Below, one piece after another: positions 1-64,000 of a stretch of 64,000 bases of DNA. The notes under the pieces are model-generated. The model was given only the letters and a program-made list of their open reading frames with translations. It made no database searches and was not told where the DNA came from. How positions within the stretch are numbered: the stretch's first letter is position 1; the number at the start of each line of letters is the position of its first letter. Origin of the DNA: Candidatus Tayloriibacteriota bacterium (GTDB lineage: Bacteria; Patescibacteriota; Minisyncoccia; Phycocordibacterales; PALSA-1337). The position numbers were made by a program, and so were the translations under genes. The stretch is from assembly GCA_016215455.1 (NCBI GenBank), contig JACRJP010000004.1, forward strand, positions 21,132 to 85,131, written 5' to 3'.

Positions 1-1
1 A

Positions 2-256
2 CTTGCAGTTGAACAACTTCAGGGTGCCGAGCCAAAATTTGTTCTCGTATTCAACTGTATCGCACGTAATAAGCTTTTTGGTGATCGTGGAGGAGATGAA
101 ATTAACGCTATTCAAGAATCAATTGGCAAACAAGTACCACTCATCGGTTTCTATACGTATGGTGAACAAGCTCCTTTGTATGGAGAAGTAAAAAATCTTG
201 AGAAATGTTCTCCAGGATTTCATAATGAAACAGTCGTAATCGCAGTAATTGCTTAA
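2..256 (+). CDS. FIST domain protein, C-terminal part only. It is cut off at the 5' end by the window edge.
   Basis: The frame-2 translation reads LAVEQLQGAEPKFVLVFNCIARNKLFGDRGGDEINAIQESIGKQVPLIGFYTYGEQAPLYGEVKNL... and ends at TAA 254-256. The GFYTYGEQAP ending is typical of the FIST_C domain. The ORF track missed it because there is no Met inside the window. Confidence 0.6.
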   Translation, partial: LAVEQLQGAEPKFVLVFNCIARNKLFGDRGGDEINAIQESIGKQVPLIGFYTYGEQAPLYGEVKNLEKCSPGFHNETVVIAVIA

Positions 257-1088
257 TCACATGAAAACTACCTACACCCAAGAAGAAGTACAGAAAATAT
301 TTGATCAACAGGAGGTAAGTTCAAAGATGTTAGTTCGTCGAGATCTCGAATTGACTCGTGCAAATGAAATGCTTCGTGAGCTCGACAAACGAAAGTCAGA
401 CTTTCTCTCTGTTATGGCTCACCAATTACGAACTCCTCTTGCCGGTATCAAATGGACATTTAACATTCTCTTGAGTGAAGATCTTGGAACTCTCAATGAA
501 GAACAGAAGAAATTTCTCATGAAAGGATATGAGAGTAATCAACGCATGATTAATCTCATTGAAGATATGCTTGGTGCTGAACGTATTGGTTCGGGACGAG
601 CTCATTTCGACTTTGAGACAACTGGTATTCATCAAGTTCTTGAGACCGTGATGTTTGAACTTACTCCTCAAGCTGCTAATCGTGATGTAAGTATCAAGGT
701 AGAAGGAATTAATGAAAAACTCACGCCAGTAGTGGCTGACAGTGAGAAACTTAAGGCAGTATTTCAGAATCTCATTGATAATGCTATCAAGTACACTCGT
801 GCTGGTGGTACGGTAACAGTACGTTGTACTGACAACGGAGAATTTTTTGTAATTGCTATCAAAGATACTGGTATCGGTATTCCTCAGGAACAACAAAAGT
901 ATATTTTCAACCGTTTCTATCGAGCGCCGAATGCTATTAAAGAACAAACAGATGGATCTGGTCTCGGTCTTTTCATTGTGAAGGGTATCGTCGAAAAACA
1001 TGGAGGTACGGTATGGTTTGATAGTGAAGAGGGTAAGGGAACAACCTTTTACTTTACTCTTAGGAAGGAGTACAATAAAAGCGAATAA
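249..1088 (+). CDS. Soluble sensor histidine kinase. It has a coiled coil, HisKA and HATPase_c, with no transmembrane or sensor domain.
   Basis: The H-box is DFLSVMAHQLRTPL. N, G1 and G2 boxes are present: NLIDNAIKYT, IKDTGIGIP, GSGLGLFIVK. It overlaps the FIST gene end by 8 nt. Confidence 0.85.
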   Translation: MLNHMKTTYTQEEVQKIFDQQEVSSKMLVRRDLELTRANEMLRELDKRKSDFLSVMAHQLRTPLAGIKWTFNILLSEDLGTLNEEQKKFLMKGYESNQRMINLIEDMLGAERIGSGRAHFDFETTGIHQVLETVMFELTPQAANRDVSIKVEGINEKLTPVVADSEKLKAVFQNLIDNAIKYTRAGGTVTVRCTDNGEFFVIAIKDTGIGIPQEQQKYIFNRFYRAPNAIKEQTDGSGLGLFIVKGIVEKHGGTVWFDSEEGKGTTFYFTLRKEYNKSE

Positions 1089-1094
1089 AACTAT

Positions 1095-1913
1095 ATGTCA
1101 CAGCGCGTTCTCGTAATTGAAGATGATGTTTTTCTAGGAGATCTTCTCCTTGAGAAACTTAACAAAGAAGGCTACGATACCCATCTTGTACGAGATGGTG
1201 CGTTAGGTATTCCTTCAATCACTCAATTAAAGCCAGATATTATCCTACTTGATATTATTCTCCCGAATGTTAATGGATATGAGATTCTCGAGGCAAAACG
1301 AAAAGATCCAAACATCGCAGCAATTCCTGTTATTGTTATTTCAAACTCAGGCCAACCGGTTGAAGTAAGTCGTGTACTTGCCCTTGGAGTGAAAGACTAC
1401 CTCATCAAGGCTCGTTTTGATGTGAATGATGTGATTTATAAGATGCGTGAGGTATTGGGACAAGGACAACCAGCAGCCCAACCTTCAATAACTTCTTCTA
1501 CGGAACAGAAAGCTGCCGGAGGGGTTCCACAAGACCAAGGACTTTCAGGTAAGCATCTCTTATGGGTAGAAGACGATAAATTTCTTGGAGATATCCTTTC
1601 TCGAAAGCTTACTGCGCAAGGTGCTATCGTCTATCGTGCAAAAAATGCTGACGAAGCGTATGCATCAATCGAAAAAGATATACCTGATATGATTCTTCTT
1701 GATGTCATTCTACCTGGAGCAGATGGTTTTGAAATTCTACAGAAAGTTAAGATTTCTCCTCGAACAAAACAAGTACCTGTTATTATGCTTTCAAATGTTA
1801 GTCAAAGTGGTGAAATAGAGAAGAGTAAACTCCTTGGAGCACATAAGTTTCTCGTGAAGGCTGCAGTCACTCTCGACCAGATCATTCGTGAAATAAAAAC
1901 AGTTCTTGCATAG
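1095..1913 (+). CDS. Response regulator with two tandem receiver (REC) domains and no output domain.
   Basis: Two REC units are visible: VLVIEDD...ILLDIILP...K and LWVEDD...ILLDVILP...K. The gap to the kinase is 7 nt. Confidence 0.85.
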   Translation: MSQRVLVIEDDVFLGDLLLEKLNKEGYDTHLVRDGALGIPSITQLKPDIILLDIILPNVNGYEILEAKRKDPNIAAIPVIVISNSGQPVEVSRVLALGVKDYLIKARFDVNDVIYKMREVLGQGQPAAQPSITSSTEQKAAGGVPQDQGLSGKHLLWVEDDKFLGDILSRKLTAQGAIVYRAKNADEAYASIEKDIPDMILLDVILPGADGFEILQKVKISPRTKQVPVIMLSNVSQSGEIEKSKLLGAHKFLVKAAVTLDQIIREIKTVLA

Positions 1914-1964
1914 TCCTCGGTTACTGGTATAGTGGTGAGAACGTCCTAACCATTCCACACTACA

Positions 1965-4562
1965 ATGGCTAATAAAAGCAACAAAACAGACGGCCCCCGG
2001 CGTAATGACGAGATGATTATCGTTAAAGGTGCACGTACCCACAACCTCAAAAATATTACGGTGGAAATGCCTCGTAATAAGATGATTGCTATTACCGGTC
2101 TCTCAGGATCAGGTAAGTCGTCACTCGCATTCGATACTATCTTTGCTGAAGGGCAGCGACGATACGTTGAGTCTCTTTCTTCATATGCTCGTCAATTCCT
2201 TCGTCAGATGCAAAAACCCGATGTTGATGAAATCATAGGTCTTTCACCAGCTATTTCTATTGATCAGAAATCTCGATCAAATAATCCTCGATCAACTGTC
2301 GCAACAATCACTGAAATTTACGATTACCTCCGTATCCTATTTGCTCGTGTTGGTAAGCCACACTGTCTTGAGTGTAATCGAGAGATTAAACGTATTACAA
2401 AAGAAGAAATTCTTGATGTCATCTTAAAACAAGTAGCGAGTCATGCTGCAGGAGGAAAAAAGGTACTCGGCGTTGAGCTATCTGATGCAAAAATTAAAAT
2501 ATATGCTCCTGTGGTACTTGGTCGTAAGGGTGAATACTATCAGCTTCTCTACGATCTTCTTGGAAAAGGATATACAAAAGTAAAGGTAGACGGCATAGCA
2601 CATCTACTCCGTGAACAAATTGTACTTGATAAGAATAAGAAACACAGTATTGATGTTTTGGTTGACGAACTCTTTCTGAGTGAATTTACCAACAAGAAAC
2701 AGTCAGCGAATGCTAAAGAACGTCTTTCAGAAGCACTCGAACGAGCTATTGAAGAAGCTAATGGCCTTATCCGTATCGAATTCCCGAATGATGAAAAGCT
2801 CATGTCGGTTAAATTCATGTGTCCTTACGATGGATTTTCATATCCTGAAATTGAACCTCGCTTATTCTCATTTAACTCACCATATGGCGCATGTCCTGAA
2901 TGTAATGGTCTCGGTACTCAAGTATTCTTTGGTGATGAACCGTGTGGGGTGTGTAAGGGAGCACGACTTCGTCCCGAAGCACTTCATGTAAAGATAGGTA
3001 ATCATAACATTGTTGATACTACGGCACTTTCAATTGATACAGCCAAGAAATTCTTTGAAGATGTAGAACTTACTGATACTGAAAAAGAAATTGCTAAGGT
3101 GATTCTCAAAGAGATTGAATCTCGACTTCAATTCATGCTAAATGTCGGTATCGAATACCTTACACTCGATCGTCGAGCTCATACACTTTCAGGTGGAGAA
3201 GCTCAACGTATTCGCCTTGCTTCACAGCTTGGATCAGGTCTTGTGGGAGCTCTCTATGTACTCGATGAACCAACAATTGGTCTTCATCAACGAGACAACG
3301 ATCGTTTGATTAAAACTCTCATATCACTTCGTGACCTTGGTAATACTATTATCGTCGTCGAACACGATGAAGATACGATGTTTGCCTCTGACTATATGAT
3401 CGATATCGGGCCAAAGGCTGGAGTTCATGGCGGTAATGTAGTCGTAGCGGGATACCTTGAAGATCTTCTTACCGCTAAGAAAAATGATTCTGGCTCATTA
3501 ACCCTTTCATATCTTCGTGGAGAAACAAAGATTCCTGTTCCTCATAAGCGTCGTGAACCGAAAGGTAAGATCATGGTTCGTGGTGGAAATGTTTTCAATA
3601 TTAAAAATATGGATGTTGATATACCACTCGGTTGTTTCAATGTCATTACCGGTGTTTCAGGATCGGGTAAATCATCATTGATGTATGAAATTCTTCACAA
3701 AAATCTTGAAGGACGACTTGAACGACGACATCGAACTGCACAGTTATATAACTGTAAGAGTTTTGAAGGTACTGAATACCTTAGTCGTACTATTCTCATC
3801 GACCAATCTCCGATTGGACGAACTCCACGATCAAATCCAGTGACATATACTGGGGCATGGACACATATCCGAGATCTTTTTGCTGCATCACCTGAAGCTC
3901 GAGCTCGTGGTTGGGGTCCTGGAAGATTTTCATTCAATGTGAAGGGTGGACGTTGTGAAGCATGTCAGGGTAATGGTGAAATTGCTGTTGAAATGCATTT
4001 CTTGCCGACAGTATATGTGCCCTGTGAAGTCTGTGCTGGTAAGCGCTTCATGAAAGAAACTCTTGATATCAAGTATAAAGGTAAGAGCGTGTATGACGTG
4101 CTCCATATGACAATTGAGGAAGCCCTCGTATTCTTTGAAGACATTCCAGCTGTGTCAGATCGACTTCAAACTCTTGGTGAAGTAGGTCTTGGATATCTTA
4201 AACTTGGACAATCAGCAACCACTCTCTCTGGTGGAGAGGCTCAACGTGTCAAAATTTCATCAGAACTCTATCGTGCGCATTTGCAAAAGACTATCTATCT
4301 TCTCGATGAACCTACCGTCGGTCTCCATTATGAGGATGTACGAAAACTCATTGAGATTCTCGAACGACTCGTCGAAAAGGGAAATACTGTTGTGGTGATT
4401 GAACACAATCTTGATCTCATTAAGTGTGCAGACTACGTGGTTGATGTTGGTCCAAACGGAGGAACTGGAGGAGGAAATATTGTTGCTAAAGGAACACCTG
4501 AAGATGTTGCACGAAATGCAAAATCATACACAGGACAGTATTTGAAGAAGTTGTTGAAATAA
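1965..4562 (+). CDS. uvrA: Excinuclease ABC subunit A (UvrA).
   Basis: Two ABC ATPase modules with [10 protein letters not shown] and [15 protein letters not shown] signatures, and zinc-finger Cys clusters. Length 865 aa. Confidence 0.97.
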
Positions 4563-4593
4563 AAAAACAAACAAAAGTATACTGGGTAGCATC

Positions 4594-5136
4594 CTAGTGA
4601 ACTACTCCCAGGAGATTGAAAACCTCATAGCCCTCGTGATGCACTCTCGTATTGCCATGCTGGAGCAAAGCGATTGCGAGGAATGCTCGTGCGCGCCGGA
4701 TGAAGTCGTTGGGGTTACTTGCGCAAATCTCCACTTCGAGCTGAACTAAGTCAGCGGCTTTCTCCAGTGTCTCGCAGAAACGATCTGCGTTCGGCGCTGA
4801 TGTTGTCGGGACACGGAAGTAGAGAATTCCGCCAATCACGATGATCGCAATGAATGGGATCGACAGGCCGATAAGCCCATACTTTTCCAGGGCCATGACC
4901 GACAGGTCACCTTTCAGTATCACGAGCAGAAGAAGGAGAAGAGATGCGATGATCATTCTGATTCCGATTCTCGAGCGGCAGCGGTTTTCTTTTTCCTGTG
5001 CCATGATCGTCAATCGAGCTTCCTCGATCGGGTTCACGCCAAAGCGCTTCGTGAAAGAACTTACCCAGCCTGATGGCAGGATACCTTGGTCATGTAACTG
5101 GACCAAGCGACAGAGAGCGAGAGGGCGAGTGTTCAT
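4594..5136 (-). CDS. Hypothetical membrane protein encoded in a GC-rich insert between uvrA and uvrC. The start is uncertain.
   Basis: The minus-strand ORF has a hydrophobic stretch MIIASLLLLLLVILKG...IPFIAIIVIGGILYF. The segment 4600-5130 is visibly GC-richer than its flanks. I preferred the start at the Met of MNTRPL (5136) because the longer ORF runs into the uvrC start. Confidence 0.35.
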   Translation of the reverse strand: MNTRPLALCRLVQLHDQGILPSGWVSSFTKRFGVNPIEEARLTIMAQEKENRCRSRIGIRMIIASLLLLLLVILKGDLSVMALEKYGLIGLSIPFIAIIVIGGILYFRVPTTSAPNADRFCETLEKAADLVQLEVEICASNPNDFIRRARAFLAIALLQHGNTRVHHEGYEVFNLLGVVH

Positions 5137-5209
5137 ACATGAGATTGTGGTTTTCAAGCCAACTCTGTATACTATTGAAGCACTAATATAGAATCTGTCA
5201 AGGAATACT

Positions 5210-6439
5210 GTGAAATTAGAAAACTTTGAACAATTACATATACCTGACAACCCTGGAGTATACCTATTCTATGGTTCAACATCAGATACTCAGCCACTAT
5301 ACATTGGTCGAGCAACCTCTCTTCGTGACCGTGTACGAAGCTATTTTGGTGATGATCTCATACATACTCGTGGTCCACTACTTGTTGATCTTGTAACTAA
5401 GGCTGAAACTATCAAATGGCAAGAAACCGACTCTGTTCTTGAGGCGATTATCCTTGAAGCTAATCTCATTAAGAAGTATCAACCATATTACAATACCAAA
5501 GAGAAGGATAATAAGAGTTTTAATTATGTTGTGATTACCAAAGAAGATTTTCCTCGAATACTTGTGGTGCGTGAGAGAAATTTGGAAAAAGATGCAACAG
5601 AAAAGAATTTTAAGGTACTTCATAAGTTTGGGCCGTATCCTCACACAGGAACTTTAGTTGAAGTCCTCAAGATTATTCGAAAGATGTTTCCATATCGAGA
5701 CAAATGTACACCAAATTCTGGTAAGCCATGTTTCAATCGTCAGATCGGTCTTTGTCCTGGGGTATGTAACGGGGACATTACCTCAAAAGAGTATAAAAAG
5801 AGCATTGCTCGTATAGTTCTATTTTTTGAAGGTAAGCGTTCAAAACTCATTGCAGATCTCGAAAAGGATATGACACAAGCTGCTCATGAAGAATGCTTTG
5901 AAAAAGCAACCTCACTTCGGGGTGTACTGTACAAGATCACTCATATTCATGACATGGCAATTCTTAAAGATGAACGCAATGAGACTTCAGATACTGGTTT
6001 TCGTATTGAAGCATACGATGTGGCACATCTCGGTGGTACAAATATTGCAGGGGTCATGGTGGTTGCGCATGACGGTATTCTCGAAAAAGGAGAGTATCGA
6101 AAATTTAAAATAACAACAGCAAAGAATGCTCACGAGACTCAATCACTTCGAGAGATTTTGACTCGTCGATTTTCTCATCCTGAATGGAGATTAGCTAATA
6201 TCATCGTTGTGGATGGTAATGATGTACAGAAGAATGCAGCAGAAGCGGTTCTTGCTGAGCTTAAACTGACCATTCCTGTACTCGCAGTAGTCAAAGATGC
6301 TCGTCATAAGCCACGAGATTTTATCGGTGATCCTGAACTTATTACACAGCATCGAGCAACTATCCTTAAACTTAATGCTGAGGCACACCGTTTCTCGATT
6401 TCATACCACCGTCTTTTGCGTTCACGAATTATTCGGTGA
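5210..6439 (+). CDS. uvrC: Excinuclease ABC subunit C, short form (UvrC). It has GIY-YIG, a Cys-rich/UVR region and the RNaseH-like endonuclease domain, but no C-terminal HhH.
   Basis: GVYLFYG...YIGRATSLRDRVRSY is a GIY-YIG motif. EAYDVAHLGG marks the endonuclease domain. The start codon is GTG. The protein is 409 aa, against about 600 for a canonical UvrC. Confidence 0.85.
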   Translation: MKLENFEQLHIPDNPGVYLFYGSTSDTQPLYIGRATSLRDRVRSYFGDDLIHTRGPLLVDLVTKAETIKWQETDSVLEAIILEANLIKKYQPYYNTKEKDNKSFNYVVITKEDFPRILVVRERNLEKDATEKNFKVLHKFGPYPHTGTLVEVLKIIRKMFPYRDKCTPNSGKPCFNRQIGLCPGVCNGDITSKEYKKSIARIVLFFEGKRSKLIADLEKDMTQAAHEECFEKATSLRGVLYKITHIHDMAILKDERNETSDTGFRIEAYDVAHLGGTNIAGVMVVAHDGILEKGEYRKFKITTAKNAHETQSLREILTRRFSHPEWRLANIIVVDGNDVQKNAAEAVLAELKLTIPVLAVVKDARHKPRDFIGDPELITQHRATILKLNAEAHRFSISYHRLLRSRIIR

Positions 6440-6456
6440 TATAATGATTGTCATAT

Positions 6457-7422
6457 ATGGCACTTATTAATGTCGGCGTCCTCCGTGGAGGTCCAAGTAA
6501 TGAATATGAAGTGTCTCTCCAAACAGGGGGAGTTGTTTTACGTCATCTCGATACTAATAAATATAAACCTCATGATATTTTTATTGATAAAGAAGGTGTG
6601 TGGCATATGGGAGGTACTCCTCGCCAGCCTGAGAATATTCTTTCTCAAGTTGATGTCTTGTTTAATGCTCTGCATGGAGAATATGGTGAAGATGGTAGAA
6701 TCCAACAACTTCTTGAGAGTCATGGTGCACGCTATACCGGTTCAGATGCTCTTGGTTCTGCTTTGGGAATGAATAAAGCACTCGCAAAGCAAATATTTAA
6801 GGATCACGGGATTAAAACTGCTCACTATACGGTCATCTCAGATGCAAGTAATCTTCACCAAACAGCCGTTGAACTCTTTAGAAAGTTTCCTATGCCTGCT
6901 GTTGTTAAACCTCTCGCAAGTGGTTCATCAGTAGGGGTAACAATTGCAAAAGATTTTCATAGTCTTGAAGCAGGACTTCGTCATGCATTTCAATTTGGTG
7001 ATGCTGTTATCGTCGAAGAATTTATTCCAGGCATTGAAGCAACTTGTGGAGTTATTGAAGGATATCGAGATCATGACTTATACGCTTTACCACCAGTCGA
7101 GATTCGACCTCATGGTGATCGTTTCTTTGATTATGAAGCAAAATATCAAGGGAAGTCAGAAGAGATTTGTCCTGGTAATTTTGACCATGATACAAAGGCG
7201 ATGATTGAACACTTAGCGAAAGCGGCACATAAAGCTCTTGGTTTACGACACTATTCTCGTTCAGATTTCATTGTTTCACCACGTCGAGGTGTATATATCC
7301 TTGAAGTGAACACTCTACCCGGACTTACTGAAGAATCTCTTTTCCCAAAATCACTCAATGCTGTAGGGAGTAATCTTTCGCATTTCTTTGATCATCTCAT
7401 TGAACTTGCGTTGCAAAAATAA
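6457..7422 (+). CDS. ddl: D-alanine--D-alanine ligase.
   Basis: ATP-grasp fold with VLRGGPSNEYEVSL and EVNTLPG. The ORF track starts it at TTG 6448. The ATG at 6457 is more likely. Confidence 0.9.
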   Translation: MALINVGVLRGGPSNEYEVSLQTGGVVLRHLDTNKYKPHDIFIDKEGVWHMGGTPRQPENILSQVDVLFNALHGEYGEDGRIQQLLESHGARYTGSDALGSALGMNKALAKQIFKDHGIKTAHYTVISDASNLHQTAVELFRKFPMPAVVKPLASGSSVGVTIAKDFHSLEAGLRHAFQFGDAVIVEEFIPGIEATCGVIEGYRDHDLYALPPVEIRPHGDRFFDYEAKYQGKSEEICPGNFDHDTKAMIEHLAKAAHKALGLRHYSRSDFIVSPRRGVYILEVNTLPGLTEESLFPKSLNAVGSNLSHFFDHLIELALQK

Positions 7423-7466
7423 AAAAAAGAAGGTAGAATGTTTTGCGTTATAGTATGTGCTGTATT

Positions 7467-7539
7467 GGGCCCTTAGCTTAGTTGGTAGAGCGCCTCATTT
7501 GCAATGAGGAGGTCGCCGGTTCGAATCCGGCAGGGTCCA
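7467..7539 (+). tRNA. tRNA-Cys (anticodon GCA). The CCA tail is not encoded.
   Basis: It folds as a cloverleaf: acceptor GGGCCCT/AGGGTCC, anticodon stem CCTCA/TGAGG, loop TTGCAAT, T-arm GCCGG-TTCGAAT-CCGGC. Confidence 0.85.
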
Positions 7540-7568
7540 CAAAACAAATCGGTAGAGCAAATAATATT

Positions 7569-8225
7569 ATGAATATTGAAAACGGAATAAATGCAAAAGA
7601 GCAACTAAATCCGGTTTCAATAGAAGAACCTACCTATATTTATAAAAGAAGTGGAGAAACCCTTACTGTTACTCCCGAAGATGAAAAAAGATATAGTGAA
7701 GCAGTTACTGCATTTATTGCAGCCAAGAATCAATTTGAAAACGACAGAGAAAGTAGTGTAATTATTGAAGAATACGTTGAAAAGTTTTGGCGAAGTGCTT
7801 ATGAGAATCTTCCTGAGATACCAGCAGGATATGTGCGTCTTTTACATCATACATTTAGTTCAAGTCAGGCAGAAGGAATCCGTCAAAATGGATTAAGATA
7901 CGGGGGAACCACTATGGGTAGTTATAGTTATCTTAATAAGATTGCATACACCGCTAATATTGTGCGAGATATGAATGAAAGGGATGAAAGCGGAAATCGT
8001 ATTTTGTATAACAGTCGTGTAGAGACCCAGAAAGAAGGGGTTGTTGTGATTTTCGATCTTCCAGAAGAAGATTTGAAGAAATATGAATATAACAATGGAG
8101 CACCTGGTGTGATCCCAGCTGAATTTTTTGTAGCTGCTTTACCAGAAAGAACACCTATTGTTTGGATTAACTACGAAAAAAGAATTTTTGCCCCGTTATC
8201 GCAAAGATTTAATGAGAAACTGTGA
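7569..8225 (+). CDS. Hypothetical protein. It is the only gene inside the tRNA-Cys-flanked insert.
   Basis: The ORF begins MNIENGINAKEQ. The track ORF 7482..8225 starts inside the tRNA, so I trimmed it to the first Met after the tRNA. The sequence is AT-rich and K/E-rich, with no recognisable domain. Confidence 0.5.
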   Translation: MNIENGINAKEQLNPVSIEEPTYIYKRSGETLTVTPEDEKRYSEAVTAFIAAKNQFENDRESSVIIEEYVEKFWRSAYENLPEIPAGYVRLLHHTFSSSQAEGIRQNGLRYGGTTMGSYSYLNKIAYTANIVRDMNERDESGNRILYNSRVETQKEGVVVIFDLPEEDLKKYEYNNGAPGVIPAEFFVAALPERTPIVWINYEKRIFAPLSQRFNEKL

Positions 8226-8231
8226 TTTCTA

Positions 8232-8268
8232 GATGAGGTTGCTGGTTCGAATCCGGCAGAGTCTATAA
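8232..8268 (+). repeat. Degenerate direct repeat of the 3' half of tRNA-Cys (an att-like site).
   Basis: gatgagg..ttgctGGTTCGAATCCGGCAGagtctat aligns with tRNA positions 7505-7540. The 16 nt GGTTCGAATCCGGCAG match exactly. Both copies are followed by aaaa. Confidence 0.7.
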
Positions 8269-8314
8269 AATATCTCTCCTATACTAATCTTGGTTTTAAT
8301 GATTAAATTATAGT

Positions 8315-9403
8315 ATGAAAAAAATCATTTGGTCTGCAGTTGTTGTTATTATAATTGTGATAGGTTGGTTATTTACTAACAACAAACAGTCTAAATTAGT
8401 AACTAGTCACTCAATTAAGATTGGTGTCATAGCTCCACTTTCTGGCCCTCTAGCAGAATACGGAGAAGCATTTCAGAATGGTATCATCCTTGCGCAAGAG
8501 AAACTTAAGAATAACAAACTCCAATTTGTTTTTGAGGATAGTGCATATGACTCAGGTAAGGCAATTGCTGCTTTTAACAAGCTAAAAGATTTTGATAAGG
8601 TAAATGTGATTATCAACTGGGGTGATCCTACATCGCAAGCCATTGCACCTCTTGTGAAAACTAATTCGATTCCTTTTATCGCGGTGACAACTATTCCATC
8701 AGTTGCTGAACAAAGTCCGTATATCATCAGAACCCTAAATCGTTCAGAAGACGCGGCGGGAGCAACTTGGGAATATTTAAGGTCAAAAAACTTTAAAAAT
8801 GTTGGTATTGTAAAGCTTGAAACACCGTATTTTAATAGTCTTGTAGATTCGCTTATCAAGACAAAACAAACTGACGAAAAAGTTACTATTATTGATACCT
8901 ATCTTTCATTTGGTGATAAAGATTTCAGAACATCGATTAGTAAAATAAAAAATACATCGAAGTATGATGTTATTGGTGTATTCCTTGCGGGAGGTCAAAT
9001 CAGCCAGTTTTATAAACAGGCAAGTACTCTCGAAATGAAAACTCCTACATTTGGGACGGATTTTTTTGAAAGTCAGAGTGATATTGATGCCGCAGGAACA
9101 ACTATGAATGGAGTGGTGTATGTAAACTATGATGTTTCAGATGATTTTAGAACTGAATATCAAAATAGATTCAAAAATATAAGCCAAATTGCATACGCTG
9201 GTAATGGGTACGATACTGTAATGATGCTTAATAGTATTCCAGACGCAGATAAAGATTCAGTTATTAATACTCTTAAGGCTGTAAAAGATTACTCGGGAGT
9301 AGTTGGAAAATGGAATTTACTCGAAACAACCACTGATCGCTATCTTTCATCACCGTTCCATATAAAAATTATCCAGGACGGGATAATAAAAACTCTTAAT
9401 TAA
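8315..9403 (+). CDS. ABC transporter substrate-binding protein, type-1 periplasmic binding fold, resembling Leu/Ile/Val-binding proteins.
   Basis: An N-terminal TM or signal anchor is followed by IGVIAPLSGPLAEYGEAFQNG, characteristic of the Peripla_BP_6/LivJ family. Confidence 0.7.
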   Translation: MKKIIWSAVVVIIIVIGWLFTNNKQSKLVTSHSIKIGVIAPLSGPLAEYGEAFQNGIILAQEKLKNNKLQFVFEDSAYDSGKAIAAFNKLKDFDKVNVIINWGDPTSQAIAPLVKTNSIPFIAVTTIPSVAEQSPYIIRTLNRSEDAAGATWEYLRSKNFKNVGIVKLETPYFNSLVDSLIKTKQTDEKVTIIDTYLSFGDKDFRTSISKIKNTSKYDVIGVFLAGGQISQFYKQASTLEMKTPTFGTDFFESQSDIDAAGTTMNGVVYVNYDVSDDFRTEYQNRFKNISQIAYAGNGYDTVMMLNSIPDADKDSVINTLKAVKDYSGVVGKWNLLETTTDRYLSSPFHIKIIQDGIIKTLN

Positions 9404-9568
9404 GAGTGTGCATATCTATATTTGACAAGTCTACAATATATAGTATTGTAATTTACATGACTTTTTACGGGTCAAACCAAATAAATAACCTCAACCGATC
9501 ACACTCATCTTTGTGTGAAAGCGGGCATTTGTGGCGTTCTGAGTACTAACATCTATTTTCAGTATTTT

Positions 9569-9590
9569 AAACGCCACATATGTGGCGTTT
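9569..9590. promoter_or_regulatory. Perfect 22 bp palindrome, probably an operator. It lies about 35 bp upstream of the ABC exporter start.
   Basis: AAACGCCACATATGTGGCGTTT. A half-site copy ATTTGTGGCGTT occurs again at 9527-9538. Confidence 0.45.
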
Positions 9591-9627
9591 AATTTTTGCT
9601 CTTTAACTTCAACAGAAAGGTGTCCGT

Positions 9628-11394
9628 GTGAAAAAAAGATTCATTACCAACCCTGTCGGCTACCTCTTTGATAAAGTATGGAGGTATTCTGAGGGTAATC
9701 GACGCAAAGTTGCGATATTCTGGTGTATGTTCACACTTGCAAGCGTTGTTTCTCTCGTCTCACGACCATATGTCATGTCAAAAGTGATGAACATTGTTCA
9801 GACTGAGGGAATACATCCGAACAATCTTCCACGACTCATGTGGCTTCTTGTAGGGGTATTCATGTGCTCCGTCGCGTTCTGGATATTACATGGCCCTGCA
9901 CGGGTTATGGAACAGAACAATGCTTTTCTCCTCAGATTAAATTACCGAAAGTTTTTCTTGTGGGGAGTTACGCATTTGCCCATGCAATGGCATTCAGATC
10001 ACCACTCGGGTGATACCATTGATCGCATAGAAAAGGGAACGGGTGCGCTCTACCTATTCGCAAGTGATTCTTACGAATTGTTGTATACGTTCGTAAAACT
10101 CATTGTATGCTATGGAGTCCTTACCTACTTTAACCCCACAGCGGGATTGATAGCATTGTTTTTCATTGTCATATCGGCGATGATCACTATCAAAATTGAT
10201 TCGATACTCGTCAAGAACTATACGATACTTGCTCGTGGAGAAAACACCGCAAGCAAAGGGGTATTCGACATGTTGTCGAATATCACAACGGTCATCATCC
10301 TACGTGTCGAAAAACATGTTTTTGATGCGGTGATCAGTAAGATACGCGCACAAACCGAACTTACCTCACAAACAAACCGACTCGCAGAATTTAAGTGGTT
10401 CCTTACGAGCCTCTGCTGCGCCGGAATGAGTGTGAGTGTGCTCGCGAGTTATATGTATACTCAATCAAAAAGCAGTATTCCTGTGTTGATTGGGTCTGTG
10501 TATCTTTTGCTTGCATATTTGGATAATGTTGATGAAGTGTTCTATCGCTTCACCAGCTTCTACTCAAATATCGTCAAATGGAGGGTGCGTGCAAACAATG
10601 CAGAAGAACTTGCGGTAGATTTTTCTCCCCATGACTTTGACAGCGATAAGCTGCCAGACGATTGGCAGAATATTGATATTAGAGGTCTTTCCTTTGCCTA
10701 CCAAGGCTCAGGAGTTGATCAGCTTAACAATATCAACCTTCAGTTACATCGGGGTAGCAAAGTCGCATTGATTGGTGTAAGTGGTGGTGGAAAAACCACG
10801 CTTCTCAAAGTCATACGCAATCTATATGAACCACGTAGTGGTGAGGTGAGGGTTGACGGAAGACTTTGTCAAAATTGGTTTGGAGACTTCAGTGAATCAG
10901 TGGCATTACTGCCACAGAATCCTGAAATTTTCGACGCAACAGTCTTACACAACATAACTCTTGGTGCAGATTATCCAATGGAACTTATTCAGCAAGCCAT
11001 GAAAGTGGCATGCTTTGATGAGGTTCTTCCTAATCTTCCTCGAGGTCTTGAATCTTTAGTGAACGAGAAGGGGGTAAATCTCTCCGGTGGACAGAATCAA
11101 CGCCTCGCATTAATACGCGGAATTCTTGCATCTGGTGATAAGCCGGTAGTGTTACTCGACGAGCCGACAAGTAGTCTCGATATGGTGACTGAACACAAAG
11201 TGTTTGAACGCCTGTTTAAGCTATTCGAAGGAAAGCTTATCATTTCAACACTCCACCGTTTACATCTACTGCCGCTATTTGATCACATTGTGCTTTTTGA
11301 TGACGGTCGGATTATCGCACAAGGTTCACTTGAACATCTGTTGGAGACGTGCCCACAATTTCAGTATATGTGGAAGATGCACGGAGGGGAATAA
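9628..11394 (+). CDS. ABC transporter with fused permease and ATP-binding domains (type I exporter half-transporter).
   Basis: The N-terminal half is a 6-TM domain. Walker A is GVSGGGKTT, the signature is LSGGQNQR, and Walker B is VVLLDEPTSSLD. The start is GTG after GAAAGG. Confidence 0.85.
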   Translation: MKKRFITNPVGYLFDKVWRYSEGNRRKVAIFWCMFTLASVVSLVSRPYVMSKVMNIVQTEGIHPNNLPRLMWLLVGVFMCSVAFWILHGPARVMEQNNAFLLRLNYRKFFLWGVTHLPMQWHSDHHSGDTIDRIEKGTGALYLFASDSYELLYTFVKLIVCYGVLTYFNPTAGLIALFFIVISAMITIKIDSILVKNYTILARGENTASKGVFDMLSNITTVIILRVEKHVFDAVISKIRAQTELTSQTNRLAEFKWFLTSLCCAGMSVSVLASYMYTQSKSSIPVLIGSVYLLLAYLDNVDEVFYRFTSFYSNIVKWRVRANNAEELAVDFSPHDFDSDKLPDDWQNIDIRGLSFAYQGSGVDQLNNINLQLHRGSKVALIGVSGGGKTTLLKVIRNLYEPRSGEVRVDGRLCQNWFGDFSESVALLPQNPEIFDATVLHNITLGADYPMELIQQAMKVACFDEVLPNLPRGLESLVNEKGVNLSGGQNQRLALIRGILASGDKPVVLLDEPTSSLDMVTEHKVFERLFKLFEGKLIISTLHRLHLLPLFDHIVLFDDGRIIAQGSLEHLLETCPQFQYMWKMHGGE

Positions 11395-11416
11395 CTCCCA
11401 ATATCTGATGATTTTG

Positions 11417-11440
11417 CCTCACTCTGTGTGAGGTTTTTTA
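11417..11440 (+). terminator. Intrinsic terminator.
   Basis: Stem CCTCAC/GTGAGG with loop tctgt, followed by TTTTTT. Confidence 0.6.
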
Positions 11441-11515
11441 TTTAAATATTTTCTTTGACTTCTTTCGAGAACTGATCTAGTCTTACTATTCAGACATCCT
11501 CGACCATTACAGCAT

Positions 11516-12025
11516 ATGACGATTGACGCCAATGCTCTAGCAGACATCACCTCCAGAAGAACTACTGGAAACATCGTCGCTCATGAGGAATTCAGTATTG
11601 AGCCTTTTCTCCCAGCACGTGCCTGTGCACGTGATTGGACTGTCGTTTATGACGGAGACCTGTTACAACGTCCGACTCTCACGACAAGTTTTTCATACGG
11701 GCTTAAACTTAGAGAGCACTCCGATCCAGCTCCAGATACACGACAATTTCATTCGTGTGGGGGACTGACCCTTATGCATCTTTGGAGAAACCCACATCTC
11801 ATTCCATTGTCATGGCAGAATACAGAGATGTATGAAGAGTTCTTTTTCGATGGACTCACTCTACGTCGACAAAAGAAATCACCACGTAGAACAACTGATT
11901 TTGTGATTTCCTTGTTCTATGATCCCAGGAAAAGACGCTGGTTCTCTAGCTTAAAAATATTTGGTGCTGAACGGTATGCTGGACAGATGTCAGTCGTCCT
12001 TCCGTTACATCAAGTCACTGTTTGA
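11516..12025 (+). CDS. Hypothetical protein in a GC-rich segment.
   Basis: 169 aa ORF. Codon usage is rich in CGC, GGC and GCG, unlike the flanking genes. Confidence 0.4.
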   Translation: MTIDANALADITSRRTTGNIVAHEEFSIEPFLPARACARDWTVVYDGDLLQRPTLTTSFSYGLKLREHSDPAPDTRQFHSCGGLTLMHLWRNPHLIPLSWQNTEMYEEFFFDGLTLRRQKKSPRRTTDFVISLFYDPRKRRWFSSLKIFGAERYAGQMSVVLPLHQVTV

Positions 12026-12128
12026 TTTTTATTATTTCGAATTCAGTAGACACCTTGACTACGTAGTATATTCTGTGTTAATTTCACAAATAGACCGTTA
12101 CTCACATTCACCAAAAAAGAAGCTACGC

Positions 12129-12905
12129 ATGGCAAAAACGAAAGAATCAGGACGGCTTAGGAAAGAACGGGTCGTCTGGAAGGCACACGAATTGCAAGCT
12201 GTCATCGACGCTGCGGTTCTCGCTAGCCTTGAAGACATTGAGCATGTTTGGGTCTATTTGGCTCGCGGACAGCAAGTCCTACCCAAGGAACGCCACCGTG
12301 TCATAGGTGGTAAACATGTTGTCACCCCAGAGATTCTCGCTGCTTTTCAAGTAGCTCGGAAAGCACTGATCGACAGAGAAGTGCCTGCTCCGCCGCCGCC
12401 AGTTGAGATTCCTGTGCCGGTTGAACAAAGTCGGGAACAAGTTCTTGAAAGCCTGACTGATGCCGAGCTTATCCAGCTTGCAGTGAAGCGATTTACTCCT
12501 CTCATCGAAGGCCTTCGAGCGCTCGGTGAAGTTGGAGGAAAAAAAGAAACCCCACCACCAAAGCCGGTGGTAGAATGTCCTCCCGCTGCAATCCTGACTC
12601 CGAGTCCAGCAAAACTCCCGAAGCCAACGGTAGTATTTCTGTTCGGATTCGCCCCTGATCAAGAGGTTGAGATTCGAAGGAGGGCCGGCAGTTTCAACCT
12701 GCAACTCATCTTCGCACGACAAGAAAGGGGAGATGCGCCTCCCAAGGTGCCGGTATGCAACTGGTGCATCGTTGCGGAGTCAGATCTGAGTAGGCGGGCG
12801 AGAACCGCCATTAAGGCGCGTATCGATGATGCGCATATACTTTACATTCGTAACGTGGATACGACAATGCAAAAATTGGCAGACATCAATTCTCGAACGA
12901 AATGA
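12129..12905 (+). CDS. Hypothetical protein with a Pro-rich linker, in a GC-rich segment.
   Basis: The ORF begins MAKTKESGRL and contains PAPPPPVEIPVPV and KKETPPPKP. I trimmed the track ORF 11961..12905 to the first Met after the upstream stop. Confidence 0.45.
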   Translation: MAKTKESGRLRKERVVWKAHELQAVIDAAVLASLEDIEHVWVYLARGQQVLPKERHRVIGGKHVVTPEILAAFQVARKALIDREVPAPPPPVEIPVPVEQSREQVLESLTDAELIQLAVKRFTPLIEGLRALGEVGGKKETPPPKPVVECPPAAILTPSPAKLPKPTVVFLFGFAPDQEVEIRRRAGSFNLQLIFARQERGDAPPKVPVCNWCIVAESDLSRRARTAIKARIDDAHILYIRNVDTTMQKLADINSRTK

Positions 12906-12994
12906 ATGTCGATCTCCTGTAGGAACGTCACTACACGAGGTCATTTTTATTTACATCCGTAAGGGTTTTTGTTATCATTCTTGCTCACAACAAT

Positions 12995-13204
12995 ATGGAT
13001 GTATTCATGGAATTACTCGGAGAGATCTTTAGCCAAACTTTGAAATTGGCGGGAGCTGCTATAAGTGCTGTATTTGAAAATGGATCAAAATTATTCCAGT
13101 TTATTTGTTGGATTATTGCTGGTATCGTGATTATCCCAAGTCTTTTTATTTCAGGGACACTCTATCCTATGTGGGAGAAGTGGGGAGAAAATATCAAAAA
13201 ATAG
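12995..13204 (+). CDS. Small hydrophobic protein of 69 aa, upstream of a MacB-type ABC pair.
   Basis: MDVFMELLGEIFSQTLKLAGAAISAVFENGSKLFQFICWIIAGIVIIPSLFISGTLYPMWEKWGENIKK. It has an amphipathic N-terminus followed by a TM helix. Confidence 0.3.
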   Translation: MDVFMELLGEIFSQTLKLAGAAISAVFENGSKLFQFICWIIAGIVIIPSLFISGTLYPMWEKWGENIKK

Positions 13205-13242
13205 CTGCGCAGGGATATTTGAGTATGTTATGATACTTTTGC

Positions 13243-14535
13243 ATGAAACTACGCACTACGCACGAAAAGAAAGAAGGGGTTAAGGGCTTCTTTCGATCAT
13301 TATCGATCGGTTTCTTCCTAGCATACCGAGATGTGCGCAAAGCCAATATTTGGACAACTCTCCTTATCATCACTGTGATGGTGCTCACATTTCTTAATCT
13401 TATTGTCGTAAGTGGTATTCTCGTCGGTCTTATCCAAGGATCAAGTGACGCAAATCGACAACGATATGCTGGTGATGTTATTGTCTCAACATTACCTAAG
13501 AAAACATACATTGAACGAAGTGCCGATACCATTCGCTTCATACAGAGTCTTCCTGGAGTTACTGCTGTATCGGCTCGCTATATTGAAAGTGGAAAAATTG
13601 AAGCGAACTACAAAAATAGAACTCGATTGAGCGATAAAGTTGACCAAGCAGGAGGATTGGTAGTTGGAATTGTTCCTGAAGACGAGATTGCTGTAAGTCA
13701 GCTTAATAAATATGTGATTGAGGGAGATTTTCTTGAAGAAGGTGATAGTGATGAGGTACTTCTCGGTGCTAATCTTCTCTTCAAATACACTCCGATAGAT
13801 TCACCTGGTATTTCAACGCTTAAAAACGTTGAAGTGGGTTCAAAAGTACGTCTCATTATCAATGGCACAAGTCGTGAAGTAACAATTAAAGGGGTAATTA
13901 AAAGTAAGGTAGGAGAGAACGACCAGCGTATCTATATGGTTGCAAGTGAGTTACGTAAGATCATTGGTCGCAATGATTACAACGTTGATGAAATCTCAAT
14001 TCGACTTGTCCCTGGTGCTGATGCAAGTAAGATTACTTCAGCTCTTATATCACAAGGTATTGATCAAACTGCAAAAGTACAAACATGGGAACAATCTGAA
14101 CCAAAATTTCTTAAAGATATCAAAGCAACATTTGCTATCCTAGGAAATCTCATCGGGAGTATCGGTCTCGCAGTTGCTTCGATTACCATTTTCATCATTA
14201 TCTTCGTTAACGCTATTACACGTCGACGATTTATCGGAATATTAAAAGGAATTGGTATTCGATCTCTAGCAATCGAAATTTCGTACATTATACAATCACT
14301 CTTCTATGCACTTTGTGGAATTGTTCTTGGATCAGCAATTATCTTTCTCTTCTTAAAGCCATATATCCTTGCCCATCCAATCAACTTTCCATTCAGTGAC
14401 GGTATTCTCGTAGCAACACTCTCAGGAACATTACTCCGTGCCGGAATTCTTATCGTCGCAACACTCATCGCGGGGTATATTCCAGCACGCTTGGTCGTTA
14501 AACAAAATACTCTTGATGCCATACTTGGCAGATAA
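13243..14535 (+). CDS. ABC transporter permease of the FtsX/MacB family.
   Basis: An N-terminal TM is followed by a large extracytoplasmic domain and three C-terminal TM helices, which is the FtsX-like arrangement. Confidence 0.8.
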   Translation: MKLRTTHEKKEGVKGFFRSLSIGFFLAYRDVRKANIWTTLLIITVMVLTFLNLIVVSGILVGLIQGSSDANRQRYAGDVIVSTLPKKTYIERSADTIRFIQSLPGVTAVSARYIESGKIEANYKNRTRLSDKVDQAGGLVVGIVPEDEIAVSQLNKYVIEGDFLEEGDSDEVLLGANLLFKYTPIDSPGISTLKNVEVGSKVRLIINGTSREVTIKGVIKSKVGENDQRIYMVASELRKIIGRNDYNVDEISIRLVPGADASKITSALISQGIDQTAKVQTWEQSEPKFLKDIKATFAILGNLIGSIGLAVASITIFIIIFVNAITRRRFIGILKGIGIRSLAIEISYIIQSLFYALCGIVLGSAIIFLFLKPYILAHPINFPFSDGILVATLSGTLLRAGILIVATLIAGYIPARLVVKQNTLDAILGR

Positions 14536-14550
14536 CAAGGGAATACATAT

Positions 14551-15237
14551 ATGCTTATATCAACAAAAAATCTCACACGACGATACCAAAGCGGAAATTC
14601 AACAACGACCGCTCTCAATCGTGTCGATCTCACTCTTAATGCGGGAGAATTCCTTGCTATTACAGGTCGTTCTGGTTCGGGTAAGAGTACATTGTTATAT
14701 CAATTAGGTCTTCTTGATCGACCAACCGAAGGTTCCATTATCATTGAAGGGAAAGATGTTCTCAAAATGAATGAGGAAGATCGAACATTCTTTCGACTTT
14801 CTGAACTTGGTTATGTATTTCAAGACTACGCAGTTCTTCCGGCACTTACAGCACTTGAAAATACCATGCTTCCACTTCTCATGCTTGGACTGTCAAACAA
14901 AGACGCAGAACAAAAAGCTGCATATGCCCTTACACGTGTAGGTCTTGCTGATCGTATGAAAAATTATCCTTCACAACTTTCAGGAGGACAACAACAACGA
15001 GTTGCGATTGCACGAGCCATTGCACACGATCCAAAAATCCTCTTTGCCGATGAACCGACAGCAAACCTTGATAGCGAAACATCAGAAGTGGTTCTTGGTG
15101 TATTTCTCGATCTTCATAGAGAAGGTCAGACCATTGTCATGGTGACACACGAAAAAGACTACGCAGCCCTTACTGATCGCGTTATAGAGCTTTCTGATGG
15201 TAAGATTGTAAGTGACCACAAAGTTACCAAGCACTAA
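14551..15237 (+). CDS. ABC transporter ATP-binding protein of the MacB/LolD type.
   Basis: [37 protein letters not shown]. Confidence 0.92.
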
Positions 15238-15245
15238 AACGACCT

Positions 15246-16643
15246 ATGCAACATTCTCAGACTCAGAACTCAGCTCCAACAATATTTGTGATATTTGGTA
15301 TCACAGGTGATCTTGCTGGACGCAAACTTCTTCCTGCGCTTCTCAATCTATATGTTAAAAAAGTACTTCCTCAGAAATTCGCTATCGTAGGATTTTCTCG
15401 TAGAAATTTTACTCGTGAAGAATTTCGTCAATATATACGTGATAATATCAATATCAAACCTGGTCAATTCAAGGAAGAAGACGTAAAGCACTTCCTTGAT
15501 CATATGTCATATGAACAGGGATTGTTTGATACACCAGAATCGTATCATCGTCTTGCCGAAAAACTTCAATCAATTGATGAGAGTTTTAAGCAATGTTCAA
15601 ATAAACTATTTCATCTCTCAGTACCACCAACACTCTACGAAGGAATTCTCGAAAACCTTTCTTCTTCAGGACTTACTATTCCATGTGGTGGTGATCTTGG
15701 TTGGACACGTGTCCTCATCGAGAAGCCTTTTGGTAATGATATCGAGACTGCTAAAAAGCTCGACAAACGTATCGGTGATCTTTTCTCAGAAGAACAGATA
15801 TTTCGTATTGATCACTATCTCGCAAAAGAGGCATTACAAAATGTTCTCGCATTTCGTTTTGCTAATACACTTTTTGAGCCACTCTGGAATCGTCATCATG
15901 TTGATAAGGTACACATTAAACTTCTCGAAAAGATTGATATTGAAGATCGTGGTGAATTCTATGACAAAGTTGGTGCCCTCAAAGATGTTGGACAAAACCA
16001 TGTACTTCAAATGCTTGCACTTGTTGCCATGGAATCACCAGAAGAATTTGATGCTGAACATATTCGTAAGGAACGAGCAAAAGTTTTGAAACATCTCATG
16101 CCGATCACATCAAAAAATATTAATGATCTTGCGGTACGTGGACAATATGAAGGGTACCTTCATGAAAAGGGAGTTCGACCAGAATCACAAACAGAAACAT
16201 ATTTCCGCCTTGAAACATATATTGAAAATGCTCGCTGGAAAGATGTTCCATTCTTTCTTGAAAGTGGAAAAGCATTGTCTGAGTCAAAAGCTGAAATTGA
16301 TATCTATTTTAAAAATGAGAATGAGGAAGAACGTCAAAATATTCTCACATTCCGTATTCAACCTGATGAGGGTATCAAGATTCGTTTTTGGGTCAAAACT
16401 CCAGGTTTTGGTCTTCAGGTAGAACCGAAAACTCTTAAATTTAAATATAGTGATTTTGATTCACTCTCAACACTTCCTGATGCATATGAAAAAGTCCTCT
16501 TCGATGCATTCGTCGGAGATCAAACACTTTTCACAAGTACTGATGAGGTAGTACACGCCTGGAAGTTCATTTCTCCAATCGTAGAACTCTGGAATCACGT
16601 ACCAATGACACGCTACAAGAAGGGAAGCTCATACGTGTATTAA
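15246..16643 (+). CDS. zwf: Glucose-6-phosphate 1-dehydrogenase.
   Basis: GITGDLAGRKLLPAL, RIDHYLAKE, and the substrate-binding motif region. Confidence 0.92.
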   Translation: MQHSQTQNSAPTIFVIFGITGDLAGRKLLPALLNLYVKKVLPQKFAIVGFSRRNFTREEFRQYIRDNINIKPGQFKEEDVKHFLDHMSYEQGLFDTPESYHRLAEKLQSIDESFKQCSNKLFHLSVPPTLYEGILENLSSSGLTIPCGGDLGWTRVLIEKPFGNDIETAKKLDKRIGDLFSEEQIFRIDHYLAKEALQNVLAFRFANTLFEPLWNRHHVDKVHIKLLEKIDIEDRGEFYDKVGALKDVGQNHVLQMLALVAMESPEEFDAEHIRKERAKVLKHLMPITSKNINDLAVRGQYEGYLHEKGVRPESQTETYFRLETYIENARWKDVPFFLESGKALSESKAEIDIYFKNENEEERQNILTFRIQPDEGIKIRFWVKTPGFGLQVEPKTLKFKYSDFDSLSTLPDAYEKVLFDAFVGDQTLFTSTDEVVHAWKFISPIVELWNHVPMTRYKKGSSYVY

Positions 16644-16682
16644 AGGTCTCAACAGAGAGGTATTTTGTCGTTTTACCATATA

Positions 16683-16711
16683 TTGACATTATGTGTTTTT
16701 TGGTATATAAT
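16683..16711 (+). promoter_or_regulatory. Consensus sigma70 promoter for the GC-rich gene at 16844.
   Basis: TTGACA (16683-88), 17 bp spacer, TATAAT (16706-11). A leader of about 130 nt follows. It contains a 16-codon uORF (16750-16800) and a perfect 8 bp hairpin CACACGCA-tgt-TGCGTGTG (16778-16796). Confidence 0.6.
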
Positions 16712-16843
16712 GTATATCAGCAAACTGGTATTACCGAAAGGTAACCAACATGACTCTTTTGAAACCTTGGACTACTACACACGCATGTTGCGTGTGGTAA
16801 GCCTTGGTGAGTTTCGAGTCAGATAAGCACATCGAAGTTACCT

Positions 16844-17653
16844 ATGAAGACGCCTAAAACGTCCCCGCGCAAACGCTCCGTCACGCCTGCACCTCCGACT
16901 AACGGGACACGCTCCCGTGGCGACATTGAATCGGTTCTGAAACAAACGGGCGATAAGAAGCCTGTGGCAAAGAAGAAGGCTGCGAAGTCTTCTACTGCCA
17001 CTGAGGTCCCGCCTCCGCCTTTCAGCCGGGAGACGGCACCACATGCCGTCACTGCCGAAGCCCGGAAGTGGCTCAGCAACGAGCGGGCAATTTACGGGGC
17101 TGGTTATGCTCCGATTCTCTGGGTCAGCGCCCCGAAATTGTGGGATCTCGCTGAGACCTTGGGTCGCGAACTCACGTTGGATGAGGTCAAATTCCTCGTC
17201 CAGGCAGATGGGGATATGGAGCAGTGCTTCATCGGAAAGGCTCCTTTCCAGCCGATTCGCTACTTGGTGATCACGCGAGTGACCCTGGATCTGCTGAAAA
17301 AAGCAGGAGCATTCGAAAAAATCCCCAAAGAAAAACTTCTCTGGGGCGGCGCGTTCGCCATCAATCAGGAAGGGAATGGTCTCATTCCCCTGTCTGGTGC
17401 GCGCTTCTGGAACGTGCGTGGTGACTTTGCGCTCAAGGATAGCGCGATGGTGCGTGCCTGGCTTATTTCGAACGAAAATCCTGCTCTGCGTTCATGGCCC
17501 CAGAGTCGGGCCGATGCAGAAGAAGGTATTCGGCGGATTGCCGATGCCAAGGCACGAGCCCGGCACACCCACGAGAACTTGGTTCAGGTGGACATCGTGC
17601 TTGCTGGGGCGATCCGTAGTCGTCCCAAGCATAAGCATGGCAATAAGAAGTAG
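16844..17653 (+). CDS. Hypothetical protein encoded in a strongly GC-rich segment of about 60% GC. It has a basic K/P-rich N-terminal tail.
   Basis: I counted 36 G+C in the first 60 nt. The N-terminus reads MKTPKTSPRKRSVTPAPPTNGTRSRGD...KKPVAKKKAAKSS, and a globular domain follows. Confidence 0.6.
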   Translation: MKTPKTSPRKRSVTPAPPTNGTRSRGDIESVLKQTGDKKPVAKKKAAKSSTATEVPPPPFSRETAPHAVTAEARKWLSNERAIYGAGYAPILWVSAPKLWDLAETLGRELTLDEVKFLVQADGDMEQCFIGKAPFQPIRYLVITRVTLDLLKKAGAFEKIPKEKLLWGGAFAINQEGNGLIPLSGARFWNVRGDFALKDSAMVRAWLISNENPALRSWPQSRADAEEGIRRIADAKARARHTHENLVQVDIVLAGAIRSRPKHKHGNKK

Positions 17654-17692
17654 CTGAGCATCTACAGAAAAATAAAGAAGATCTGCTCTCAA

Positions 17693-17726
17693 GCTCCCCG
17701 CATACAACTGCTGGGAGCCTTTTATT
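17693..17726 (+). terminator. Terminator-like hairpin.
   Basis: Stem GCTCCC/GGGAGC, followed by CTTTTATTT. Confidence 0.45.
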
Positions 17727-17784
17727 TATATGCTATACTGTCGCCATAATAATTAAGAAATCGCGTAAACCGCAAACAATTACG

Positions 17785-18012
17785 ATGTTCAAGAATTTTT
17801 TAATGAAACAAATGCTCAAGCGCCAGATGAAGGGCGTTCCTGAAGCTGAACAAGAAAAAATCTTCAAAATGATTGAAGATAATCCTGATTTCTTTACTAA
17901 AATTGCCGAAGAAACTCAAGAAAAAATCAAAGGGGGTATGAGTCAGCAAGACGCTATGATGGCAGTAATGCAAAAAAATCAAGACCAGCTTAAGAAGATT
18001 TTAGGGAAATAA
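17785..18012 (+). CDS. Small K/E/Q-rich hypothetical protein.
   Basis: 75 aa with host-like low-GC codon usage. A TATACT -10 element lies upstream. Confidence 0.4.
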   Translation: MFKNFLMKQMLKRQMKGVPEAEQEKIFKMIEDNPDFFTKIAEETQEKIKGGMSQQDAMMAVMQKNQDQLKKILGK

Positions 18013-18048
18013 TTGAAACTCAGGCTGTAATAAGCTAGTATAGTCTCC

Positions 18049-19161
18049 ATGTCACTATCAATCGGTATTGTAGGACTTCCAAACGTTGGTAAGTCAACAC
18101 TTTTTAATGCTCTGACCAAAAAGTCAGTGCCTGCAGAAAACTATCCATTTTGTACCATCGATCCATCAGTTGGTGTAGTTGCGGTACCTGATGAACGACT
18201 CTACAAACTTGCTGCTTTTTCTCAAACTAAAAAAATAGTTCCTGCGGCTGTTGAATTCGTTGATATTGCAGGTCTCGTCAAAGGTGCGTCAGCAGGTGAA
18301 GGTCTTGGAAACCAATTCCTTTCTAACATTCGAGAAACAGATGCTATCGCTGAAGTAGTTCGAATATTCGAAGATGATAACGTCATCCATGTCGATGGTA
18401 AGATTAATCCTGTATCAGATATTGAAGTTATTAATCTCGAACTCATTCTTGCTGATCTTCAAACAGTGAGTAAACGACTTGCCAACCTTACCAAAGAAGT
18501 AAAGTCGGGTAAAAAAGAAGCGATTATCGAAGCAGGACTCGCGGAGCGTCTTAAAGCTGCACTCGAAGATGGAAAGCTTGCACGAACAGTTACTGCAAAT
18601 GAATTTGAGATGCCATTTCTCAAACACCTACACCTTCTAACATCAAAACCGATTCTCTACGTACTCAACAAGAAAGCAGGAGGGAAGAATCTTGATGAAA
18701 TGACCGTAGATGGAGCAGCTGATCCTCGCTATACCAAACTCATGGATTTCATCAAAAACTCTGGCTCACAATGGGTACTCGTTGATGCGGGAGTAGAGCA
18801 TGAAATGAAAGACCTTTCAGATACTGATAAAAAGGAAATGCGTGAGGGACTCGGTGCAAAAGATGACGGTATCGATGCTCTCATTCGAGCTGGATATGAA
18901 ACACTCAATCTCATTACCTACTTCACAACAGGTGAAGTTGAAACTCGAGCATGGACTATTCAGAAAGGTTGGACAGCACCAGAAGCAGGTACTGCAATTC
19001 ATGGTGACTTCAAAGACAAATTTATCCGTGCAGAAGTAATTGAATGGGATAAGTTACTTGAAGCAGGATCATTTGGTGCAGCTCGAGAAAAAGGACTTCT
19101 TCGTACAGAAGGAAAGGAATACATCGTTAAGGATGGTGATGTGATGGAGTTTAAAATCTAA
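18049..19161 (+). CDS. ychF: Ribosome-binding ATPase YchF.
   Basis: [18 protein letters not shown], and a TGS domain at the C-terminus. Confidence 0.95.
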
Positions 19162-19172
19162 ATAAAAAGTAG

Positions 19173-19189
19173 AGGTTATAAAATACCTC
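19173..19189. terminator. Bidirectional hairpin between convergent genes.
   Basis: GAGGT-tataaaat-ACCTC. Confidence 0.4.
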
Positions 19190-19706
19190 AACAAGTTTGC
19201 GCAGGAACAGTAGCACCACCAAGACTTCTGAAGATCTCCGTCGCATCATACGCAGCATCCGAACCAATGAGTCGCATAACAGCAACGGCAAGGTTCTCTA
19301 TTCGTTGGGGTGAGACATCAATCGGCTCAATACGTAAATGTGCCTTTTGAGTGGCGATGTTGAATTTATGACCGTGGAGCACTAAGTCGAATGTGACTAC
19401 TCTCATCCGACCACGATGCTTAACACAGAAAAAACCATCGATTCCGTAGTCTCTATCAAGCACGGTATTGACCGCACAATAGATATCGAGATGTCTTTGA
19501 ACCAATTTTCGAACTTCCGCATGAACACTGTCTCGAATACCACCTTTTCGATAGTGGCGATTGCCACGACGATGTAAGATGATCACTTCTGAGAGAGCTT
19601 CTTCAAATGTCATACTCCCGACAGGTATGCCTCGATGGTATTCCCAGCAAAGAGACTTACCGAAGAATTCTCGTTCGAATAAACGGCCTCGTTCAGGTCT
19701 ATTCAT
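19188..19706 (-). CDS. Hypothetical protein in a GC-richer islet.
   Basis: 172 aa ORF. I tested the Thg1 and metallophosphoesterase motifs and neither fits. Confidence 0.45.
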   Translation of the reverse strand: MNRPERGRLFEREFFGKSLCWEYHRGIPVGSMTFEEALSEVIILHRRGNRHYRKGGIRDSVHAEVRKLVQRHLDIYCAVNTVLDRDYGIDGFFCVKHRGRMRVVTFDLVLHGHKFNIATQKAHLRIEPIDVSPQRIENLAVAVMRLIGSDAAYDATEIFRSLGGATVPAQTC

Positions 19707-19878
19707 GGTACACTTTTTTCATTGAAAAGGGTTCTTTCGAAACGCCGAAAGAATACTACCCAGATCTAAATACTTTATACATTAAATACATAGGCATGTC
19801 AATTTTTATTAGTCCACGTTTGACATTTCATCAACGAACCTTATAGTAACCATAGCTGATCAAACACTGGAGGATGCA

Positions 19879-20157
19879 ATGGCAAAATCTAAAGCCCCTT
19901 TACATAAGGTAATCATCGAGATTGAATGTGAAAGCTGTTACGGTTCCGGTATACACCGGATTTCCTACTATCCAGCGAAAGTGGGAGTTACCTGCAGGAA
20001 ATGTGAGGGTAACGGCTTTATCTTTTTTTCCTACATACCTTTCACAGGCCTCAAAACACGGACTGATGTAACTAAAGTCTTCAGAAACAACCCCATGGCA
20101 AGTGGAGCAAATCCATTTGTTTCTGCACAACAATTTCATGCTGGCAAAAGACCTTAA
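19879..20157 (+). CDS. Small Cys-rich protein, a putative zinc ribbon.
   Basis: CESC...16...CRKCEGNG. Confidence 0.3.
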   Translation: MAKSKAPLHKVIIEIECESCYGSGIHRISYYPAKVGVTCRKCEGNGFIFFSYIPFTGLKTRTDVTKVFRNNPMASGANPFVSAQQFHAGKRP

Positions 20158-20211
20158 AGCTTTGCAAAATTTTTAATTAAAAATGCCACCGGATGGTTAA
20201 GAGGGGTAAAC

Positions 20212-20739
20212 CTACTGTCGGTGACGCAGAATTTCTGCCAAACTTCCCAGTGAACCAGGACCTTCGAGAGTGATTCGAACGACATGAGCACCTGCGGGAA
20301 CCTCATCTTTGTCAGAATTGATCCAGACCACCTGAAAGTCTTCACGCACCCCAATTTGAGGTTTTGTCAGGATCTCAGGGAACTGAAGTCGCACCGCTGC
20401 CCAGAAGACTTGCTTGAGAAGATCGGCGTGAGCTGAGTCCCTTTCAAACGTCTGGAGATCAAGGGTCATCTCAGCATGAAAAGCTGCACAATCATGCTTC
20501 TTCACTTCTGCGGTTTCATGAAGAGCTTGATGAGCCTCCTGTTTAATGCGGAGATTATTGGCCTGCACTTCGAGTGAGTTTCTGGCCTCAACGAATAGGT
20601 GCCAGAGCCGTTTGTTGGTATCGTTGAGCTTACCCACCACGGTCTCGCCTTCGCCAACTTTGGTGGTGCTCGCCTTAATCTTGACGATATGAACACTTGT
20701 GATGAGTTCAATAAGGTCGAGCAGTTCTTCGGTGTTCAT
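20212..20739 (-). CDS. Hypothetical protein in a GC-richer islet.
   Basis: 175 aa ORF with no recognisable motifs. Confidence 0.45.
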   Translation of the reverse strand: MNTEELLDLIELITSVHIVKIKASTTKVGEGETVVGKLNDTNKRLWHLFVEARNSLEVQANNLRIKQEAHQALHETAEVKKHDCAAFHAEMTLDLQTFERDSAHADLLKQVFWAAVRLQFPEILTKPQIGVREDFQVVWINSDKDEVPAGAHVVRITLEGPGSLGSLAEILRHRQ

Positions 20740-20901
20740 GTGGTAATGTTTTGAGAATACAACTCTTTCATATCACACCTGCGGGTACGATTGCCGCTAG
20801 TTCTGAGATGGTAAAGAGCTTCAAATACACATTTAACACTTAAATATACACATGTCAACCATACAGACTTTTTTACTAAAATATGGTATTTTAATTCCAT
20901 C

Positions 20902-23900
20902 ATGAATCCTTACGACCACTCATACGTCGAAAAGAAATGGCAAAAAGAATGGGCCAAGAAGAAAATTTACACCACTAAAGAAAAGGGAAAGAAGTTCTAT
21001 GTTCTCGACATGTTTCCATATCCTTCAGGAGAAGGTCTCCATGTTGGACACCCAAAGGGATACATTGCAACTGATGTCATTTCTCGTATGAAGCGTATGC
21101 AGGGTCATAATGTTCTTCATCCTATGGGCTTTGATGCTTTCGGTCTTCCTGCAGAGAACTACGCAATCAAGATGAAAACAAACCCGATGATCTCGGTTGC
21201 AGAAAACATTGAACGATACAAACAACAACTCGAAATTCTCGGTTTTGACTATGATTGGTCACGCGAGATCAATACAACTGATCCAAAATACTATAAATGG
21301 ACACAATGGATTTTCAAAAAACTTCACGAAAAGGGGTTGGCATATGAATCATATGAACCTATCAACTGGTGTCCTTTTGATAAGACAGGGTTGGCAAATG
21401 AGGATGTTGAAGATGGTCGTTGTGAACGTTGTGGCACACTTGTAGAGAAAAAACCTCTTCGTCAGTGGGTACTTCGTATTACAGACTACGCAGAGCGTCT
21501 TCTTGCTGATCTTGATGCAAAAGATGTAAATGGTACACCTCTCCTTGATTGGCCAGAATCAATCAAAGAGGCTCAAAGAAATTGGATAGGTAAGAGCGAA
21601 GGTGCAGAAATTGAATTCGCTATCGATATACACGGTGAACCTTCTACGGAAAAGATAAAGGTATTTACCACTCGACCCGACACACTGTTCGGTGTCACCT
21701 ATGTCGTACTCGCTCCTGAACATGCTTTTGTTCAAAAACTCATTGAACAATCTCCAAACAAACAATCACTTCTCGATTACATCACTGCGACTAAAAACAC
21801 TTCACAGATTGATCGTACGGATGCTAAAAAAGAAAAAACTGGTGTTGAAATTACAGGAGTATCTGCAATTAATCCTGCAAACGGTACAAAAGTTCCTGTT
21901 TGGATCGCTGACTATGTGCTTGCTGACTACGGTACAGGTGCGGTCATGGCCGTCCCAGCGCATGACGAACGTGATTGGGTCTTTGCGAAAAAATACAATC
22001 TTCCCATCATCGATGTTGTAACACCGATCGAAGGAGAACCTCATGCTGGTTCAGAATTCCGTAAAACAATCTCAGCGATTGTACACCGAAAGAGTGATAA
22101 TAAATTTCTTGCTCTCAAATGGAAGAAGTTCGGTTGGACATCAGTACCAGTTGGAGGTATAGAAGGGGATGAATCACCTGAAATAACAGCAGAACGTGAG
22201 GTTCTTGAAGAGACTGGATATGTCACAAAAGCTGTACGCACACTCGGTGGTACAGTAGAGTCACATTTCTTTGCTGAGAATAAGAATGTTTGGCGAGCAC
22301 GAGTTGATCAACCAGTTCTTCTTGAACTTGTTGATGAAAATAAAAAAGAAGTTGCTGTCGATGAACTTGAAAAGCATGAATGTGTTTGGCTCACCTCTGA
22401 AGAACTTCTCAAACAAATTACTCATCGTTACAATGCAATTGGTCTTGAACGCTTTATAGCCAAGAATGATGCATACACCGAAGCTGGCAAACTCATCAAT
22501 TCAGGAAAATTTGATGGTCTACGATCAGAAGAAGCAAAGAAAAAGATTACAACCGCAGTTGGAGGAAATTGGGTTACAAAATATAAACTTCGTGACTGGG
22601 TTTTCTCACGCCAACGATATTGGGGTGAACCGTTCCCGATTATTCACTGTGAGAAACATGGTGTTGTCCTTGTTCCTGAAAAAGAATTACCTGTCGAGCT
22701 TCCAAAAGTTGAATCATACGAACCAACAGGTACCGGTGAATCACCTCTTGCTGGTATTTCAGAATGGGTGAATACAAAGTGTCCTCAGTGTATTGCTGAT
22801 AAAAAGAAACCACACTATCTCATCTTTGATTTTGATGGAGTTCTTGGTGATACATGGACTGCAACACTTAAAGCAAAAGTATTGATGGGAGATAGCAAAA
22901 CAGAAGAAGAGGCTCAACAGGCAATCCTCGAATATTTTGATAAAAAACCATTTCACGCAAAAAACGTCCCTATTACACAAGAGAAATCGAACGCCGCGAC
23001 TAAATGGAGCAGAGACTTTGGAGAAAAAATGGCAACGATTGATTTTGATCTCTTCCATGAATTCATCAAAGAAATCAAAAAATATAAGAAAGTAAAAATT
23101 GCTGTAGTTTCATCAGGATCACGCCAATATGTGATCAAAGCAATGAAAAAATCAGGTCTCAAACCGACCCATATTCTCGCATTCGAAGATAGTCACTCAA
23201 AAGAAGAGAAGATCGAGCGTATTTGTAAGGACTGGAAAGTGGATGTAAAGGATATATATTACTTCACCGATACAAAAGCTGATGTCTACGAGCTTGAAGA
23301 TCTACTTGATCGAAACAAACTCATTGGTTGTGCTTGGGGTTATCAAGGTTTTACAAAACTCAATGAAGTTCTTCCTGATAAACAGATTCTCAAAGACTTC
23401 GCTGATATTCATCGCATTCTTAATATAGAATGTTCAGGGAAGCGCGAAACAAATACCATGCCACAATGGGCAGGTTCATCATGGTATCACCTCCGCTATA
23501 TGGATCCTACGAACAAAAAAGTACTCGTCGATCCTAAAAAAGAGAAATTCTGGAACTCTGTTGATCTCTACGTAGGTGGAGCTGAACATGCAACACGACA
23601 CCTTATCTACGCTCGTTTTTGGCACAAATTCTTATATGATATCGGGGTAGTATCGACAATTGAACCATTCTCAAAACTTCAATCCGTTGGTCTCATCATG
23701 GCAGAAGATGGTCGTAAGATGTCAAAACGTTTCGGTAATGTTGTAAATCCCGATGAAATTGTTCGTATCTACGGAGCCGATACATTGCGTCTCTATGAAA
23801 TGTTCATGGGTCCATTTGATCAAGCGATTAGTTGGAGTACCGATAGTATGGTTGGCTCACGAAGATTCATTGAGCGTGTATGGAAGATGGGCCACAAAGT

Positions 23901-24405
23901 ACTTACACAACCTCTATCACAAAAAGATGGTTCAACACTGACTCCAAGTGCTCGCACCGCACTTCATAAAGCAATTAAAAAGGTAGGAGAAGATATTGAA
24001 GACTTCCGTTTCAACACAGCAATCAGTACACTCATGATTACCTTGAATGAACTTGAAAAGGAAGCGATCGTGTCTCGTTCAGATTTTGAAGTATTTCTTA
24101 AATTAGCAGCTCCGTTCATACCACACGTTGCAGAAGAATTATGGAATGAATTAGGTAATAAGAAATCAATTCATCTCTCTGAATGGCCAACACACAATCC
24201 TGAATATCTTGTAGAAGCGGAAATAAAGATTGTCGTTCAAATAAATGGAAAGGTTCGAGCAACATTCACAACGGAAAAGGGAACAAGCGACGAAACCCTT
24301 CAAGAGACTGCTTTAAACCTCCCAGAGACCAAAAAATGGCTCAATGGTGGAACCCCTAAAAAAGTCATTATTATCAAAGAAAAGCTCGTAAATATCGTAA
24401 TATAG
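20902..24405 (+). CDS. leuS: Leucine--tRNA ligase with two inserted domains, one Nudix-like and one HAD-like.
   Basis: HVGH (HIGH) and KMSKR (KMSKS) are present. The editing domain shows TTRPDTLFG...VPAHDERD. At 1167 aa it is far longer than the roughly 820-880 aa of a typical bacterial LeuRS. The two inserts lie at aa ~375-525 and ~636-848. Confidence 0.97.
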   Translation: MNPYDHSYVEKKWQKEWAKKKIYTTKEKGKKFYVLDMFPYPSGEGLHVGHPKGYIATDVISRMKRMQGHNVLHPMGFDAFGLPAENYAIKMKTNPMISVAENIERYKQQLEILGFDYDWSREINTTDPKYYKWTQWIFKKLHEKGLAYESYEPINWCPFDKTGLANEDVEDGRCERCGTLVEKKPLRQWVLRITDYAERLLADLDAKDVNGTPLLDWPESIKEAQRNWIGKSEGAEIEFAIDIHGEPSTEKIKVFTTRPDTLFGVTYVVLAPEHAFVQKLIEQSPNKQSLLDYITATKNTSQIDRTDAKKEKTGVEITGVSAINPANGTKVPVWIADYVLADYGTGAVMAVPAHDERDWVFAKKYNLPIIDVVTPIEGEPHAGSEFRKTISAIVHRKSDNKFLALKWKKFGWTSVPVGGIEGDESPEITAEREVLEETGYVTKAVRTLGGTVESHFFAENKNVWRARVDQPVLLELVDENKKEVAVDELEKHECVWLTSEELLKQITHRYNAIGLERFIAKNDAYTEAGKLINSGKFDGLRSEEAKKKITTAVGGNWVTKYKLRDWVFSRQRYWGEPFPIIHCEKHGVVLVPEKELPVELPKVESYEPTGTGESPLAGISEWVNTKCPQCIADKKKPHYLIFDFDGVLGDTWTATLKAKVLMGDSKTEEEAQQAILEYFDKKPFHAKNVPITQEKSNAATKWSRDFGEKMATIDFDLFHEFIKEIKKYKKVKIAVVSSGSRQYVIKAMKKSGLKPTHILAFEDSHSKEEKIERICKDWKVDVKDIYYFTDTKADVYELEDLLDRNKLIGCAWGYQGFTKLNEVLPDKQILKDFADIHRILNIECSGKRETNTMPQWAGSSWYHLRYMDPTNKKVLVDPKKEKFWNSVDLYVGGAEHATRHLIYARFWHKFLYDIGVVSTIEPFSKLQSVGLIMAEDGRKMSKRFGNVVNPDEIVRIYGADTLRLYEMFMGPFDQAISWSTDSMVGSRRFIERVWKMGHKVLTQPLSQKDGSTLTPSARTALHKAIKKVGEDIEDFRFNTAISTLMITLNELEKEAIVSRSDFEVFLKLAAPFIPHVAEELWNELGNKKSIHLSEWPTHNPEYLVEAEIKIVVQINGKVRATFTTEKGTSDETLQETALNLPETKKWLNGGTPKKVIIIKEKLVNIVI

Positions 24406-24424
24406 CCTTAATATATAAGACGAT

Positions 24425-24453
24425 TTGACAAGAAACTCAGGGTACGGTATAGT
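24425..24453 (+). promoter_or_regulatory. Sigma70-like promoter.
   Basis: TTGACA, 17 bp spacer, TATAGT, upstream of 24484. Confidence 0.5.
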
Positions 24454-24483
24454 CGATACAACAATAAATTATTACCAAAGCAC

Positions 24484-25533
24484 ATGGCCCCAATCACGTT
24501 TAAACCAAAGCAAACAACAAAGCGTCTTCTCGCAGTTCTTCCTGAACGAGCACGAGACGTACTTGTACATCGCTATGGTTTAGGCAAAAGTGATGAACGA
24601 ATGACTCTTGATGCGATTGGAAAGCTCTATGGTATCACTCGTGAACGTGTTCGACAGATCGAAAATTACGCAATTAATAATATTCGAAAATCAGACGCAT
24701 ATAAGTCTGAGAAGTCTGCATTCGCTGAACTCGAAGAAGTACTTCATTCTCTTGGAGGAATTATCGTTGAAGATGATCTCTTTGCACATCTTTCAAAGGA
24801 TATAGCAACTCAAAATCATATTCACTTCCTCCTTGTTCTTGGTGAATCATTTAAGAAACGAAAAGAAGATGGTGAATTTAAGCATCGATGGCATGTAAGC
24901 GACGAACTCGCTAAAAAGGTTGAAGATTCTCTCCGTAAACTCTATGAAGGACTTGGTGACCAAGATCTTCTTCCAGAATCAGAGATTGTTAATGCTTTCC
25001 TTGATCACGTTAAGGAACTTTCTGAGAAATACAAGAACCAAGAAATTCTCAAGCGATGGTTGTCACTTTCAAAGCGTGTAGGTAAGAACCCTATGGGAGA
25101 TTGGGGAGTTTCTCACTCATCAAACATCAAGACTAAGGGTATGCGTGACTATGCATTCCTTATCATCCGAAAGCATGGTTCTCCGATCCACTTCCGTGAA
25201 GTAGCAAAAAATATCGAAAAGATATTTAAGAAAAAGGCTCACGTAGCAACATGTCACAACGAACTCATCAAGGATCCTCGATTCGTTCTTGTTGGACGAG
25301 GTCTCTATGCTCTTGCTGAATGGGGATACATGAGTGGTGTCGTTAAAGATGTTATTAAGAAGATTCTTGATAAGAATGGTCCTCTTACAAAAGATGAGAT
25401 CATCGATAAAGTTCTCAAAGAACGTTACGTAAAGGAAAACACCATCATGGTAAACCTCCAGAATCAGAGATTCTTCAAAAAAGACAAAGAGGGACGTTAC
25501 TCAATCATCGAGACAGCACAAATCGAAAAGTAA
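24484..25533 (+). CDS. Protein with an N-terminal sigma-70 region-4-like HTH and an unknown C-terminal domain.
   Basis: RARDVLVHRYGL...TLDAIGKLYGITRERVRQIENYAINNIRK resembles RpoD region 4. Confidence 0.6.
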   Translation: MAPITFKPKQTTKRLLAVLPERARDVLVHRYGLGKSDERMTLDAIGKLYGITRERVRQIENYAINNIRKSDAYKSEKSAFAELEEVLHSLGGIIVEDDLFAHLSKDIATQNHIHFLLVLGESFKKRKEDGEFKHRWHVSDELAKKVEDSLRKLYEGLGDQDLLPESEIVNAFLDHVKELSEKYKNQEILKRWLSLSKRVGKNPMGDWGVSHSSNIKTKGMRDYAFLIIRKHGSPIHFREVAKNIEKIFKKKAHVATCHNELIKDPRFVLVGRGLYALAEWGYMSGVVKDVIKKILDKNGPLTKDEIIDKVLKERYVKENTIMVNLQNQRFFKKDKEGRYSIIETAQIEK

Positions 25534-25586
25534 TCCCACAAAAACACTCCACAACGGGGTGTTTTTGCTATATACTTATAGACGAC

Positions 25587-26867
25587 ATGGAATTTGCTAC
25601 TCTTTTCAATGAGCTTAATCAGCAATTGCACTCAGACATCATCCCTCAGGTGATTTCTATCGTCGCAAATAGTGCACCACTTTGGCTCCCAATTATTCTT
25701 TGGAAAATATTTTGGCCTCTATGGGTTGACTATGTGCGTGCAGAATACTTTCTCAGTGAAGCGTATACACTGCTTGAAATAAAGCTTCCCAAAGAAACTC
25801 TCAAATCTCCTCTAGCGATGGAACTTTTCCTCACATCACTTCACCAGACAAGTGGTGAAGGAAACCTCTACGATAAGTTTTGGCTTGGTAAAACTCGACC
25901 ATGGTTTTCTCTTGAAATCGTATCCATCGAAGGTGACGTGCATTTCTTTATATGGATGAGAAAATCATGGAAAAATTTTATTGAATCATCTCTCTATGCT
26001 CAATTCCCAGGAATAGAAATATACGACCGTGAACATAGTGACTATGCACGTGCACTTCATTTTGATGGAAAGACAATGGCTGCATGGCCATGTGAACTCG
26101 AACTTACAAAACCGGATCCATATCCAATCAAGACATATGTTGACTATGGTCTCGATAAAGATCCTAAAGAGGAATTTAAAGTTGATCCCCTTGCTCCTTT
26201 GATTGAATTTCTTGGTTCAATGGGTGCAAATCAGCAGATATGGATTCAGATCATTGTACGTGCTCACAAATCAGAACGTCTTAAGGCTGGACATTTCTTT
26301 AAATACGAAGATTCATGGAAAGAAGATGCAAAGAAAGAAATCAACACCATACTCGTACGTGATGCAAAAACAAAAGTTGCAGGAACTGAAAATGAACAAG
26401 GTTTTCTTGTATCACCAACTATAACTAAAGGTGAGCAGGATGTCGTTGCTGCTCTTGAACGTTCTCTTACAAAACAAGCGTTTGATGTTGGTATTCGAGG
26501 TATATACATTGCTAATAAAAAAGAATTTTTCAGTAAATCAAACATCAGTGGACTTACAGGGTCTTTCAAACAGTTTAGTTCAGAACATTTAAATGGTTTC
26601 AAACCAAATGGAAGTGTATGGGGACCATCATTTAGTTTTCCATGGCAGGACTTTAGAGATTATCGAAAAAATAGGATGATTTCTCGTTTCCTTGCTGCAT
26701 ATCGACGACGAGCATTTTTCTTTCCACCAGAGGTGGGGAAGGCAATGGTCCTCAATACTGAAGAATTAGCAACTATCTTCCATTTCCCAGGCCAAGTAGC
26801 AGCTGCACCAACTTTGACACGTATTGGTTCAAAGAAGTCAGAAGCTCCGTCAAACCTCCCTATATAA
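25587..26867 (+). CDS. Hypothetical protein of 426 aa.
   Basis: A long ORF with no recognised motif. It overlaps the mltG start by a few nt. Confidence 0.55.
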   Translation: MEFATLFNELNQQLHSDIIPQVISIVANSAPLWLPIILWKIFWPLWVDYVRAEYFLSEAYTLLEIKLPKETLKSPLAMELFLTSLHQTSGEGNLYDKFWLGKTRPWFSLEIVSIEGDVHFFIWMRKSWKNFIESSLYAQFPGIEIYDREHSDYARALHFDGKTMAAWPCELELTKPDPYPIKTYVDYGLDKDPKEEFKVDPLAPLIEFLGSMGANQQIWIQIIVRAHKSERLKAGHFFKYEDSWKEDAKKEINTILVRDAKTKVAGTENEQGFLVSPTITKGEQDVVAALERSLTKQAFDVGIRGIYIANKKEFFSKSNISGLTGSFKQFSSEHLNGFKPNGSVWGPSFSFPWQDFRDYRKNRMISRFLAAYRRRAFFFPPEVGKAMVLNTEELATIFHFPGQVAAAPTLTRIGSKKSEAPSNLPI

Positions 26868-26868
26868 C

Positions 26869-27846
26869 ATGGATCCAATTACTCCGGCCCCTTTCTTCAG
26901 TCGATTTAAAAAAATACTTGCGACCACTATCTGTGCAGCTGTCGCTGTTGGTATTATCGCAACCTATATTATTTTCCTTCAATCTCCAAAAAACTTTCCC
27001 GAACCTGGATATATTCATATTTCCAAAGGAGAACTTTTGAGTGATGTTGCTTACCGATTAGCACAAGAGGGATACATTAAGTCTCCTTTGTTTTTTACTG
27101 TATCAGCAACTCTTCTTGGTGGTGACAAAGGAATTCTCGCTGGAGATTATTATCTTGAAAAGAAAATTAACACTCTCGCTCTTGCAGATAGATTAGCTCG
27201 TGGAGATTTTCGATTAGTTCCTATCAAGGTAACACTACCTGAAGGTACTACCGTAAGTGACATGGCAATGATTCTCATGAAAAGAATACCAGGATTTGAT
27301 GGAGCAAAGTTTGCAGCTCTTGCCCAGACTCAGAAAAAAGAAGGATATCTTTTTCCTGACACATATTTCTTTCTTCCTAACGTTACTGCTGAAGAAGTTA
27401 TTAAAGTTCTTTCTGAAAATTTCACAAAGAAGACAGAAATTCTTAAGATAGCGAAAAATAAACTTGCAGCAACTGTCATTCTTGCTTCAATTATTGAAGA
27501 AGAAGGCGCAACAACAGAATCACGTCGAATGATTTCAGGTATATTACAAAAACGTCTTGCAGAAGGCATGCTACTGCAGGTAGATGCTCCTTTTGCATAT
27601 GCTATAGGTAAGTCTACCTATGATCTTACCCTAGAAGATCTCAAGAGTACTTCACCGTACAATACCTATCGTTATAAAGGGCTTACACCTACCCCTATCA
27701 GTAATCCTGGCCTTGATTCATTACAAGCAGCTATCACACCAACACCTTCTCCTTACTATTTCTATCTCACTGAACGTGACGGAACTATCCACTATGCACG
27801 TACCTATGAAGAACATTTGGTAAATAAAGCAAAATATATCAAATAG
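26869..27846 (+). CDS. mltG: Endolytic murein transglycosylase MltG (YceG family).
   Basis: An N-terminal TM is followed by a YceG-like domain with GMLLQVDAPFAY and YNTYRYKGLTPTPISNPG. I chose the start at MDPITPAPFF. Confidence 0.85.
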   Translation: MDPITPAPFFSRFKKILATTICAAVAVGIIATYIIFLQSPKNFPEPGYIHISKGELLSDVAYRLAQEGYIKSPLFFTVSATLLGGDKGILAGDYYLEKKINTLALADRLARGDFRLVPIKVTLPEGTTVSDMAMILMKRIPGFDGAKFAALAQTQKKEGYLFPDTYFFLPNVTAEEVIKVLSENFTKKTEILKIAKNKLAATVILASIIEEEGATTESRRMISGILQKRLAEGMLLQVDAPFAYAIGKSTYDLTLEDLKSTSPYNTYRYKGLTPTPISNPGLDSLQAAITPTPSPYYFYLTERDGTIHYARTYEEHLVNKAKYIK

Positions 27847-27880
27847 TGACGAGGTGTATATGCTGTGATATAACCATCAT

Positions 27881-28975
27881 ATGAATATTCCTCGAGGGAA
27901 CAATCAAAAAGTATATGTTGGTATGTCAGGTGGAGTTGATAGCTCTGTCTCTGCGGCGCTACTTAAAGAAGCTGGGTACGATGTCACTGGTGTGTTCATC
28001 AAGGTATGGCAACCTGATTGGGTAACCTGTACATGGAAAGAAGATCGTCTTGATGCTCTCCGTGTAGCTGCACAGCTTGATATTCCTTTCATAACCCTTG
28101 ATCTTGAAGCTGACTACAAAAAACATGTTGTCGACTATATGGTAAGCGAATATACCGCAGGACGAACCCCTAACCCTGATGTAATGTGTAATAAGTACGT
28201 TAAGTTCGGAGCATTTTTCGATTGGGCAATCAAACAAGGCGCTGACTATGTAGCAACAGGACACTATGCGCAAACAGTTACACGTGCTGATGGAACATAT
28301 CTTGCTAAAGGAAATGACCCGACTAAAGATCAATCATATTTCCTTTGGACACTACACAGTACTCATCTCAAGAAAACTCTTTTTCCTGTCGGGGATATCG
28401 AAAAAACAGAAGTACGAAAATTAGCACAAAAATTTAAACTTCCGAATGCAACCAAAAAAGACAGTCAAGGGCTTTGCTTCATTGGTAAAGTAGAACTTAA
28501 AGAATTTCTATCTCATTTTGTGACATCTACAAAAGGAAATGTCATATCAGAAACAGGTAAGGTACTGGGAAGTCATGATGGTGCAGTATTTTATACCATA
28601 GGTCAGCGACATGGCTTTACCGTCGATCAATCTTCACCAAATGAACTTCCATATTTTGTGATTAATAAAAATATTGATCAGAATACTATTACCGTATCAC
28701 ATGATGATCCTCGATCTCTCGTACATTCACCAACACTTTGGAAAGTAATTCGTCTACACAATACTCTTTGGTCGAATAATCCTCCTCAAGAAGGGAAGGT
28801 GTACCAGGTACGTGCTCGGTATCGTCAAGAACTCGTTGAGTGTGTATTCAAGAAGATTGTCGGCCAAGAGAATGAGTGGCTTGCAGAAGTATCTCAACCA
28901 CTAGGTGCTACACCAGGACAGTCACTCGTCGTATACGATCAAAATATCTGTATTGGCGGTGGTAGTATCATCTAG
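27881..28975 (+). CDS. mnmA: tRNA-specific 2-thiouridylase MnmA.
   Basis: The PP-loop is VGMSGGVDSSV. Catalytic Cys residues are present. Confidence 0.93.
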   Translation: MNIPRGNNQKVYVGMSGGVDSSVSAALLKEAGYDVTGVFIKVWQPDWVTCTWKEDRLDALRVAAQLDIPFITLDLEADYKKHVVDYMVSEYTAGRTPNPDVMCNKYVKFGAFFDWAIKQGADYVATGHYAQTVTRADGTYLAKGNDPTKDQSYFLWTLHSTHLKKTLFPVGDIEKTEVRKLAQKFKLPNATKKDSQGLCFIGKVELKEFLSHFVTSTKGNVISETGKVLGSHDGAVFYTIGQRHGFTVDQSSPNELPYFVINKNIDQNTITVSHDDPRSLVHSPTLWKVIRLHNTLWSNNPPQEGKVYQVRARYRQELVECVFKKIVGQENEWLAEVSQPLGATPGQSLVVYDQNICIGGGSII

Positions 28976-28988
28976 TATACTTGGAGGC

Positions 28989-29591
28989 ATGAATAAGCGA
29001 GATTCTCTCAAAAAAATCGAAGACAAACTACGTGTTTTGAAAGAATCTCCTCTCTACGAATATCGCACAACAAACAACTACTTTCCTGTTGCAGGTGAAG
29101 GTAGTCATGATGCAACTATTATGTTCGTAGGTGAGGCTCCAGGACGCAATGAAGCCAAAACAGGACGACCTTTCTGTGGTGCAGCAGGTAAAATTCTCGA
29201 TACTCTGCTTACAAGTGCTGGTATTAAACGAGAAGATGTCTTCATTACTAATATCGTTAAAGATCGACCTCCAGAGAATCGTGACCCGTCTCCACGAGAA
29301 ATAGAAGTATATGGTCCACTTCTTGATCAACAGATAGAGAGTATTCAACCGAAAGTAATCGCAACTCTTGGCCGCTATGCCATGGGATATATCATGAAAA
29401 ACTTCAATCTCGAGGAATCTCTCGAACCTATAGGGAAAGCACACGGAAAAGCATATAAAGCTCAAGCTTCATACGGTCCCATCACTATCATTGCACTCTA
29501 CCATCCTTGTGTTGCGATCTATAACAACAAAACTCTTCCCACACTCACGGCAGATTTTGCAACTCTCGGCAAGTACGCCAATAAAAGCTAA
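28989..29591 (+). CDS. Uracil-DNA glycosylase, family 4.
   Basis: GEAPGRNEAKTGRPFCGAAGKILD and HPCVAIYN. GGAGG lies upstream of the ATG at 28989. Confidence 0.85.
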   Translation: MNKRDSLKKIEDKLRVLKESPLYEYRTTNNYFPVAGEGSHDATIMFVGEAPGRNEAKTGRPFCGAAGKILDTLLTSAGIKREDVFITNIVKDRPPENRDPSPREIEVYGPLLDQQIESIQPKVIATLGRYAMGYIMKNFNLEESLEPIGKAHGKAYKAQASYGPITIIALYHPCVAIYNNKTLPTLTADFATLGKYANKS

Positions 29592-29608
29592 TCTGATATA
29601 CTGTTGCC

Positions 29609-30448
29609 ATGAATCATCCCGTATATATTCTCAAAGCAGATGGAGTTCGAGAACCGTTTGATCCAAGTAAGCTTATTTATTCACTTCACAATGCAGGAGT
29701 TACTGGAAATACCGTTGATGATGTTGTGCAGCATGTACAAACACACATCAAAGATGGAATGACCACTGGTGAAATATACTCATACGCTTTTCACTATCTC
29801 CGTAGTCATTCATTACCAATCGCTCTTCGATATTCACTTCGACGTGCACTTTCAGAACTTGGTCCTAATGGTTTTCCTTTTGAAAAATTTGTTGCTGAGA
29901 TTTTCAAAGCAAAAGGCTACGAGGTACTTACCGATCAAGTAGTACAAGGAGCTTGTGTACAACATGAAATAGATGTCGTTGCATGGAATGACAAAGAACT
30001 CATCATGGTAGAAGCAAAATTTCATAATGAATTTGGCCTCAAATCAGACTTGAAGGTAGCATTGTACATTAAGGCTCGATTTGATGACTTACGACATCAA
30101 ACATTCACATTTGGAGGGAAATCTCGTACCATGACAGACGGCTGGCTTGTGACAAATACAAAATTCACTGATCAAGCTATCAAATATGGTTCATGCCAGC
30201 AACTCAAGATGGTTGGTTGGAACTATCCGCATGGAGCATCACTTCAAGACTTGATTGAAGGTTCAGGACTCCACCCATTTACATGTCTTGGTACGCTCAC
30301 TGCAAATCACAAGAAACAGCTTCTTGATAAAGGGATTATTCTTTGCCGCGACATTAAGAGAAATCCTCATGTTCTTAAGGAAATATCTATGTCAACCGAA
30401 GAGATTGCTAAAGTATTTGCTGAAATTGATACCGTGTGCGGTGCATAA
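29609..30448 (+). CDS. Protein with an ATP-cone domain fused to an Mrr-like (PD-(D/E)xK) restriction-endonuclease fold.
   Basis: The N-terminal VYILKADGVREPFDPSKL... is an ATP-cone. The C-terminal FEKFVAEIFKAKGYEV...EIDVVAW...IMVEAKFH gives the D...E.K core. Confidence 0.7.
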   Translation: MNHPVYILKADGVREPFDPSKLIYSLHNAGVTGNTVDDVVQHVQTHIKDGMTTGEIYSYAFHYLRSHSLPIALRYSLRRALSELGPNGFPFEKFVAEIFKAKGYEVLTDQVVQGACVQHEIDVVAWNDKELIMVEAKFHNEFGLKSDLKVALYIKARFDDLRHQTFTFGGKSRTMTDGWLVTNTKFTDQAIKYGSCQQLKMVGWNYPHGASLQDLIEGSGLHPFTCLGTLTANHKKQLLDKGIILCRDIKRNPHVLKEISMSTEEIAKVFAEIDTVCGA

Positions 30449-30461
30449 GTAACATTACACT

Positions 30462-31247
30462 ATGTCTGATTACTACATGGCAAAAAAGACACGGGGCATC
30501 TACTCTCCTTCATCGAGTGAGCCTTTTCGTTTGTCTCGTTCAAAAATTGATCTCTTCACTGAATGTCCTCGATGTTTCTACCTTGATCGTAGACTTGGAG
30601 TAGGACGTCCGCCTGGATTTCCTTTTACCCTGAATAGTGCTGTTGATGCGCTTCTCAAAAAAGAATTCGATATTCATCGAAAAGCTCAATCATCACATCC
30701 TCTCATGGAACAATATGCTGTAGATGCAGTACCATTTCAACATAAAGACATGGAAATTTGGCGTGAAAACTTTAAAGGTGTACAAGCGATCCATGAACCA
30801 ACCAATTTTCTCATCACAGGAGCAGTTGATGATGTATGGATTAATCCTAAACAAGAGCTCATTGTTGTAGACTATAAATCAACAAGTAAGGATACTGAAG
30901 TAAATCTTGATGCTGAATGGCAGGATGGCTACAAACGACAAATGGAAGTCTATCAATGGCTTCTACGCCAAATTGGATTCGAAGTTTCTTCTACTGGCTA
31001 CTTTGTCTATGCAAATGGACAAAAAGATCGTAAAGCCTTTGATGGTAAGCTTGAATTTGATATTACCCTCATTCCATACACAGGATCGGATGACTGGATT
31101 GAACCAACTCTAAAGACCATCAAGGCATGTCTTGATGATGATCGAGTACCACTAGCAGGTGAGCATTGTGACTATTGTGCCTACCGCCAAGCAGCAGGTG
31201 AGTCTCTTCGTGATGCAGTTACTGGAACAAAGGCAAAAAAGAAATAG
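30462..31247 (+). CDS. PD-(D/E)xK nuclease with a four-Cys cluster, Cas4/RecB-like.
   Basis: CPRCFYL ... IVVDYKS ... GEHCDYCAY. Confidence 0.65.
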   Translation: MSDYYMAKKTRGIYSPSSSEPFRLSRSKIDLFTECPRCFYLDRRLGVGRPPGFPFTLNSAVDALLKKEFDIHRKAQSSHPLMEQYAVDAVPFQHKDMEIWRENFKGVQAIHEPTNFLITGAVDDVWINPKQELIVVDYKSTSKDTEVNLDAEWQDGYKRQMEVYQWLLRQIGFEVSSTGYFVYANGQKDRKAFDGKLEFDITLIPYTGSDDWIEPTLKTIKACLDDDRVPLAGEHCDYCAYRQAAGESLRDAVTGTKAKKK

Positions 31248-31263
31248 TACTAAACGACAACAT

Positions 31264-33111
31264 ATGAAAATAACTCCCGCACTCCAAAAGAAAAGTAATA
31301 AAGAATTTCTTGATATTCTCAACAAGACGCTTCGCAAACTTCACACGACATATGAAAATGCTTTTTGGCGTTTTAATATGGGAGAAGCAAAGTATGCAAA
31401 AATCCAAGACACAGCACTTGCGGCACGAGATCACTTTTCAGGAAGTATTGAAATATTAAACGAGGTACAACGCCGTCTTGTACAAGCAAAAGGAGTTGAA
31501 AAAAATCGACTGATGTATTGGCAACGATACTTCAAGAAAAACACAACGCCACCTGAGGTTCGAGAGCTCCGTGCAAAAATAGCTGAGCTTGAGAGTAAGG
31601 TTGCTGTCATCCGAGGTACACGAAAAGAAGGATATATTGATCCAACTACAGGTCTATTCGTCGAAGCGTCAGAACTTGCACTACGAGGACTTGTACGCAC
31701 ATCACCTGATGAAGCTATTCGTAAGGCATGTTTTGAGGCTACAGAAAAACTTATTTCAACAACCATCAATGAATATGTTGAGCTAGTGCAACTTCGAAAT
31801 AAATTTGCACAACAACTTGGTTTTTCTGATTTCTATGCATACAAAGTTGATGGTGATGAAGAAATGAGTACTTCTGAACTTTTTGCTATATTCGATCCGA
31901 TATACAACCAAACAAAATACGTTTTTGATACTATCCGTCAACTTGAAAAAGAAAAACCAGGTCTGCGCAAACCATGGAACTTTAATTACATGATGGCAGG
32001 TAATTTTACCAAAGAAGAAGATCCATATTTCCAATTTGATCAAGCTCTCCCTATGTGGGCAAAAACATTTGCTGCACTTGGTATAGATTTTAAAGGAGGA
32101 ACAATCACTCTTGACCTTCTTGATCGAAAAGGAAAAACAAATAATGGTTTCTGCCACTGGCCTCGCACAGTAGCATATAAAAAGAATCGTAGGATACCTG
32201 GTGCAAGTAATTTCACTTGTACTCTTGTTCCAGGTCAGATAGGGGAAGGAAGTAACGGCCTTCACACACTCTTTCATGAAGGTGGTCATGCAGCACACCT
32301 CCTCAACTCAGAAGAACGTGATGTGTGTAACAGTCATGAATACGCACCTATGTCGATGTCCTGGGCTGAGACCCAATCAATGTCGATGGATAGTATCTCA
32401 AGCAGTATTGAGTGGCGTATAAGATATGCAAAAAATAAAGAGGGTGCTCCGTATCCATTCGAACTTTTTGAAAGAAAAACTAAGGCACTAGCACCTCTTC
32501 TTCCGCTCGGTATGATGAGTATGCTTGCGATGATGTCATTTGAACGAAATGTGTATGAATATCCAAGCGATACACTCACAGCAGAGAAAGTAATGGAATT
32601 TGCGCGTGAAGCTTCAAAAAAATATTTTGATCGAGATGGTGATTCTCATTGGCCTCTTAGTGTATTTCATATTTACTCATGGGATAGTGCTGCTAATTAC
32701 TACGGATACGCTTTAGCAGACATCGTTGTTGCTCAATGGAGAGATTATTTCTATAAAAAATATGGATATATTGTTGATAATCCAAAAGTAGGAAAAGAAA
32801 TGGCAAAAGTATGGAAGTTTGGTGGTCGCTATTCAACAAAGGAATTTGTACGTACAGCAATGAATACTGAATTCAATGTTCAACCATATATAGATTCAAT
32901 TACTCGTACAGTGCCCGAACGTATCACTCTTGCACAAGAACGCATTGCGCGCCTCGCAAAGGTAAAACCGTATACAAAACCAATAGATTTAAAAGCAAAA
33001 ATCACTCTTGTACATGGTCGTAAAAAGATAGCTGACAACAGTAAAGGTTTTGATGCAATGACCAAAAAATACGCAGCGTGGCTTAAGAAACAAGAACCTA
33101 AAAGTAAGTAA
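31264..33111 (+). CDS. M3-family metallo-oligopeptidase, oligoendopeptidase F-like.
   Basis: The zinc motif is HEGGHAAH. I trimmed the start to MKITPALQ. Confidence 0.8.
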   Translation: MKITPALQKKSNKEFLDILNKTLRKLHTTYENAFWRFNMGEAKYAKIQDTALAARDHFSGSIEILNEVQRRLVQAKGVEKNRLMYWQRYFKKNTTPPEVRELRAKIAELESKVAVIRGTRKEGYIDPTTGLFVEASELALRGLVRTSPDEAIRKACFEATEKLISTTINEYVELVQLRNKFAQQLGFSDFYAYKVDGDEEMSTSELFAIFDPIYNQTKYVFDTIRQLEKEKPGLRKPWNFNYMMAGNFTKEEDPYFQFDQALPMWAKTFAALGIDFKGGTITLDLLDRKGKTNNGFCHWPRTVAYKKNRRIPGASNFTCTLVPGQIGEGSNGLHTLFHEGGHAAHLLNSEERDVCNSHEYAPMSMSWAETQSMSMDSISSSIEWRIRYAKNKEGAPYPFELFERKTKALAPLLPLGMMSMLAMMSFERNVYEYPSDTLTAEKVMEFAREASKKYFDRDGDSHWPLSVFHIYSWDSAANYYGYALADIVVAQWRDYFYKKYGYIVDNPKVGKEMAKVWKFGGRYSTKEFVRTAMNTEFNVQPYIDSITRTVPERITLAQERIARLAKVKPYTKPIDLKAKITLVHGRKKIADNSKGFDAMTKKYAAWLKKQEPKSK

Positions 33112-33128
33112 CGTTAATAAAAATCTAC

Positions 33129-33542
33129 TCAAGCATTCCACTCAAGATCAAGACGAGACTCGGGAGGAGGATGCCGAAACCGCCTATCCTTCTGTTGTAG
33201 ACGAAGGCCAATTACGTCAATGATGTCAGACGGGGTATAGTTCAACAAAATTGCTACCGGAATGACCTTTGGAAACATAGCGGCATACAGCTTATTAAAC
33301 TTCCTTACACCCCATGGAGAAGACTTGATCTGCAGTGGTATTTCACCAAAAGGTGTATTGAGCCAAATATCTGTTTTTAAATCCATGTCATCTCTTAGAC
33401 TACCTTTTCGAGCACCCAAAAGCCAAAAAGGTTTGTCGGGGGATGTCATCGTATCCATTAAGGCAGCAAGAGCTCTTCGTTCGGTTTCTTCACCAATCCG
33501 CAAACTTTCAAGATCATCGGCTTCAAAAGAAAAATCGGCCAT
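33129..33542 (-). CDS. Hypothetical protein.
   Basis: 137 aa ORF on the minus strand. Confidence 0.4.
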   Translation of the reverse strand: MADFSFEADDLESLRIGEETERRALAALMDTMTSPDKPFWLLGARKGSLRDDMDLKTDIWLNTPFGEIPLQIKSSPWGVRKFNKLYAAMFPKVIPVAILLNYTPSDIIDVIGLRLQQKDRRFRHPPPESRLDLEWNA

Positions 33543-33613
33543 AGAGCATAGAATCTATCTTTGAAAGTAACATACAAACACCACTATCGTCAATATTCTG
33601 ATAAAATCCTTAT

Positions 33614-35503
33614 GTGTGCTATATTTTCTCCATGAATTCCCACGAGATCCGCAAAAAATACCTCGATTTTTATGCTTCAAAAAAGCATACCATCATCCCG
33701 TCTTCATCACTTGTTCCTGATAACGATCCTACAACTCTCTTTACTGGATCAGGAATGCAACCTCTCATTCCATATCTTCTTGGAGCAAAGCATCCACAAG
33801 GAACACGTCTTGTTGACTCACAGAAATCTTTCCGTAGTGGTGACATCGAAGATATTGGGGATAATCGCCATACAACATTTTTTGAAATGCTTGGTAACTG
33901 GTCACTTGGTGACTATTTCAAAAAAGAACAACTCCCGTGGGTATTTGAATTTCTCATTGACCATGTAGGGCTCGATCCCAAGAAACTTTACGTTACCGTC
34001 TTCATCGGGGATGAAAAAAATAATCTTCCTCGTGATACTGATTCAGTGGCCATTTGGAAAGATCTTTTTGCACAAAAAGGAATTGAGGCAAAGGATGTAG
34101 AAATGGGAAGTGAAGCGGAAGCGGCCGAAAAAGGCATGCAGAATGGCCGTATTTTCTACTATGACGGTAAGAAAAACTGGTGGTCACGTTCAGGTGAGCC
34201 AAGTAAAATGCCAGCAGGTGAACCAGGTGGTCCTGACTCTGAGTTGTTCTATGAATTCGACTTCGTACAACACGATCCAAAATTTGGTACACATTGTCAT
34301 CCAAATTGTGACTGTGGTCGTTACCTTGAAATCGGTAACTCAGTATTCATGGAATACAAAAAGAATGCCGACGGAACATTTTCAAAACTTCCACAACAAA
34401 ACGTTGACTTCGGTGGAGGGCTTGAACGTATTGCAATGGCGTCAGTATATTCTTCAGATATTTTTGATATTGATCTTCTCAAGGGAATCGTAACAACTCT
34501 TGAATCTCTTTCAGGGAAGTCATATAAAGATGCTGCATACACTGCAGCTTTCCGTGTTGTAGCCGACCATATTCGATCTGCCACATTTCTCATCGGAGAT
34601 GGAGTAAGTCCATCAAATAGTGAACGTGGATATTTTGTCCGACGACTTCTTCGACGAGCTATTCGCTTCTGGGATACACTTGGTATTGCAAACGGTGGAC
34701 TCTCACAAATTGTTCTTCCTCTTTTAGAGAAATATAAAGAAGCATATCCTGAAACATACGCACAATCAGCTCGTATCATCACAGAAATCGATACTGAAGA
34801 GAAAAAATTCCGAGCAACACTTCGCCAAGGCCTTAAAGAATTTGAAAAACTTGCTCAGAATAAACAAATCAGTGGTGAACAGGCCTTCGCACTCTTTTCA
34901 AGTTATGGTTTTCCTATAGAAATTACTCTTGAGCTTGCAAAGGAAAAGAATATTACCGTCGATCGTGAAGCTTTTGATACTGAAATGAAAAAACACCAGG
35001 ATCTCTCACGTGCTGGATCTGAAAAGAAATTCAAAGGAGGGCTTGCAGACACAAGTGAGATGTCACTTAAGTATCATACCGCTACACATCTTTTGAATGC
35101 GGGTCTTCGTGCTGTACTCGGAAATCATATTGGTCAAAAGGGAAGTAATATCACTCCTGAACGTCTTCGTTTTGATTTCAATCATGTTACAAAACTCACT
35201 GATGAAGAAAAAAAGAAGGTGGAAGATTTTGTTAACGAGGCAATTGCACGTAAACTTCCTGTTTCATGGAAAGAGATGCCAAAGACTGAAGCAGAAAAGC
35301 TTGGAGCAATTCATGCATTCGGAGAAAAATATGGTGACATTGTAAAGGTATACAGTGTTGGAGATGAGACAACTGGAGTACTCAGTCGTGAATTTTGTGG
35401 AGGACCACATGTGGAAAACACAGGGGTACTTGGTCACTTCAAAATAGCTAAAGAAGAGGCCGTATCTGCTGGGGTACGACGCATCAAGGCGGTGTTGGAG
35501 TAG
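33614..35503 (+). CDS. alaS: Alanine--tRNA ligase, short form: catalytic, tRNA-recognition and editing domains without the C-Ala domain.
   Basis: FTGSGMQP, GNWSLGDYFK, and the editing HxxxH...CxxxH region (HTATHLL, CGGPHV). It is 629 aa. The start could instead be ATG 33632. Confidence 0.9.
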   Translation: MCYIFSMNSHEIRKKYLDFYASKKHTIIPSSSLVPDNDPTTLFTGSGMQPLIPYLLGAKHPQGTRLVDSQKSFRSGDIEDIGDNRHTTFFEMLGNWSLGDYFKKEQLPWVFEFLIDHVGLDPKKLYVTVFIGDEKNNLPRDTDSVAIWKDLFAQKGIEAKDVEMGSEAEAAEKGMQNGRIFYYDGKKNWWSRSGEPSKMPAGEPGGPDSELFYEFDFVQHDPKFGTHCHPNCDCGRYLEIGNSVFMEYKKNADGTFSKLPQQNVDFGGGLERIAMASVYSSDIFDIDLLKGIVTTLESLSGKSYKDAAYTAAFRVVADHIRSATFLIGDGVSPSNSERGYFVRRLLRRAIRFWDTLGIANGGLSQIVLPLLEKYKEAYPETYAQSARIITEIDTEEKKFRATLRQGLKEFEKLAQNKQISGEQAFALFSSYGFPIEITLELAKEKNITVDREAFDTEMKKHQDLSRAGSEKKFKGGLADTSEMSLKYHTATHLLNAGLRAVLGNHIGQKGSNITPERLRFDFNHVTKLTDEEKKKVEDFVNEAIARKLPVSWKEMPKTEAEKLGAIHAFGEKYGDIVKVYSVGDETTGVLSREFCGGPHVENTGVLGHFKIAKEEAVSAGVRRIKAVLE

Positions 35504-35858
35504 GGTAATTGCAAAATTTTCTTATTCTCTGTAAAATATTTCCCAGACCCACCAGTATGATCAGTATGATTGCAACCCTGAGAACCGAAGAATTCTTCAG
35601 ACGCATTTCCCGAGTGGAATTATTTCCGGTATCCGACGTAGCACGACGATTGACAGGTATGTTGGAAAAGTGTCCAGGCCCTGGGTATGAAAACGCGGGG
35701 CTGCACCGAACATCAACTGACACGAAACCGAACTCTTGTCCTCAAAGGTTTGGCCTACTTGCCAGAACGATCTCGTCCGGAGATTAGTTTCCAAAGAAGA
35801 AATCAAATCCCCATTCCGCGCAGGAGGAGCAATTTTTATTTATGCTATACTTTTAGGG

Positions 35859-36998
35859 ATGTTTTCTTTTTTTAAAAAGCCTACTCAAAGTTATGCAGTA
35901 TTCTTGAGTCTCACCTCAAGTGGGGCAACTGGCGCTCTTGTAGAAACAAGCTCTACTATTCCATCAGTCATTGAAACATATACCGAGTATATTCCTGTGC
36001 GAAAAGAGATGGATACAACAACGATTGCTAAAAATATTGAAACCTCTGCTGAAAGAGTTCTTTCAAAACTCACCAAAGGTCGTCCTGAAATAAAATACAT
36101 TAATTCAATCCACTGTGTTCTCTCATCACCGTGGGTAGTCACACAAACAAAAACAGTTATTTCAAATTTTGATCAACCGAAAGAAATTAACCGTAATAAT
36201 ATTCTTCAGATCATTGATCATGAAAAAGACGGAATACAGAATAGTTATTCCGATATTAAATTTATCGAAGAAAAAATCTGTCTCACAAAAGTAAATGGAT
36301 ACGAGGTTGAATCTATTAACAAAGTAGTAGCAAAAAGTCTTGAAGTTTCTTTCATTGTAAGTACTACTGCAACCTCAATCTCTGATGCTCTCCAGAATGC
36401 AGCTCATGCGACCCTTCCTAAGGTGGCTATTGAATACCACTCAGCTATTCTTCTTGAATACTCAACTCTCTCTCGACTCTACCCGGATATAAAAGACTGT
36501 GTATTTATCGATATTCATGGAGAAGTAACCGACGTTGTGGCTCTTGGAGGTGGTGTACCACGCTATACCGGCTCATTTCCTTTAGGAACTCGTGAATTCA
36601 TACAAACAGTGGCTCGTCGACTCAAAGTCTCTCATGGAATTGCAGACTCAAAATTAACACTTCACGCCGAAGAGTCACACGATCCTCTGACATCATCAAA
36701 AATACAAGAAGCGGTGACGAAAACAGGTGATGCATGGATTAATCACATAACAGAAAGTATGCGAGAAATTGGTGACACCATGATTGTGCCATGTAAAATT
36801 ATGATAAGTGCTGATAAATATCAAAGTGCTTTTGTAACACTTGTGGAAAAAGAATGTAAGGAGGGAAGACTCAGTAACTTTTGTGACATCATTGAGTATT
36901 CACACGATATTTTTGGACGACAGATTTCTTTTGTTCCAGCAACACGTGAAGATGGAAGACTCGCTGCATATATACTTGGAGTAAGAGATTTGATATAA
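35859..36998 (+). CDS. Actin-like ATPase of the FtsA/PilM family.
   Basis: Phosphate-1-like LSLTSSGATGALV and phosphate-2-like IDIHGEVTDVVALGGGV. The start is uncertain. The track gives 35736. Confidence 0.55.
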   Translation: MFSFFKKPTQSYAVFLSLTSSGATGALVETSSTIPSVIETYTEYIPVRKEMDTTTIAKNIETSAERVLSKLTKGRPEIKYINSIHCVLSSPWVVTQTKTVISNFDQPKEINRNNILQIIDHEKDGIQNSYSDIKFIEEKICLTKVNGYEVESINKVVAKSLEVSFIVSTTATSISDALQNAAHATLPKVAIEYHSAILLEYSTLSRLYPDIKDCVFIDIHGEVTDVVALGGGVPRYTGSFPLGTREFIQTVARRLKVSHGIADSKLTLHAEESHDPLTSSKIQEAVTKTGDAWINHITESMREIGDTMIVPCKIMISADKYQSAFVTLVEKECKEGRLSNFCDIIEYSHDIFGRQISFVPATREDGRLAAYILGVRDLI

Positions 36999-37020
36999 TA
37001 ATTTCAACCTAGAATTTTCT

Positions 37021-38364
37021 ATGGAAAAACGTACCTTTCATGATGTGGTTCCACCTACCGAGCGCAGTGTGCGCAGGATTCCTATTGCCGGACGTCAGGC
37101 AACAATTCGACCTACATCTCAACCCGCACAAGATACATTTACTCCTCCAACATATCAGGAACGTCCTTCACGAGAACGACATTTTTCTCCTCTCACTGAA
37201 TCAAAACCTCGTAATCACAAAAAACTCACGATAGGAGCTCTTATCCTTGTGGGTGGTATTGCTCTCGTTGCTGTTCTTTCAGCATTGTTGGGAACAGTCG
37301 AGGTTCGAGTTACTCCTAAACACGCTGAAGTAAAAATTAATGATGTCTACACAGCAACCGCAAGTGGAAGTACACCGGGTCTCCGCTATATCATTGCAAC
37401 AAGTACTGCTATCGTCTCAGAAGTGGTTCCTGCAACAAAGGGAGGTATCGTTCAAACAAAAGCAAAGGGTAAAGTCCTCATTACCAATACCTCATCAACA
37501 GTACCTCAGAAACTCGTAGCAACTACCCGTCTACAGGCTCTTGATGGCACTATATACAGACTCGATACAGCTGTCACCGTCCCTGCAGCGACAAATTCAG
37601 GTGATAAGCTCATTCCTGGAACCATTACAGCCTCAGTAACAGCTGATCAGTATGGTGATAGCTACAATCTACGTCTCAGTGATGGTCCTTTTACCTTTAC
37701 CTTTCCTGGCTTTAAGGGAAGTAAGAAGTTTGATGTATTTACTGCAAAAGCAGTCACTGACATTACAGGTGGATACTTTGGTACAAAGAACATCATTAGT
37801 CCAACTGTAGCTCAAGAAGCAACTGCTCGTCTCCAGAAAAAACTCAGTGAAACACTCGTGGCTCAGAGTAAAGCATACGCATCGTCAACATATGTGATGT
37901 ATGACACTGGTTATGCACTTGAGATAGAACGCTTGGTTGATATTTCAAAAGGTACTAACAGTTCAGAAATTCGTTACTCAGGAACTATCTATGTACCAAT
38001 GTTTGAACCAAAAAATCTCGTTGCACATATCGCAAAAACAGAATCAGAACGTATAGGTGGAGCTGCAAATATCCGTATAGAAGGACTACAGGAACTTGCG
38101 TTTACTGCACGAGATCTTAAGGTAACAACACTAAAAAAACGTGAACCATTTTCATTCGCTCTCCGTGGAAATATAAAGCTCACTGGTAATGTGGCAGTAG
38201 ACGCTCTCAGAGAGAACCTTAAGGGCCTTTCACTTTCAGAAAGTAATGCTATTTTTGCTAAATATTCAACGATTGCAAATGCTGATGTTGTAACTATTCC
38301 AAGTTGGATTCGATGGTTCCCGAAGTCAGATTCTCGCATCAAAATTAGCGTACAGGAACCGTAA
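37021..38364 (+). CDS. Bitopic membrane protein with a large extracytoplasmic domain.
   Basis: A disordered N-terminal tail of about 80 aa, one TM (LTIGALILVGGIALVAVLSALLG), then a domain of about 350 aa. Confidence 0.6.
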   Translation: MEKRTFHDVVPPTERSVRRIPIAGRQATIRPTSQPAQDTFTPPTYQERPSRERHFSPLTESKPRNHKKLTIGALILVGGIALVAVLSALLGTVEVRVTPKHAEVKINDVYTATASGSTPGLRYIIATSTAIVSEVVPATKGGIVQTKAKGKVLITNTSSTVPQKLVATTRLQALDGTIYRLDTAVTVPAATNSGDKLIPGTITASVTADQYGDSYNLRLSDGPFTFTFPGFKGSKKFDVFTAKAVTDITGGYFGTKNIISPTVAQEATARLQKKLSETLVAQSKAYASSTYVMYDTGYALEIERLVDISKGTNSSEIRYSGTIYVPMFEPKNLVAHIAKTESERIGGAANIRIEGLQELAFTARDLKVTTLKKREPFSFALRGNIKLTGNVAVDALRENLKGLSLSESNAIFAKYSTIANADVVTIPSWIRWFPKSDSRIKISVQEP

Positions 38365-38389
38365 TTAGATATGAATGTAGATATACCTA

Positions 38390-38419
38390 TTGACTCAATA
38401 GGGTATCTTCTGCTACTAT
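38390..38419 (+). promoter_or_regulatory. Promoter-like element with an overlapping inverted repeat, upstream of infA and the ribosomal cluster.
   Basis: TTGACT, 18 bp spacer, TACTAT. The inverted repeat CCTATTG-act-CAATAGG (38386-38402) overlaps the -35. Confidence 0.4.
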
Positions 38420-38451
38420 ACGCAAACGCGCTAAATAACCTTTAGCTGAAT

Positions 38452-38691
38452 TTGATGGAGGAACAAAAAAAGAACCTACAAGTTAACGACAAAGAAACAA
38501 CCTACGGCGGAGTAGTAGAAGCTCTCCCCAATACATTGTTTCGAGTCAAACTTGACGGTTCTGAAGAAATTATCCTCGCTTACCTCGCAGGTAAGATGAG
38601 AATGAACAGAATTCGTGTGCTCATTGGGGATAGAGTAGAACTCAAACTCGATTCATACGGTGGACGAGCACGAATTATCAAGCGACTATAA
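38452..38691 (+). CDS. infA: Translation initiation factor IF-1.
   Basis: S1-like fold with [26 protein letters not shown]. Confidence 0.92.
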
Positions 38692-38697
38692 TAAAAA

Positions 38698-38814
38698 ATG
38701 AAAGTACGAGCTTCAGTAAAAACAATGTGTGCAAAATGCAGCGTAGTTCGCCGAAAGGGCTACGTGTATGTAGTGTGCAAATCAAATCCGCGACATAAGC
38801 AGCGACAAGGTTAA
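38698..38814 (+). CDS. rpmJ: 50S ribosomal protein L36.
   Basis: [38 protein letters not shown]. The ORF is under 60 aa and is absent from the ORF track. Confidence 0.9.
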
Positions 38815-38834
38815 TCTCAATATTATTTATTTCC

Positions 38835-39215
38835 ATGCGTATCCTAGGTATCACACTTCCAGATAATAAAAGAATTGAAATGGCTCTCACCGCACTCTAC
38901 GGTATTGGCCGTTCACGAGCTCAATACATTCTCGACCAAGCAAAGGTAGACTATGGAATGAAAGCAAAAGACATTACGGTAGAACAAGAGAATACGATTC
39001 GAAAGATTATCGAATCATTCCGAATCGAAGGTGATCTCAAGCGAGAAGTAGCATCAAATATCAAGCGACTCAAAGACATCAAGGCATACCGTGGTACTCG
39101 CCACGCAAAACGCCTCCCAGCTCGAGGTCAACGAACAAAGACTAACTCACGAACTCTTCGTGGAAACGTTCGAAAGACTATGGGTTCAGGACGTAAGAAG
39201 GAAGAAAAGAAGTAA
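38835..39215 (+). CDS. rpsM: 30S ribosomal protein S13.
   Basis: MRILGITLPDNKRIEMALTALYGIG. Confidence 0.95.
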   Translation: MRILGITLPDNKRIEMALTALYGIGRSRAQYILDQAKVDYGMKAKDITVEQENTIRKIIESFRIEGDLKREVASNIKRLKDIKAYRGTRHAKRLPARGQRTKTNSRTLRGNVRKTMGSGRKKEEKK

Positions 39216-39239
39216 CATAATCAAACAGACCACACCACT

Positions 39240-39665
39240 ATGGGAAAGAAACGAATTGTATCAACAGGTGAGGCGGCTTCAAAAGAAGCAAAGCCAGCAC
39301 AAACATCAAGCAAAAAGCGTCTTGATGCAGGTGTTTTGTATGTTCAATCAACATACAACAACACAAAAGTACTTCTCACTGATACTAAGGGAGATGCTAT
39401 TATGTGGTCTTCAAGTGGAGCTCTTGGTTTCAAGGGTGCTAAGAAAGGAACACCTTTTGCAGCTGCAAAGGTAGGTGAAACTCTCGCAGCAAAGGCAGCT
39501 CTCCTTGGTCTCAAGGAAATCTCTGTTGTAGTGAAGGGGGTTGGCTCAGGTCGTGAATCAGCGATCCGAGGTTTTATTTCAAAAGGAGTAACAATTGCAG
39601 CAATCAAAGACGAAACTCCAGTTCCGTTTAATGGACCGAAGCCACCTAAGCCTCGACGAGTATAA
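39240..39665 (+). CDS. rpsK: 30S ribosomal protein S11.
   Basis: GVLYVQSTYNNTKVLLTDTKGDAI. Confidence 0.95.
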   Translation: MGKKRIVSTGEAASKEAKPAQTSSKKRLDAGVLYVQSTYNNTKVLLTDTKGDAIMWSSSGALGFKGAKKGTPFAAAKVGETLAAKAALLGLKEISVVVKGVGSGRESAIRGFISKGVTIAAIKDETPVPFNGPKPPKPRRV

Positions 39666-39676
39666 TATTTATTAAT

Positions 39677-40288
39677 ATGAAAATAGGAGCGAAATACAAA
39701 ATTGTTCGACGACTTGGAGGAGCTACAGTGTTTGAAAAAACACAGGGCCCAAAGTATGCACTTCGTGCACAGAACCGAGCGATGTCATCAAAATCAAAGC
39801 CTAAGGCTAAAAGTGATTTTGCACTTCGTTTGATGGAAAAGCAGAAGGCTCGTTATACATACTGTGTTACAGAACGACAGTTTTCTAAGTACGCAAAGAA
39901 ATCTCTTGAAAAGGGAGGAAATGCTGGTGCACTTCTTATTCAAACTCTCGAAAGTCGTCTCGACAACGTAGCACTCCGATCAGGTCTTGCTTCAACTCGA
40001 CTTGCAGCACGTCAGATGGTTTCTCATGGTCATCTTTTGGTTAATGGAAAGATCGTAACTATCCCTTCATACCAGGTTTCTGTAGGGGAAGTTATTACGA
40101 TTCGTGAGGGTAGTAAAAAGAAGCCTCTCTTTGCAACAATCGAAGAGAAGCTCAAAGCAGCAAAGGTTCCTGCATGGCTCAAGGTGAATATTGAAAAGAA
40201 GGAAATTACTATCGACGGAGTACCGACTGCACAGGCTTCAGAGTTACTCTTCAATGTTGGCTCAGTTCTTGAGTTTTACACGAGATAG
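39677..40288 (+). CDS. rpsD: 30S ribosomal protein S4.
   Basis: S4 domain with LESRLDNVALRSGLASTRLAARQMVSHGH. Confidence 0.95.
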   Translation: MKIGAKYKIVRRLGGATVFEKTQGPKYALRAQNRAMSSKSKPKAKSDFALRLMEKQKARYTYCVTERQFSKYAKKSLEKGGNAGALLIQTLESRLDNVALRSGLASTRLAARQMVSHGHLLVNGKIVTIPSYQVSVGEVITIREGSKKKPLFATIEEKLKAAKVPAWLKVNIEKKEITIDGVPTAQASELLFNVGSVLEFYTR

Positions 40289-40350
40289 AGTTGCAATTAT
40301 CAAGAAAGTAGTGTAAAGTATTGTATATTTTATAAAGCCCCAATAAACCT

Positions 40351-41313
40351 ATGTCGAACAAAGTACTATTGCCTTCAAAGCCAAAAATTATCAAAGAAGA
40401 GGGGACAAGTGGCATTTATGAGATCGATGGTCTCTATCCTGGATACGGCCATACTCTCGGCAACTCACTTCGCCGCATCATTCTTTCATCTATCCCTGGT
40501 GCAGCAGTCACTAAGGTTAAGATCGCTGGCGTAAGTCACGAATTTTCTACAATTGAAGGTGTAAAAGAAGATGTTATCAACATCCTTCTCAATCTAAAGC
40601 AGCTCCGTGTTCGACTCACAGGAGATGAAGCACAGATTATTTCTATAAAGGCAAAGGGAATCAAGTCAATCAAGGCAAAGGACATTGAAGTTCCAGGACA
40701 AGTTGAAATTCTTAACCCTGAACTCCATATTGCTGAACTTACTGACAAGGGATCAGAACTTGATATCGAAATGACAGTTCAAGTAGGTCTTGGATATGTT
40801 CCAAAGGAAACTCTTGAAAAAGAACGAGTTGATATCGGAAGTATTTCTCTCGATGCAATCTTCACTCCGATCAAGAAAGTAAACTACGAAGTTGAGAACA
40901 TGCGTGTTGGTGATCGAACAGACTTCAACCGACTCCGCCTCAACATTGAAACTGATGGTACTCTTTCTCCTCACGAAGCTCTTGAATATTCAATCGGCGT
41001 TATGATTGAACAACTTAAGGCAATCGTTGGATTTAAGGAAGAAGAAATTGTTCCAGAAGCTCCTGCAGAGGAAGCGACTTCAACAAAGTCAGAGTCAAAG
41101 AAAGAACTCGACGTAGAATTCCTCAAGACTCGAACAGATTCTATTGGACTTTCTCCTCGAACAGTAAAGGCTCTTGCTAACGCAAACATTCGAACTATTG
41201 GAGGTCTCGCTCGAAAGAAGGAAGCAGACATCCTCGACATCGAAGGTCTTGGAAGTAAGGGGATCCAGGAGATCAAGAAAGTTCTTTCGAACTACGGCAT
41301 TACCCTCAAATAA
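40351..41313 (+). CDS. rpoA: DNA-directed RNA polymerase subunit alpha.
   Basis: GYGHTLGNSLRRILLSS is present, and the C-terminal alpha-CTD is intact. Confidence 0.95.
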   Translation: MSNKVLLPSKPKIIKEEGTSGIYEIDGLYPGYGHTLGNSLRRIILSSIPGAAVTKVKIAGVSHEFSTIEGVKEDVINILLNLKQLRVRLTGDEAQIISIKAKGIKSIKAKDIEVPGQVEILNPELHIAELTDKGSELDIEMTVQVGLGYVPKETLEKERVDIGSISLDAIFTPIKKVNYEVENMRVGDRTDFNRLRLNIETDGTLSPHEALEYSIGVMIEQLKAIVGFKEEEIVPEAPAEEATSTKSESKKELDVEFLKTRTDSIGLSPRTVKALANANIRTIGGLARKKEADILDIEGLGSKGIQEIKKVLSNYGITLK

Positions 41314-41333
41314 GTTACGATTGATTTACTACG

Positions 41334-41684
41334 ATGAACCACCATTCTAAAACACGAAAATTCGGACGAGAAGAAGGACAGCGAGACGCGCTCATGAAGT
41401 CTCTTGCTCTTGCTCTTATTACTCACGAAAAGATTGAGACGACTCATGCTAAGGCAAAGTCTCTTCGACCATATGTTGAACACCTTGTAACAAAGGCAAA
41501 GATGAATACTCTAGCAGCACGCCGACACATCATTTCAAAGACAGGTAGTGAGATTGCTGCAAAGACTCTCGTAGAAACAGTTGCTCCAAAGTATAAGACT
41601 CGCCAGGGTGGTTACACTCGTATTATCAAACTTCCACGCCGTGAGGCTGATGGTAGTGCGATGGCACAGATTGAGTTTGTATAA
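41334..41684 (+). CDS. rplQ: 50S ribosomal protein L17.
   Basis: FGREEGQRDALMKSL...GGYTRIIKL. Confidence 0.95.
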   Translation: MNHHSKTRKFGREEGQRDALMKSLALALITHEKIETTHAKAKSLRPYVEHLVTKAKMNTLAARRHIISKTGSEIAAKTLVETVAPKYKTRQGGYTRIIKLPRREADGSAMAQIEFV

Positions 41685-41694
41685 TATTAAGACC

Positions 41695-42039
41695 ATGATT
41701 CACACTATTGACGCACAAGGAAAGAAAATCGGACGAGTTGCTACACAAGCAGCGGCTCTTCTTCTTGGAAAGGCTTCTGTTGATTTCTCTAAGAACAAAG
41801 TAGCAGACGTAAAGGTACACATTACAAATGCTTCAAAAGCAGAAATTACTGCAAAAAAGAAGTCTGATAAGGAATACGTAACATTCACAGGTTTCCGAGG
41901 TGGTTTGGACACAGAAAAGCTTTCTGATCTCATCGCTCGAAAGGGATACAGTGAAGCTTTCACACGAGCTGTACACGGTATGATTCCAAATAATAAGCTC
42001 AAGAAGAAGATTATCTTGAACCTCACAGTTAGTGAATAA
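41695..42039 (+). CDS. rplM: 50S ribosomal protein L13.
   Basis: MIHTIDAQGKKIGRVATQAAALLLGK. The track ORF 41581..42039 overlaps rplQ, so I trimmed it to ATG 41695. Confidence 0.9.
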   Translation: MIHTIDAQGKKIGRVATQAAALLLGKASVDFSKNKVADVKVHITNASKAEITAKKKSDKEYVTFTGFRGGLDTEKLSDLIARKGYSEAFTRAVHGMIPNNKLKKKIILNLTVSE

Positions 42040-42044
42040 TTTAT

Positions 42045-42473
42045 ATGATTAAAGAACCCGTAAAAATGTCAGACCATAAGGACACAAAATATATCGAAGC
42101 CGTTGGACGACGAAAGACTTCAGCTGCTCGAGTACGTATTTCTGAAGCTTCAAAGACTTCATACAGTATCAATGGTAAGGCACTCGAAGTATACTTCCCA
42201 ACAAAAGAACTCCAGGCTACTGTAGCTTCTCCATTTGTTACATCTAAGGTTGTTGGTAAGTTCAAAGTTACAGCTATGGCAAAGGGAGGTGGTGTTGCTT
42301 CACAAGCTGATGCAGTACGACACGGTATTTCTCGAGCTCTCATCATTCATGATGCAGAACTCCGAAAGACTCTCAAGAAGGCAGGACTCTTGAAGCGAGA
42401 TCCTCGAGCAAAGGAACGACGAAAGTTCGGTTTGAAGAAGGCTCGAAAGGCTCCACAGTGGTCAAAGCGATAA
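42045..42473 (+). CDS. rpsI: 30S ribosomal protein S9.
   Basis: GRRKTSAARVRI...GGGVASQADAVRHGISRAL...KFGLKKARKAPQWSKR. Confidence 0.95.
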   Translation: MIKEPVKMSDHKDTKYIEAVGRRKTSAARVRISEASKTSYSINGKALEVYFPTKELQATVASPFVTSKVVGKFKVTAMAKGGGVASQADAVRHGISRALIIHDAELRKTLKKAGLLKRDPRAKERRKFGLKKARKAPQWSKR

Positions 42474-42485
42474 TACGAAACACAT

Positions 42486-42510
42486 ACACCAGCCACAAGC
42501 TGGTGTTGTG
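42486..42510. repeat. Palindromic hairpin motif, copy 1.
   Basis: ACACCAGC-cacaa-GCTGGTGT followed by TGTG, 13 nt after the rpsI stop. The motif recurs at 47646-47675. Confidence 0.5.
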
Positions 42511-42518
42511 GTGTATAC

Positions 42519-43085
42519 TTGTTAATATTTCACAACTATATGATCAACATTATTTTTGAAGCGCACGGTACGACTTTTGACAACGAGGCACATCTCTCAT
42601 CAGGTCATAACGATGTAGCTCTTTCACCCTTAGGAATTAAACAATCAAAGGAAATGGGTGAGCGCTATGCTAACGATCATTTTGATGCCATATTCTGCTC
42701 AGACTTACAACGTGCCTACAAAAGTGCTGAAATAGGATTTGGAACAAAATGGCCTATCATTCAAGATGCACGACTTCGTGAATGTAACTATGGAGATTTT
42801 ACTCAAAATCCAAGTGAATTAGTTGATACTCAAAAACCTCTTCGAATTAACGAGCCATTCCCGAACGGAGAAAGCTACAAACAGACAACTGCACGAATGA
42901 AAAGTTTTCTCGATGATCTTCTCAAAAACTATCAGGGTAAGCGGATCATGATCATTGGGCACCGAGCAACACAGTACGGTCTCGACCATCTCATTAATGG
43001 GGTTCCTCTAGAAAAACTCGTTACATCTCATTTCAAATGGCAACCAGGATGGGAGTATACATTTGAACATTATTTTAAAAATTAA
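42519..43085 (+). CDS. Histidine phosphatase (phosphoglycerate mutase-like) family protein. Its RHG motif is replaced by AHG.
   Basis: IIFEAHGTTFDNEAHL where family members have RHGE. The C-terminal IIGHRATQ is present. Confidence 0.7.
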   Translation: MLIFHNYMINIIFEAHGTTFDNEAHLSSGHNDVALSPLGIKQSKEMGERYANDHFDAIFCSDLQRAYKSAEIGFGTKWPIIQDARLRECNYGDFTQNPSELVDTQKPLRINEPFPNGESYKQTTARMKSFLDDLLKNYQGKRIMIIGHRATQYGLDHLINGVPLEKLVTSHFKWQPGWEYTFEHYFKN

Positions 43086-43151
43086 GGATAAAATTTTAAT
43101 AAAAATATAATCACGCAATCTATTCACAACCATTCATCAAATCTGTATACT

Positions 43152-43778
43152 ATGACCATGAATAACGATCAAGAATTCGAACTCACTGAAGAAGGTAAGA
43201 AGGCTGCGAAAAGCGCTGCCGCGCAAGGTGATTCTGATATTGTCATCGATGCTGATGCTGCAGAAAATCTTGGTGTAGGAGCACAAGGCATGACAGATTC
43301 TATTGCTGCACTTCGAGAGAAACTCAAGAAAGCAATTGCTGAAAAACAAGAGTATCTTGATGGTTGGCAGCGAACAAAAGCTGAGATCATAAACTACAAA
43401 AAGCGGAATGAAGAAGATATGAAAGAATTCCGTAAGTTTGCTCAAGAAGGCCTCATTGAAGAACTTCTCCCAACTCTCCAAAGTTTTGACATGGCAATGA
43501 ATAATAAAGAAGTCTGGGAGAAGGTTGATAAGAACTGGCGAGTAGGTGTTGAGTATATCTACAACCAACTTAAATCAACTCTTGAAAACGCAGGTCTCAA
43601 GGAAATCAATCCTATAGGCCTTCCATTTGACCCTATGCGCGATGAAGCTATCGAACATACACCTGTGACCGATGAGAGTCAGAATAACGTTGTAACAGCC
43701 GTCATACAGAAAGGTTATTTACTCAATGGTAAATCTCTCCGTGCACCGAAAGTTAAAGTAGGGGAGTTCAAAAAGTAA
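43152..43778 (+). CDS. grpE: Nucleotide exchange factor GrpE.
   Basis: A coiled coil followed by the beta domain. The spacing matches the GrpE family. Confidence 0.9.
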   Translation: MTMNNDQEFELTEEGKKAAKSAAAQGDSDIVIDADAAENLGVGAQGMTDSIAALREKLKKAIAEKQEYLDGWQRTKAEIINYKKRNEEDMKEFRKFAQEGLIEELLPTLQSFDMAMNNKEVWEKVDKNWRVGVEYIYNQLKSTLENAGLKEINPIGLPFDPMRDEAIEHTPVTDESQNNVVTAVIQKGYLLNGKSLRAPKVKVGEFKK

Positions 43779-43781
43779 CCC

Positions 43782-43808
43782 TTGACTAACCTGTAAATTT
43801 GGTATAAT
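43782..43808 (+). promoter_or_regulatory. Strong sigma70-like promoter between grpE and dnaK.
   Basis: TTGACT, 15 bp spacer, TATAAT. An ATG sits 10 nt downstream at 43818, so the transcript would be essentially leaderless. Confidence 0.45.
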
Positions 43809-43817
43809 TACAACGTA

Positions 43818-44111
43818 ATGCTCACACTACGTCCACAACAGAAAATTGTTGAAAAAATCCTCATTGCACGCAATGGTGGGCGTGTTCGTGTTACCTTCGC
43901 TGTTATTGAAACAGCAGGAAATATTGAGTTCAAAGTACTCAAAGTAACCCCTATAGTCGCATCGATCAAGGGACCTACAATCCTCGCACTCCCTGGTAAA
44001 ATCAAAGATTCTGTAGCACCAGCAACTACAGCAACTTTCACAACATTCGTATCGCCATACGTATCTCTTTTCTTCTTTGATAGTCAACCTACACGCGCTC
44101 CATCTTTTTAA
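43818..44111 (+). CDS. Hypothetical small protein of 97 aa.
   Basis: The ORF follows directly after the promoter. The ORF itself is weakly supported. Confidence 0.3.
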   Translation: MLTLRPQQKIVEKILIARNGGRVRVTFAVIETAGNIEFKVLKVTPIVASIKGPTILALPGKIKDSVAPATTATFTTFVSPYVSLFFFDSQPTRAPSF

Positions 44112-44125
44112 TAAAAATTGTCTGA

Positions 44126-44344
44126 TTATTCACAGACTTTCGTAAGTTCATCAACTCGACACCACGTCATCCTTAGGCCTTCTTGGAACTGAATACAGAT
44201 CGTGAGTCCTTCAGGAAAGATGTGTTTCAAAGATGTCTTTCGAACCTCAATAATTTTGGCTCTTAAGCCATTAATCGGGCAATCATGCCAATGAACAGAC
44301 GTAAAGGTGACAAGATCACCCTCCTTGAAAGGAACAGCGTTCAT
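44126..44344 (-). CDS. Hypothetical small protein of 72 aa.
   Basis: MNAVPFKEGDLVTFTSVHWHDC... has protein-like composition. This is an alternative to, or an addition to, 43818-44111. Confidence 0.3.
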   Translation of the reverse strand: MNAVPFKEGDLVTFTSVHWHDCPINGLRAKIIEVRKTSLKHIFPEGLTICIQFQEGLRMTWCRVDELTKVCE

Positions 44345-44390
44345 GGCGATAACACTATCACTATTTACTAATTAATCAACTAAACTATAT

Positions 44391-46313
44391 ATGTCTAAAA
44401 TCATAGGAATCGACTTAGGAACAACAAACTCAGCAGTTGCGGTCATGGAAGTAGGAACACCAAAGATCCTCGAGAACGCAGAAGGTGCGCGTACAACTCC
44501 ATCTATCCTTGCTCTCTCAAAGACAGGTGATCGCATGGTAGGACTTCTTGCTAAACGACAAGGTGTTACTAATCCAAAAAATACTATCTATCAGATCAAG
44601 CGCTTCATTGGTCACAACTTTGATGATCCAGCAGTACAGAAGGATCGTGCATCAGTACCATTTGAAATGCAGAAATCTGCAAGTGGTGGTATTGAAGTGA
44701 AGATGGGAGATAAGTGGTATCGACCTGAAGAAATTTCAGCGATGATCCTCACCAAGCTCAAGACTGATGCAGAAGCACGTCTTGGAGAAAAGATTACTGA
44801 AGCGGTCATTACTGTCCCAGCATACTTCAACGATGCTCAGCGACAAGCAACAAAAGATGCGGGTAAGATTGCAGGTCTCGATGTAAAGAGAATCATTAAC
44901 GAACCTACAGCCGCAGCTCTCGCATACGGCTTCAACAAAAAGAAGGATGAAAAGATCGTAGTCTTCGACTTCGGTGGAGGTACTTTCGATATTTCAGTTC
45001 TTGAAGTAGGCGATGATGTTGTTGAAGTAAAATCAACCGACGGTGACGCACACTTGGGAGGAAAGGATATTGATCAAAAAATCATCAACTGGCTTGCAGA
45101 AGAATTTAAGAAAGCATCAGGTATTGATGTTCGTAAGGATGCACTTGCTCTTCAGCGACTCGATGAAGCTGCTGAAAAAGCAAAAATCGAACTCTCAACA
45201 GCAGTTCAGACAGAAGTAAACATTCCATTCATCACATCTGGTGCAGATGGTCCTCAGCACCTTCTCATCACTATGACTCGTGCAAAACTCGAAGAACTCA
45301 CTCGTGAATTCATCGATCGAGCAATGGAAATCACAAAGCGAGCAATGGAAGCTTCTCCATTCAAGATTGGTGACATTAATGAAATCATTCTTGTCGGAGG
45401 GCAGACACGAATGCCTGCTATTCAGGCAGCTGTTAAAAGTTACTTTGGTAAGGATCTTCATATGGGTGTAAACCCTGATGAAGTGGTTGCGGTGGGTGCC
45501 GCTATTCAAGGAGGTATTCTTGCAGGAGATGTGAAAGATGTTCTTCTCCTCGATGTTATCCCTCTTTCTCTTGGTATTGAAACAATGGGACAGGTTGCTA
45601 CAAAACTCATTGAAAAGAACACAACAATTCCAACATCACGTTCTCAAACATTCTCAACGGCTGCTGATAATCAGACAGAGGTAACGATTCACGTTGTGCA
45701 AGGGGAGCGAACAATGGCAAAGGATAACAAGTCGCTTGGTCAGTTTAATCTCGGTGGTATTGCTCCAGCTCCACGAGGAACACCTCAAATCGAAGTTACG
45801 TTTGATATCGATGCAAACGGTATCTTGAGTGTATCTGCAAAGGATAAGGCGACGGGTAAATCAAACTCAATTAAGATCACTGCAAGTTCAGGTCTTTCAA
45901 AAGAAGAAGTTGAAAAGATGAAGAAAGATGCTGAAATGAATGCAGCAGACGATCAGAAGAAAAAAGAAGAGATTGAAATAAAGAACGGTGCAGAACAAAT
46001 GATCTACACTGCAGAAAAATCTCTCAAGGATTACAAAGACAAAATCCCTGCAGATACAGCAAAGTCTATTGAAGAAAAGATCGCTGCTGCAAAAACAACA
46101 AAAGAAGGAAGTGATATGGCTGCAATTAAAACTGCAACTGAGGCACTTTCAACAGAGCTCTCAAAGATTGGTGAAATTATCTCGAAGGCACAGCAAGCTG
46201 CTGGTCCAGGAGCTGGTGCAGAAGGTGCGCAACCAGGAACAAATGGTACTGATGCCGGAGCAGGCGGTACAGGAGATAACGTTCGCGATGCAGAGTTTAA
46301 AGAGAAGAAATAA
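44391..46313 (+). CDS. dnaK: Chaperone DnaK (Hsp70).
   Basis: [18 protein letters not shown], and the remaining Hsp70 signatures. Confidence 0.98.
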
Positions 46314-46649
46314 AAAAGGGATTATCGGCGACAAGCACAGTCGTAATTGAGGAGAAACTTATCGGACGAAAGTTTACCTTCACTGTCCAAAGCAAACCTC
46401 AAACACGACAAGATGCTAGCTGCACGAAAGACTGCCGAAATGTCAGATTGCTCAGCGTAAAGTTCGATGAGTAGCGGTCCCAGTCCAATAGGTAGGGTAT
46501 ACAGCAATTCTGCACGAGCTGCGACTGACAAGCTTCTCCAGGCAGCCTTAATGAGAGATTCGGTGTCCATAGAAGGGAGCAGATTATGTGACCTAGCAAA
46601 ATACTACAATATCAAGTAAGATTGTCAACATTCGCGACACAAATATACA

Positions 46650-47516
46650 ATGGCTCAAAAAGACTATTACAAAATCCTAGGTGTTGATAAAAATGCATCA
46701 AAGGAAGACATAAAAAAGGCTTTCCGAAAGCTCGCTCACGAACATCATCCTGATAAGAATGGTGGTAATGATGCTAAGTTTAAAGAGGCTAACGAGGCCT
46801 ATAGTATTCTCTCTGACGACACAAAACGTCGCCAGTATGACACCTATGGTAGTGATGGTCCGAGCTTCACGGGTGGTGGACCTTTCGGAGGAGCAGGCGG
46901 CTTCGGGGGTTTCGATTTCTCAGGTTTTGCCAATGGTCAAAATGGTCAACAGTTTGAATTTGATCTCGGAGACATCTTCGGAGAATTCTTTGGAGGTGGA
47001 GGACGCCGACCACGAAAGGGTCGCAACATCACCATTGATATCCAACTCACTCTTAAAGAATCAATCTTTGGTATTGAACGTGAAATCTCAACAGGTAAAG
47101 AGAAATTCTCTATCAAAATCCCTGCTGGTATCAATCACGGAGAAGGTCTTCGTGTTCCTGGAAAAGGTGAACAGGGAGAAGCAGGACCTGGAGATCTTGT
47201 TGTTCGAGTATGGGTTGAGGATCATAAGACAATTCGTCGTGAGAATTACAATCTCATTACTGAACTCAAGATTAAACTCACTCAGGCACTCTTAGGTGAC
47301 ACCGTAAACATTGAAACTCTTGATGGTCCAATTGAGATGAAAATTCCTCAAGGAGTGACTCATGGAGAGATTCTTCGTGTTAAAGGAAAGGGTGTGACAA
47401 TCGAGCGCACTGGAAAACGTGGTGATTTCTTGGTTATTATTCACATCGATCTTCCACGAAAACTCTCACGTAGTGCAGCAAAGCTCGTAGAACAATTGAA
47501 GGAAGAGGGGATATAG
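46650..47516 (+). CDS. dnaJ: DnaJ-family co-chaperone. It has a J domain, a G/F region and C-terminal domains, but no Cys-rich zinc finger.
   Basis: YYKILGV...HPDKN is the HPD motif. [15 protein letters not shown] run follows. No CxxCxGxG repeats are present. Confidence 0.85.
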
Positions 47517-47645
47517 TCTATACTACATATACATGAAATCTGTCACGCAACAATCAACTTCTTGGCTTTGGTCAACCACACATCGTACATATCTGGTGCG
47601 TGCTTTGTCCCTATAAACCATTCTCACAATTGAGCTTTGCAAATC

Positions 47646-47675
47646 ACACACCAGCTTTGTACAGCTGGTGTTGTG
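47646..47675. repeat. Palindromic hairpin motif, copy 2.
   Basis: ACACCAGCT-ttgtaca-AGCTGGTGT followed by TGTG. The 3' arm plus tail GCTGGTGTTGTG matches copy 1 exactly. Confidence 0.5.
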
Positions 47676-48011
47676 CTATGTGGCCGACAAGCTCTTTATT
47701 GTTATGTTTCCAACATACCACTGCTATAAATGTAATGTGAATACATCTGGTATACCAGAGAAAATACCTGATTCGAACAACAAAACATGGCATTGCCCAA
47801 TATGCCATTCATTGTTACGCCAATGTCTACAATGCCTTTGTTTTGCATCAATAACCAATGAAAAGTGCGACGCATGTGTTCCTGGTGTAAAAAAAGTTTA
47901 CCCGAATCAAAAGAGAGGTGGCTGGGATGCATGTTGGTAGACGTAGATTAAGCTCTCATATGAGCATTTTTAGTTGAGACAAAGATTATTATATTTGCTA
48001 TTATTACCCAC

Positions 48012-49004
48012 ATGTCATCACAACCAAAAACTCTACTTTCTGGCGTTAAGCCGACAGGACGACCACATATTGGAAACTACTTCGGAGCAATGAAACAGTT
48101 TGTTGATCTTCAGGCAGCTCATAAGGATGCGCGGAAATTCTTCATGATTGCTGACTATCATGCATTGAACTTCATTCAAGATGGAGCAAAGATGCATGAC
48201 CTCATCATTGATCTCGCTCTCGATTATCTCGCAATTGGACTCGATCCGAAACAATCAGTAATCTTCAAGCAATCAGATGTATCAGCACACACTGAACTTG
48301 CGTGGGTATTCGACACGATCACTACGATCCCATATCTCGAACGAGCACATGCCTATAAAGATGCTGAAGCAAAAAATAAAGAGATAAGTGTTGGTACGTT
48401 CAACTATCCAATGCTCATGGCAGCAGATATTCTTTTGTATGATGCAAATATCGTTCCTGTAGGGCAAGATCAAAAACAACATATCGAATATGCTCGTGAT
48501 ACAGCACTCAAGTTCAACCATATCTTCTGTGGAGGAGAAAAAGAAAATGGAGGCGCTCCACTTTTCATACTTCCTGAACCTCTCATCATGAAAGACGTTG
48601 CGACTGTCCCAGGTATCGATGGTCAAAAAATGAGTAAGAGCTACAACAATACGATTCCACTCTTTGCAACGGAAGAGGAAATGACAAAAGCTGTCATGGG
48701 AATTGTTACTGATTCAGGAAGTGGAATTCCAAAGAACGTCTACGATATTCATCGACTCTTCCGTACTGAAGCTGAACTTGCAGTGATCTACGAAGAGCAC
48801 AAAGGGAAGTACAAAGCTCTCAAGGATGCTCTTCTTGCTGATCTTAAAGCATTTATCAATCCACTCCGTACTCGACGAGAAGAACTCGCAAAGGACAAAG
48901 AAGCAGTCCTCAAAATTCTCAAAGAGGGAGGTGAACGAGCTCGTTCTGTCGCTGAACCAAAGATGCAGGAAGTGAGAAAAACTATTGGTGTTGGACTCTA
49001 TTAA
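48012..49004 (+). CDS. trpS: Tryptophan--tRNA ligase.
   Basis: GVKPTGRPHIGNYFG is the HIGH-type motif and KMSKS is present. Confidence 0.95.
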   Translation: MSSQPKTLLSGVKPTGRPHIGNYFGAMKQFVDLQAAHKDARKFFMIADYHALNFIQDGAKMHDLIIDLALDYLAIGLDPKQSVIFKQSDVSAHTELAWVFDTITTIPYLERAHAYKDAEAKNKEISVGTFNYPMLMAADILLYDANIVPVGQDQKQHIEYARDTALKFNHIFCGGEKENGGAPLFILPEPLIMKDVATVPGIDGQKMSKSYNNTIPLFATEEEMTKAVMGIVTDSGSGIPKNVYDIHRLFRTEAELAVIYEEHKGKYKALKDALLADLKAFINPLRTRREELAKDKEAVLKILKEGGERARSVAEPKMQEVRKTIGVGLY

Positions 49005-49541
49005 CTAACCTTTATACTATTGAGATTATGAAATACGTCATGGTAGCCCTCATCATTCTTGCAGGACTTATCGTTGTAGCACTTCTCATCATGTCAGGAC
49101 TTAAGGCTGCATAGGATTGCTTGTTTTTATTCAAAAAATGTGATATATTATTCAACGGAGAGAGCAGTTGGGCCGTTGACATTATGTGCATTGCGCACGT
49201 CACACAGGACCACGTCTTTTTGTTGGGCTGTCATCTTTGATAGCCAAACCGAGGGACTGCACCCCTTCTGAGACACAACGCGTGCCCATAATGCACATTC
49301 GGCTTCGGCTGACGCGATTGGGTTCTTTTCATGATTCGAGCTTTCGTTTGTACGATTGCTCCATATAACACTCGTTTGTTATATGTCATGTTCTTTCTGA
49401 ATTCCTTGGCTCGGCCTTGTGAATTCTTCTGGTCATGATTTCTTTGATTTCACGACCTCCTTATGACCGCCATGTTGCTCACGCACCATGGTTTTGTCTT
49501 TTTATGTAATATAGGCAAATCTCACCTACGACTGCTATACT

Positions 49542-50279
49542 ATGGTCATGTCGTTTGTTGTAAAGCACGAACAATTTGAAGGTCCTCTCGATCTACTTCT
49601 ATCTCTTATTGAAAAGAGAAAGCTTTTTATTAATGATATTTCACTTGCAAAAGTGACTGACGACTACATCAATCACATTAGTCAGTTTGAGAAGAGACCT
49701 CTCAATGAATCAGCCCACTTTATTCTTGTCGCATCAACATTACTTCTCATAAAGTCTCGTTCACTCCTTCCAACCCTTACTCTCACTGAAGATGAAGAGA
49801 AAGATATTCACGATCTCGAAACACGATTGAAGATTTATCAAACAATCAAAGAGGCGAGTGTGCACGTTAAAGCGCTGTTTGGTCAGAAGATGCTCTTCGC
49901 GCCATCACAAGCAAAAAAACGTGATCCTATCTTTTCTCCCGATGCATCAATGACCCTTACCAATATCTCTGAAGCAATGAAAACCATCATTGCCAATCTC
50001 CCTAAAACAGAAGCACAAGTTCCAAAAGCCATCATTCGTAAAGTCATTAGTCTTGAAGAGATGATGGACACACTCACTACTCGCATCACATCAAATCTCA
50101 AGATGTCATTCAAGGATTTTAGTCGTAGTCACCAAGCAGAGAAGGTAAATGTCATTGTTGCTTTTCTTGCGGTACTTGAATTAGTCAAACAGGGAATGGT
50201 CCATGTTAATCAACACGAAGAATTTGGTGATATTCACATGGAAACAAAAGAAATTGGTATTCCGCGTTATAATAACTAG
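49542..50279 (+). CDS. scpA: Segregation and condensation protein A.
   Basis: FEGPLDLLLSLIEKRKL. Confidence 0.9.
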   Translation: MVMSFVVKHEQFEGPLDLLLSLIEKRKLFINDISLAKVTDDYINHISQFEKRPLNESAHFILVASTLLLIKSRSLLPTLTLTEDEEKDIHDLETRLKIYQTIKEASVHVKALFGQKMLFAPSQAKKRDPIFSPDASMTLTNISEAMKTIIANLPKTEAQVPKAIIRKVISLEEMMDTLTTRITSNLKMSFKDFSRSHQAEKVNVIVAFLAVLELVKQGMVHVNQHEEFGDIHMETKEIGIPRYNN

Positions 50280-50284
50280 CACAC

Positions 50285-50857
50285 ATGACTCAACAACTTC
50301 CACTCAACACCCGTATTGAAAGCCTTCTGTTCTGGAAAGCCGAACCTATGACTCTCAAGAAAGTAGCTGAGGCTCTCGATGTATCACTTGATGAAGTAAA
50401 GGCAGCAATCGTCACACTTCGTGAACAACTCAATGGTCGCGGAATCACTCTTATTGAATTTAATGATGAGGTTACTCTTGGTACTGCTCGTAGTATGTCA
50501 GAGGATATTGAGAAATGGACCAAAGAAGAACTCTCTCGTGATCTTGGAAAAGCAGGACTTGAAACACTTGCCATTATTCTGTATCAAGGTCCAATCTCTC
50601 GTGCTGATATCGACTATATACGTGGAGTTAATTCAACATTCATTCTCCGTAATCTTCTCATTCGAGGTCTTGTAGAAAAGGTTTCAAATCCAAAAGACCA
50701 GCGTAGTTTTCTCTATCAAACAACTCTTGAATTACTGTCACATCTCGGTATATCAAAACTTGACGAGCTTCCTGATCTCGAGAAAGTAACAACAACTATC
50801 GCGGCATTCAAAGCGGGAACAGATACTACAACCCCACCTGAACCTCAACAACCCTAA
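50285..50857 (+). CDS. scpB: Segregation and condensation protein B.
   Basis: LESLLFW...EPMTLKKVAE followed by a winged helix. Confidence 0.9.
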   Translation: MTQQLPLNTRIESLLFWKAEPMTLKKVAEALDVSLDEVKAAIVTLREQLNGRGITLIEFNDEVTLGTARSMSEDIEKWTKEELSRDLGKAGLETLAIILYQGPISRADIDYIRGVNSTFILRNLLIRGLVEKVSNPKDQRSFLYQTTLELLSHLGISKLDELPDLEKVTTTIAAFKAGTDTTTPPEPQQP

Positions 50858-50860
50858 ACT

Positions 50861-52780
50861 ATGAACCGTTCTATTTTCTATTTTTTCGGAGGATCACTTC
50901 TTCTCATTATCCTCATCACTTCTTCATCAAAACTACTTGGTGTATATTCACCAAACCAAACAAAGGTATCTGCCTCATCAAAAGTACAAAATTTTCCATA
51001 TCTTAGAGAAAATTCATTACCACCGGTTCTCTCAGCTGAAAATGCTTTTTCATTACTTGTATATAAAAATGCAGCGAAAAATCCTGAAAAGGTTCTCTTT
51101 GAAAAAAATCCTGATCAACGTGTACCTATCGCTTCAGTAACTAAACTTGCAACAGCAAGTGCTGTAATCGAATCAATAGGACCTGAAACACTTATCACTA
51201 TCTCTCCTGATGCAGTAGCACAACCTGAAGGAGCAGGGCAGCTTATACAAGGAGAAGTATATCGACGCGATGAACTTCTACATCCACTTCTTATCGAATC
51301 AAGTAACGATGCTGCATATGCTTTTTCTGAAAAATTAGGTAGTACAAAATTCGTTACTGCAATGAACGCCTTCGCCCAAAGAGCAGGTATGGCATCGACG
51401 ACGTTTGCCAATCCAAGTGGTCTTGATCGGCCAGGACCCAATCTTTCAACAGCGCGTGACGTTGCTCATCTTGCTCAATATTTTTCTCAAAAACATCCTG
51501 ATCTTCTCAAGCTCACCGCCACAAAAACATATACATTCACCACAACAGCAGGAGTAACAAAAACTCTTCGTTCAACAAACGATCTTCTTAATGATACAAG
51601 CGTTCCTTTTACCATTCTCGGTGGCAAGACAGGGGAAACAAAAGCAGCAAAACAAGCACTTGTCATCGTTACGGATTCACCAATTCCTGATACGGTACTC
51701 ATTCATGTTGTCTTGCGTTCTGATAACAGAGAAAGTGACATGCGTACACTCATGAAATGGGTTCGAAATTCATATGTATGGAACAAAGAGGAAGCTTCTC
51801 TACCGACACCAAAGGTATCGGTTGATCCTTTAACAAAATTACAATGGGTAGCAGCAACAACATCAGCTCCTTGGACAGCACGCGACGCTCACTCGATTGC
51901 AATATTCAAAAATACCATGTATCTCATCGGAGGAGTTTTTGGTAATGGACTTGTTGAGAAAAACGGTATGGTGGAATACTGGAATGCTCCGCATGGAAGT
52001 GACATTTGGACAACACCAGATGGTTTCAATTGGAACAAGACAACAGATGTTGCTCCATGGTACAACCGACGTTCCGTGGGAACTATTGTTTTCCAAAATA
52101 AGTTATGGCTCATGGGAGGTTGGAGTCAGTATGATTATAAATATGACAATCGCATCTGGTGGACAGAAGATGGTGTCAAATGGAATCTTGCAACATCAAC
52201 GTCTCCTCGTTGGGAAGGACGTGAGGGTCATACTCTCAATGAATACAACGGCAAACTCTATCTCATGGGTGGTGTTGATTTCGTAAAGAGAATTACCTAC
52301 AACGATGTATGGGAATCGAGTGATGGTATTACCTGGAAACAAGTAACTGCTAATTCCGAATGGACACCTCGTTATGATCACGCTGTTGCTGTTTTTAATA
52401 ACAAACTGTATCTCACGGGAGGACTTCACATTAATACCCACGAAACAGAAAGTGAGGTATGGACTTCAACTGATGGTGCTCATTGGATAAAAAGTACTCC
52501 GGAATGGCCTTCACGCCACGGACATATTTCTCTTGCATTCAAAGATGCTCTCTGGGTCATTGGTGGTTGGCATGAAGGGAAGGGAGCTGAAAACAAAGGA
52601 ATCAATGATACCTGGTTTACTCGCGATGGTCTTCATTGGACAAAGACACAGACTGATGGTCCATGGCTCGGTCGAGAAGATCACATGGGGGATGTATTCC
52701 AAGGTACAATGTGGGTAACAGGTGGAATGGATACTAACGAACATTGGAATAATGACGTTTATTACGCCAAATTTGAATAA
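50861..52780 (+). CDS. D-alanyl-D-alanine carboxypeptidase (PBP5/S11 type) fused to a C-terminal Kelch-repeat beta-propeller.
   Basis: An N-terminal membrane anchor. SxxK is ASVTKL, SxN is ESSNDAA, KTG is GGKTGET. Six Kelch-like repeats follow, for example WTARDAHSIAIFKNTMYLIGG and WTPRYDHAVAVFNNKLYLTGG. Confidence 0.8.
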   Translation: MNRSIFYFFGGSLLLIILITSSSKLLGVYSPNQTKVSASSKVQNFPYLRENSLPPVLSAENAFSLLVYKNAAKNPEKVLFEKNPDQRVPIASVTKLATASAVIESIGPETLITISPDAVAQPEGAGQLIQGEVYRRDELLHPLLIESSNDAAYAFSEKLGSTKFVTAMNAFAQRAGMASTTFANPSGLDRPGPNLSTARDVAHLAQYFSQKHPDLLKLTATKTYTFTTTAGVTKTLRSTNDLLNDTSVPFTILGGKTGETKAAKQALVIVTDSPIPDTVLIHVVLRSDNRESDMRTLMKWVRNSYVWNKEEASLPTPKVSVDPLTKLQWVAATTSAPWTARDAHSIAIFKNTMYLIGGVFGNGLVEKNGMVEYWNAPHGSDIWTTPDGFNWNKTTDVAPWYNRRSVGTIVFQNKLWLMGGWSQYDYKYDNRIWWTEDGVKWNLATSTSPRWEGREGHTLNEYNGKLYLMGGVDFVKRITYNDVWESSDGITWKQVTANSEWTPRYDHAVAVFNNKLYLTGGLHINTHETESEVWTSTDGAHWIKSTPEWPSRHGHISLAFKDALWVIGGWHEGKGAENKGINDTWFTRDGLHWTKTQTDGPWLGREDHMGDVFQGTMWVTGGMDTNEHWNNDVYYAKFE

Positions 52781-52782
52781 AA

Positions 52783-53901
52783 ATGAGCTTAAAATCACAA
52801 CCACGAGCAAAGGGAACCTATATCGATACACCGCTTCTAGCGAGCATTTTAGGCCTTGTTATTGCTGGTTTCTTGGTATTCGTATCAGCATCACTCGGCC
52901 TTCTTGCTCGTGACACTGCTCAGTTTGGCTCAGTTGCCATGAATCAAACTATTAGTCTTATTTTAGGACTTACTTTATTCTGGATCATGAGTCGTGTGAA
53001 TTATCGTTATGTACGAAAGTACGCTTTCTATATTCTTGTTGGGGCACTTCTTTCAAACCTACTTCTCTTTATTCCAGCACTTTCACTACATCACGGAGGA
53101 GCAACACGCTGGCTCGATTTTGGTTTCGTAACCTTCCAACCATCAGAACTTTTGAAAATTGGTTTTATCATTTACGTCGCTGCATGGTTGTCCATGATTA
53201 AAGAAAAAGTTACCACACTTGGATCGGGTATAATTCCTTTCTGTATTCTTCTTGGAATCCTGAGTGTACTTCTCCTCATCCAATCAGATACCAACACACT
53301 TGCAGTGGTGGCATTTACCGGTATCTGTATGCTCTATGCTGCTGGAGCGAAACTTCGCCATATTGCTATTATTATTTTTATAGGGATTGCAGGAATCGCA
53401 ATGGTCGCTATGCTTCGACCTTACGCCCAGCAACGTATCATGACCTTCTTAAATCCTGCGAATGATCCACAAGGAGCGGGTTATCAAATCCAACAATCTC
53501 TCATTGCTATTGGTTCAGGTGGGATGTGGGGACGAGGATTCGGTCAAAGTGTCCAGAAGTTTGAATATCTTCCTGAACCAATTGGAGATTCCATTTTTGC
53601 AGTACAAGCAGAGGAGTTCGGATTCATTGGAAGTACGGTCCTTGTTCTCCTATTTGTATTCTTTGCTGTCCGATCTTTGAAAATTGCTTCCAATACCGAA
53701 GACTCCTTTGGTGGACTCTTTGTGATTGGACTTGTTATACTTATCATCACCGGATCATTCATCAATATCGGTGCGATGCTCGGACTTGTTCCACTGACCG
53801 GAAAACCACTGTTGTTTGTAAGTCATGGAGGAAGTGCCTTAATGATTATCCTCGCAAGTGTCGGTATCATCGCAAATATTTCAAAACACCAAAAATCATG
53901 A
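52783..53901 (+). CDS. ftsW: SEDS-family peptidoglycan glycosyltransferase (FtsW/RodA).
   Basis: Polytopic, with conserved SEDS motifs, and located directly upstream of murG. Confidence 0.9.
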   Translation: MSLKSQPRAKGTYIDTPLLASILGLVIAGFLVFVSASLGLLARDTAQFGSVAMNQTISLILGLTLFWIMSRVNYRYVRKYAFYILVGALLSNLLLFIPALSLHHGGATRWLDFGFVTFQPSELLKIGFIIYVAAWLSMIKEKVTTLGSGIIPFCILLGILSVLLLIQSDTNTLAVVAFTGICMLYAAGAKLRHIAIIIFIGIAGIAMVAMLRPYAQQRIMTFLNPANDPQGAGYQIQQSLIAIGSGGMWGRGFGQSVQKFEYLPEPIGDSIFAVQAEEFGFIGSTVLVLLFVFFAVRSLKIASNTEDSFGGLFVIGLVILIITGSFINIGAMLGLVPLTGKPLLFVSHGGSALMIILASVGIIANISKHQKS

Positions 53902-55025
53902 AAATACTTTTTACAGGAGGCGGTACCGGAGGACACTTCTATCCCATCATAGCGATCACTGAAGCTCTACGAGAACGAGCAAAGAATCAAAAGATTCTTA
54001 TGCCAGAACTCTATTACATGGCGCCGACGGAGTACAATCCACGGGCTCTGTTTGATAATGAACTTATTTTCGTCCCTGTTACAGCAGGGAAGATACGTCG
54101 TTATTTTTCTCTGCTCAATTTCTTCGATCTTTTCAAAACAGCCTGGGGAGTATGTTCTGCTCTATCAAGTCTCTATAAAATATATCCTGATGTTGTTTTT
54201 GGAAAAGGTGGCTATGCAAGTTTTCCAACACTTTTTGCAGCACGGCTTCTCCGTATTCCGGTTGTCATCCATGAATCAGACAGTGTTCCTGGACGAGTTA
54301 ATACATGGGCAGGAAAATTTGCTCGAAAAATCGCTATCTCATATCCGGAAGCTGCTCAATACTTCAAGAACAAAGATAGAGTTGCTTTCACGGGTAATCC
54401 AATACGTAAAGAAATAATCGCACCTCTTTCAAATGGTGCTCATGAATTCCTTGGACTCGAACAAGGTATTCCAACAATCCTTGTCCTTGGAGGTTCTCAA
54501 GGATCTCAGGTTATCAATGATGCAATCGTTGAAAGTCTCCCCAAACTTCTCGAAAACTATCAAGTCATTCACCAGACAGGAAAAAATAACTACAAAGCAG
54601 TTGAACAATTGGTGAAACTTATTCTCGATAAGGATCCAAACATTGGTCGTTACAAATCATTTGATTACCTCAACGACCTTGCTCTTCGTATGTCAGCTGG
54701 TATTGCTGATGTTGTAATATCACGTGCTGGTTCAACAATATTTGAAATAGCAGCATGGGGAGTTCCTTCAATCATCATTCCTCTATCAGAGAAAATCAGT
54801 CACGATCAGACAAAAAATGCTTTTGCATATGCTCGTTCTGGAGCGTGTATGGTTATCGAAGAACAGAATATTAGTGATACTGTCCTTACGTATGAAATAG
54901 ATACTCTCATCAAAAATACAGAACTCCGCACAAAGATGAAAGATGCTGCTCATAAATTTTCTCGACTCGATAGTGCTGATATCATTGCTCAAGCACTTCT
55001 CGAAATTGCACTCGAACACGAATAG
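53898..55025 (+). CDS. murG: UDP-N-acetylglucosamine--N-acetylmuramyl-(pentapeptide) pyrophosphoryl-undecaprenol N-acetylglucosamine transferase.
   Basis: ILFTGGGTGGHFYP and LVLGGSQGS. It overlaps ftsW by 4 nt. Confidence 0.93.
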   Translation: MKILFTGGGTGGHFYPIIAITEALRERAKNQKILMPELYYMAPTEYNPRALFDNELIFVPVTAGKIRRYFSLLNFFDLFKTAWGVCSALSSLYKIYPDVVFGKGGYASFPTLFAARLLRIPVVIHESDSVPGRVNTWAGKFARKIAISYPEAAQYFKNKDRVAFTGNPIRKEIIAPLSNGAHEFLGLEQGIPTILVLGGSQGSQVINDAIVESLPKLLENYQVIHQTGKNNYKAVEQLVKLILDKDPNIGRYKSFDYLNDLALRMSAGIADVVISRAGSTIFEIAAWGVPSIIIPLSEKISHDQTKNAFAYARSGACMVIEEQNISDTVLTYEIDTLIKNTELRTKMKDAAHKFSRLDSADIIAQALLEIALEHE

Positions 55026-55410
55026 AAGAATAAAAAGGCACACAAGTCAGACGATGGGTCTCTTTAACGGTCCCGATCATCACGTGACGGATACCGTCGC
55101 CGTGGACGCTGACAGATCCAGAGAAAACCAATGACCAAGAGCCCTACGACATCGAGGATTCTCACCACATTGGTGGTCTCTGCAAGATCTTGAGGAGTAA
55201 AAACCCCAGCAACTTTGTCAGCAAAAAGAAAGACCAGCACTAACACCGTCCACGCTATCCGAAAAAAAATACGCATACCTGTAAAAAAGGGAGGGATAAT
55301 GAATCTGTCGTATATTATGACATATAAAATATAGATAAGTCAACAATGACACCTCGACGACGTAGCGTGCTATAATAGAGACCTTACCAGCTAATTTAAA
55401 TATTTTAAAT

Positions 55411-55911
55411 ATGCAACCAAATAATTCGGGCATCAAACCATGGCAATGGACAGTGACAATCATTGTCATCATTGCCCTCATTGTATTGGGTGTATTTGTG
55501 GCTACACGAAATGACGATACGGAAACGACTAACGACCAGCAACCAGCTCAACCACAAATCGCTCAGGAAAGTAATCGTCTTGTTGTTACCGATCAATTTC
55601 CAGGAAATATCGTGTACATAACAACTGTGCAGCTTGCTCAAGATGGCTTTGTTGTCATCCACAAAGATAACGCTGGTGCACCCGGTGCTGTAATCGGTAG
55701 TGTCTATTTCCCAAAGGGAATAGGTCCTACTAAAGTTACCCTTACAGAAAAAACGGTTGATGGTGGTACTTACTATGCAATGCTCCACAGTGATAGTAAT
55801 GCGGATAAACAATTCTCTGAAACAACAGACGCAACTCTCAAAGATACAAAGGGAATGGTTATCATGAAGTCTTTCAAGGCTCGTCTTGATCTTCCCGAAG
55901 ACAAAGGTTAG
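55411..55911 (+). CDS. Membrane-anchored hypothetical protein.
   Basis: One N-terminal TM (WTVTIIVIIALIVLGVFVA) and an extracytoplasmic domain of about 120 aa. Confidence 0.55.
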   Translation: MQPNNSGIKPWQWTVTIIVIIALIVLGVFVATRNDDTETTNDQQPAQPQIAQESNRLVVTDQFPGNIVYITTVQLAQDGFVVIHKDNAGAPGAVIGSVYFPKGIGPTKVTLTEKTVDGGTYYAMLHSDSNADKQFSETTDATLKDTKGMVIMKSFKARLDLPEDKG

Positions 55912-56007
55912 AGCGTAGAGCAAAAAGGGAAGTGACTCCCCCAACTCACCCATAAAAAGGGTGAGTTTTGCATGGTATACTTGAGAGCGTTTCTACTGAT
56001 ATATTTC

Positions 56008-57312
56008 ATGAAAATATCCACTCCAACATTACAAATTATCATCACTTGTATTCTTCTTGCAGGTATCGCTCTGAGTCAATCGTTACTTCCACACACAGAA
56101 ATAGCTCGAGCTCAATCGGTTGATGAATTGAAACAAAAGATCGATACGAGTGCAGCGAATATCAAGAAACTTGAGGAGGAAATCGCTCATTATCAAACAC
56201 AACTTACCGAAACAAGTAAGCAAGCAAACACCCTCCAAAATACCATCAAAACTCTCGATATCTCAAAAAAGAAACTTCAGACTGACATTACTCTCACACA
56301 AGGGAAAATAAGTCTTACGAGTAGTCAGATACAGCAACTCAATAAGGATATTATTGCAAAAGAAAATCAGATTGGTAAAAACTTCGACTCTGTAGGGGTG
56401 AGCCTTCGTAGTATTTACAAAGATAGTTCTGAGAGTGTCGTGGAATCGTTATTAGGTGCTGATACTCTTGCAGGATTTACAAGTAACATCGAAACTCTTT
56501 CTCGACTTCAGGTTGAGGTTCGTAATCATATTGATGAACTTACTGAATACAAAAAAGATCTTGAGCGCTCAAAGAAATCTCTTGAGGGCAAGAAACAAGA
56601 TCTAGTACTCTATACTAATGATTTAAGTGATCAGAAACGTCTCGTTGAAAACACAACACAAGAAAAAGCTTCTATTCTGACTCAGACAAAAAACCAAGAG
56701 TCTGCATATAAAACAATTCTAAAAAATAAACAGTTACAAAAAGAACAGTTTGAAAAAGAAATGTTCGCATACGAATCTGCACTTAAGATTGCTGTTGACC
56801 CTAATAGTATTCCTTCAGCTGGTACTGGAGTGCTTTCATGGCCTCTAGCTAAGGTTATCATTACCCAGTATTTCGGTAATACTTCTTTTGCAACAAAAAA
56901 TCCTCAAATCTACAACGGTAAAGGCCACACTGGTGTCGACTTTGGAGCTCCAACTGGTACGAAAGTAAATGCTGCTCTCACAGGTATTGTCACCGGTACT
57001 GGTAACACTGACGAAATCCGTGGGTGCTATTCATATGGTAAATGGGTCTTCATTAAACATCCAAACGGTCTATCAACCCTATACGCACACCTTTCACTCA
57101 TCAGTGTCAAAGTCGGTGATGTTGTCGCCACAGGTCAATTGATTGGATACAGTGGTAATACCGGCTACTCTACAGGTCCACACCTTCATTTCGGTGTATA
57201 TGCAACCCAAGGTGTGCGCATTACTCGATTTGAGAATAGTGTGAATTGTAAAGGTGCACTCATTCCACTTGCTGATCCAACCGCATACCTTAATCCACTG
57301 TCATTCCTTTAA
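56008..57312 (+). CDS. M23-family peptidoglycan metalloendopeptidase with an N-terminal coiled coil (EnvC/LytM-like).
   Basis: A signal or TM segment, a long coiled coil, then HTGVDFGAP...HLHFGVY for the LytM domain. The track start is 55972. Confidence 0.85.
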   Translation: MKISTPTLQIIITCILLAGIALSQSLLPHTEIARAQSVDELKQKIDTSAANIKKLEEEIAHYQTQLTETSKQANTLQNTIKTLDISKKKLQTDITLTQGKISLTSSQIQQLNKDIIAKENQIGKNFDSVGVSLRSIYKDSSESVVESLLGADTLAGFTSNIETLSRLQVEVRNHIDELTEYKKDLERSKKSLEGKKQDLVLYTNDLSDQKRLVENTTQEKASILTQTKNQESAYKTILKNKQLQKEQFEKEMFAYESALKIAVDPNSIPSAGTGVLSWPLAKVIITQYFGNTSFATKNPQIYNGKGHTGVDFGAPTGTKVNAALTGIVTGTGNTDEIRGCYSYGKWVFIKHPNGLSTLYAHLSLISVKVGDVVATGQLIGYSGNTGYSTGPHLHFGVYATQGVRITRFENSVNCKGALIPLADPTAYLNPLSFL

Positions 57313-57342
57313 TTAGACTTCAAGGCGGGCTATAATAGTCAT

Positions 57343-57666
57343 ATGAAAAATTTAGTTCGCGGAAGTATTCTTCGCACCGTCCTTATCGTCGTAGGTATCA
57401 TCCTCGTCATTAGTTATTTTGGTTTTGATCTAAAAGGAATCGTAGAATCTCCTCAGAGTCAGAAAAACTTCTCGTATGTGACCACTCATGTCGTAGAATT
57501 CTGGAATAAATATCTCGAACGACCAGCAAAGTACGTATGGAATGATGTCTTCATAAAACTAATCTGGAATACCGCAATAGAAAACTTAGAAAATATTCGT
57601 GATAAGAAACCAACAACGATCGAAAACCAGGGTCCAGCACTACCAGTAGCACCAAAAGTAAACTAG
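57343..57666 (+). CDS. Small membrane protein of 107 aa.
   Basis: N-terminal TM ILRTVLIVVGIILVISYFGF. Confidence 0.45.
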   Translation: MKNLVRGSILRTVLIVVGIILVISYFGFDLKGIVESPQSQKNFSYVTTHVVEFWNKYLERPAKYVWNDVFIKLIWNTAIENLENIRDKKPTTIENQGPALPVAPKVN

Positions 57667-57688
57667 TATCGTAAATAAAAAATCATCA

Positions 57689-57716
57689 AACCATGCCACT
57701 ATGCGTGGTTTTTTGA
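57689..57716. terminator. Bidirectional intrinsic terminator.
   Basis: Stem AACCATGC/GCGTGGTT with one G-T wobble, followed by TTTTTT. It sits between convergent genes. Confidence 0.55.
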
Positions 57717-57718
57717 TA

Positions 57719-58333
57719 TCAAAACAAAGGTTCAACCATTCGACTTCTTCTCTTGGGTTTTTTCGGCTCCTTCGGAAGGTCTTTCTTGAGGATACCGAAC
57801 CTCTCGATGGTTCTCATGAAGAACGAGTCTTCACCTGGCGCAAACGGCTTGTTAATGCGAACCTTATCGGAAGTCTCGAGGATTGATTCTGCTTCAGGCC
57901 GCAGCGGAGCAATACCGAGCATACAGGCGCCCCAATACTGAAAATGAGGACAACGAATCTGGAATGTGGTGCAACCCTTGTCTCCACACCAATACACAGT
58001 AGGTCGTGCAACAACAGAGTGCACAAGAATTCCTTGAGCATCATGAGGTGTAACGAATTCCTGAAACGCCATCACCACGAGTTGTGGTGAACCGTCTTCC
58101 CATGTTCCAAGATACCGAGTGATGTCTGGAAATATCAGAGGTGCCAAATGATAGTGGATCGAAAGCTCGATATCTTTCGCCCCGTTATGCTCCTCAAAAT
58201 ACTTCGGGCGAAGCTTTTTGGGTAATTGATCAAATCTCCAATTGGGATATATAGCCTGCTTCTGTGTCAGCCACTCAGGGTAAGTGAAGAATGGAAATCT
58301 ACACACCAACGGAGGATATTTTGTGGACGGCAT
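57719..58333 (-). CDS. Hypothetical Cys-containing protein in a GC-richer segment.
   Basis: 204 aa ORF with CGDKGC...C and no recognised domain. Confidence 0.45.
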   Translation of the reverse strand: MPSTKYPPLVCRFPFFTYPEWLTQKQAIYPNWRFDQLPKKLRPKYFEEHNGAKDIELSIHYHLAPLIFPDITRYLGTWEDGSPQLVVMAFQEFVTPHDAQGILVHSVVARPTVYWCGDKGCTTFQIRCPHFQYWGACMLGIAPLRPEAESILETSDKVRINKPFAPGEDSFFMRTIERFGILKKDLPKEPKKPKRRSRMVEPLF

Positions 58334-58702
58334 AATCTTTTGTCGAAATGTGAAGGGAAGGGGAAGTACCCTTCCGGTGGTCTAAATTTAGACTATCGAT
58401 GAATCAGTTGAATGTCAACAAATATACCAAGAGTAAATTTTGAGAGGTAAGTAGAATGATTACTTACATTAGTTTTAATTAAAATAAAAATTGTTTCAGA
58501 AATAAATAACAGGAATGAATACAGTTATTAAATAATACCAATCAAGACATTACCGGCCTTTCTTATATATAGAACATGTCGTAAAAGATATATTGTACGA
58601 CATTACTATATAAGGAAGCTGGCTGGTTAATTCAGCTCCTAATACTGCCCCTTTCTGTTTCGTTCAGACTATTTTTTGCTTTTGTATAGAATACATACAT
58701 AA

Positions 58703-58735
58703 CAAAAACCACGACCTTGCGATCGTGGTTTTTGT
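58703..58735. terminator. Bidirectional intrinsic terminator.
   Basis: AAAAACCACGA-ccttgcga-TCGTGGTTTTTGTT. Confidence 0.65.
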
Positions 58736-58754
58736 TATGTATTAGAGTTATAAA

Positions 58755-59246
58755 TTACTTGTTCGCAATCGCTAAAGGATGCTGTGAAAGTGCTGCCACT
58801 TTCTTACCCCAACATGGCTTTGAAGCGTTCCATGGGGTTGAACCCTGCTTACCATAGAGGTACTTAGCATACGCCAAGTTACCTTCTACTGTACGAATAT
58901 CGAAACCGAGTTTAGTAGCTTGATCATCATGGTAACGTTCGTTGATTTGCATCACACCAACGTCAGTAGGATCAACCATACCTCGAACGACACGCCCCTT
59001 CTTATCGTAGTGCATAAATGTGGATTCACACTTAGCAATCTCAACAAGAGCAGGAGTATCTGCGAAATAAACTCGGAGATAAGCTTCAAGCGTCATAGCT
59101 TGAGTAGTAGTGGCTGCTGCGACAATTGGAGTTGTGACAGTAGCGAGTGTTTTAATTTGAATGTCCTTAGCAATATCAGCATCTGTTGTAGTTGCTCCGA
59201 CAATTGATGACGTGAGCAACGCAATACCGGTCATAAGTTCAATCAT
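58755..59246 (-). CDS. Secreted lysozyme-like (lytic transglycosylase fold) protein.
   Basis: An N-terminal hydrophobic signal, AKCESTF with a catalytic Glu context, and VGVMQIN, which together resemble the SLT/GEWL core. This is a tentative call. Confidence 0.45.
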   Translation of the reverse strand: MIELMTGIALLTSSIVGATTTDADIAKDIQIKTLATVTTPIVAAATTTQAMTLEAYLRVYFADTPALVEIAKCESTFMHYDKKGRVVRGMVDPTDVGVMQINERYHDDQATKLGFDIRTVEGNLAYAKYLYGKQGSTPWNASKPCWGKKVAALSQHPLAIANK

Positions 59247-59455
59247 AAATTTAAAATCAGGTATTCGTAACTTAACGTTACTTGTACCTGATTACGTAGA
59301 TAATATTAGCACTTTTAGAAAGCATTGTCAAGTATTTTTACTGATAAAATATGTAATATATGGCTCTATATAGCTGTATTATTTAAGTTATGATTAGGCC
59401 ATATTTTAGAGCTTTTAGCAAAAGGGTGGCTTTTTAGCATCTAACTCCCCTATCC

Positions 59456-59800
59456 CTACCCTCCGACCAGACCCCGACATCCCTTGGCGGGTCGAAAACC
59501 GGCTGTAATAGCTTCTTTTTCGCTCAAAAATATCCTTCTATTACTTCGTTGTATACGAAAAGCATTGCCGCACCACGGAAGATAGTAGGTTGTACCCTTC
59601 TTTGAGGCTACATACCCTCCAGCAAGTAGATTCTCTTCCCTGTTGGACCATTCCGTGAGGAATATGGGTGGTTTCTGGCTCAATATATGAACAACATACC
59701 CCACCAAGATCCCTGCACTACAGATCAAGAGACCAGAAACTATAGTAAGTATCCGAATACTCTTTCCCCAACCCCGTAGTCGACCTATCCATATGTGCAT
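59456..59800 (-). CDS. Membrane-anchored protein with an Ada-like metal-binding domain.
   Basis: One TM, then YYLPWCGNAFRIQRSNRRIFLSEKEAITAGFRPAKGC, which matches the Ada_Zn_binding pattern C...F.S..EA...GFRPCK.C. Confidence 0.55.
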   Translation of the reverse strand: MHIWIGRLRGWGKSIRILTIVSGLLICSAGILVGYVVHILSQKPPIFLTEWSNREENLLAGGYVASKKGTTYYLPWCGNAFRIQRSNRRIFLSEKEAITAGFRPAKGCRGLVGG

Positions 59801-59936
59801 GGCAATAAGTATCCAATTTTGACCATGAAATCCCTATAAACAAAGAATAAACTACAAATAAAGGCTTTATCGGCCAAAAGGGTTGATTTTTTATCGCACG
59901 TACGGTATAGTGGTAGGACCAAATTTATAGACGACT

Positions 59937-60209
59937 ATGGCAACCAAAAAATCCGCAGGTGTATCAAAAAACGGTAGAGATTCAGGTCCTAAATACCTGG
60001 GTGTGAAGATCAATGCTGGTCAGACAGCTCGCATTGGGGAAATCATTCTTCGACAGCGTGGAACTCAAGTTATGCCAGGTAAGAATGTTGGCATCGGACG
60101 AGATCATACTCTTTTCGCTCTCAAAGAAGGTAAGGTAGAGTTTGGAACAAAGCGAAAGACAAACTTCGACAACACAATGACACGAAAGAACATTGTGCAC
60201 GTGATGTAA
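59937..60209 (+). CDS. rpmA: 50S ribosomal protein L27.
   Basis: [17 protein letters not shown]...[21 protein letters not shown]. Confidence 0.95.
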
Positions 60210-60230
60210 GGAGACAAACTCATCAACAAC

Positions 60231-60256
60231 AAAAAAGACCCTCGAGGGTCTTTTTT
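60231..60256 (+). terminator. Intrinsic terminator after rpmA.
   Basis: AAAAAAGACCCTCGAGGGTCTTTTTT. Confidence 0.8.
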
Positions 60257-60339
60257 GTTGTGCACAGAAATTGACAGAATCAAGATATATGGTAATTTTT
60301 GGAAAGAACACTACTCTTTTCCAACCACTAGGTTAGATC

Positions 60340-60948
60340 ATGCACTACATCCTACGACCAAAGAAAAGTCCTTCTGATGGTCTTTTTCTTTCTAGCATTC
60401 CACCCCTGTTCTTTGCCGGACCTGTGAGGGGTGGTGATGACTGGCAAAGCATTGCTTTCTCGAGACTCAGACATCTGCTGCCAAGTTTCTGCGCTGTGAT
60501 TCCAATTCCTGATGACGCGGAACGTCTTGGGATGTTATCCTATGGCAAAAACCATCTTCTCGCACGACATTTCATCGGTTTAGACCACGGTGATTTTGAT
60601 CGCCAACTCAATTGGGAGCGGCACTTCATGCGCTACGCCGCTTTGCATGGATGTCTCATCTTTTGGCTTCCTGCCGAGAGCACGACCAATCCTCGTCCTG
60701 AAGGATACTTTGGTCGAGACACCATGGGTGAGCTCGGCGAATGGCGAGGGCGTCTGTTTGAAAATTCTCAACGACGAGCAAACGTTATGCGCGGCTATCG
60801 TGTAGTCATTGGTGGTGAACCCGGATTTCCTGGATTCGATACCATTGAACGGAATTTCAAACTCGCCCTCGGTAACCAATTCCCCATCTACCCAACACTC
60901 GACGAAACACTCGAGGCTGCGGTAGCCTTACTACAGGGTGGTAAATAA
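60340..60948 (+). CDS. Hypothetical protein in a GC-rich segment of about 55% GC. It may have a nucleoside 2-deoxyribosyltransferase-like or SLOG-like fold.
   Basis: LFFAGPVRGGDDWQ...YRVVIGGEPGFPG. The fold guess is weak. Confidence 0.5.
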   Translation: MHYILRPKKSPSDGLFLSSIPPLFFAGPVRGGDDWQSIAFSRLRHLLPSFCAVIPIPDDAERLGMLSYGKNHLLARHFIGLDHGDFDRQLNWERHFMRYAALHGCLIFWLPAESTTNPRPEGYFGRDTMGELGEWRGRLFENSQRRANVMRGYRVVIGGEPGFPGFDTIERNFKLALGNQFPIYPTLDETLEAAVALLQGGK

Positions 60949-61000
60949 ACAAAATCCTGCACGAAGCAGGACTATGTTTAATTTTTATTATTTTTTTAAC

Positions 61001-61444
61001 TTAAGCTGCCTTCACAACGAGGGTAAACTTTGCACTCTTCTGTCCAACTTTTACGGTAACCTGATGTTCCCCCACTTCCTTGATTGGCTTCTCAAGCGCA
61101 AGATGTTCTGGAGCAATTGTTACACGTGCTTGCTGAGCAAGTGCGGGGATAATTTCAGCAGCATGAAGCCCAGCAAAAAGATGTCCCTTATCATTCGCTT
61201 TACCTGTAAGCGTAATACTTACACTACTGAGTTGATTGAGATTCTGTGTAAGGAGTTCATCCTGAACCTTTCTCTCCCCTTCTTCACGAGATCGTTCTAG
61301 ACCTATACGCTTTTCTGCATCAGGTGTTGCGATAACTGCGTGTTTATTAGGTATAAGAAAGTTGAGAGCATAGCCGTCTGAAACATTCTTTGTCTCATAC
61401 TTTCGACCTATTTTGGGCACATCCTTAAGAAAAATGACTTTCAT
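61001..61444 (-). CDS. rplI: 50S ribosomal protein L9.
   Basis: [32 protein letters not shown]. Confidence 0.93.
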
Positions 61445-61479
61445 ACTGTAATACTTATTGATTGATTAATATCTGCATC

Positions 61480-62754
61480 TTACGGCAAAGCACGTAATAT
61501 CTCAACTGCCTTATCAAACTGTGGATCTTTCTTTGCATCAAGATCTTTTTGAGTAATTTCTACCTTAACATCAGGATTCAAACCGTCATGTGAGAGGTTG
61601 TGACCATCTGGGGTAAGCCATCGAGCAACAGTAACCTTAAGAGATGTATCTGAGGTAAGTTTAATTAATTCTTGAACAGAACCCTTACCGAATGTTTTTG
61701 TTCCAACAAGCTGTGCAATACCGTGTTCACGAAGTGCTCCAGCAAGAATCTCTGATGCCGAAGCTGAACCACCGTTGACGAGGATAATCATCTTGAAACG
61801 ATCATGATTAAAGATGTCATACCCCTTACTTCGAAACACGATAGGACTTTGTTTTGCACCAAAATCTTCAGTTACAATTATCTTTCCAACCGGAAGGAAC
61901 CAACTTGCAATATCCTGAGCTGCTTCAAGATATCCACCGGGGTTACCTCGAAGATCAAGAATCATCTTATGAGAACCTGACGCAATAAAGTCACGGAGAG
62001 CTCCTCTAAAGAGATTTGGAGATTTTTCAGTAAAGCTGAAGAGTTTGATAACAAATATTCCATCTTTTCGAAGTCCTACAGTACTACTTGCTGTTCCATC
62101 AGAAGAATCTCCACTACCTGATTTTAATTGTGTCTCAACTGTTGGGACATCAATCACGTCACGAGTAATTTCTTTATCAACAACACCCGCAGTCCCTTCA
62201 CGAGCAAAAGAGATCTTTACCTTTGTTCCCTTCTTTCCTCGTATGAGTTTTACTGCTCGATCAACTCCAAGATCATTCGTTGTTTGACCATCAATACTCA
62301 AAATCTTATCACCACTTCGTACCCCTGCACGCTCAGCTGGACTTCCTTTAATTGGAGATACAACTGTAAGGATGTTATCTTTGATACCAATCTCCATACC
62401 TACCCCTTCAAAATTTCCGGCAATATCTCCTTCAAAAAGTTTTGATTCCTCAGGTGGGAAAAAGACCGTATACGGATCACCATTTGATGCAGCTAGTCCT
62501 TTGATTGCTCCCCAAACTTTCGTTTGTGCATCAGTTGATGTACCAACAAATTTATCATCAAGAATTTTCCATGCTTTCCAAAAAGGAGCAAATTGTGCTT
62601 CCGTCAGAGTATTCAAACCAGAAATTGCTGGTAGATTAGAGGATTTTGATGAGGCAGATTGATTTCCCACATAGGTACCAATACCAAAACTCATCAGCAA
62701 CAAAGCAGCTACAACAATTACTTTGGCGGTTATTTTTTCATGGGATGTATTCAT
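61480..62754 (-). CDS. Carboxyl-terminal processing peptidase (S41 family).
   Basis: A PDZ domain, ILDLRGNPGGYLEAA, and the Ser/Lys dyad context. I chose the start at MNTSHEK. The track ORF extends to 62793. Confidence 0.88.
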   Translation of the reverse strand: MNTSHEKITAKVIVVAALLLMSFGIGTYVGNQSASSKSSNLPAISGLNTLTEAQFAPFWKAWKILDDKFVGTSTDAQTKVWGAIKGLAASNGDPYTVFFPPEESKLFEGDIAGNFEGVGMEIGIKDNILTVVSPIKGSPAERAGVRSGDKILSIDGQTTNDLGVDRAVKLIRGKKGTKVKISFAREGTAGVVDKEITRDVIDVPTVETQLKSGSGDSSDGTASSTVGLRKDGIFVIKLFSFTEKSPNLFRGALRDFIASGSHKMILDLRGNPGGYLEAAQDIASWFLPVGKIIVTEDFGAKQSPIVFRSKGYDIFNHDRFKMIILVNGGSASASEILAGALREHGIAQLVGTKTFGKGSVQELIKLTSDTSLKVTVARWLTPDGHNLSHDGLNPDVKVEITQKDLDAKKDPQFDKAVEILRALP

Positions 62755-62829
62755 AGGTCGCTCTATTATGTCAAAAACCGTGCAATCGCACAAATAAATA
62801 TGTATAATAACAGCACATAATTACGTCAT

Positions 62830-63750
62830 ATGCTACATACCTATACATATAAGAGACTTACGTGGATTGATCTTGAGGCACCAACAACCGATGAGGTGGC
62901 TAAAGTAATGAATGACTACCGTCTTCACCCTCTTGTAGCAGAAGAACTCGTCAACCCAACACTGAAGCCTAAAGTAGATTTCTATAAGGACTATATATAT
63001 GTGGTGCTTCGTTTTCCTTTCAGAAAGCGTAATCTCCATAGTTATGTTGCTGTGGATAAAGAAGTCGACTTTGTTATTTCAAAAGATTTCATTATCACCA
63101 CTCATTACGACACTGTCGAACCTCTTCATAATTTCTCAAAGATGTTTGAGGTGAATTCTATAGTTGATAAAGGAGGTATGGGTGAACATGCAGGCTATGT
63201 ATTCTACTATATGCTCAAACACATTTATAAGAATATGTTGAGTGAACTCGATAGTATCAAAACAGCTCTCGGTGACGCTGAAGAACTTGTATTCACTGGT
63301 CGTGAAAAAGAAATGGTACGAACTATCTCAGAACTATCACGCGAGCTCATCAACTTCCGACAATCAGCTCGAGCTCATAAGGATGTTCTTGAGAGTTTTG
63401 CTATAGCAAGTAAAGAACTCTTCGGTGAAAACTTTAGTTACTATGTGAGTGACTTACAATCAGAATACATGAAGACCTACGAAGTTATTAATAATTCACG
63501 AGAATTAGTGAATGATCTTCGAGAAACGAATGACTCACTTCTTTCTACAAAACAAAATGAGACCATGAAGACACTTACCATCATGGCATTCATTACCTTC
63601 CCCCTCTCTCTCATCACTGATATTTTCTCAATCCCCACAGAACATACACCAATTATCGGATACCTCTTCGACTTTGAGATTATTCTCGGTATTATGGTTC
63701 TGTTTACGATAGGTATGTTCTTCTTCTTTAAATACAAGAAGTGGCTCTAA
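62830..63750 (+). CDS. corA: CorA-family divalent cation transporter. It is divergent and I see no canonical GMN motif.
   Basis: A cytoplasmic N-terminal domain and two C-terminal TM helices with a KK-rich tail. Confidence 0.65.
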
Positions 63751-63760
63751 TATAGTTCGT

Positions 63761-64000
63761 ATGAAGATACATAACACACTGACAGGCAAACTCGAAGAAT
63801 TTATTCCCCTCACCAAGAATCATGTTGGTATGTATCACTGTGGTCCGACAGTATACGACACAGCCCATATTGGTAACTTCCGTACATTCATAATGAACGA
63901 TATTGTACGTCGTGTTTTTGAATACAATAACTACCATGTCATGCAAGTGATGAATGTCACTGACATTGATGATAAGACAATTCGACGAAGTCGTGATGAA
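63761..64000 (+). CDS. cysS: Cysteine--tRNA ligase, N-terminal part only. It is cut off at the 3' end by the window edge.
   Basis: [20 protein letters not shown] is the HIGH-type motif. Confidence 0.85.

Follow-up and report, generated by a model that had tools for sequence, protein, structure and literature searches.

The leuS gene at this locus raises the question of what two hydrolase domains may do inside a leucyl-tRNA synthetase (LeuRS). The gene (20902..24405, + strand) lies in a 64-kb stretch of DNA from a candidate-phyla-radiation bacterium, hereafter the window, and encodes a bacterial-type LeuRS with two embedded hydrolase domains in an uninterrupted frame of 1167 aa plus stop. All features described below are on the + strand and are numbered from the first position of the window.

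The host synthetase

The NCBIfam model TIGR00396 (leuS_bact) matched the window LeuRS with 982 bits (cut-off, 548.4) in three stretches split by the inserts. Alignment with Thermus thermophilus LeuRS (PDB ID: 1H3N; E = 2e-193) paired query residues 2–380 with Thermus residues 2–368, 523–631 with 375–488, 846–949 with 491–594, and 939–1167 with 637–876. The N-terminal half of the catalytic core, including the ZN-1 region (20902..21576; aa 1–225), contained the HIGH motif as HVGH (nt 21040–21051; aa 47–50). The N-terminal part of the CP1 editing domain (21577..22041; aa 226–380) was matched by PF13603 with 223 bits, profile positions 1–148 of 185 lying at aa 226–381, and its Thr-rich motif TTRPDTLFG (aa 256–264) and the VPAHDERD motif with its conserved Asp (nt 21952–21975; aa 351–358) were aligned to Thermus. 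The 1H3N alignment placed the remaining editing domain and the CP/ZN-2 region at 22468..22794 (aa 523–631), which contained NSGKFDG (aa 533–539), RQRYWG (aa 570–575), HCEKHG (aa 582–587), and the CPQC of the ZN-2 knuckle (nt 22780–22791; aa 627–630). The profile match and the 1H3N alignment also delimited the C-terminal half of the core with the anticodon-binding and C-terminal domains (23437..24402), which started with GKRETNTM (aa 846–853) and included the KMSKS motif as KMSKR (nt 23716–23730; aa 939–943) and the anticodon-binding domain PF08264 (aa 1019–1129).

The window protein belongs to the same family as canonical bacterial LeuRSs (T. thermophilus, 1H3N/2BYT; E. coli, 4AQ7) and has the same order of Rossmann core, ZN-1, CP1, ZN-2, anticodon-binding, and C-terminal domains, although the leucine-specific domain of Thermus is largely missing and a His residue occupies one ZN-2 ligand position (HCEKHG). 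Judged by the HVGH, KMSKR, TTRPDT, and AHDERD motifs and the TIGR00396 score, the synthetase itself appears intact. Canonical LeuRSs possess neither insert, whereas the window protein contains a 142-aa Nudix domain in CP1 and a 214-aa HAD domain past the ZN-2 CPxC. The alignment verified both insertion sites named in a preliminary description of this DNA, one after VPAHDERD and the other after the CPQC knuckle, and Pfam matches of the excised inserts above the gathering scores confirmed its assignment of a Nudix and a HAD domain.

The Nudix and HAD inserts

Insert 1 (site B; 22042..22467; aa 381–522) replaces a 6-residue CP1 loop of the 1H3N alignment with 142 aa. NUDIX (PF00293; gathering score, 21.1) scored 48.4 bits on the excised insert (E = 1.2e-12) and 43.9 bits in the full-length protein. 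The Nudix box GGIEGDESPEITAEREVLEETGY (22153..22221; aa 418–440) is a complete GX5EX7REUXEEXGU with the catalytic residues R432, E433, E436, and E437; the preliminary description had located it exactly and had read its REx2EE correctly. An AF2 model of the insert had a pLDDT of 93.7, and Foldseek matched it to Nudix enzymes with a probability of 1.0, giving 536 PDB matches (E ≤ 1e-3), of which the best 50 were all Nudix-family entries (TM 0.53–0.77). The model indicates an alpha/beta/alpha Nudix fold. The top structural neighbor was MutT1/Rv2985 (5GGC and 9CXX; 16–18% identity), and the best 50 of the 536 matches also included the Aquifex Ap4A hydrolase 3I7U (TM 0.77), human NUDT2, CT771, the Thermus Ap6A hydrolase Ndx1, YmfB, RppH, and MutT-like proteins. 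The PDB sequence matches included DIPP/DDP1 and 3I7U, with DIPP-type enzymes ranking top.

No Nudix equivalog in the NCBIfam search came near its cut-off, the best score being approximately 27 bits against cut-offs of at least 103 (MutT1, 26.9 vs. 475; RppH, 26.5 vs. 139; NudB-type, 23.7 vs. 103; MutT, 19.2 vs. 148; NudE, 17.3 vs. 169). ApnA-hydrolase Nudix enzymes reportedly share a signature Tyr residue approximately 17–18 residues past the box; at this spacing, the subfamily has the invariant F456/F457 (SHFFAENK), aromatic residues with Phe instead of Tyr. Many basic residues are likewise invariant in this Nudix subfamily.

Insert 2 (site C; 22795..23436; aa 632–845) comprises 214 aa replacing two residues directly past the last Cys of the CPQC knuckle. 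HAD_2 (PF13419; gathering score, 23.8) scored 39.6 bits on the excised insert (E = 7.6e-10) and 34.3 bits in the full-length protein, and TIGR01509 (HAD-SF-IA-v3) scored 25.3 bits, slightly below its cut-off of 29.4. Motifs I, II, and IV were found as previously described: motif I, FDFDGVL (22825..22845; aa 642–648), supplies the nucleophile D643 and the acid/base D645; motif II, VVSSGS (23104..23121; aa 735–740), contains S737; and motif IV, FTDTKAD (23263..23283; aa 788–794), contains D790-x3-D794. The Lys of motif III, left unassigned in that description, is K767 in the invariant pair S766–K767 of HSKEEK (23194..23211), where E768 and K770 are also invariant. A second Asp at position 645 (D645) presumably indicates phosphoryl transfer as opposed to dehalogenation. 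All four motifs were invariant across 32 embedded and 50 free-standing homologs. In the model (pLDDT ~94), the core was Rossmannoid and a helical C1 cap separated motif I from motif II, and insert 2 is predicted to be a C1-capped phosphatase-like domain of HAD subfamily IA. C1-capped HADs act on small molecules in general, and macromolecule-acting HADs are capless. No HAD enzyme equivalog was approached in the NCBIfam scan of the window LeuRS, and the fold neighbors of both inserts shared 10–24% identity and had mixed functions.

Distribution, variants, and gene neighborhoods

The alignment of related LeuRSs, which the preliminary description had proposed as a check, covered the 120 nearest relatives, all from Patescibacteria. 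The site-B Nudix domain was present at the identical site in 111 of the 120 and a HAD domain in 32, whereas 39 contained Nudix as the sole insert type; the Nudix domain therefore does not require the HAD domain. The strict Nudix box was intact in 106 of the 111 site-B copies, and 26 of the 69 site-A copies had degenerate boxes. Some relatives carried one or two extra Nudix copies (up to three in total) and/or an alpha/beta-hydrolase, the GHSxG of which was retained in 11 of 13 inserts. Thus, the description of the architecture as non-canonical holds against characterized LeuRSs and the searchable literature but not within this clade, where hydrolase-bearing LeuRS is the usual state, widespread and modular. 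Likewise, the two tolerated sites were both verified, but the picture is broader, with at least five insertion positions across the relatives in addition to the multiple Nudix copies, the alpha/beta-hydrolase, and operon forms.

Across 12 proteins of the same architecture, overall identity in the Nudix insert was approximately 32%, and essentially the box residues alone were invariant. The HAD catalytic residues were also conserved across relatives; the catalytic residues of both domains are under purifying selection. One HAD family occupied four LeuRS positions, represented by the window protein, L012, and L013; by L014, where Nudix and HAD stand in tandem at site B; by L017; and by L016. Hydrolase domains have been inserted into LeuRS repeatedly and independently, and the Nudix module is exchanged laterally. 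Of the further 50%-identity cluster representatives of the Nudix subfamily, 105 of 145 (72%) lay in LeuRS or LeuRS fragments, as did all six close metagenome matches in LeuRS. We found no published description of a Nudix/HAD-bearing LeuRS in the literature that could be searched, and the design of a LeuRS with built-in or adjacent hydrolases of these types is seemingly new to it.

Gene contexts were compared in a small sample of deliberately chosen long contigs, and they linked unfused forms of both domains to aminoacyl-tRNA synthetase (aaRS) genes. Locus L009 presented the gene string nudix–HAD–leuS with a degenerate box in the free Nudix, and a free-standing HAD gene lay directly upstream of leuS in L004 and L103. 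In three of three archaeal-type contigs, a class I aaRS gene was followed by a nudix gene (bacterial-type leuS in L006 and L010), and the Nudix–aaRS linkage was kept there following an apparent transfer to archaeal-type genomes. One HAD gene overlapped a HisRS-family gene, and a Nudix–HAD fusion, HAD, and Ham1-like genes were located between ValRS pieces (Ham1 in L002). Free two-domain Nudix–HAD fusions (P0160, P0161, P0180, P0186, P0200, and P0211) carried a Nudix subfamily other than that of the LeuRS inserts. Three of eight free-standing HAD contexts (L015, L101, and L102) had no adjacent aaRS gene, and the HAD–aaRS coupling is therefore non-obligatory. One free-standing HAD gene belonged to a CYTH–dCTP deaminase–HIT–ThyA–HAD cluster, followed at a distance of a few genes by DHFR on the downstream side, and another adjoined Ham1-like and NDK genes. 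These neighbors point to nucleotide substrates in general, and substrates of the nucleotide type seem probable for the Nudix/HAD pair.

Proposed function and alternatives

We favor, with a probability of roughly 55%, the interpretation that the LeuRS-tethered Nudix and HAD domains form a two-step hydrolase pair for small-molecule nucleotides. The window leuS would encode a LeuRS that is functional as far as its sequence tells and that doubles as a scaffold for two predicted small-molecule hydrolases, a Nudix pyrophosphohydrolase in the CP1 loop and, on the tip of the ZN-2 knuckle, a HAD-IA phosphatase with a C1 cap, both presumably active. The Nudix domain would cleave a nucleoside polyphosphate (ApnN, a (d)NTP in canonical or damaged form, or another NDP-X) into NMP and a phosphorylated product, and the HAD domain would strip phosphate from the NMP, the other product, or PPi; fusion and linkage suggest this order of action. 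In Patescibacteria, the genetic tie of the pair to leuS takes the form of a nudix–HAD–leuS string, a HAD gene beside a Nudix-bearing leuS, a free fusion, or, in the window protein, full incorporation into LeuRS. Fused or linked in this manner, the hydrolases would be produced at a constant ratio to the synthetase and kept beside it.

The strongest alternative, which we nevertheless consider improbable, is a synthetase that cleans up after itself: the Nudix domain would hydrolyze Ap4A, Ap3A, Ap4N, or adenylylated by-products that LeuRS makes from Leu-AMP, the HAD domain would dispose of AMP or PPi, and the inserts would be coupled to LeuRS chemistry. aaRSs synthesize Ap3-5N (ApnN), and Nudt2, RppH, and MutT1 cleave Ap4A asymmetrically (PMC7705103). 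The near folds (3I7U, the Rv2985 ApnA hydrolase, Ndx1, NUDT2, and CT771), the sequence matches to DIPP/DDP1 and 3I7U, the gene linkage specifically with aaRSs (leuS, also valS and hisS), and the invariance of many basic residues, as might be expected of an enzyme acting on a polyphosphate chain, agree with this possibility. However, LeuRS is said to form little Ap4A relative to LysRS, PheRS, and HisRS; the window protein matched no ApnA hydrolase or RppH equivalog; a HAD domain is superfluous for Ap4A cleavage; and the occurrence of HAD genes near ThyA, Dcd, Ham1, and NDK suggests wider nucleotide roles. The preliminary proposal of an activity on Ap4A or aminoacyl-adenylate is compatible with these data, which fit a broader role in nucleotide sanitation equally. 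Next in probability, and also unlikely, is that MutT/YjjG/RdgB-type sanitation or salvage enzymes, mechanistically unrelated to aminoacylation, hitch-hike on LeuRS, tiny genomes fixing them in or beside an essential constitutive gene for co-expression in a host protein that tolerates insertions. Such passengers would agree with the house-cleaning neighbors (Ham1-like, NDK, dCTP deaminase, HIT, ThyA, and DHFR), the near folds of MutT1 and MutT-like proteins, the inserted unrelated alpha/beta-hydrolase with its largely retained GHSxG, the lateral exchange of modules, and the degenerate site-A boxes, which relaxed selection predicts. Pure hitch-hiking predicts many hosts, so the striking specificity for LeuRS (72% of the Nudix subfamily representatives) counts against it, as do the entry of the HAD domain at four separate positions and the aaRS linkage that remains in unfused genes, also past the apparent transfer to archaeal-type genomes.

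The remaining interpretations are far less probable. It is very unlikely that the HAD domain is an inorganic pyrophosphatase that clears the PPi formed when leucine is activated and so drives this reaction, with a separate role for Nudix; the HAD-type pyrophosphatase model PpaX (NF009804) scored 23.3 bits (cut-off, 218), and the HAD-type inorganic pyrophosphatase BT2127 ranked only in the middle of the fold neighbors. Even more doubtful is RNA-end processing or repair, in which the editing-domain Nudix and the HAD would strip (pyro)phosphate from tRNA ends, for example a toxin-added 3′-pyrophosphate or, as with RppH, a 5′-triphosphate or cap. RppH occurs among both the fold neighbors and the profile neighbors, DIPP-type enzymes, the top sequence matches, remove a beta-phosphate from a sugar-ring pyrophosphate, and CP1 receives the tRNA 3′ end, but the small-molecule preference of C1-capped HADs speaks against such substrates, and the four HAD positions together with the free Nudix and HAD proteins argue against an arrangement adapted to the end of the tRNA. 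Least probable of all is that the inserts are an artefact, such as a pseudogene or a chimera of the assembly, or dead cargo with a structural role and no catalysis; the artefact reading is already effectively refuted. The concern about a chimera was settled by an identical protein, with identical neighbors, on a separately assembled Logan contig; because the insertion points are also common to >100 relatives, chimeric assembly is excluded. The ORF is continuous, no compositional break occurs at the inserts, and the catalytic motifs of both domains are invariant, whereas the degenerate boxes in some site-A copies and in the free Nudix of L009 would fit dead cargo. Inteins were ruled out separately, with no intein/LAGLIDADG family among the Pfam matches up to E = 1 and the Nudix and HAD folds accounting fully for both inserts. 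Among six-frame ORFs of ≥50 aa in the window, the strict Nudix box and HAD motif I each occurred once.

Known systems resemble the window protein in part. The editing modules of aaRSs (CP1 of Leu/Ile/ValRS, INS/YbaK of ProRS, and AlaX-like domains) hydrolyze aminoacyl esters on tRNA and are similarly hydrolase domains in synthetase surface loops retained for quality control; they have dedicated editing folds, whereas Nudix and HAD domains hydrolyze phospho(di)esters or anhydrides, and neither is known to have an editing role. E. coli MutT, RdgB/Ham1, and the HAD nucleotidase YjjG are separate house-cleaning proteins without linkage to aaRS genes. They share superfamilies with the inserts (Nudix and HAD-IA; Ham1 in L002) and the logic of a pyrophosphohydrolase yielding NMP for a nucleotidase, but they are free-standing, and the window inserts matched none at the equivalog level. 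IleRS with GNAT (NF040702, "ileS_w_GNAT") is likewise a class Ia synthetase with an extra small-molecule enzyme domain, covered by a curated exception model; it differs in the synthetase and in the enzyme class (N-acetyltransferase), and the window LeuRS, at 66 bits (cut-off, 1999), is not a member. Mycobacterial MutT1/Rv2985, with 8-oxo-(d)GTP and ApnA activities, has a two-domain architecture (PMC11784022, PMC7705103) and thus also joins a Nudix domain to a second phosphatase-type domain in one polypeptide. The NCBIfam MutT1 model gave the window LeuRS approximately 27 bits (cut-off, 475), and the MutT1 partner is a C-terminal RHG histidine-phosphatase joined end-to-end without a synthetase, whereas the partner in the window protein is an inserted HAD domain.

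Nudix and HAD inserts in the window LeuRS

The leuS gene of the window (20902–24405, forward strand) was an unbroken ORF of 1167 aa, and its product was a bacterial-type leucyl-tRNA synthetase (LeuRS) that scored 982 bits against NCBIfam TIGR00396 (cut-off, 548). A phmmer comparison with Thermus thermophilus LeuRS (1H3N; E = 2e-193) yielded four aligned blocks, at aa 2–380, 523–631, 846–949, and 939–1167 of the window protein, thereby delimiting two clean inserts. Insert 1 (aa 381–522; nt 22042–22467, forward strand) replaced six residues of the Thermus CP1 editing domain (site B) and broke the Pfam editing-domain model at profile position 148 of 185. Insert 2 (aa 632–845; nt 22795–23436, forward strand; site C) replaced two residues that directly follow the final Cys of the CPQC knuckle of ZN-2 (aa 627–630). 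The Thermus leucine-specific domain was mostly missing. The class I motifs HVGH (47–50) and KMSKR (939–943) were intact, as were the editing motifs TTRPDTLFG (256–264) and VPAHDERD (351–358).

The preliminary description had assigned the inserts to the Nudix and HAD families from the sequence alone, and both excised inserts exceeded the Pfam gathering scores: insert 1 matched NUDIX (PF00293) with 48.4 bits (E = 1.2e-12; gathering score, 21.1), and insert 2 matched HAD_2 with 39.6 bits (E = 7.6e-10; gathering score, 23.8). Its coordinates for the motifs and inserts of leuS all proved exact on checking, and the motif III Lys that it had left unplaced is K767 of insert 2. No second strict Nudix box or HAD motif I occurred elsewhere in the 64-kb window among six-frame ORFs of ≥50 aa.

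Several alternative accounts of this architecture were rejected. A chimeric assembly or pseudogene was excluded by the unbroken ORF, by the identical protein with the same neighbors on a separately assembled 23.7-kb Logan contig, and by insert junctions common to >100 relatives. A foreign-DNA signature was rejected on composition, as GC was even across leuS (0.36–0.43) and GC3, slightly lower in the inserts (0.23–0.30 vs. 0.33–0.34), likewise showed no break. An intein was rejected because splicing or endonuclease domains were absent from the Pfam matches. A search for RNA elements beside leuS with Rfam and ARAGORN gave only a tRNA-Ala at 7467–7540. Just upstream of leuS, a 175-aa ORF on the opposite strand (20212–20739, reverse strand) without a Pfam match lay in the only GC-rich stretch of the neighborhood (0.49 at 20250–20749 vs. 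~0.40 around it).

Conservation differed among the parts of the protein. Across 12 proteins of exactly the same architecture, the LeuRS segments were 60–68% identical to those of the window protein, the HAD insert 55%, and the Nudix insert only 32%. The invariant Nudix positions in this set were essentially the box residues (GG, E, RE, and EETG) together with one Arg and one Trp. In the HAD insert, the invariant residues were D643-x-D645-G-V (motif I), S737 and G739 (motif II), S766-K767 (motif III), and D790-x3-D794 and E797 (motif IV), and motifs I–IV were invariant across 32 embedded copies and across 50 free-standing homologs. As far as alignments can indicate, active enzymes would be expected to show this pattern, whereas structural filler would not.

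AlphaFold2 models of the inserts, built with free-standing homologs as alignments, had pLDDT values of 93.7 (insert 1) and 94.3 (insert 2). The leading fold matches of the Nudix model (TM 0.7–0.77; 14–24% identity) were mycobacterial MutT1/Rv2985, an Enterococcus MutT/Nudix protein, Aquifex Ap4A hydrolase, YmfB, RppH, Thermus Ap6A hydrolase, and human NUDT2; sequence matches in the PDB were weak (E ~1e-3) and comprised DIPP/DDP1, ADP-ribose pyrophosphatase, and Ap4A hydrolase. The HAD insert had no match among PDB sequences at E ≤0.1, and a fold search was therefore used. Against NCBIfam equivalogs, the window protein fell far below every hydrolase cut-off, so that no substrate was assigned. 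From the predicted models, we regard the fold classes of both inserts as secure, and the substrates as not.

The closest characterized analog of a Nudix domain and a phosphatase in one chain was mycobacterial MutT1, which combines an N-terminal Nudix domain with a C-terminal histidine-phosphatase domain (PMC11784022), but the window LeuRS is not of that family. Likewise, IleRS with a GNAT domain, known from a curated exception model, was the closest analog of a class Ia synthetase joined to an unrelated enzyme domain, and the window LeuRS is no member of it. In the portions of the literature reached by full-text search, including searches for terms in the Nudix-clan survey (PMC5389931), a LeuRS-Nudix or LeuRS-HAD architecture was not described. 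Such sequences are already in databases, seemingly without a published description, and we rate the window LeuRS as a known kind of protein, a synthetase with accessory domains, in a new form.

Architectures of LeuRS relatives and recurrent insertion

LeuRS relatives were retrieved from 5.8 billion proteins; their source names were Patescibacteria, Paceibacterota, or Taylorbacteria, and nearly all of the relatives contained PF00293. We mapped HMMs from six pieces of the window protein onto the best 120 relatives. The site-B Nudix domain was found in 111 of these, 106 of which kept the strict box Gx5Ex7REx2EExG, and the HAD domain was found in 32. About 50 contained one or two further Nudix copies at site A, between the Rossmann half and the editing domain, and the box was intact in only 43 of these 69 copies. 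An extra block of 160–230 aa, present in 25 relatives, was an alpha/beta-hydrolase (PF06821, PF00561, PF12697) in every case checked with Pfam; its position was either near the beginning of the editing domain or midway through the CP/ZN-2 region, and its GHSxG elbow was kept in 11 of 13 cases. The architectures were combinatorial, with 30 kinds among the 120 proteins, 14 of which had exactly that of the window. Public annotation labels included 'leucyl-tRNA synthetase/FMN phosphatase YigB', 'NUDIX domain-containing protein', and 'alpha/beta fold hydrolase'.

The extreme was a Taylorbacteria protein of 1722 aa (P0022) that combined three Nudix domains with an alpha/beta-hydrolase and a HAD domain. 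Its type is encoded at locus L012 (PLXZ01000004.1, 4425–9629), and similar proteins (P0002–P0004, P0013, P0036, and P0041) formed with it a set of 1300–1722-aa LeuRSs with up to five embedded hydrolase domains. The order in the five-hydrolase form was two tandem Nudix domains before the editing domain, the alpha/beta-hydrolase inside it, the site-B Nudix domain, and the HAD domain; the box of the second site-A copy was usually degenerate. In another relative (L031, 3684–7109; Ga0247842_10002604), in-frame TGA codons were the sole interruptions of the LeuRS-Nudix gene. The window protein has an aligned Gly at two of these codons (e.g., YGADTLR and KKVGEDI), which suggests that this organism uses genetic code 25, as in Gracilibacteria/Absconditabacteria.

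The HAD family of insert 2 (HMM scores of 237–352 bits) occupied four positions in LeuRS: after the ZN-2 knuckle (window, L012, and L013), directly behind the site-B Nudix domain as a tandem Nudix-HAD module (L014, Magasanikbacteria; 6399–9932), at the start of the editing domain (L017; 7080–11024), and between the KMSKS region and the anticodon-binding domain (L016; 3559–6000). Entries at different positions are independent insertion events.

Homolog searches with the short inserts returned mostly free-standing proteins and omitted known LeuRS-embedded copies, so their length distribution was unusable as a frequency estimate, and we instead ran HMMER exhaustively with the Nudix profile against 1.84 billion cluster representatives (223 matches at E ≤1e-10). 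Among the best 150 matches, 105 of 145 new representatives (72%) were LeuRS or LeuRS fragments. A metagenome scan with the same profile yielded at least six close loci, which are not a census; all six close matches listed lay inside LeuRS, one of them from a UGA-recoding (code 25-like) organism. The GTDB genome scan with the HAD profile, likewise not a census, gave at least six close loci and was swamped because IFDFDGV[LI] is generic to HADs.

The LeuRS cores of 116 relatives fell within a narrow band of identity to that of the window (roughly 63–71%), uncorrelated with Nudix identity (r = −0.03), which was 28–42% for most; the Nudix type of the window (52–73%) occurred only in P0020, P0031, P0037, and P0046. 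On three of three contigs classed as archaeal from Pfam markers (TFIIB and/or ribosomal S8e, or an intein-bearing RNase HII) and record names, a free Nudix gene directly followed a large class I synthetase gene (L006, 3301–6528; L010, 1828–4983; L011, 1572–5031), which in L006 and L010 was a bacterial-type leuS with the PF13603 editing domain. On these archaeal-type contigs, the LeuRS core (L006 and L010) was only 41–43% identical to that of the window and the adjoining Nudix protein 52–59% identical to insert 1. These mismatches show that the Nudix module has moved laterally, passing between free-standing and embedded states. The findings on the archaeal-type contigs suggest that leuS and nudix moved as a pair between Patescibacteria and DPANN-type archaea.

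Free-standing homologs and their genomic contexts

Full-length free-standing homologs were HADs of ~205 aa for insert 2 (43–54% identity) and Nudix proteins of 156–180 aa for insert 1 (50–63% identity); stand-alone Nudix-HAD fusions of 370–375 aa were also found. In the window, the order over 18049–28975 was YchF GTPase (18049–19161), leuS, σ70_r4/HARE-HTH (24484–25533), DUF8128 (25587–26867), YceG/MltG (to 27846), and MnmA (27881–28975). Locus L009, syntenic with it, contained nudix, HAD, a leuS of 802 aa without inserts, σ70_r4/HARE-HTH, and DUF8128, and both L004 (Kaiserbacteria) and L103 contained HAD, a Nudix-bearing leuS, and σ70_r4. The leuS gene order recurs in L004, L009, and L103, as synteny across distant Patescibacteria.

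A synthetase gene adjoined five of eight sampled free-standing HADs, a small sample picked for long contigs. In L008 (3470–5118), the start of the HAD gene overlapped the stop codon of a HisRS-family gene; the 344-aa HisRS-family protein consisted by Pfam of the catalytic core only, with no anticodon-binding domain detected. A Nudix-HAD fusion (P0160), a second HAD gene, and a Ham1-like gene were enclosed by two pieces of a ValRS-like gene, and NDK was close by. At that kind of locus (L002, 1476–5915; JGI 3300045973 Ga0485830_0008604), with L003 arranged alike, the ValRS-like gene was apparently split into ORFs in different frames: the 212-aa middle piece, with DTWFSSSLWP near its C-terminal end, and the 427-aa C-terminal piece, with KMSKSLGN, flanked the HAD/Nudix fusion, the second HAD, and the Ham1-like (ITPase-family) gene, and the N-terminal part was absent from the locus.

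Three loci showed no synthetase link: L015 (class-I GATase, then HAD), L102 (glyoxalase, HAD, and pseudouridine synthase), and L101 (GCA_054682895.1, 776–6875; CYTH, dCTP deaminase, HIT, ThyA overlapping HAD, HAD, RimK-like ATP-grasp, and DHFR, the last lying a few genes downstream of HAD). The nucleotide-metabolism cluster of L101 is a hint that the HAD family acts on nucleotides.

Functional readings and further features of the window

Few enzymes have been studied as thoroughly as the aminoacyl-tRNA synthetases, whose accessory domains have time and again brought new biology to light, such as editing, signaling, and complex formation. C1-capped HADs generally have small-molecule substrates, and the second Asp of HAD motif I is a mark of phosphoryl transfer. 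With a probability of roughly 0.55, we favor a reading, drawn from sequence comparison, in which the window LeuRS would remain a normal synthetase and act as a scaffold for two active small-molecule hydrolases working as a pair: the Nudix domain would split a nucleoside-polyphosphate compound, a product of which would then be dephosphorylated by the HAD domain. Pairing is suggested by the free Nudix-HAD fusions (of a different Nudix subfamily), the tandem module of L014, and the nudix-HAD-leuS string; a nucleotide substrate is suggested by the fold neighbors of the Nudix domain and the company of the HAD (ThyA, Dcd, HIT, and DHFR; Ham1 and NDK).

A broader and rather unlikely proposal is that LeuRS in Patescibacteria is a dedicated 'hydrolase hub', in which Nudix and HAD domains, joined in relatives by alpha/beta-hydrolase domains and either built into LeuRS or encoded beside it, act directly on products or ligands of the synthetase, making it self-cleaning or self-repairing, and which was selected repeatedly and independently at several sites and carried with leuS into DPANN-type archaea. 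Its targets could be adenylylated by-products of the ApnN type (dinucleoside polyphosphates), released aminoacyl-adenylate-derived species, PPi, AMP, or even modified tRNA ends. The preliminary description had proposed synthetase-specific clean-up of ApnN or adenylate by-products, an idea that is compatible with published work (PMC7705103) and that we consider unlikely. Nor is it likely that the two domains are housekeeping enzymes merely carried by LeuRS, as strong host specificity and repeated insertion speak against such hitch-hiking. That the HAD is a pyrophosphatase removing PPi appears improbable, and repair of tRNA ends by the inserts highly so; dead cargo or an artefact is effectively excluded.

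In this ultra-small bacterial clade, additional hydrolase domains (Nudix, HAD, and alpha/beta-hydrolase; one to five per protein) have entered LeuRS repeatedly and at various positions; their catalytic residues have been retained, and gene linkage is kept even when the parts are unfused. There is strong comparative evidence for a putative functional tie between leucyl-tRNA synthesis and nucleotide/phosphate hydrolysis, which no textbook mechanism predicts. These proteins offer a directly testable system for asking whether synthetases need local removal of ApnN, PPi, AMP, or damaged nucleotides, natural examples of CP1 and ZN-2 loops that tolerate large functional domains, useful in protein engineering, and a marker with which the movement of genes between CPR bacteria and DPANN-type archaea can be followed. 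Even if unrelated to aminoacylation, the inserts would still represent striking domain hitch-hiking in reduced genomes.

Two further genes of the window had unusual domain compositions. AlaRS (33614–35503, forward strand) was only 629 aa long, with the Pfam catalytic and tRNA_SAD domains present, and ended right after tRNA_SAD, so that a C-terminal C-Ala-type extension seems absent. A D-Ala-D-Ala carboxypeptidase (Peptidase_S11; 50861–52780, forward strand) carried a C-terminal Kelch-repeat beta-propeller, an unusual combination.

Follow-up and report, generated by a model that had tools for sequence, protein, structure and literature searches.

On balance we favour the view that four consecutive genes of a Candidatus Taylorbacteria MAG, encoding a family-4-type UDG, an ATP-cone nuclease, a Cas4-like protein and an M3 peptidase, are not a functional module but neighbours in a compact co-directional array, and that the second of them encodes a cone-gated nuclease for chromosomal DNA maintenance. 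Tight packing of genes in one direction, together with inherited synteny, gives rise to the appearance of a module; the focal gene, that of the ATP-cone nuclease, belongs as one of its ordinary members to a large family that is inherited vertically and evolves slowly. The four genes lie on the + strand of the window (the whole 64-kb stretch of DNA that was analysed), and the co-oriented arrangement with 13-17 nt gaps described in the initial annotation is present, with intergenic distances of 17, 13 and 16 nt from UDG through the ATP-cone nuclease and the Cas4-like gene to M3. UDG itself starts 13 nt beyond the end of MnmA, which belongs to no nuclease module. The M3 start was set at the ATG at 31264; an alternative GTG at 31159 would run into the preceding gene.

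27881..28975, + strand: MnmA (tRNA 2-thiouridylase; PF03054/PF20259/PF20258), upstream anchor of the syntenic block
28989..29591, + strand: family-4-type UDG (TIGR00758, PF03167), variable occupant of the locus
29609..30448, + strand: focal gene, a 279 aa protein with ATP-cone, Mrr-like and AF1548-like C-terminal parts
29624..29851, + strand: its ATP-cone domain, residues 6-81, with I7, K9, G12, E15, F17 and K21 in the NrdR ligand-binding register
29873..30223, + strand: its PD-(D/E)xK nuclease core, residues ~89-205, with invariant E92, D122 and E135-x-K137, and further C116, H119, E120, H139, N183 and C196
30236..30445, + strand: its AF1548-like C-terminal helical domain, residues ~210-279, of the HhH/SAM-like DNA-binding type
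30462..31247, + strand: solo Cas4-like PD-(D/E)xK nuclease (PDDEXK_1) with CxxC…C…CxxC, variable slot occupant
31264..33111, + strand: M3-family metallopeptidase (PF01432, HEGGH), variable slot occupant
33632..35503, + strand: AlaRS (PF01411/PF07973), conserved downstream anchor

Neither the shared orientation nor the tight spacing is special, because the + strand carries nearly the whole window; the co-directional run here extends from LeuRS (20902) to M3 (33111) and resumes from AlaRS, and same-strand gaps of <20 nt are frequent in the remainder of the window. The window shows no excess of promoter- or terminator-like sites over shuffles. The 64 kb are free of CRISPR arrays, tandem repeats and Rfam matches other than tRNA, and the Cas4-like gene, flanked by the ATP-cone nuclease and M3, is without an array as originally described.

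The domain assignments of the focal protein are borne out by profile searches. PF03477 (ATP-cone) matches residues 6-81 at 32.2 bits against a cut-off of 25.8, in a search set beforehand as a possible refutation of the cone call, and PF04471 (Mrr_cat) scores 33.4 bits against a cut-off of 21, in agreement with the proposed Mrr-like PD-(D/E)xK core; the former region has the beta-hairpin plus four-helix fold and the latter the restriction-endonuclease fold. The natural PDB matches of a profile of the family N-terminus are NrdD (E 0.004), NrdR (0.012) and NrdA (0.03-0.08). The nucleotide-contacting residues of NrdR have been defined experimentally as V48, K50, E56, F58 and K62 (PMC9110341), and I7, K9, E15, F17 and K21 of the window protein match them at identical spacing. 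Conservation of K9, F17 and K21 is at least 90% family-wide, and the ligand-contact residues are kept across the Patescibacteria members, with E15 changed to Ala in those of Bacteroidota. In the family, Ala takes the place of R10 in the canonical KR(D)G cone motif; given also the replacement of E15 in Bacteroidota, ligand specificity may therefore differ from that of known cones. The cones of NrdR and the ribonucleotide reductases (NrdA, NrdB, NrdD) have the usual KRDG motif and are joined to a Zn-ribbon or reductase output, whereas the output here is a nuclease and there are no RNR genes nearby.

In the nuclease core E92, D122, E135 and K137 are invariant in both alignments (A1 and A2), and the catalytic residues stay invariant and the cone motif conserved across 34-67% identity. 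The motifs quoted earlier for the focal and Cas4-like proteins (HEIDVVAW…VEAKFH and CPRC…DYK…CDYC) are present in the translations. Because the cone contact residues are conserved in Patescibacteria and the nuclease residues throughout the family, the proposed fusion of a nucleotide-sensing cone to a PD-(D/E)xK nuclease is supported. A non-catalytic, nucleotide-responsive DNA-binding regulator, in effect an NrdR analogue that uses its nuclease fold for binding only, seems scarcely credible, as invariance at these four positions is unexpected in an inactivated nuclease.

Homology to the AF1548-like family (PDB 1Y88, PF22357) extends over the nuclease core as well as the C-terminal helical domain. 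Archaeoglobus fulgidus AF1548, which comes from structural genomics and whose restriction-endonuclease-like function is only predicted (PMC1821046), is 199 aa long and has no ATP-cone, and the match begins at residue 22. Mrr and the type IV restriction enzymes, which are also among the nearest nuclease folds, share the catalytic core (PF04471 above threshold), but Mrr has an N-terminal winged-helix reader of modified DNA where the window protein has its cone, and the window protein shows MnmA/AlaRS synteny and slow evolution rather than a restriction-modification or defence context; assignment as an Mrr type IV restriction enzyme was rejected on its N-terminus and its context. The nearest folds further include the ligand-gated defence effectors Can2, Card1 and NucC, in which the sensor is a CARF domain or cA3 pocket rather than an ATP-cone; the context here is housekeeping, with no CRISPR or CBASS genes. 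The XPF/Mus81/Hef-type structure-specific endonucleases have a nuclease of restriction-endonuclease fold with an HhH-type DNA-binding domain C-terminal to it, and this domain order is shared by the window protein.

Thousands of full-length homologues of the ATP-cone nuclease are found in Patescibacteria and cultured Bacteroidota. They fall into >3,500 clusters at 90% identity; at 50% identity, 464 clusters match with E<1e-30, and length is uniform at ~280 aa. The family is already catalogued in public annotation, NCBI naming the Bacteroidota members 'ATP cone domain-containing protein' or 'restriction endonuclease', and the literature searched yielded no study of it. In Paceibacteria the gene occupies a block with the order LeuRS, sigma-like, DUF8128, MltG, MnmA, ATP-cone nuclease, a variable stretch and AlaRS, and its slot is fixed in 160 loci. 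MnmA is found by tblastn in 74 of 80 genome loci, a merged MnmA/MltG ORF cluster lies directly upstream in about 104 of 153, and AlaRS is downstream in 90 of 164, immediately adjacent in 8 of the 119 complete loci (those with the slot fully covered up to AlaRS, on which co-occurrence was counted). The ATP-cone nuclease is more conserved than MnmA in 57 of 67 loci and than AlaRS in 42 of 50, and its conservation in Paceibacteria is at the level of aminoacyl-tRNA synthetases. 'Core' status is only relative, because the ATP-cone gene is missing from at least one syntenic locus, L168, whose slot still contains Cas4-like, UDG and M3 genes. The cone-Mrr protein is nonetheless of a widespread family, with a constant place after MnmA and before AlaRS in a housekeeping neighbourhood.

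This distribution bears on the suggestion of a compact defence module, in which the protein would be an anti-phage effector whose cone senses nucleotide-pool disturbance during infection and frees the nuclease, with the Cas4-like protein and UDG as accessories. The constant position within a housekeeping block and an evolution slower than that of MnmA and AlaRS argue against such a role, and no relative was found on the viral contigs searched. Matches to PADLOC defence models are unconvincing and confined to the nuclease core (PDC-S02, 17 bits, E 7e-4; CARF_PDDEXK, 14.7 bits), the surroundings lack a methyltransferase, cas genes and a CRISPR array, and in other phyla the gene lies among genes of metabolism or transport, its neighbours in Bacteroidota and other non-syntenic loci being unrelated transporters and enzymes. 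A link between ATP-cones and defence was not found in the literature searched and, the proposed partners not being co-conserved, we regard the defence role as quite improbable.

Because the constant partners are MnmA, AlaRS and LeuRS, an RNA-processing nuclease linked to translation, cutting or maturing tRNA or rRNA, also comes into view. Most loci have MnmA at -1, the gene is about as well conserved as aminoacyl-tRNA synthetases, and AlaRS adjacency is kept in the distant lineage L083 (36% identity), where AlaRS abuts or overlaps the ATP-cone nuclease ORF. However, Mrr-like cores and HhH-type C-terminal domains typically serve to bind and cut DNA, the Bacteroidota homologues have no translation-gene neighbours, and blocks in compact genomes often mix unrelated housekeeping genes, all of which make a role in RNA processing very improbable.

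The content of the variable stretch is mostly housekeeping and includes MgtC, two M3 peptidases, M29, M16, PCMT, HD/YfbR-like, MGMT-like, UDG4 and Cas4-like genes; the alternative occupants number about a dozen, UDG4, the Cas4-like gene and M3 being three of them. Among the complete loci UDG4 is present in 61/119 (51%), the Cas4-like gene in 31/119 (26%), the window-type M3 in 18/119, an MGMT-like gene in 14/119 (12%) and a YfbR-like HD gene in 7/119. UDG4, Cas4-like and M3 occur together in only two of the 119 (the window and L159) and 33 have none of them, and the four-gene module does not survive this check of its co-conservation. Each of the three is found without the others, with 11-18 gain or loss steps per partner on the tree, and outside Paceibacteria they are never neighbours of the ATP-cone nuclease; the Cas4-like gene at L169 is in an unrelated context. 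The initial annotation had named three outcomes that would count against it, and two of them occurred, namely the lack of co-conservation and the widespread family in a housekeeping neighbourhood; its domain calls and architecture stand, and its defence module does not.

The commonest slot occupants (UDG4, Cas4-like, MGMT-like and YfbR-like HD) are nevertheless of repair type, which raises the question of a lineage-specific DNA-repair cluster in Paceibacteria, with the ATP-cone nuclease working alongside UDG4, Cas4-like and MGMT-like proteins. The nuclease might, for example, act by incision or processing on the intermediates left once a base has been removed, and the cone would couple repair to the supply of dNTPs. 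The Cas4-like gene is present in 43/164 loci and at +1 in 32 of these, the 13-17 nt gaps from MnmA to M3 fit co-transcription, and UDG4 (68/164 loci) is upstream (-1) only in the window and downstream in all 67 others, so that the window UDG4 is still adjacent despite its move. Given this adjacency and the frequency of repair genes in the slot, there may be some functional coupling within Paceibacteria. But over a quarter of the complete loci have no UDG4, Cas4-like or M3 gene, AlaRS can directly follow the nuclease, and MgtC, PCMT and four kinds of peptidase are found in the slot as well. There are no repair genes beside the ATP-cone nuclease in Bacteroidota or other non-syntenic loci, and L168 keeps the putative partners in its absence. 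Presence and absence of the slot genes are phylogenetically clustered (Fitch 15-18 steps versus 28-40 in shuffles), as expected because synteny is inherited. A repair cluster is thus unlikely, and the 'unusual repair operon' finds weak, lineage-restricted support in the recurrence of UDG4, Cas4-like and MGMT-like genes downstream; in other lineages these are missing from that position, and each of them can be found without the others.

The three neighbouring genes were assigned to the correct enzyme families. The UDG is of family 4 (TIGR00758, 183.9 bits against a cut-off of 125.3; PF03167, 109.8 bits) and its GEAPG and HPC motifs agree with the family-4 forms GE(A/G)PG and HP(S/A/C). Characterised family-4 UDGs typically hold a four-Cys [4Fe-4S] cluster, which is absent here; the window protein has two Cys, and there is one conserved Cys column among 70 orthologues (66/70). 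The M3 peptidase matches PF01432 (77.8 bits against a cut-off of 27) and has the zinc motif HEGGH, consistent with HExxH, and it does not reach the cut-offs of PepF or the other NCBIfam M3 subfamilies. This window-type M3 occurs in 21/164 loci, and a second, PepF-like M3 (cluster c16) fills the slot in 22 others.

The Cas4/RecB-like PD-(D/E)xK assignment of the third protein is upheld by PF12705 (PDDEXK_1; 59.7 bits against a cut-off of 22). Canonical Cas4 has the Cys pattern C…CxxCx5C, whereas the window protein has CxxC…C…CxxC and falls below the curated Cas4 cut-offs (PF01930, 21.9 against 22.7; TIGR00372, 29.7 against 65), with PADLOC Cas4 models matching at E 1.5e-10. A CRISPR-associated Cas4 was rejected on these thresholds, on the absence of adjacent cas1/cas2 and on the lack of an array in the 64 kb. 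The protein is identical to an NCBI Ca. Taylorbacteria protein and has at least 8,000 homologues at about 70% identity. Solo-Cas4 genes without CRISPR-Cas have been described in small-genome CPR bacteria (Hudaiberdiev et al. 2017, PMC5704561), and the third gene represents the same situation.

The window itself adds little, since its ATP-cone nuclease is one of thousands with near-identical architecture and public annotation and its solo Cas4-like gene is of a kind described previously, and the analysis removes a false defence-system lead. The family is noteworthy for its synthetase-level conservation in Paceibacteria, for its members in cultivable Bacteroidota such as Chitinophaga and Flavihumibacter, and for keeping the ligand site of the cone along with a full set of nuclease active-site residues. 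An ATP/dATP-gated, DNA-tethered endonuclease is a reasonable predicted mechanism: the HhH-type C-terminal domain would keep the protein on duplex DNA, the PD-(D/E)xK core (E92, D122, E135, K137) would cleave it, and the cone, binding ATP or dATP via K9, E15, F17 and K21, would turn the nuclease on or off, probably through a change of oligomeric state as in NrdR and the ribonucleotide reductases. Its role would then be chromosomal DNA maintenance tied to adenine-nucleotide or dNTP status, and not phage defence, with repair, processing of recombination intermediates and nucleotide recycling as options. A bolder reading, which we hold to be less likely than not, is that the family as a whole may be an ATP/dATP-gated endonuclease of near-core genome maintenance or nucleotide recycling in Patescibacteria and Bacteroidota. 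If so, it would provide the first demonstrated case of an ATP-cone governing an enzyme that has no part in ribonucleotide reduction, and DNA cutting would be coupled directly to the (d)ATP pool in nucleotide-auxotrophic CPR cells.

An initial annotation of the window described four co-oriented, closely spaced genes, and this observation is confirmed because each ORF is present where it was placed and every assignment is upheld by profile searches. Both profiles proposed for the second protein, PF03477 and PF04471, score above their cut-offs.

Genes of the four-gene cluster (window positions)
28989-29591, plus strand: uracil-DNA glycosylase (UDG), family 4 (UDG4); TIGR00758, 183.9 bits (cut-off 125.3), and UDG superfamily profile
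29609-30448, plus strand: ATP-cone nuclease, 279 aa; PF03477, 32.2 bits (cut-off 25.8), and PF04471 (Mrr_cat), 33.4 bits (cut-off 21)
30462-31247, plus strand: Cas4-like nuclease, 261 aa; PDDEXK_1, 59.7 bits, with Cas4 models slightly below thresholds
31264-33111 (from the ATG), plus strand: M3 peptidase; Peptidase_M3, 77.8 bits

Successive genes of the four are 17, 13 and 16 nt apart, and a further 13 nt separate the end of MnmA from the UDG gene. Gaps shorter than 20 nt are common elsewhere in the window, the plus strand carries nearly all of its genes, and a co-directional run extends from LeuRS (20902) through the four genes to AlaRS with a small minus-strand ORF (33129-33542) as its sole break; the shared strand and tight packing of the four genes are nothing distinctive here. 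Promoter and terminator consensus matches in the window are no higher than in shuffled controls, and these scans therefore do not inform on transcription units. The minus-strand ORF lies between the M3 and AlaRS genes and is seen in the window alone among 164 loci; its 137-aa product has no match in Pfam, NCBIfam, PADLOC or PHROG, and contains a D…DIW…QIK pattern that by eye resembles a PD-(D/E)xK motif. The absence of a CRISPR array near the Cas4-like gene holds for the whole 64-kb window, in which a repeat scan finds neither an array nor notable tandem repeats; the sole Rfam match is one tRNA-Ala.

We collected 80 homolog loci from species-representative genomes and 80 metagenomic loci, with 43-64% identity to the query, and a few more through specific proteins. 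Searches (tblastn) of the window proteins against the first 80 loci show a strongly kept gene order: LeuRS, a sigma-like protein (Sigma70_r4 + HARE-HTH), a DUF8128 protein, MltG, MnmA, the ATP-cone nuclease, a variable stretch, AlaRS and two conserved hypothetical genes. Unbiased ORF clustering over 164 loci agrees with this order. MnmA is present in 74 of the 80 loci by tblastn, which is the cleaner count; ORF clustering fused MnmA with MltG, and its count at position -1 (~104/153) is that of the merged cluster. In Firmicutes the neighbourhood mnmA…alaS…mltG includes RuvX/RecD2, and we give no weight to the idea that the ATP-cone nuclease might fill the RuvX/RecD2 place.

LeuRS (20902-24405, plus strand; 1,167 aa) has NUDIX (residues 388-505, 43.9 bits) and HAD_2 (residues 640-795, 34.3 bits) domains inserted in the synthetase body, and the LeuRS homolog at locus L168 likewise has a NUDIX domain within tRNA-synt_1. 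Two plus-strand genes upstream of MltG, at 24484-25533 and 25587-26867, are both constant in the block; one encodes the very conserved Sigma70_r4 + HARE-HTH protein (median 68% identity), and the other a 426-aa protein that has no match in a Pfam search and whose homologs carry a precomputed DUF8128 (PF26449) annotation. Three loci (L072, L106 and L141) have giant ORFs (2,168-2,310 aa) at a distance of one to two genes on the downstream side of the nuclease.

The stretch between the nuclease and AlaRS has varied occupants, which also include M29 and M16 peptidases and PCMT.

Occupants of the variable stretch among 164 loci (+1, directly downstream of the nuclease)
UDG4: 68 loci, downstream of the nuclease everywhere but in the window
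Cas4-like: 43 loci, 32 at +1
MgtC-family membrane protein: 30 loci, 28 at +1
PepF-like M3 peptidase: 22 loci
M3 peptidase of the window's type: 21 loci
MGMT/Ogt-like DNA_binding_1 protein: 16 loci
HD/YfbR-like phosphohydrolase: 9 loci
DUF7282 protein: 7 loci

Where the variable stretch is fully covered (119 complete loci), UDG4 is found in 61, the Cas4-like gene in 31 and M3 in 18; all three accompany the nuclease in two (the window and L159), 33 have none of them, and in eight AlaRS directly follows the nuclease. When mapped on a neighbour-joining tree built from nuclease sequences, the presence or absence of each partner takes 11-18 changes, fewer than expected from shuffling (15 vs 27.7 for Cas4-like; 18 vs 40.1 for UDG4). 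This is the pattern of an inherited gene order in which genes are often lost, gained or relocated, and shows no sign of a stable module. A search from the Cas4-like protein finds an ATP-cone gene immediately upstream in two lineages (L166 and L171) and, in a Colwellbacteria locus, a Cas4-like gene in an unrelated context. At L168 (5001-8809) the block from LeuRS to MnmA and AlaRS encloses Cas4-like, UDG and M3 genes with no ATP-cone nuclease, so the nuclease is not universal even in the syntenic lineage.

The UDG belongs to family 4 by profile (TIGR00758, 184 bits) and by motifs; it has a single conserved Cys column (66 of 70 orthologs in the loci) and thus does not have the four-Cys Fe-S cluster usually found in characterised family-4 enzymes. 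The conserved cysteines of the Cas4-like protein (CxxC…C…CxxC) are unlike the canonical Cas4 pattern, and its PHROGs matches are to generic exonuclease/Cas4. It is a member of a very large Patescibacteria family (~70% identity), and NCBI has an identical protein from Candidatus Taylorbacteria, encoded on a contig of 221,737 bp. Solo-Cas4 genes are already known from CPR genomes that have no CRISPR, and a role in 'defense or repair' has been proposed for them (PMC5704561). The M3 peptidase carries an HEGGH motif and has no evident tie to the two nucleases. The tightest pairing in the variable stretch is that of Cas4-like with a small MGMT/Ogt-like protein (PF01035, PCHRV motif), a gene absent from the window: 13 of 14 MGMT-like genes adjoin a Cas4-like gene, and the two ORFs overlap by ~30 nt at L166 (5001-5798 / 5767-6111) and L167.

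The domain calls made in the initial annotation are all correct. The ATP-cone nuclease consists of three domains, each of them well supported. Residues 93-278 are homologous to AF1548 (PDB 1Y88; E=1e-32) across the nuclease core and the C-terminal helical domain, the latter named AF1548-like_C in Pfam (PF22357; P0028, a close homolog, scores 28.4 bits). With an alignment of 41 sequences as input, AlphaFold2 gives a confident model (pLDDT 88, pTM 0.80). When PDB is searched with a profile covering the first 89 positions, every natural entry matched is an ATP-cone protein (NrdD, E 0.004; NrdR, 0.012; NrdA, 0.03-0.08). The family profile is needed for this, since the cone region searched against PDB as a single sequence gives no cones and only weak methionine-aminopeptidase matches; a PHROGs search yields no more than a weak RNR-large-subunit match for the cone. 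Designed helical repeats score best in the profile search, but have no qualifying stretch and were set aside as composition artefacts.

Alignments at 34-67% identity show invariant nuclease residues E92, D122 and E135-x-K137, together with C116, H119, E120, H139, N183 and C196. D122, E135 and K137 align with D38, E51 and K53 of AF1548, which are predicted to be catalytic (PMC1821046). In the cone, K9, G12, F17 and K21 are kept at 90% or more across family alignments, and the window protein has the pattern I7-x-K9-x5-E15-x-F17-x3-K21, with the same spacing as V48, K50, E56, F58 and K62 of NrdR; in S. coelicolor NrdR, nucleotide binding depends on these residues (PMC9110341). In the HMM register, position 9 falls on NrdR K50/K53. 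Because the catalytic set is invariant and the cone motif has NrdR spacing, a predicted intact ligand pocket joined to a predicted intact nuclease is a fair reading, and the earlier suggestion that the architecture is that of a nucleotide-gated nuclease is borne out at the level of these conserved residues.

The family is large. A word-indexed search returns 3,578 clusters at 90% identity. All of the top 120 are ~280 aa with 57-67% identity, and those among them with names are from Patescibacteria MAGs. When 1.84 billion representatives (50% identity) are searched exhaustively with HMMER, 1,154 clusters are found (464 at E<1e-30), nearly all full length with matches starting at residues 1-7. 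Members occur in cultured Bacteroidota (Chitinophaga spp. and Flavihumibacter fluvii), where NCBI names them 'ATP cone domain-containing protein' or 'restriction endonuclease', indicating that the architecture is already catalogued. In the literature searched we found no paper on fusion of an ATP-cone to a restriction endonuclease, Mrr or endonuclease, nor on an ATP-cone in defence; the sole relevant statement is the 2007 prediction that AF1548, a structural-genomics protein, is restriction-endonuclease-like (PMC1821046). The window protein adds a new member to a family that is catalogued but uncharacterised. Two homolog clusters of ~445 aa (P0014 and P0034, locus L004) owe their length to a PemK/MazF-type toxin ORF that reads in frame into the normal MNHL… start; at L004 the toxin gene is inserted between MnmA and the nuclease, and a PemK domain was rejected as a family feature.

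Outside the Paceibacteria synteny the nuclease has different neighbours: a polysaccharide deacetylase and TauE in Chitinophaga, a hydrolase and a DinB-family protein in Flavihumibacter, and a P-type ATPase and DUF3347 in another Bacteroidota genome. In a distant CPR lineage (L083, 1492-10695; 36% identity, 483-kb contig) it follows a type IV pilus cluster of PilM, two T2SSE ATPases and T2SSF, and its ORF overlaps the AlaRS start by ~40 nt. Nine further non-syntenic loci have transporters, MgtC, P-type ATPases, PPK2 and others, and no UDG, Cas4-like, MGMT or M3 gene lies near the nuclease in the non-syntenic loci examined. MgtC and P-type ATPase neighbours recur across phyla: the MgtC-family protein (ORF cluster c15; 30 loci, such as L039-L048) is directly downstream of the nuclease in 28 loci, and a CopA-like P-type ATPase, in some cases with DUF3347 or a CsoR-type repressor, lies one to three genes away in several unrelated lineages including Bacteroidota (see also L036, L131, L144, L147, L149 and L165).

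These neighbourhoods bear on the suggestion of an unusual repair operon, which we give some weight within Paceibacteria. No other kind of gene occupies the variable stretch there as often as repair-type genes do, and UDG4 still adjoins the nuclease in the window despite its change of side; however, the same stretch houses peptidases and a membrane protein, and the association stops at that lineage.

A compact defence module, as also proposed, is not supported. Of the three outcomes that the initial annotation had itself named as refuting its proposal, we observe two: conservation of the four genes together is not seen, and the fusion protein is common and sits among housekeeping genes. The nuclease also evolves slowly. 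Over the same loci its median identity to the window protein is 55.7%, compared with 52.6% for MnmA (nuclease higher in 57 of 67 loci) and 48.8% for AlaRS (42 of 50), and it is more conserved than MltG in 57/57 loci and than DUF8128 in 52/56. No relative was confirmed among 2.9 million viral contigs scanned with two peptide patterns, and PADLOC gives weak matches of 15-17 bits, all over the nuclease core. These observations favour a housekeeping gene with vertical inheritance over a defence gene. The four-gene observation is real; the module is not.

We lean slightly towards a role for the protein as a chromosomal PD-(D/E)xK endonuclease that would be tethered to DNA, be controlled by the cone as it binds ATP or dATP, and act in DNA maintenance or nucleotide recycling. 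Oligomeric switching would probably be the means, by analogy with NrdR and RNRs (PMC9110341; PMC11226230). It is the ATP-cone nuclease family, rather than this locus, that is worthy of experiment.

Follow-up and report, generated by a model that had tools for sequence, protein, structure and literature searches.

PBP5 carries a C-terminal beta-sandwich (PF07943) and a C-terminal amphipathic anchor, and E. coli PBP5 (DacA) and PBP6/6b have a Peptidase_S11 catalytic domain with SxxK, SxN and KTG motifs in common with the protein described here. The closest solved S11 relatives of this protein are single-domain or C-domain-less enzymes, namely M. tuberculosis DacB2 (Rv2911; 4rye/4p0m) and DacB1 (Rv3330; 4ppr), the catalytic domain of B. 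subtilis DacB/PBP5* (3mfd), the Streptomyces K15 DD-transpeptidase (1skf/1es2), L. monocytogenes Lmo2812 (5zqa) and a PBP7-type DD-endopeptidase (6muq, 6azi). The nearest solved relatives of its propeller half are the propellers of LZTR1 and KLHDC2/3/10, which are ligand-binding, non-catalytic and make use of their top face (PMC11568203). NanM/YjhT is a periplasmic Kelch-fold sialic-acid mutarotase, the conserved residues of which are unlike those of the propeller considered here. No description of a combined S11/Kelch architecture was found in the searchable literature, in which few subscription papers were covered, and to our knowledge there has been hardly any experimental study of how peptidoglycan matures in members of the Candidate Phyla Radiation.

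The fusion protein and its gene neighbourhood

The window (the whole stretch of 64,000 nucleotides analysed), which comes from an ultra-small bacterium of the Patescibacteria, carries a gene for a membrane-anchored fusion of an S11 DD-peptidase and a Kelch beta-propeller, modelled by AF2 with a pLDDT of 91.3 (Table 1). Its N-terminal hydrophobic helix, MNRSIFYFFGGSLLLIILITSSSKLLG, is probably an uncleaved signal-anchor and is followed by a low-confidence tether (aa 27-40, pLDDT<50); a comparable hydrophobic N-terminal segment is present in all homologues, fused and split.

Table 1 Features of the fusion gene and of its neighbours in the window
Feature	Position	Strand	Residues (aa)	Basis or remark
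scpA	49542-50279	+		Pfam; upstream of fusion gene
scpB	50285-50857	+		Pfam; upstream of fusion gene
Whole fusion gene	50861-52780	+	1-639	ORF list, Pfam, AF2 model
N-terminal hydrophobic helix	50867-50935	+	3-25	Sequence, AF2 model
Peptidase_S11 penicillin-binding catalytic domain	51023-51775	+	~55-305	Pfam match aa 74-287
SxxK motif (SVTK)	51134-51145	+	92-95	Regex on translation
SxN motif (SSN)	51299-51307	+	147-149	Regex on translation
KTG motif (inside GGKTGET)	51626-51634	+	256-258	Regex on translation
Fusion linker	51776-51841	+	306-327	Alignment with split S11 protein of L001
Six-blade Kelch beta-propeller	51842-52777	+	328-639	
Propeller blades (approximate)			337-395, 399-445, 450-496, 500-545, 548-595, 601-639	Closing strand 328-333
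Stop codon of fusion gene	52778-52780	+		
FtsW/RodA-family SEDS gene	52783-53901	+		Pfam; downstream of fusion gene
murG	53898-55025	+		Pfam; downstream of SEDS gene
DUF7282 protein	55411-55911	+		Pfam; order kept in L001, L006, L007
Coiled-coil M23 peptidase	55972-57312	+		Pfam; order kept in L001, L006, L007

The enzyme half matched PF00768 with 133 bits against a cutoff of 27.6, over profile positions 21-237 of 239, and contains the SxxK, SxN and KTG motifs in the expected order, which bears out the assignment made in an earlier note on this DNA to the low-molecular-weight S11 penicillin-binding proteins. Ser92 and Lys95 are the predicted catalytic pair. The SxxK region is kept as PIAS[VIL][TSV]KL in all fused homologues and the S-x-N in most homologues, and the GGKTGET sequence around KTG is conserved family-wide. 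The penicilloyl-serine transferase fold of this half is nearer to that of DD-peptidases than to that of class A beta-lactamases, and membership in the latter class was rejected.

At the same time, the "PBP5-type" label given by the earlier note proved too narrow. No Pfam match to the PBP5_C domain was found at E<=1 in the protein, the anchor is the N-terminal helix, the C-terminus is occupied by the Kelch propeller, and the scores fell far below all NCBIfam equivalog cutoffs (DacA, 55.5 bits against 694; DacC, 60.8 against 765; DacD, 66.9 against 610; PbpG-type endopeptidase, 85.3 against 294), so that a PBP5/DacA-type carboxypeptidase was rejected. The S11 domain is predicted to be a serine DD-peptidase, which may act as a carboxypeptidase, an endopeptidase or a transpeptidase.

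The second half matched the Kelch profiles PF24681 (83.3 bits, cutoff 50), PF24981 (56.4, cutoff 50) and PF01344 (52.8, cutoff 20.1). Residues 328-637 of the AF2 model form 24 strands, mostly with pLDDT >90, arranged in six blades of four antiparallel strands each, and the ring is closed by the terminal strand, in agreement with the six-blade propeller proposed earlier. In total, 279 residues of the modelled propeller could be superposed on the Kelch domain of LZTR1 (2.2 A).

The position between scpAB and ftsW-murG, also claimed earlier, was confirmed by Pfam matches of the neighbouring genes. The fusion gene lies 2 nt from the SEDS gene, which overlaps murG by 4 nt, and because of this tight packing the three genes probably form one operon. 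The scpA-scpB order upstream is kept in loci L001, L006, L007 and L033 and in the P0009 contig, and the region from scpAB through the M23 peptidase gene is a cell-wall neighbourhood. In a consensus scan, a promoter-like site was located just before scpA and the best terminator-like hairpin of the + strand at 57688-57711; as consensus matches, these sites are compatible with one long operon.

Split and fused forms of a conserved gene pair

In close relatives with matching synteny, the S11 and propeller genes adjoin, each product having its own membrane anchor. The order in locus L001 is scpA-scpB-S11 (313 aa)-propeller (369 aa, with its own TM segment)-ftsW, and in the P0009 contig scpA-scpB-S11 (304 aa)-propeller (373 aa, with its own TM segment)-ftsW, the propellers being 64% and 70% identical, respectively, to that of the window; both split pairs fill the same slot as the fused gene. 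The split S11 protein of L001 ends with ...NWVNKSFTW and a stop, which aligns with ...KWVRNSYVW307 of the window protein, where the sequence goes on as NKEEASLPTPKVSVDPLTKLQW. The fusion in this junction alignment starts exactly at the end of the split S11 protein, and the linker takes the place that is filled in the split relatives by a stop codon, a spacer between the genes and the membrane anchor of the propeller. In the window gene, a conserved Patescibacteria pair, an S11 gene followed by a propeller gene, is present in fused form, and the architecture called unusual in the earlier note is rare overall but is not an isolated oddity. The propeller is conserved more than the enzyme domain (84% against 72% identity to P0002, and ~69% against ~38% to the P0003 clade).

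The presence of two separate genes at exactly this position in close relatives would also be expected if a sequencing or assembly error had merged adjacent genes in the window. This explanation is already refuted by independent assemblies that carry the fused ORF, and its probability is negligible: the ORF recurs unchanged in a Logan assembly of run SRR12113407 and at 99% identity in SRR21713533, a third contig has a fused ORF of 74% identity, fused forms occur additionally in 2 + 6 species-representative genomes, and the membrane anchor of the propeller has been cleanly deleted and not read through.

The fusion is, moreover, recurrent. Among the best 120 database matches, 13 clusters had the S11>Kelch order, 7 clusters the Kelch>S11 order and ~17 were stand-alone TM-propellers, and in an NJ tree the fused forms fell into several separate clades, beside split forms with matching gene order. 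The S11 gene was fused to the propeller or was the next gene in 19 of the 30 Patescibacteria species-representative loci, and S11, VanY or YkuD, three non-homologous stem-peptide enzymes, was fused or within two genes in 21 of the 30. In L033, the propeller is fused to a VanY metallo-DD-carboxypeptidase and lies between scpB and mraY-ftsW-murG; in L010, S11, propeller and YkuD are encoded by three adjacent genes, and in L024 YkuD is one gene away. A propeller/YkuD L,D-transpeptidase fusion (P0259) and a propeller/VanY/S11 fusion (P0160) came, like P0165, P0170, P0194 and P0225, from an exhaustive HMMER search with the full protein, the 33,247 matches of which were headed by very large proteins with multiple propellers (up to 7,798 aa) and are unsuited to counting fusions. 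Catalytic motifs are retained in the fused relatives. This propeller subfamily has been joined to S11 more than once, with either domain in front, and to VanY and YkuD as well. Note that the propeller can occur without an adjacent partner, since no stem-peptide enzyme was encoded up to 6 kb away from the propeller gene in five complete loci (L016, L027, L029, L031 and L037), and the sole S11-like match of L015 was partial, on the opposite strand and ~1.5 kb away.

These counts bear on whether the propeller might tie the DD-peptidase not to the wall but to the synthase, i.e., the complex of FtsW/RodA with a class B PBP or some other part of the divisome. The short distance to the FtsW/RodA gene, with murG next, the conservation of the ftsW-murG slot in the clade of the window and in L033, the location of P0018 beside mraY and a Mur ligase gene and of P0020 ~4 kb from mraZ-mraW-ftsI, and the binding of proteins or peptides by the closest solved Kelch propellers would all suit such a docking role. 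We nevertheless consider it unlikely, since an FtsW homologue was present in the flanks of only 7 of 32 Patescibacteria loci (6 of the 30 species-representative ones and L001), so that the constant partner of the propeller, judged by 21 against 6 of 30 loci, is the peptidase and not ftsW; YkuD, to which the propeller is also joined, is moreover not known as a divisome subunit. The earlier note suggested targeting to the divisome, to a glycan or protein partner or to a host surface; from these gene arrangements, we favour a role linked to enzymes that process stem peptides at large, and not to ftsW in particular.

Signature residues of the propeller subfamily

The propeller of the window holds every signature residue of the S11-associated Patescibacteria subfamily defined here, to which it thereby belongs: D342, Y373, R404-S405, E455-G456, D506, G554, G604 and E606-D607, together with the blade-1 insert 362-373. 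Each signature position was conserved at >=0.92 across 36 aligned sequences of the Patescibacteria group, the window included, and the set is common to fused, split and VanY-fused forms. In each blade, the residues immediately precede the innermost strand, and their placement on the binding face is predicted from Kelch topology and the DSSP string. This signature is absent from the Planctomycetota, Bacteroidota and Verrucomicrobiota homologues, and those of Planctomycetota and Bacteroidota have their own, equally conserved but different residue set. An S11 gene is located directly upstream of the propeller homologue in the Verrucomicrobia locus L048; since this propeller carries the signature of the non-Patescibacteria family, the adjacency is probably incidental.

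The many conserved acidic and basic residues of the propeller would also fit a catalytic site, and by analogy with propeller sialidases or NanM the propeller itself could act on a wall glycan or sugar acid, the fusion then combining two activities. This seems improbable. Pfam assigned the propeller to Kelch families only, with no enzyme-family profile matched, and its likeness to NanM/YjhT (2uvk) is weak (profile E=4e-5, 25.7 bits) and exceeded by that to non-catalytic Kelch propellers; as the propeller half additionally gave no NCBIfam match to any propeller family, NanM/YjhT included, a sialic-acid mutarotase was rejected. Every blade additionally carries W-x-S/T-x-D-G-x-x-W. Both the per-blade Arg and the Asp-box-like motif are common to the wider homologous propeller family sampled, and since this Arg also belongs to the general Kelch motif, it is probably structural.

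As the distal end of the protein, the propeller could alternatively direct the peptidase onto a host cell, the peptidoglycan of which would then be remodelled in place of the bacterium's own; cultivated Patescibacteria are described as episymbionts (PMC11623550). Such targeting is very unlikely: the fused and split proteins are held on the membrane of the producer by the N-terminal helix through a tether of roughly 15-40 residues, a short reach that argues against it, and the gene lies within a probable housekeeping operon with scpAB, ftsW and murG. Moreover, the modelled face residues are invariant over very diverse Patescibacteria, presumably with different hosts, which would be better suited to a universal self ligand than to variable host surfaces.

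Proposed role and comparison with known systems

The best reading of the whole system is a two-part module for maturation of the cell's own wall, with the propeller as a ligand- or partner-binding accessory. The enzyme is extracytoplasmic and held on the bacterium's own membrane by its N-terminal helix, and its Ser92 would be acylated by a peptidoglycan stem peptide through the D-Ala-D-Ala terminus, followed by hydrolysis. The propeller, its conserved partner, is in the usual case a protein of its own, encoded next to the enzyme and anchored in the membrane, and is here covalently joined without its own anchor. It would act in complex with the enzyme, most likely as a non-catalytic recognition module; a charged and conserved patch in the middle of one face would contact a wall feature, be it the stem peptide or the glycan, or, with lower probability, part of the synthase. 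Through such binding, the enzyme that trims the stem peptide would be placed or controlled as the wall is built and the cell divides. Taken as a whole, this explanation, a self-membrane-tethered S11 DD-peptidase with a non-catalytic recognition propeller, has a somewhat better than even chance of being correct. A rigid interdomain interface is unsupported, because the pTM of the reverse-order fusion P0020 (Kelch>S11) was 0.55, against 0.70 for the window protein, and in its model both domains are confident but the linker is of low confidence.

More tentatively, and with the odds rather against it, the propeller may be a new kind of peptidoglycan-recognition or peptidase-activating domain, the charged pocket of which would bind the free stem-peptide end or a universal wall feature and serve S11, VanY and YkuD. 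If this is true, the propeller would be needed by these enzymes or would regulate them, in analogy to the dedicated PBP activators found elsewhere. Binding of peptidoglycan or activation of peptidases would add a new fold to the domains known to bind the wall or to regulate PBPs (LysM, SPOR, PG_binding_1, SH3b, PASTA and the Lpo proteins), and the propeller would then also be a marker for annotating ~17 clusters of stand-alone propellers, now "hypothetical", from the best 120 matches and many proteins labelled merely "serine hydrolase". Should the propeller prove inert, the protein would come down to a conventional low-molecular-weight PBP that carries an atypical extra domain. The new element here is that the fusion recurs and that one Patescibacteria propeller subfamily is repeatedly associated with S11, VanY and YkuD; the fused and split pattern predicts physical cooperation of a Kelch propeller with enzymes of the stem-peptide terminus and suggests that the enzymes trimming peptidoglycan peptides have a helper domain not described so far. 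Since Patescibacteria genomes are minimal, a conserved and repeatedly fused accessory is probably important.

Other multidomain enzymes of Patescibacteria (PG_binding_1+VanY+S11, S11+YkuD and S11+CapA) have the S11 module in common with the window protein, and in L011, L013 and L017 a PG_binding_1+VanY+S11 protein is encoded beside a stand-alone propeller gene. The partner domains of these enzymes are known peptidoglycan binders or enzymes, whereas the Kelch propeller is without a described cell-wall role. The propellers of LZTR1, KLHDC2, KLHDC3 and KLHDC10 are merely 17-22% identical to that of the window and belong to cytosolic ubiquitin-ligase adaptors with BTB/BACK or BC-box parts, in contrast to the extracytoplasmic window protein, which has neither; the sequence ends with the propeller, so that a BC box is excluded, and the protein is not a KLHDC-type C-degron receptor. 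A clade-invariant R-R-S (403-405) is present in the window propeller, and the KLHDC receptors have a top-face R/F-S-R carboxylate anchor. On the enzyme side, the window protein differs from E. coli PBP5 in having no PF07943 domain, in being anchored N-terminally and in the E-T, instead of H-T, that follows KTG. The single-domain or C-domain-less S11 enzymes listed above are all without a propeller, whereas in the window protein the S11 domain is preceded by a membrane helix at the N-terminus and followed by a Kelch domain of 312 aa.

The fused protein and its probable operon

The studied gene is a genuine ORF of 639 aa, whose translation has a single SxxK in PBP context (PIASVTKL), a single SSN and a single KTG, followed by six repeats with a terminal GG doublet; the C-terminal half matched several Kelch families in Pfam above their thresholds. 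The earlier note had read the product as a PBP5-type D,D-carboxypeptidase joined to a six-blade Kelch propeller. The propeller was borne out by the AlphaFold2 model, obtained from a 36-sequence alignment (mean pLDDT 91.3, pTM 0.70), which gives six four-stranded blades and closes the ring in the usual Kelch manner, strand 328-333 completing the last blade as its fourth strand. The N-terminal domain proved to be a PBP, as proposed, with 133 bits for Peptidase_S11 in Pfam and an essentially nil NCBIfam score as a class A beta-lactamase. The label "PBP5-type" was imprecise: the S11 catalytic domain is there, without the C-terminal domain of PBP5 and with an N-terminal membrane anchor. Named DD-peptidases in NCBIfam gave sub-threshold matches only, the top one being a PBP7-type endopeptidase (85 bits; cutoff 294). 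As a Peptidase S11 member the catalytic half is ordinary, and it is closest to forms without the PBP5 C-domain.

Features of the fused protein (aa) and of the window (nt)
Feature	Position	Source or remark
Fused S11-Kelch ORF	50861-52780 (+)	
Helix	aa 3-25	AlphaFold2 model
Tether, low-confidence	aa 27-40	AlphaFold2 model
Alpha/beta domain (short linker follows)	to about aa 305	AlphaFold2 model
Peptidase_S11	aa 74-287	Pfam, E=1.5e-38
SxxK serine	S92	translation
SSN	aa 147-149	translation
KTG	aa 256-258	translation
Propeller, 24 beta-strands	between aa 328 and 637	AlphaFold2 model
GG doublets of the six repeats	aa 357, 419, 470, 520, 568, 621	translation
DUF7282 protein	55411-55911 (+)	after murG
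Coiled-coil M23 peptidase	55972-57312 (+)	after murG; EnvC-like architecture
Best + strand terminator-like hairpin	57688-57711	consensus scan
YceG/MltG-family protein	26824-27846 (+)	23 kb upstream of the fused gene
Leucyl-tRNA synthetase, 1167 aa	20902-24405 (+)	NUDIX (aa 388-505) and HAD_2 (aa 640-795) matches embedded between catalytic and anticodon-binding parts; unusual for an aminoacyl-tRNA synthetase
Sigma70_r4 + HARE-HTH, 349 aa	24484-25533 (+)	unusual combination
ATP-cone + Mrr_cat restriction-endonuclease-like domain, 279 aa	29609-30448 (+)	unusual combination

The neighbouring genes encode ScpA, ScpB, an FtsW/RodA-family SEDS protein, MurG, a DUF7282 protein and a coiled-coil M23 peptidase. 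Co-transcription of the fused gene with its neighbours is likely, because the flanking spacers measure only 3 nt and 2 nt; a consensus scan, which is weak evidence, put a promoter-like site directly ahead of scpA, and on the + strand its best terminator-like hairpin did not come until after the M23 gene. The DUF7282 and M23 genes keep their position after murG in the related loci L001, L006 and L007, so DUF7282 may be a further cell-wall or division factor in the clade of the window. YceG/MltG proteins are peptidoglycan strand terminases in other bacteria, and the YceG/MltG-family gene shows that further wall-maturation functions are kept by this genome.

Gene pair, fusions and partner enzymes

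In the window, two genes that form a conserved pair have been joined into one. The contig of the related stand-alone propeller protein P0013 (L001) has the order scpA-scpB-S11 (313 aa)-propeller (369 aa)-ftsW-murG-DUF7282-...-M23, that is, the order of the window with two genes in place of one, and the contig of the closest stand-alone propeller, P0009, likewise has two genes there. The split S11 protein ends (NWVNKSFTW, then stop) precisely at KWVRNSYVW307 of the window protein, which runs on as NKEEASLPTPKVSVDPLTKLQW329; the membrane anchor that the propeller has in the split form is missing from the fusion. That the fusion is an assembly artefact has practically no probability and was ruled out by matching ORFs: an identical one in a Logan assembly of run SRR12113407 (possibly the source of the window itself, possibly not), a 99% identical one in another run and a 74% identical one in a third contig.

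A word-indexed protein search gave 217 relatives, and classification of the best 120 with both query halves yielded 13 clusters in the S11>Kelch order, 7 in the opposite order and about 17 stand-alone proteins of a membrane helix and propeller (~360-410 aa); six stand-alone propeller proteins are 62-70% identical to that of the window. For the reverse-order fusion P0020 the modelled fold is confident (pLDDT 89.8), and at a pTM of 0.55 it offers no evidence of a fixed interdomain interface. An exhaustive search with the fused protein was dominated by giant proteins (P0121-P0132; 2,586-7,798 aa) with 10-22 stretches that matched the same type of propeller repeat.

Scanning one genome per GTDB species with the propeller alignment returned more than 594 relatives. 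The ~30 closest (at least 35% identity) are Patescibacteria without exception (Paceibacteria/Parcubacteria-type MAGs, Nealsonbacteria, Kaiserbacteria, Giovannonibacteria and others), and all the others come from Planctomycetota, Bacteroidota, Verrucomicrobiota, WOR-3 and other phyla. In 30 Patescibacteria loci, one genome per species, partners were recorded by tblastn and ORF tracing. S11 was fused upstream of the propeller in two loci and downstream in six, and was the adjacent upstream gene in eight and the adjacent downstream gene in three more; in L013 and L017 it is part of a PG_binding_1+VanY+S11 protein, an architecture also seen in the upstream neighbour at L011. In L033, a propeller fused to a VanY (M15) metallo-DD-carboxypeptidase, which replaces S11, occupies the place between scpB and mraY-ftsW-murG. 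P0160 combines propeller, VanY and S11, and P0259 joins the propeller to YkuD (L,D-transpeptidase); S11, propeller and YkuD are consecutive genes in L010, and YkuD lies one gene away in L024. Altogether, a stem-peptide enzyme was fused to the propeller or at most two genes off in 21 of the 30 loci. Of the other nine, three run into a contig end, five are complete and have no such partner within 6 kb of the propeller, and the last, L015, shows no more than a partial S11-like match, about 1.5 kb off and on the other strand.

An approximate neighbour-joining tree of propeller domains, computed without support values, divides the fused forms among roughly three clades with the S11>Kelch order and at least two with Kelch>S11, and every one of these clades lies close to split forms of matching gene order. 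That fusion has happened independently in either order, and with three non-homologous enzymes that all work on the stem-peptide end, is classical evidence that the partnership is functional and probably physical. Docking of the propeller to a SEDS/bPBP synthase would suit the ftsW gene beside it in the window, and is considered unlikely; an FtsW homologue occurs in the flanks of only 7 of the 32 Patescibacteria loci tabulated (six of the 30 and L001).

The candidate binding face and the proposed mechanism

The scaffold, namely the blade tryptophans, GG doublet, per-blade Arg and Asp-box-like W-x-S-x-D-G-x-x-W, is common to Planctomycetota/Bacteroidota homologues. Near-invariant and specific to Patescibacteria are D342, Y373 (within a clade-specific insert, 362-373), R404-S405, E455-G456, D506, G554, G604 and E606-D607, which are identical in fused forms of either order, split forms and the VanY-fused form; other phyla have a different, equally conserved set. 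The Patescibacteria residues stand beside the per-blade Arg and directly precede the innermost strand. By established Kelch topology, combined with DSSP of the model, they would lie on the face that binds ligands, in the loop around the entrance to the central channel.

The propeller is better conserved than the catalytic domain (84% versus 72% identity to P0002; ~69% versus ~38% to the P0003 clade), a pattern that favours a ligand or partner both specific and universal. In the fused proteins of that sister clade, P0003-P0008 (553-564 aa; L006:5233-6933, L007:5182-6933), about 32 residues of S11 are missing between the SxxK helix and SxN (SITK-to-SSN distance 23 residues versus 55), with SxxK, SxN and KTG all retained; the gap may point to a change in how substrates gain access or to an enzyme in decay, the propeller staying ~69% identical.

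Planctomycetota/Bacteroidota/Verrucomicrobiota homologues form a separate propeller family (most of L038-L085, e.g. L040:6001-6906, L053:5287-6207), whose near-invariant blade-start signature, RDQ / SDL / R[IL]AA / RAYH / RLWF / ERHEH, suggests that this family has a conserved ligand or catalytic site of its own. In the Verrucomicrobia MAG contig VFKE01000047.1 (L048), a 347-aa Peptidase_S11 gene (4750-5793; Pfam E=1e-49) is directly upstream of a propeller homologue (5875-6918); this adjacency may be coincidental, because that propeller bears the other family's signature.

The nearest solved propellers are ligand receptors, and a catalytic role for the propeller itself is regarded as quite improbable. 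Since KLHDC2/3/10 hold the terminal carboxylate of a peptide with their top face and an R/F-S-R element (PMC11568203), recognition of a D-Ala-terminated stem peptide is an attractive, unproven possibility. The reading given the best chance, somewhat above even, is that of an S11 DD-peptidase tethered outside the cell's own membrane, which would act by serine-acyl chemistry on stem peptides of new peptidoglycan, with the propeller as a recognition or regulatory partner attached covalently in this lineage. That the protein targets a host surface, as the earlier note had also allowed, is very improbable.

Relation to known enzymes and propellers

Such proteins are publicly annotated as "serine hydrolase", "hypothetical protein" or, wrongly, "leucine-zipper-like transcriptional regulator 1", and neither the S11-Kelch architecture nor the gene pair was found described in the searchable literature. 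What is new here is a phylum-specific accessory domain on a low-molecular-weight PBP, the enzyme itself being ordinary; the recurrent propeller partnership offers a clean, testable lead into the cell-wall biology of an almost unstudied phylum. Compared with the named E. coli enzymes, the catalytic half is the ortholog of none, and the propeller is a genuine Kelch propeller, yet it falls outside the KLHDC, LZTR1 and NanM families.
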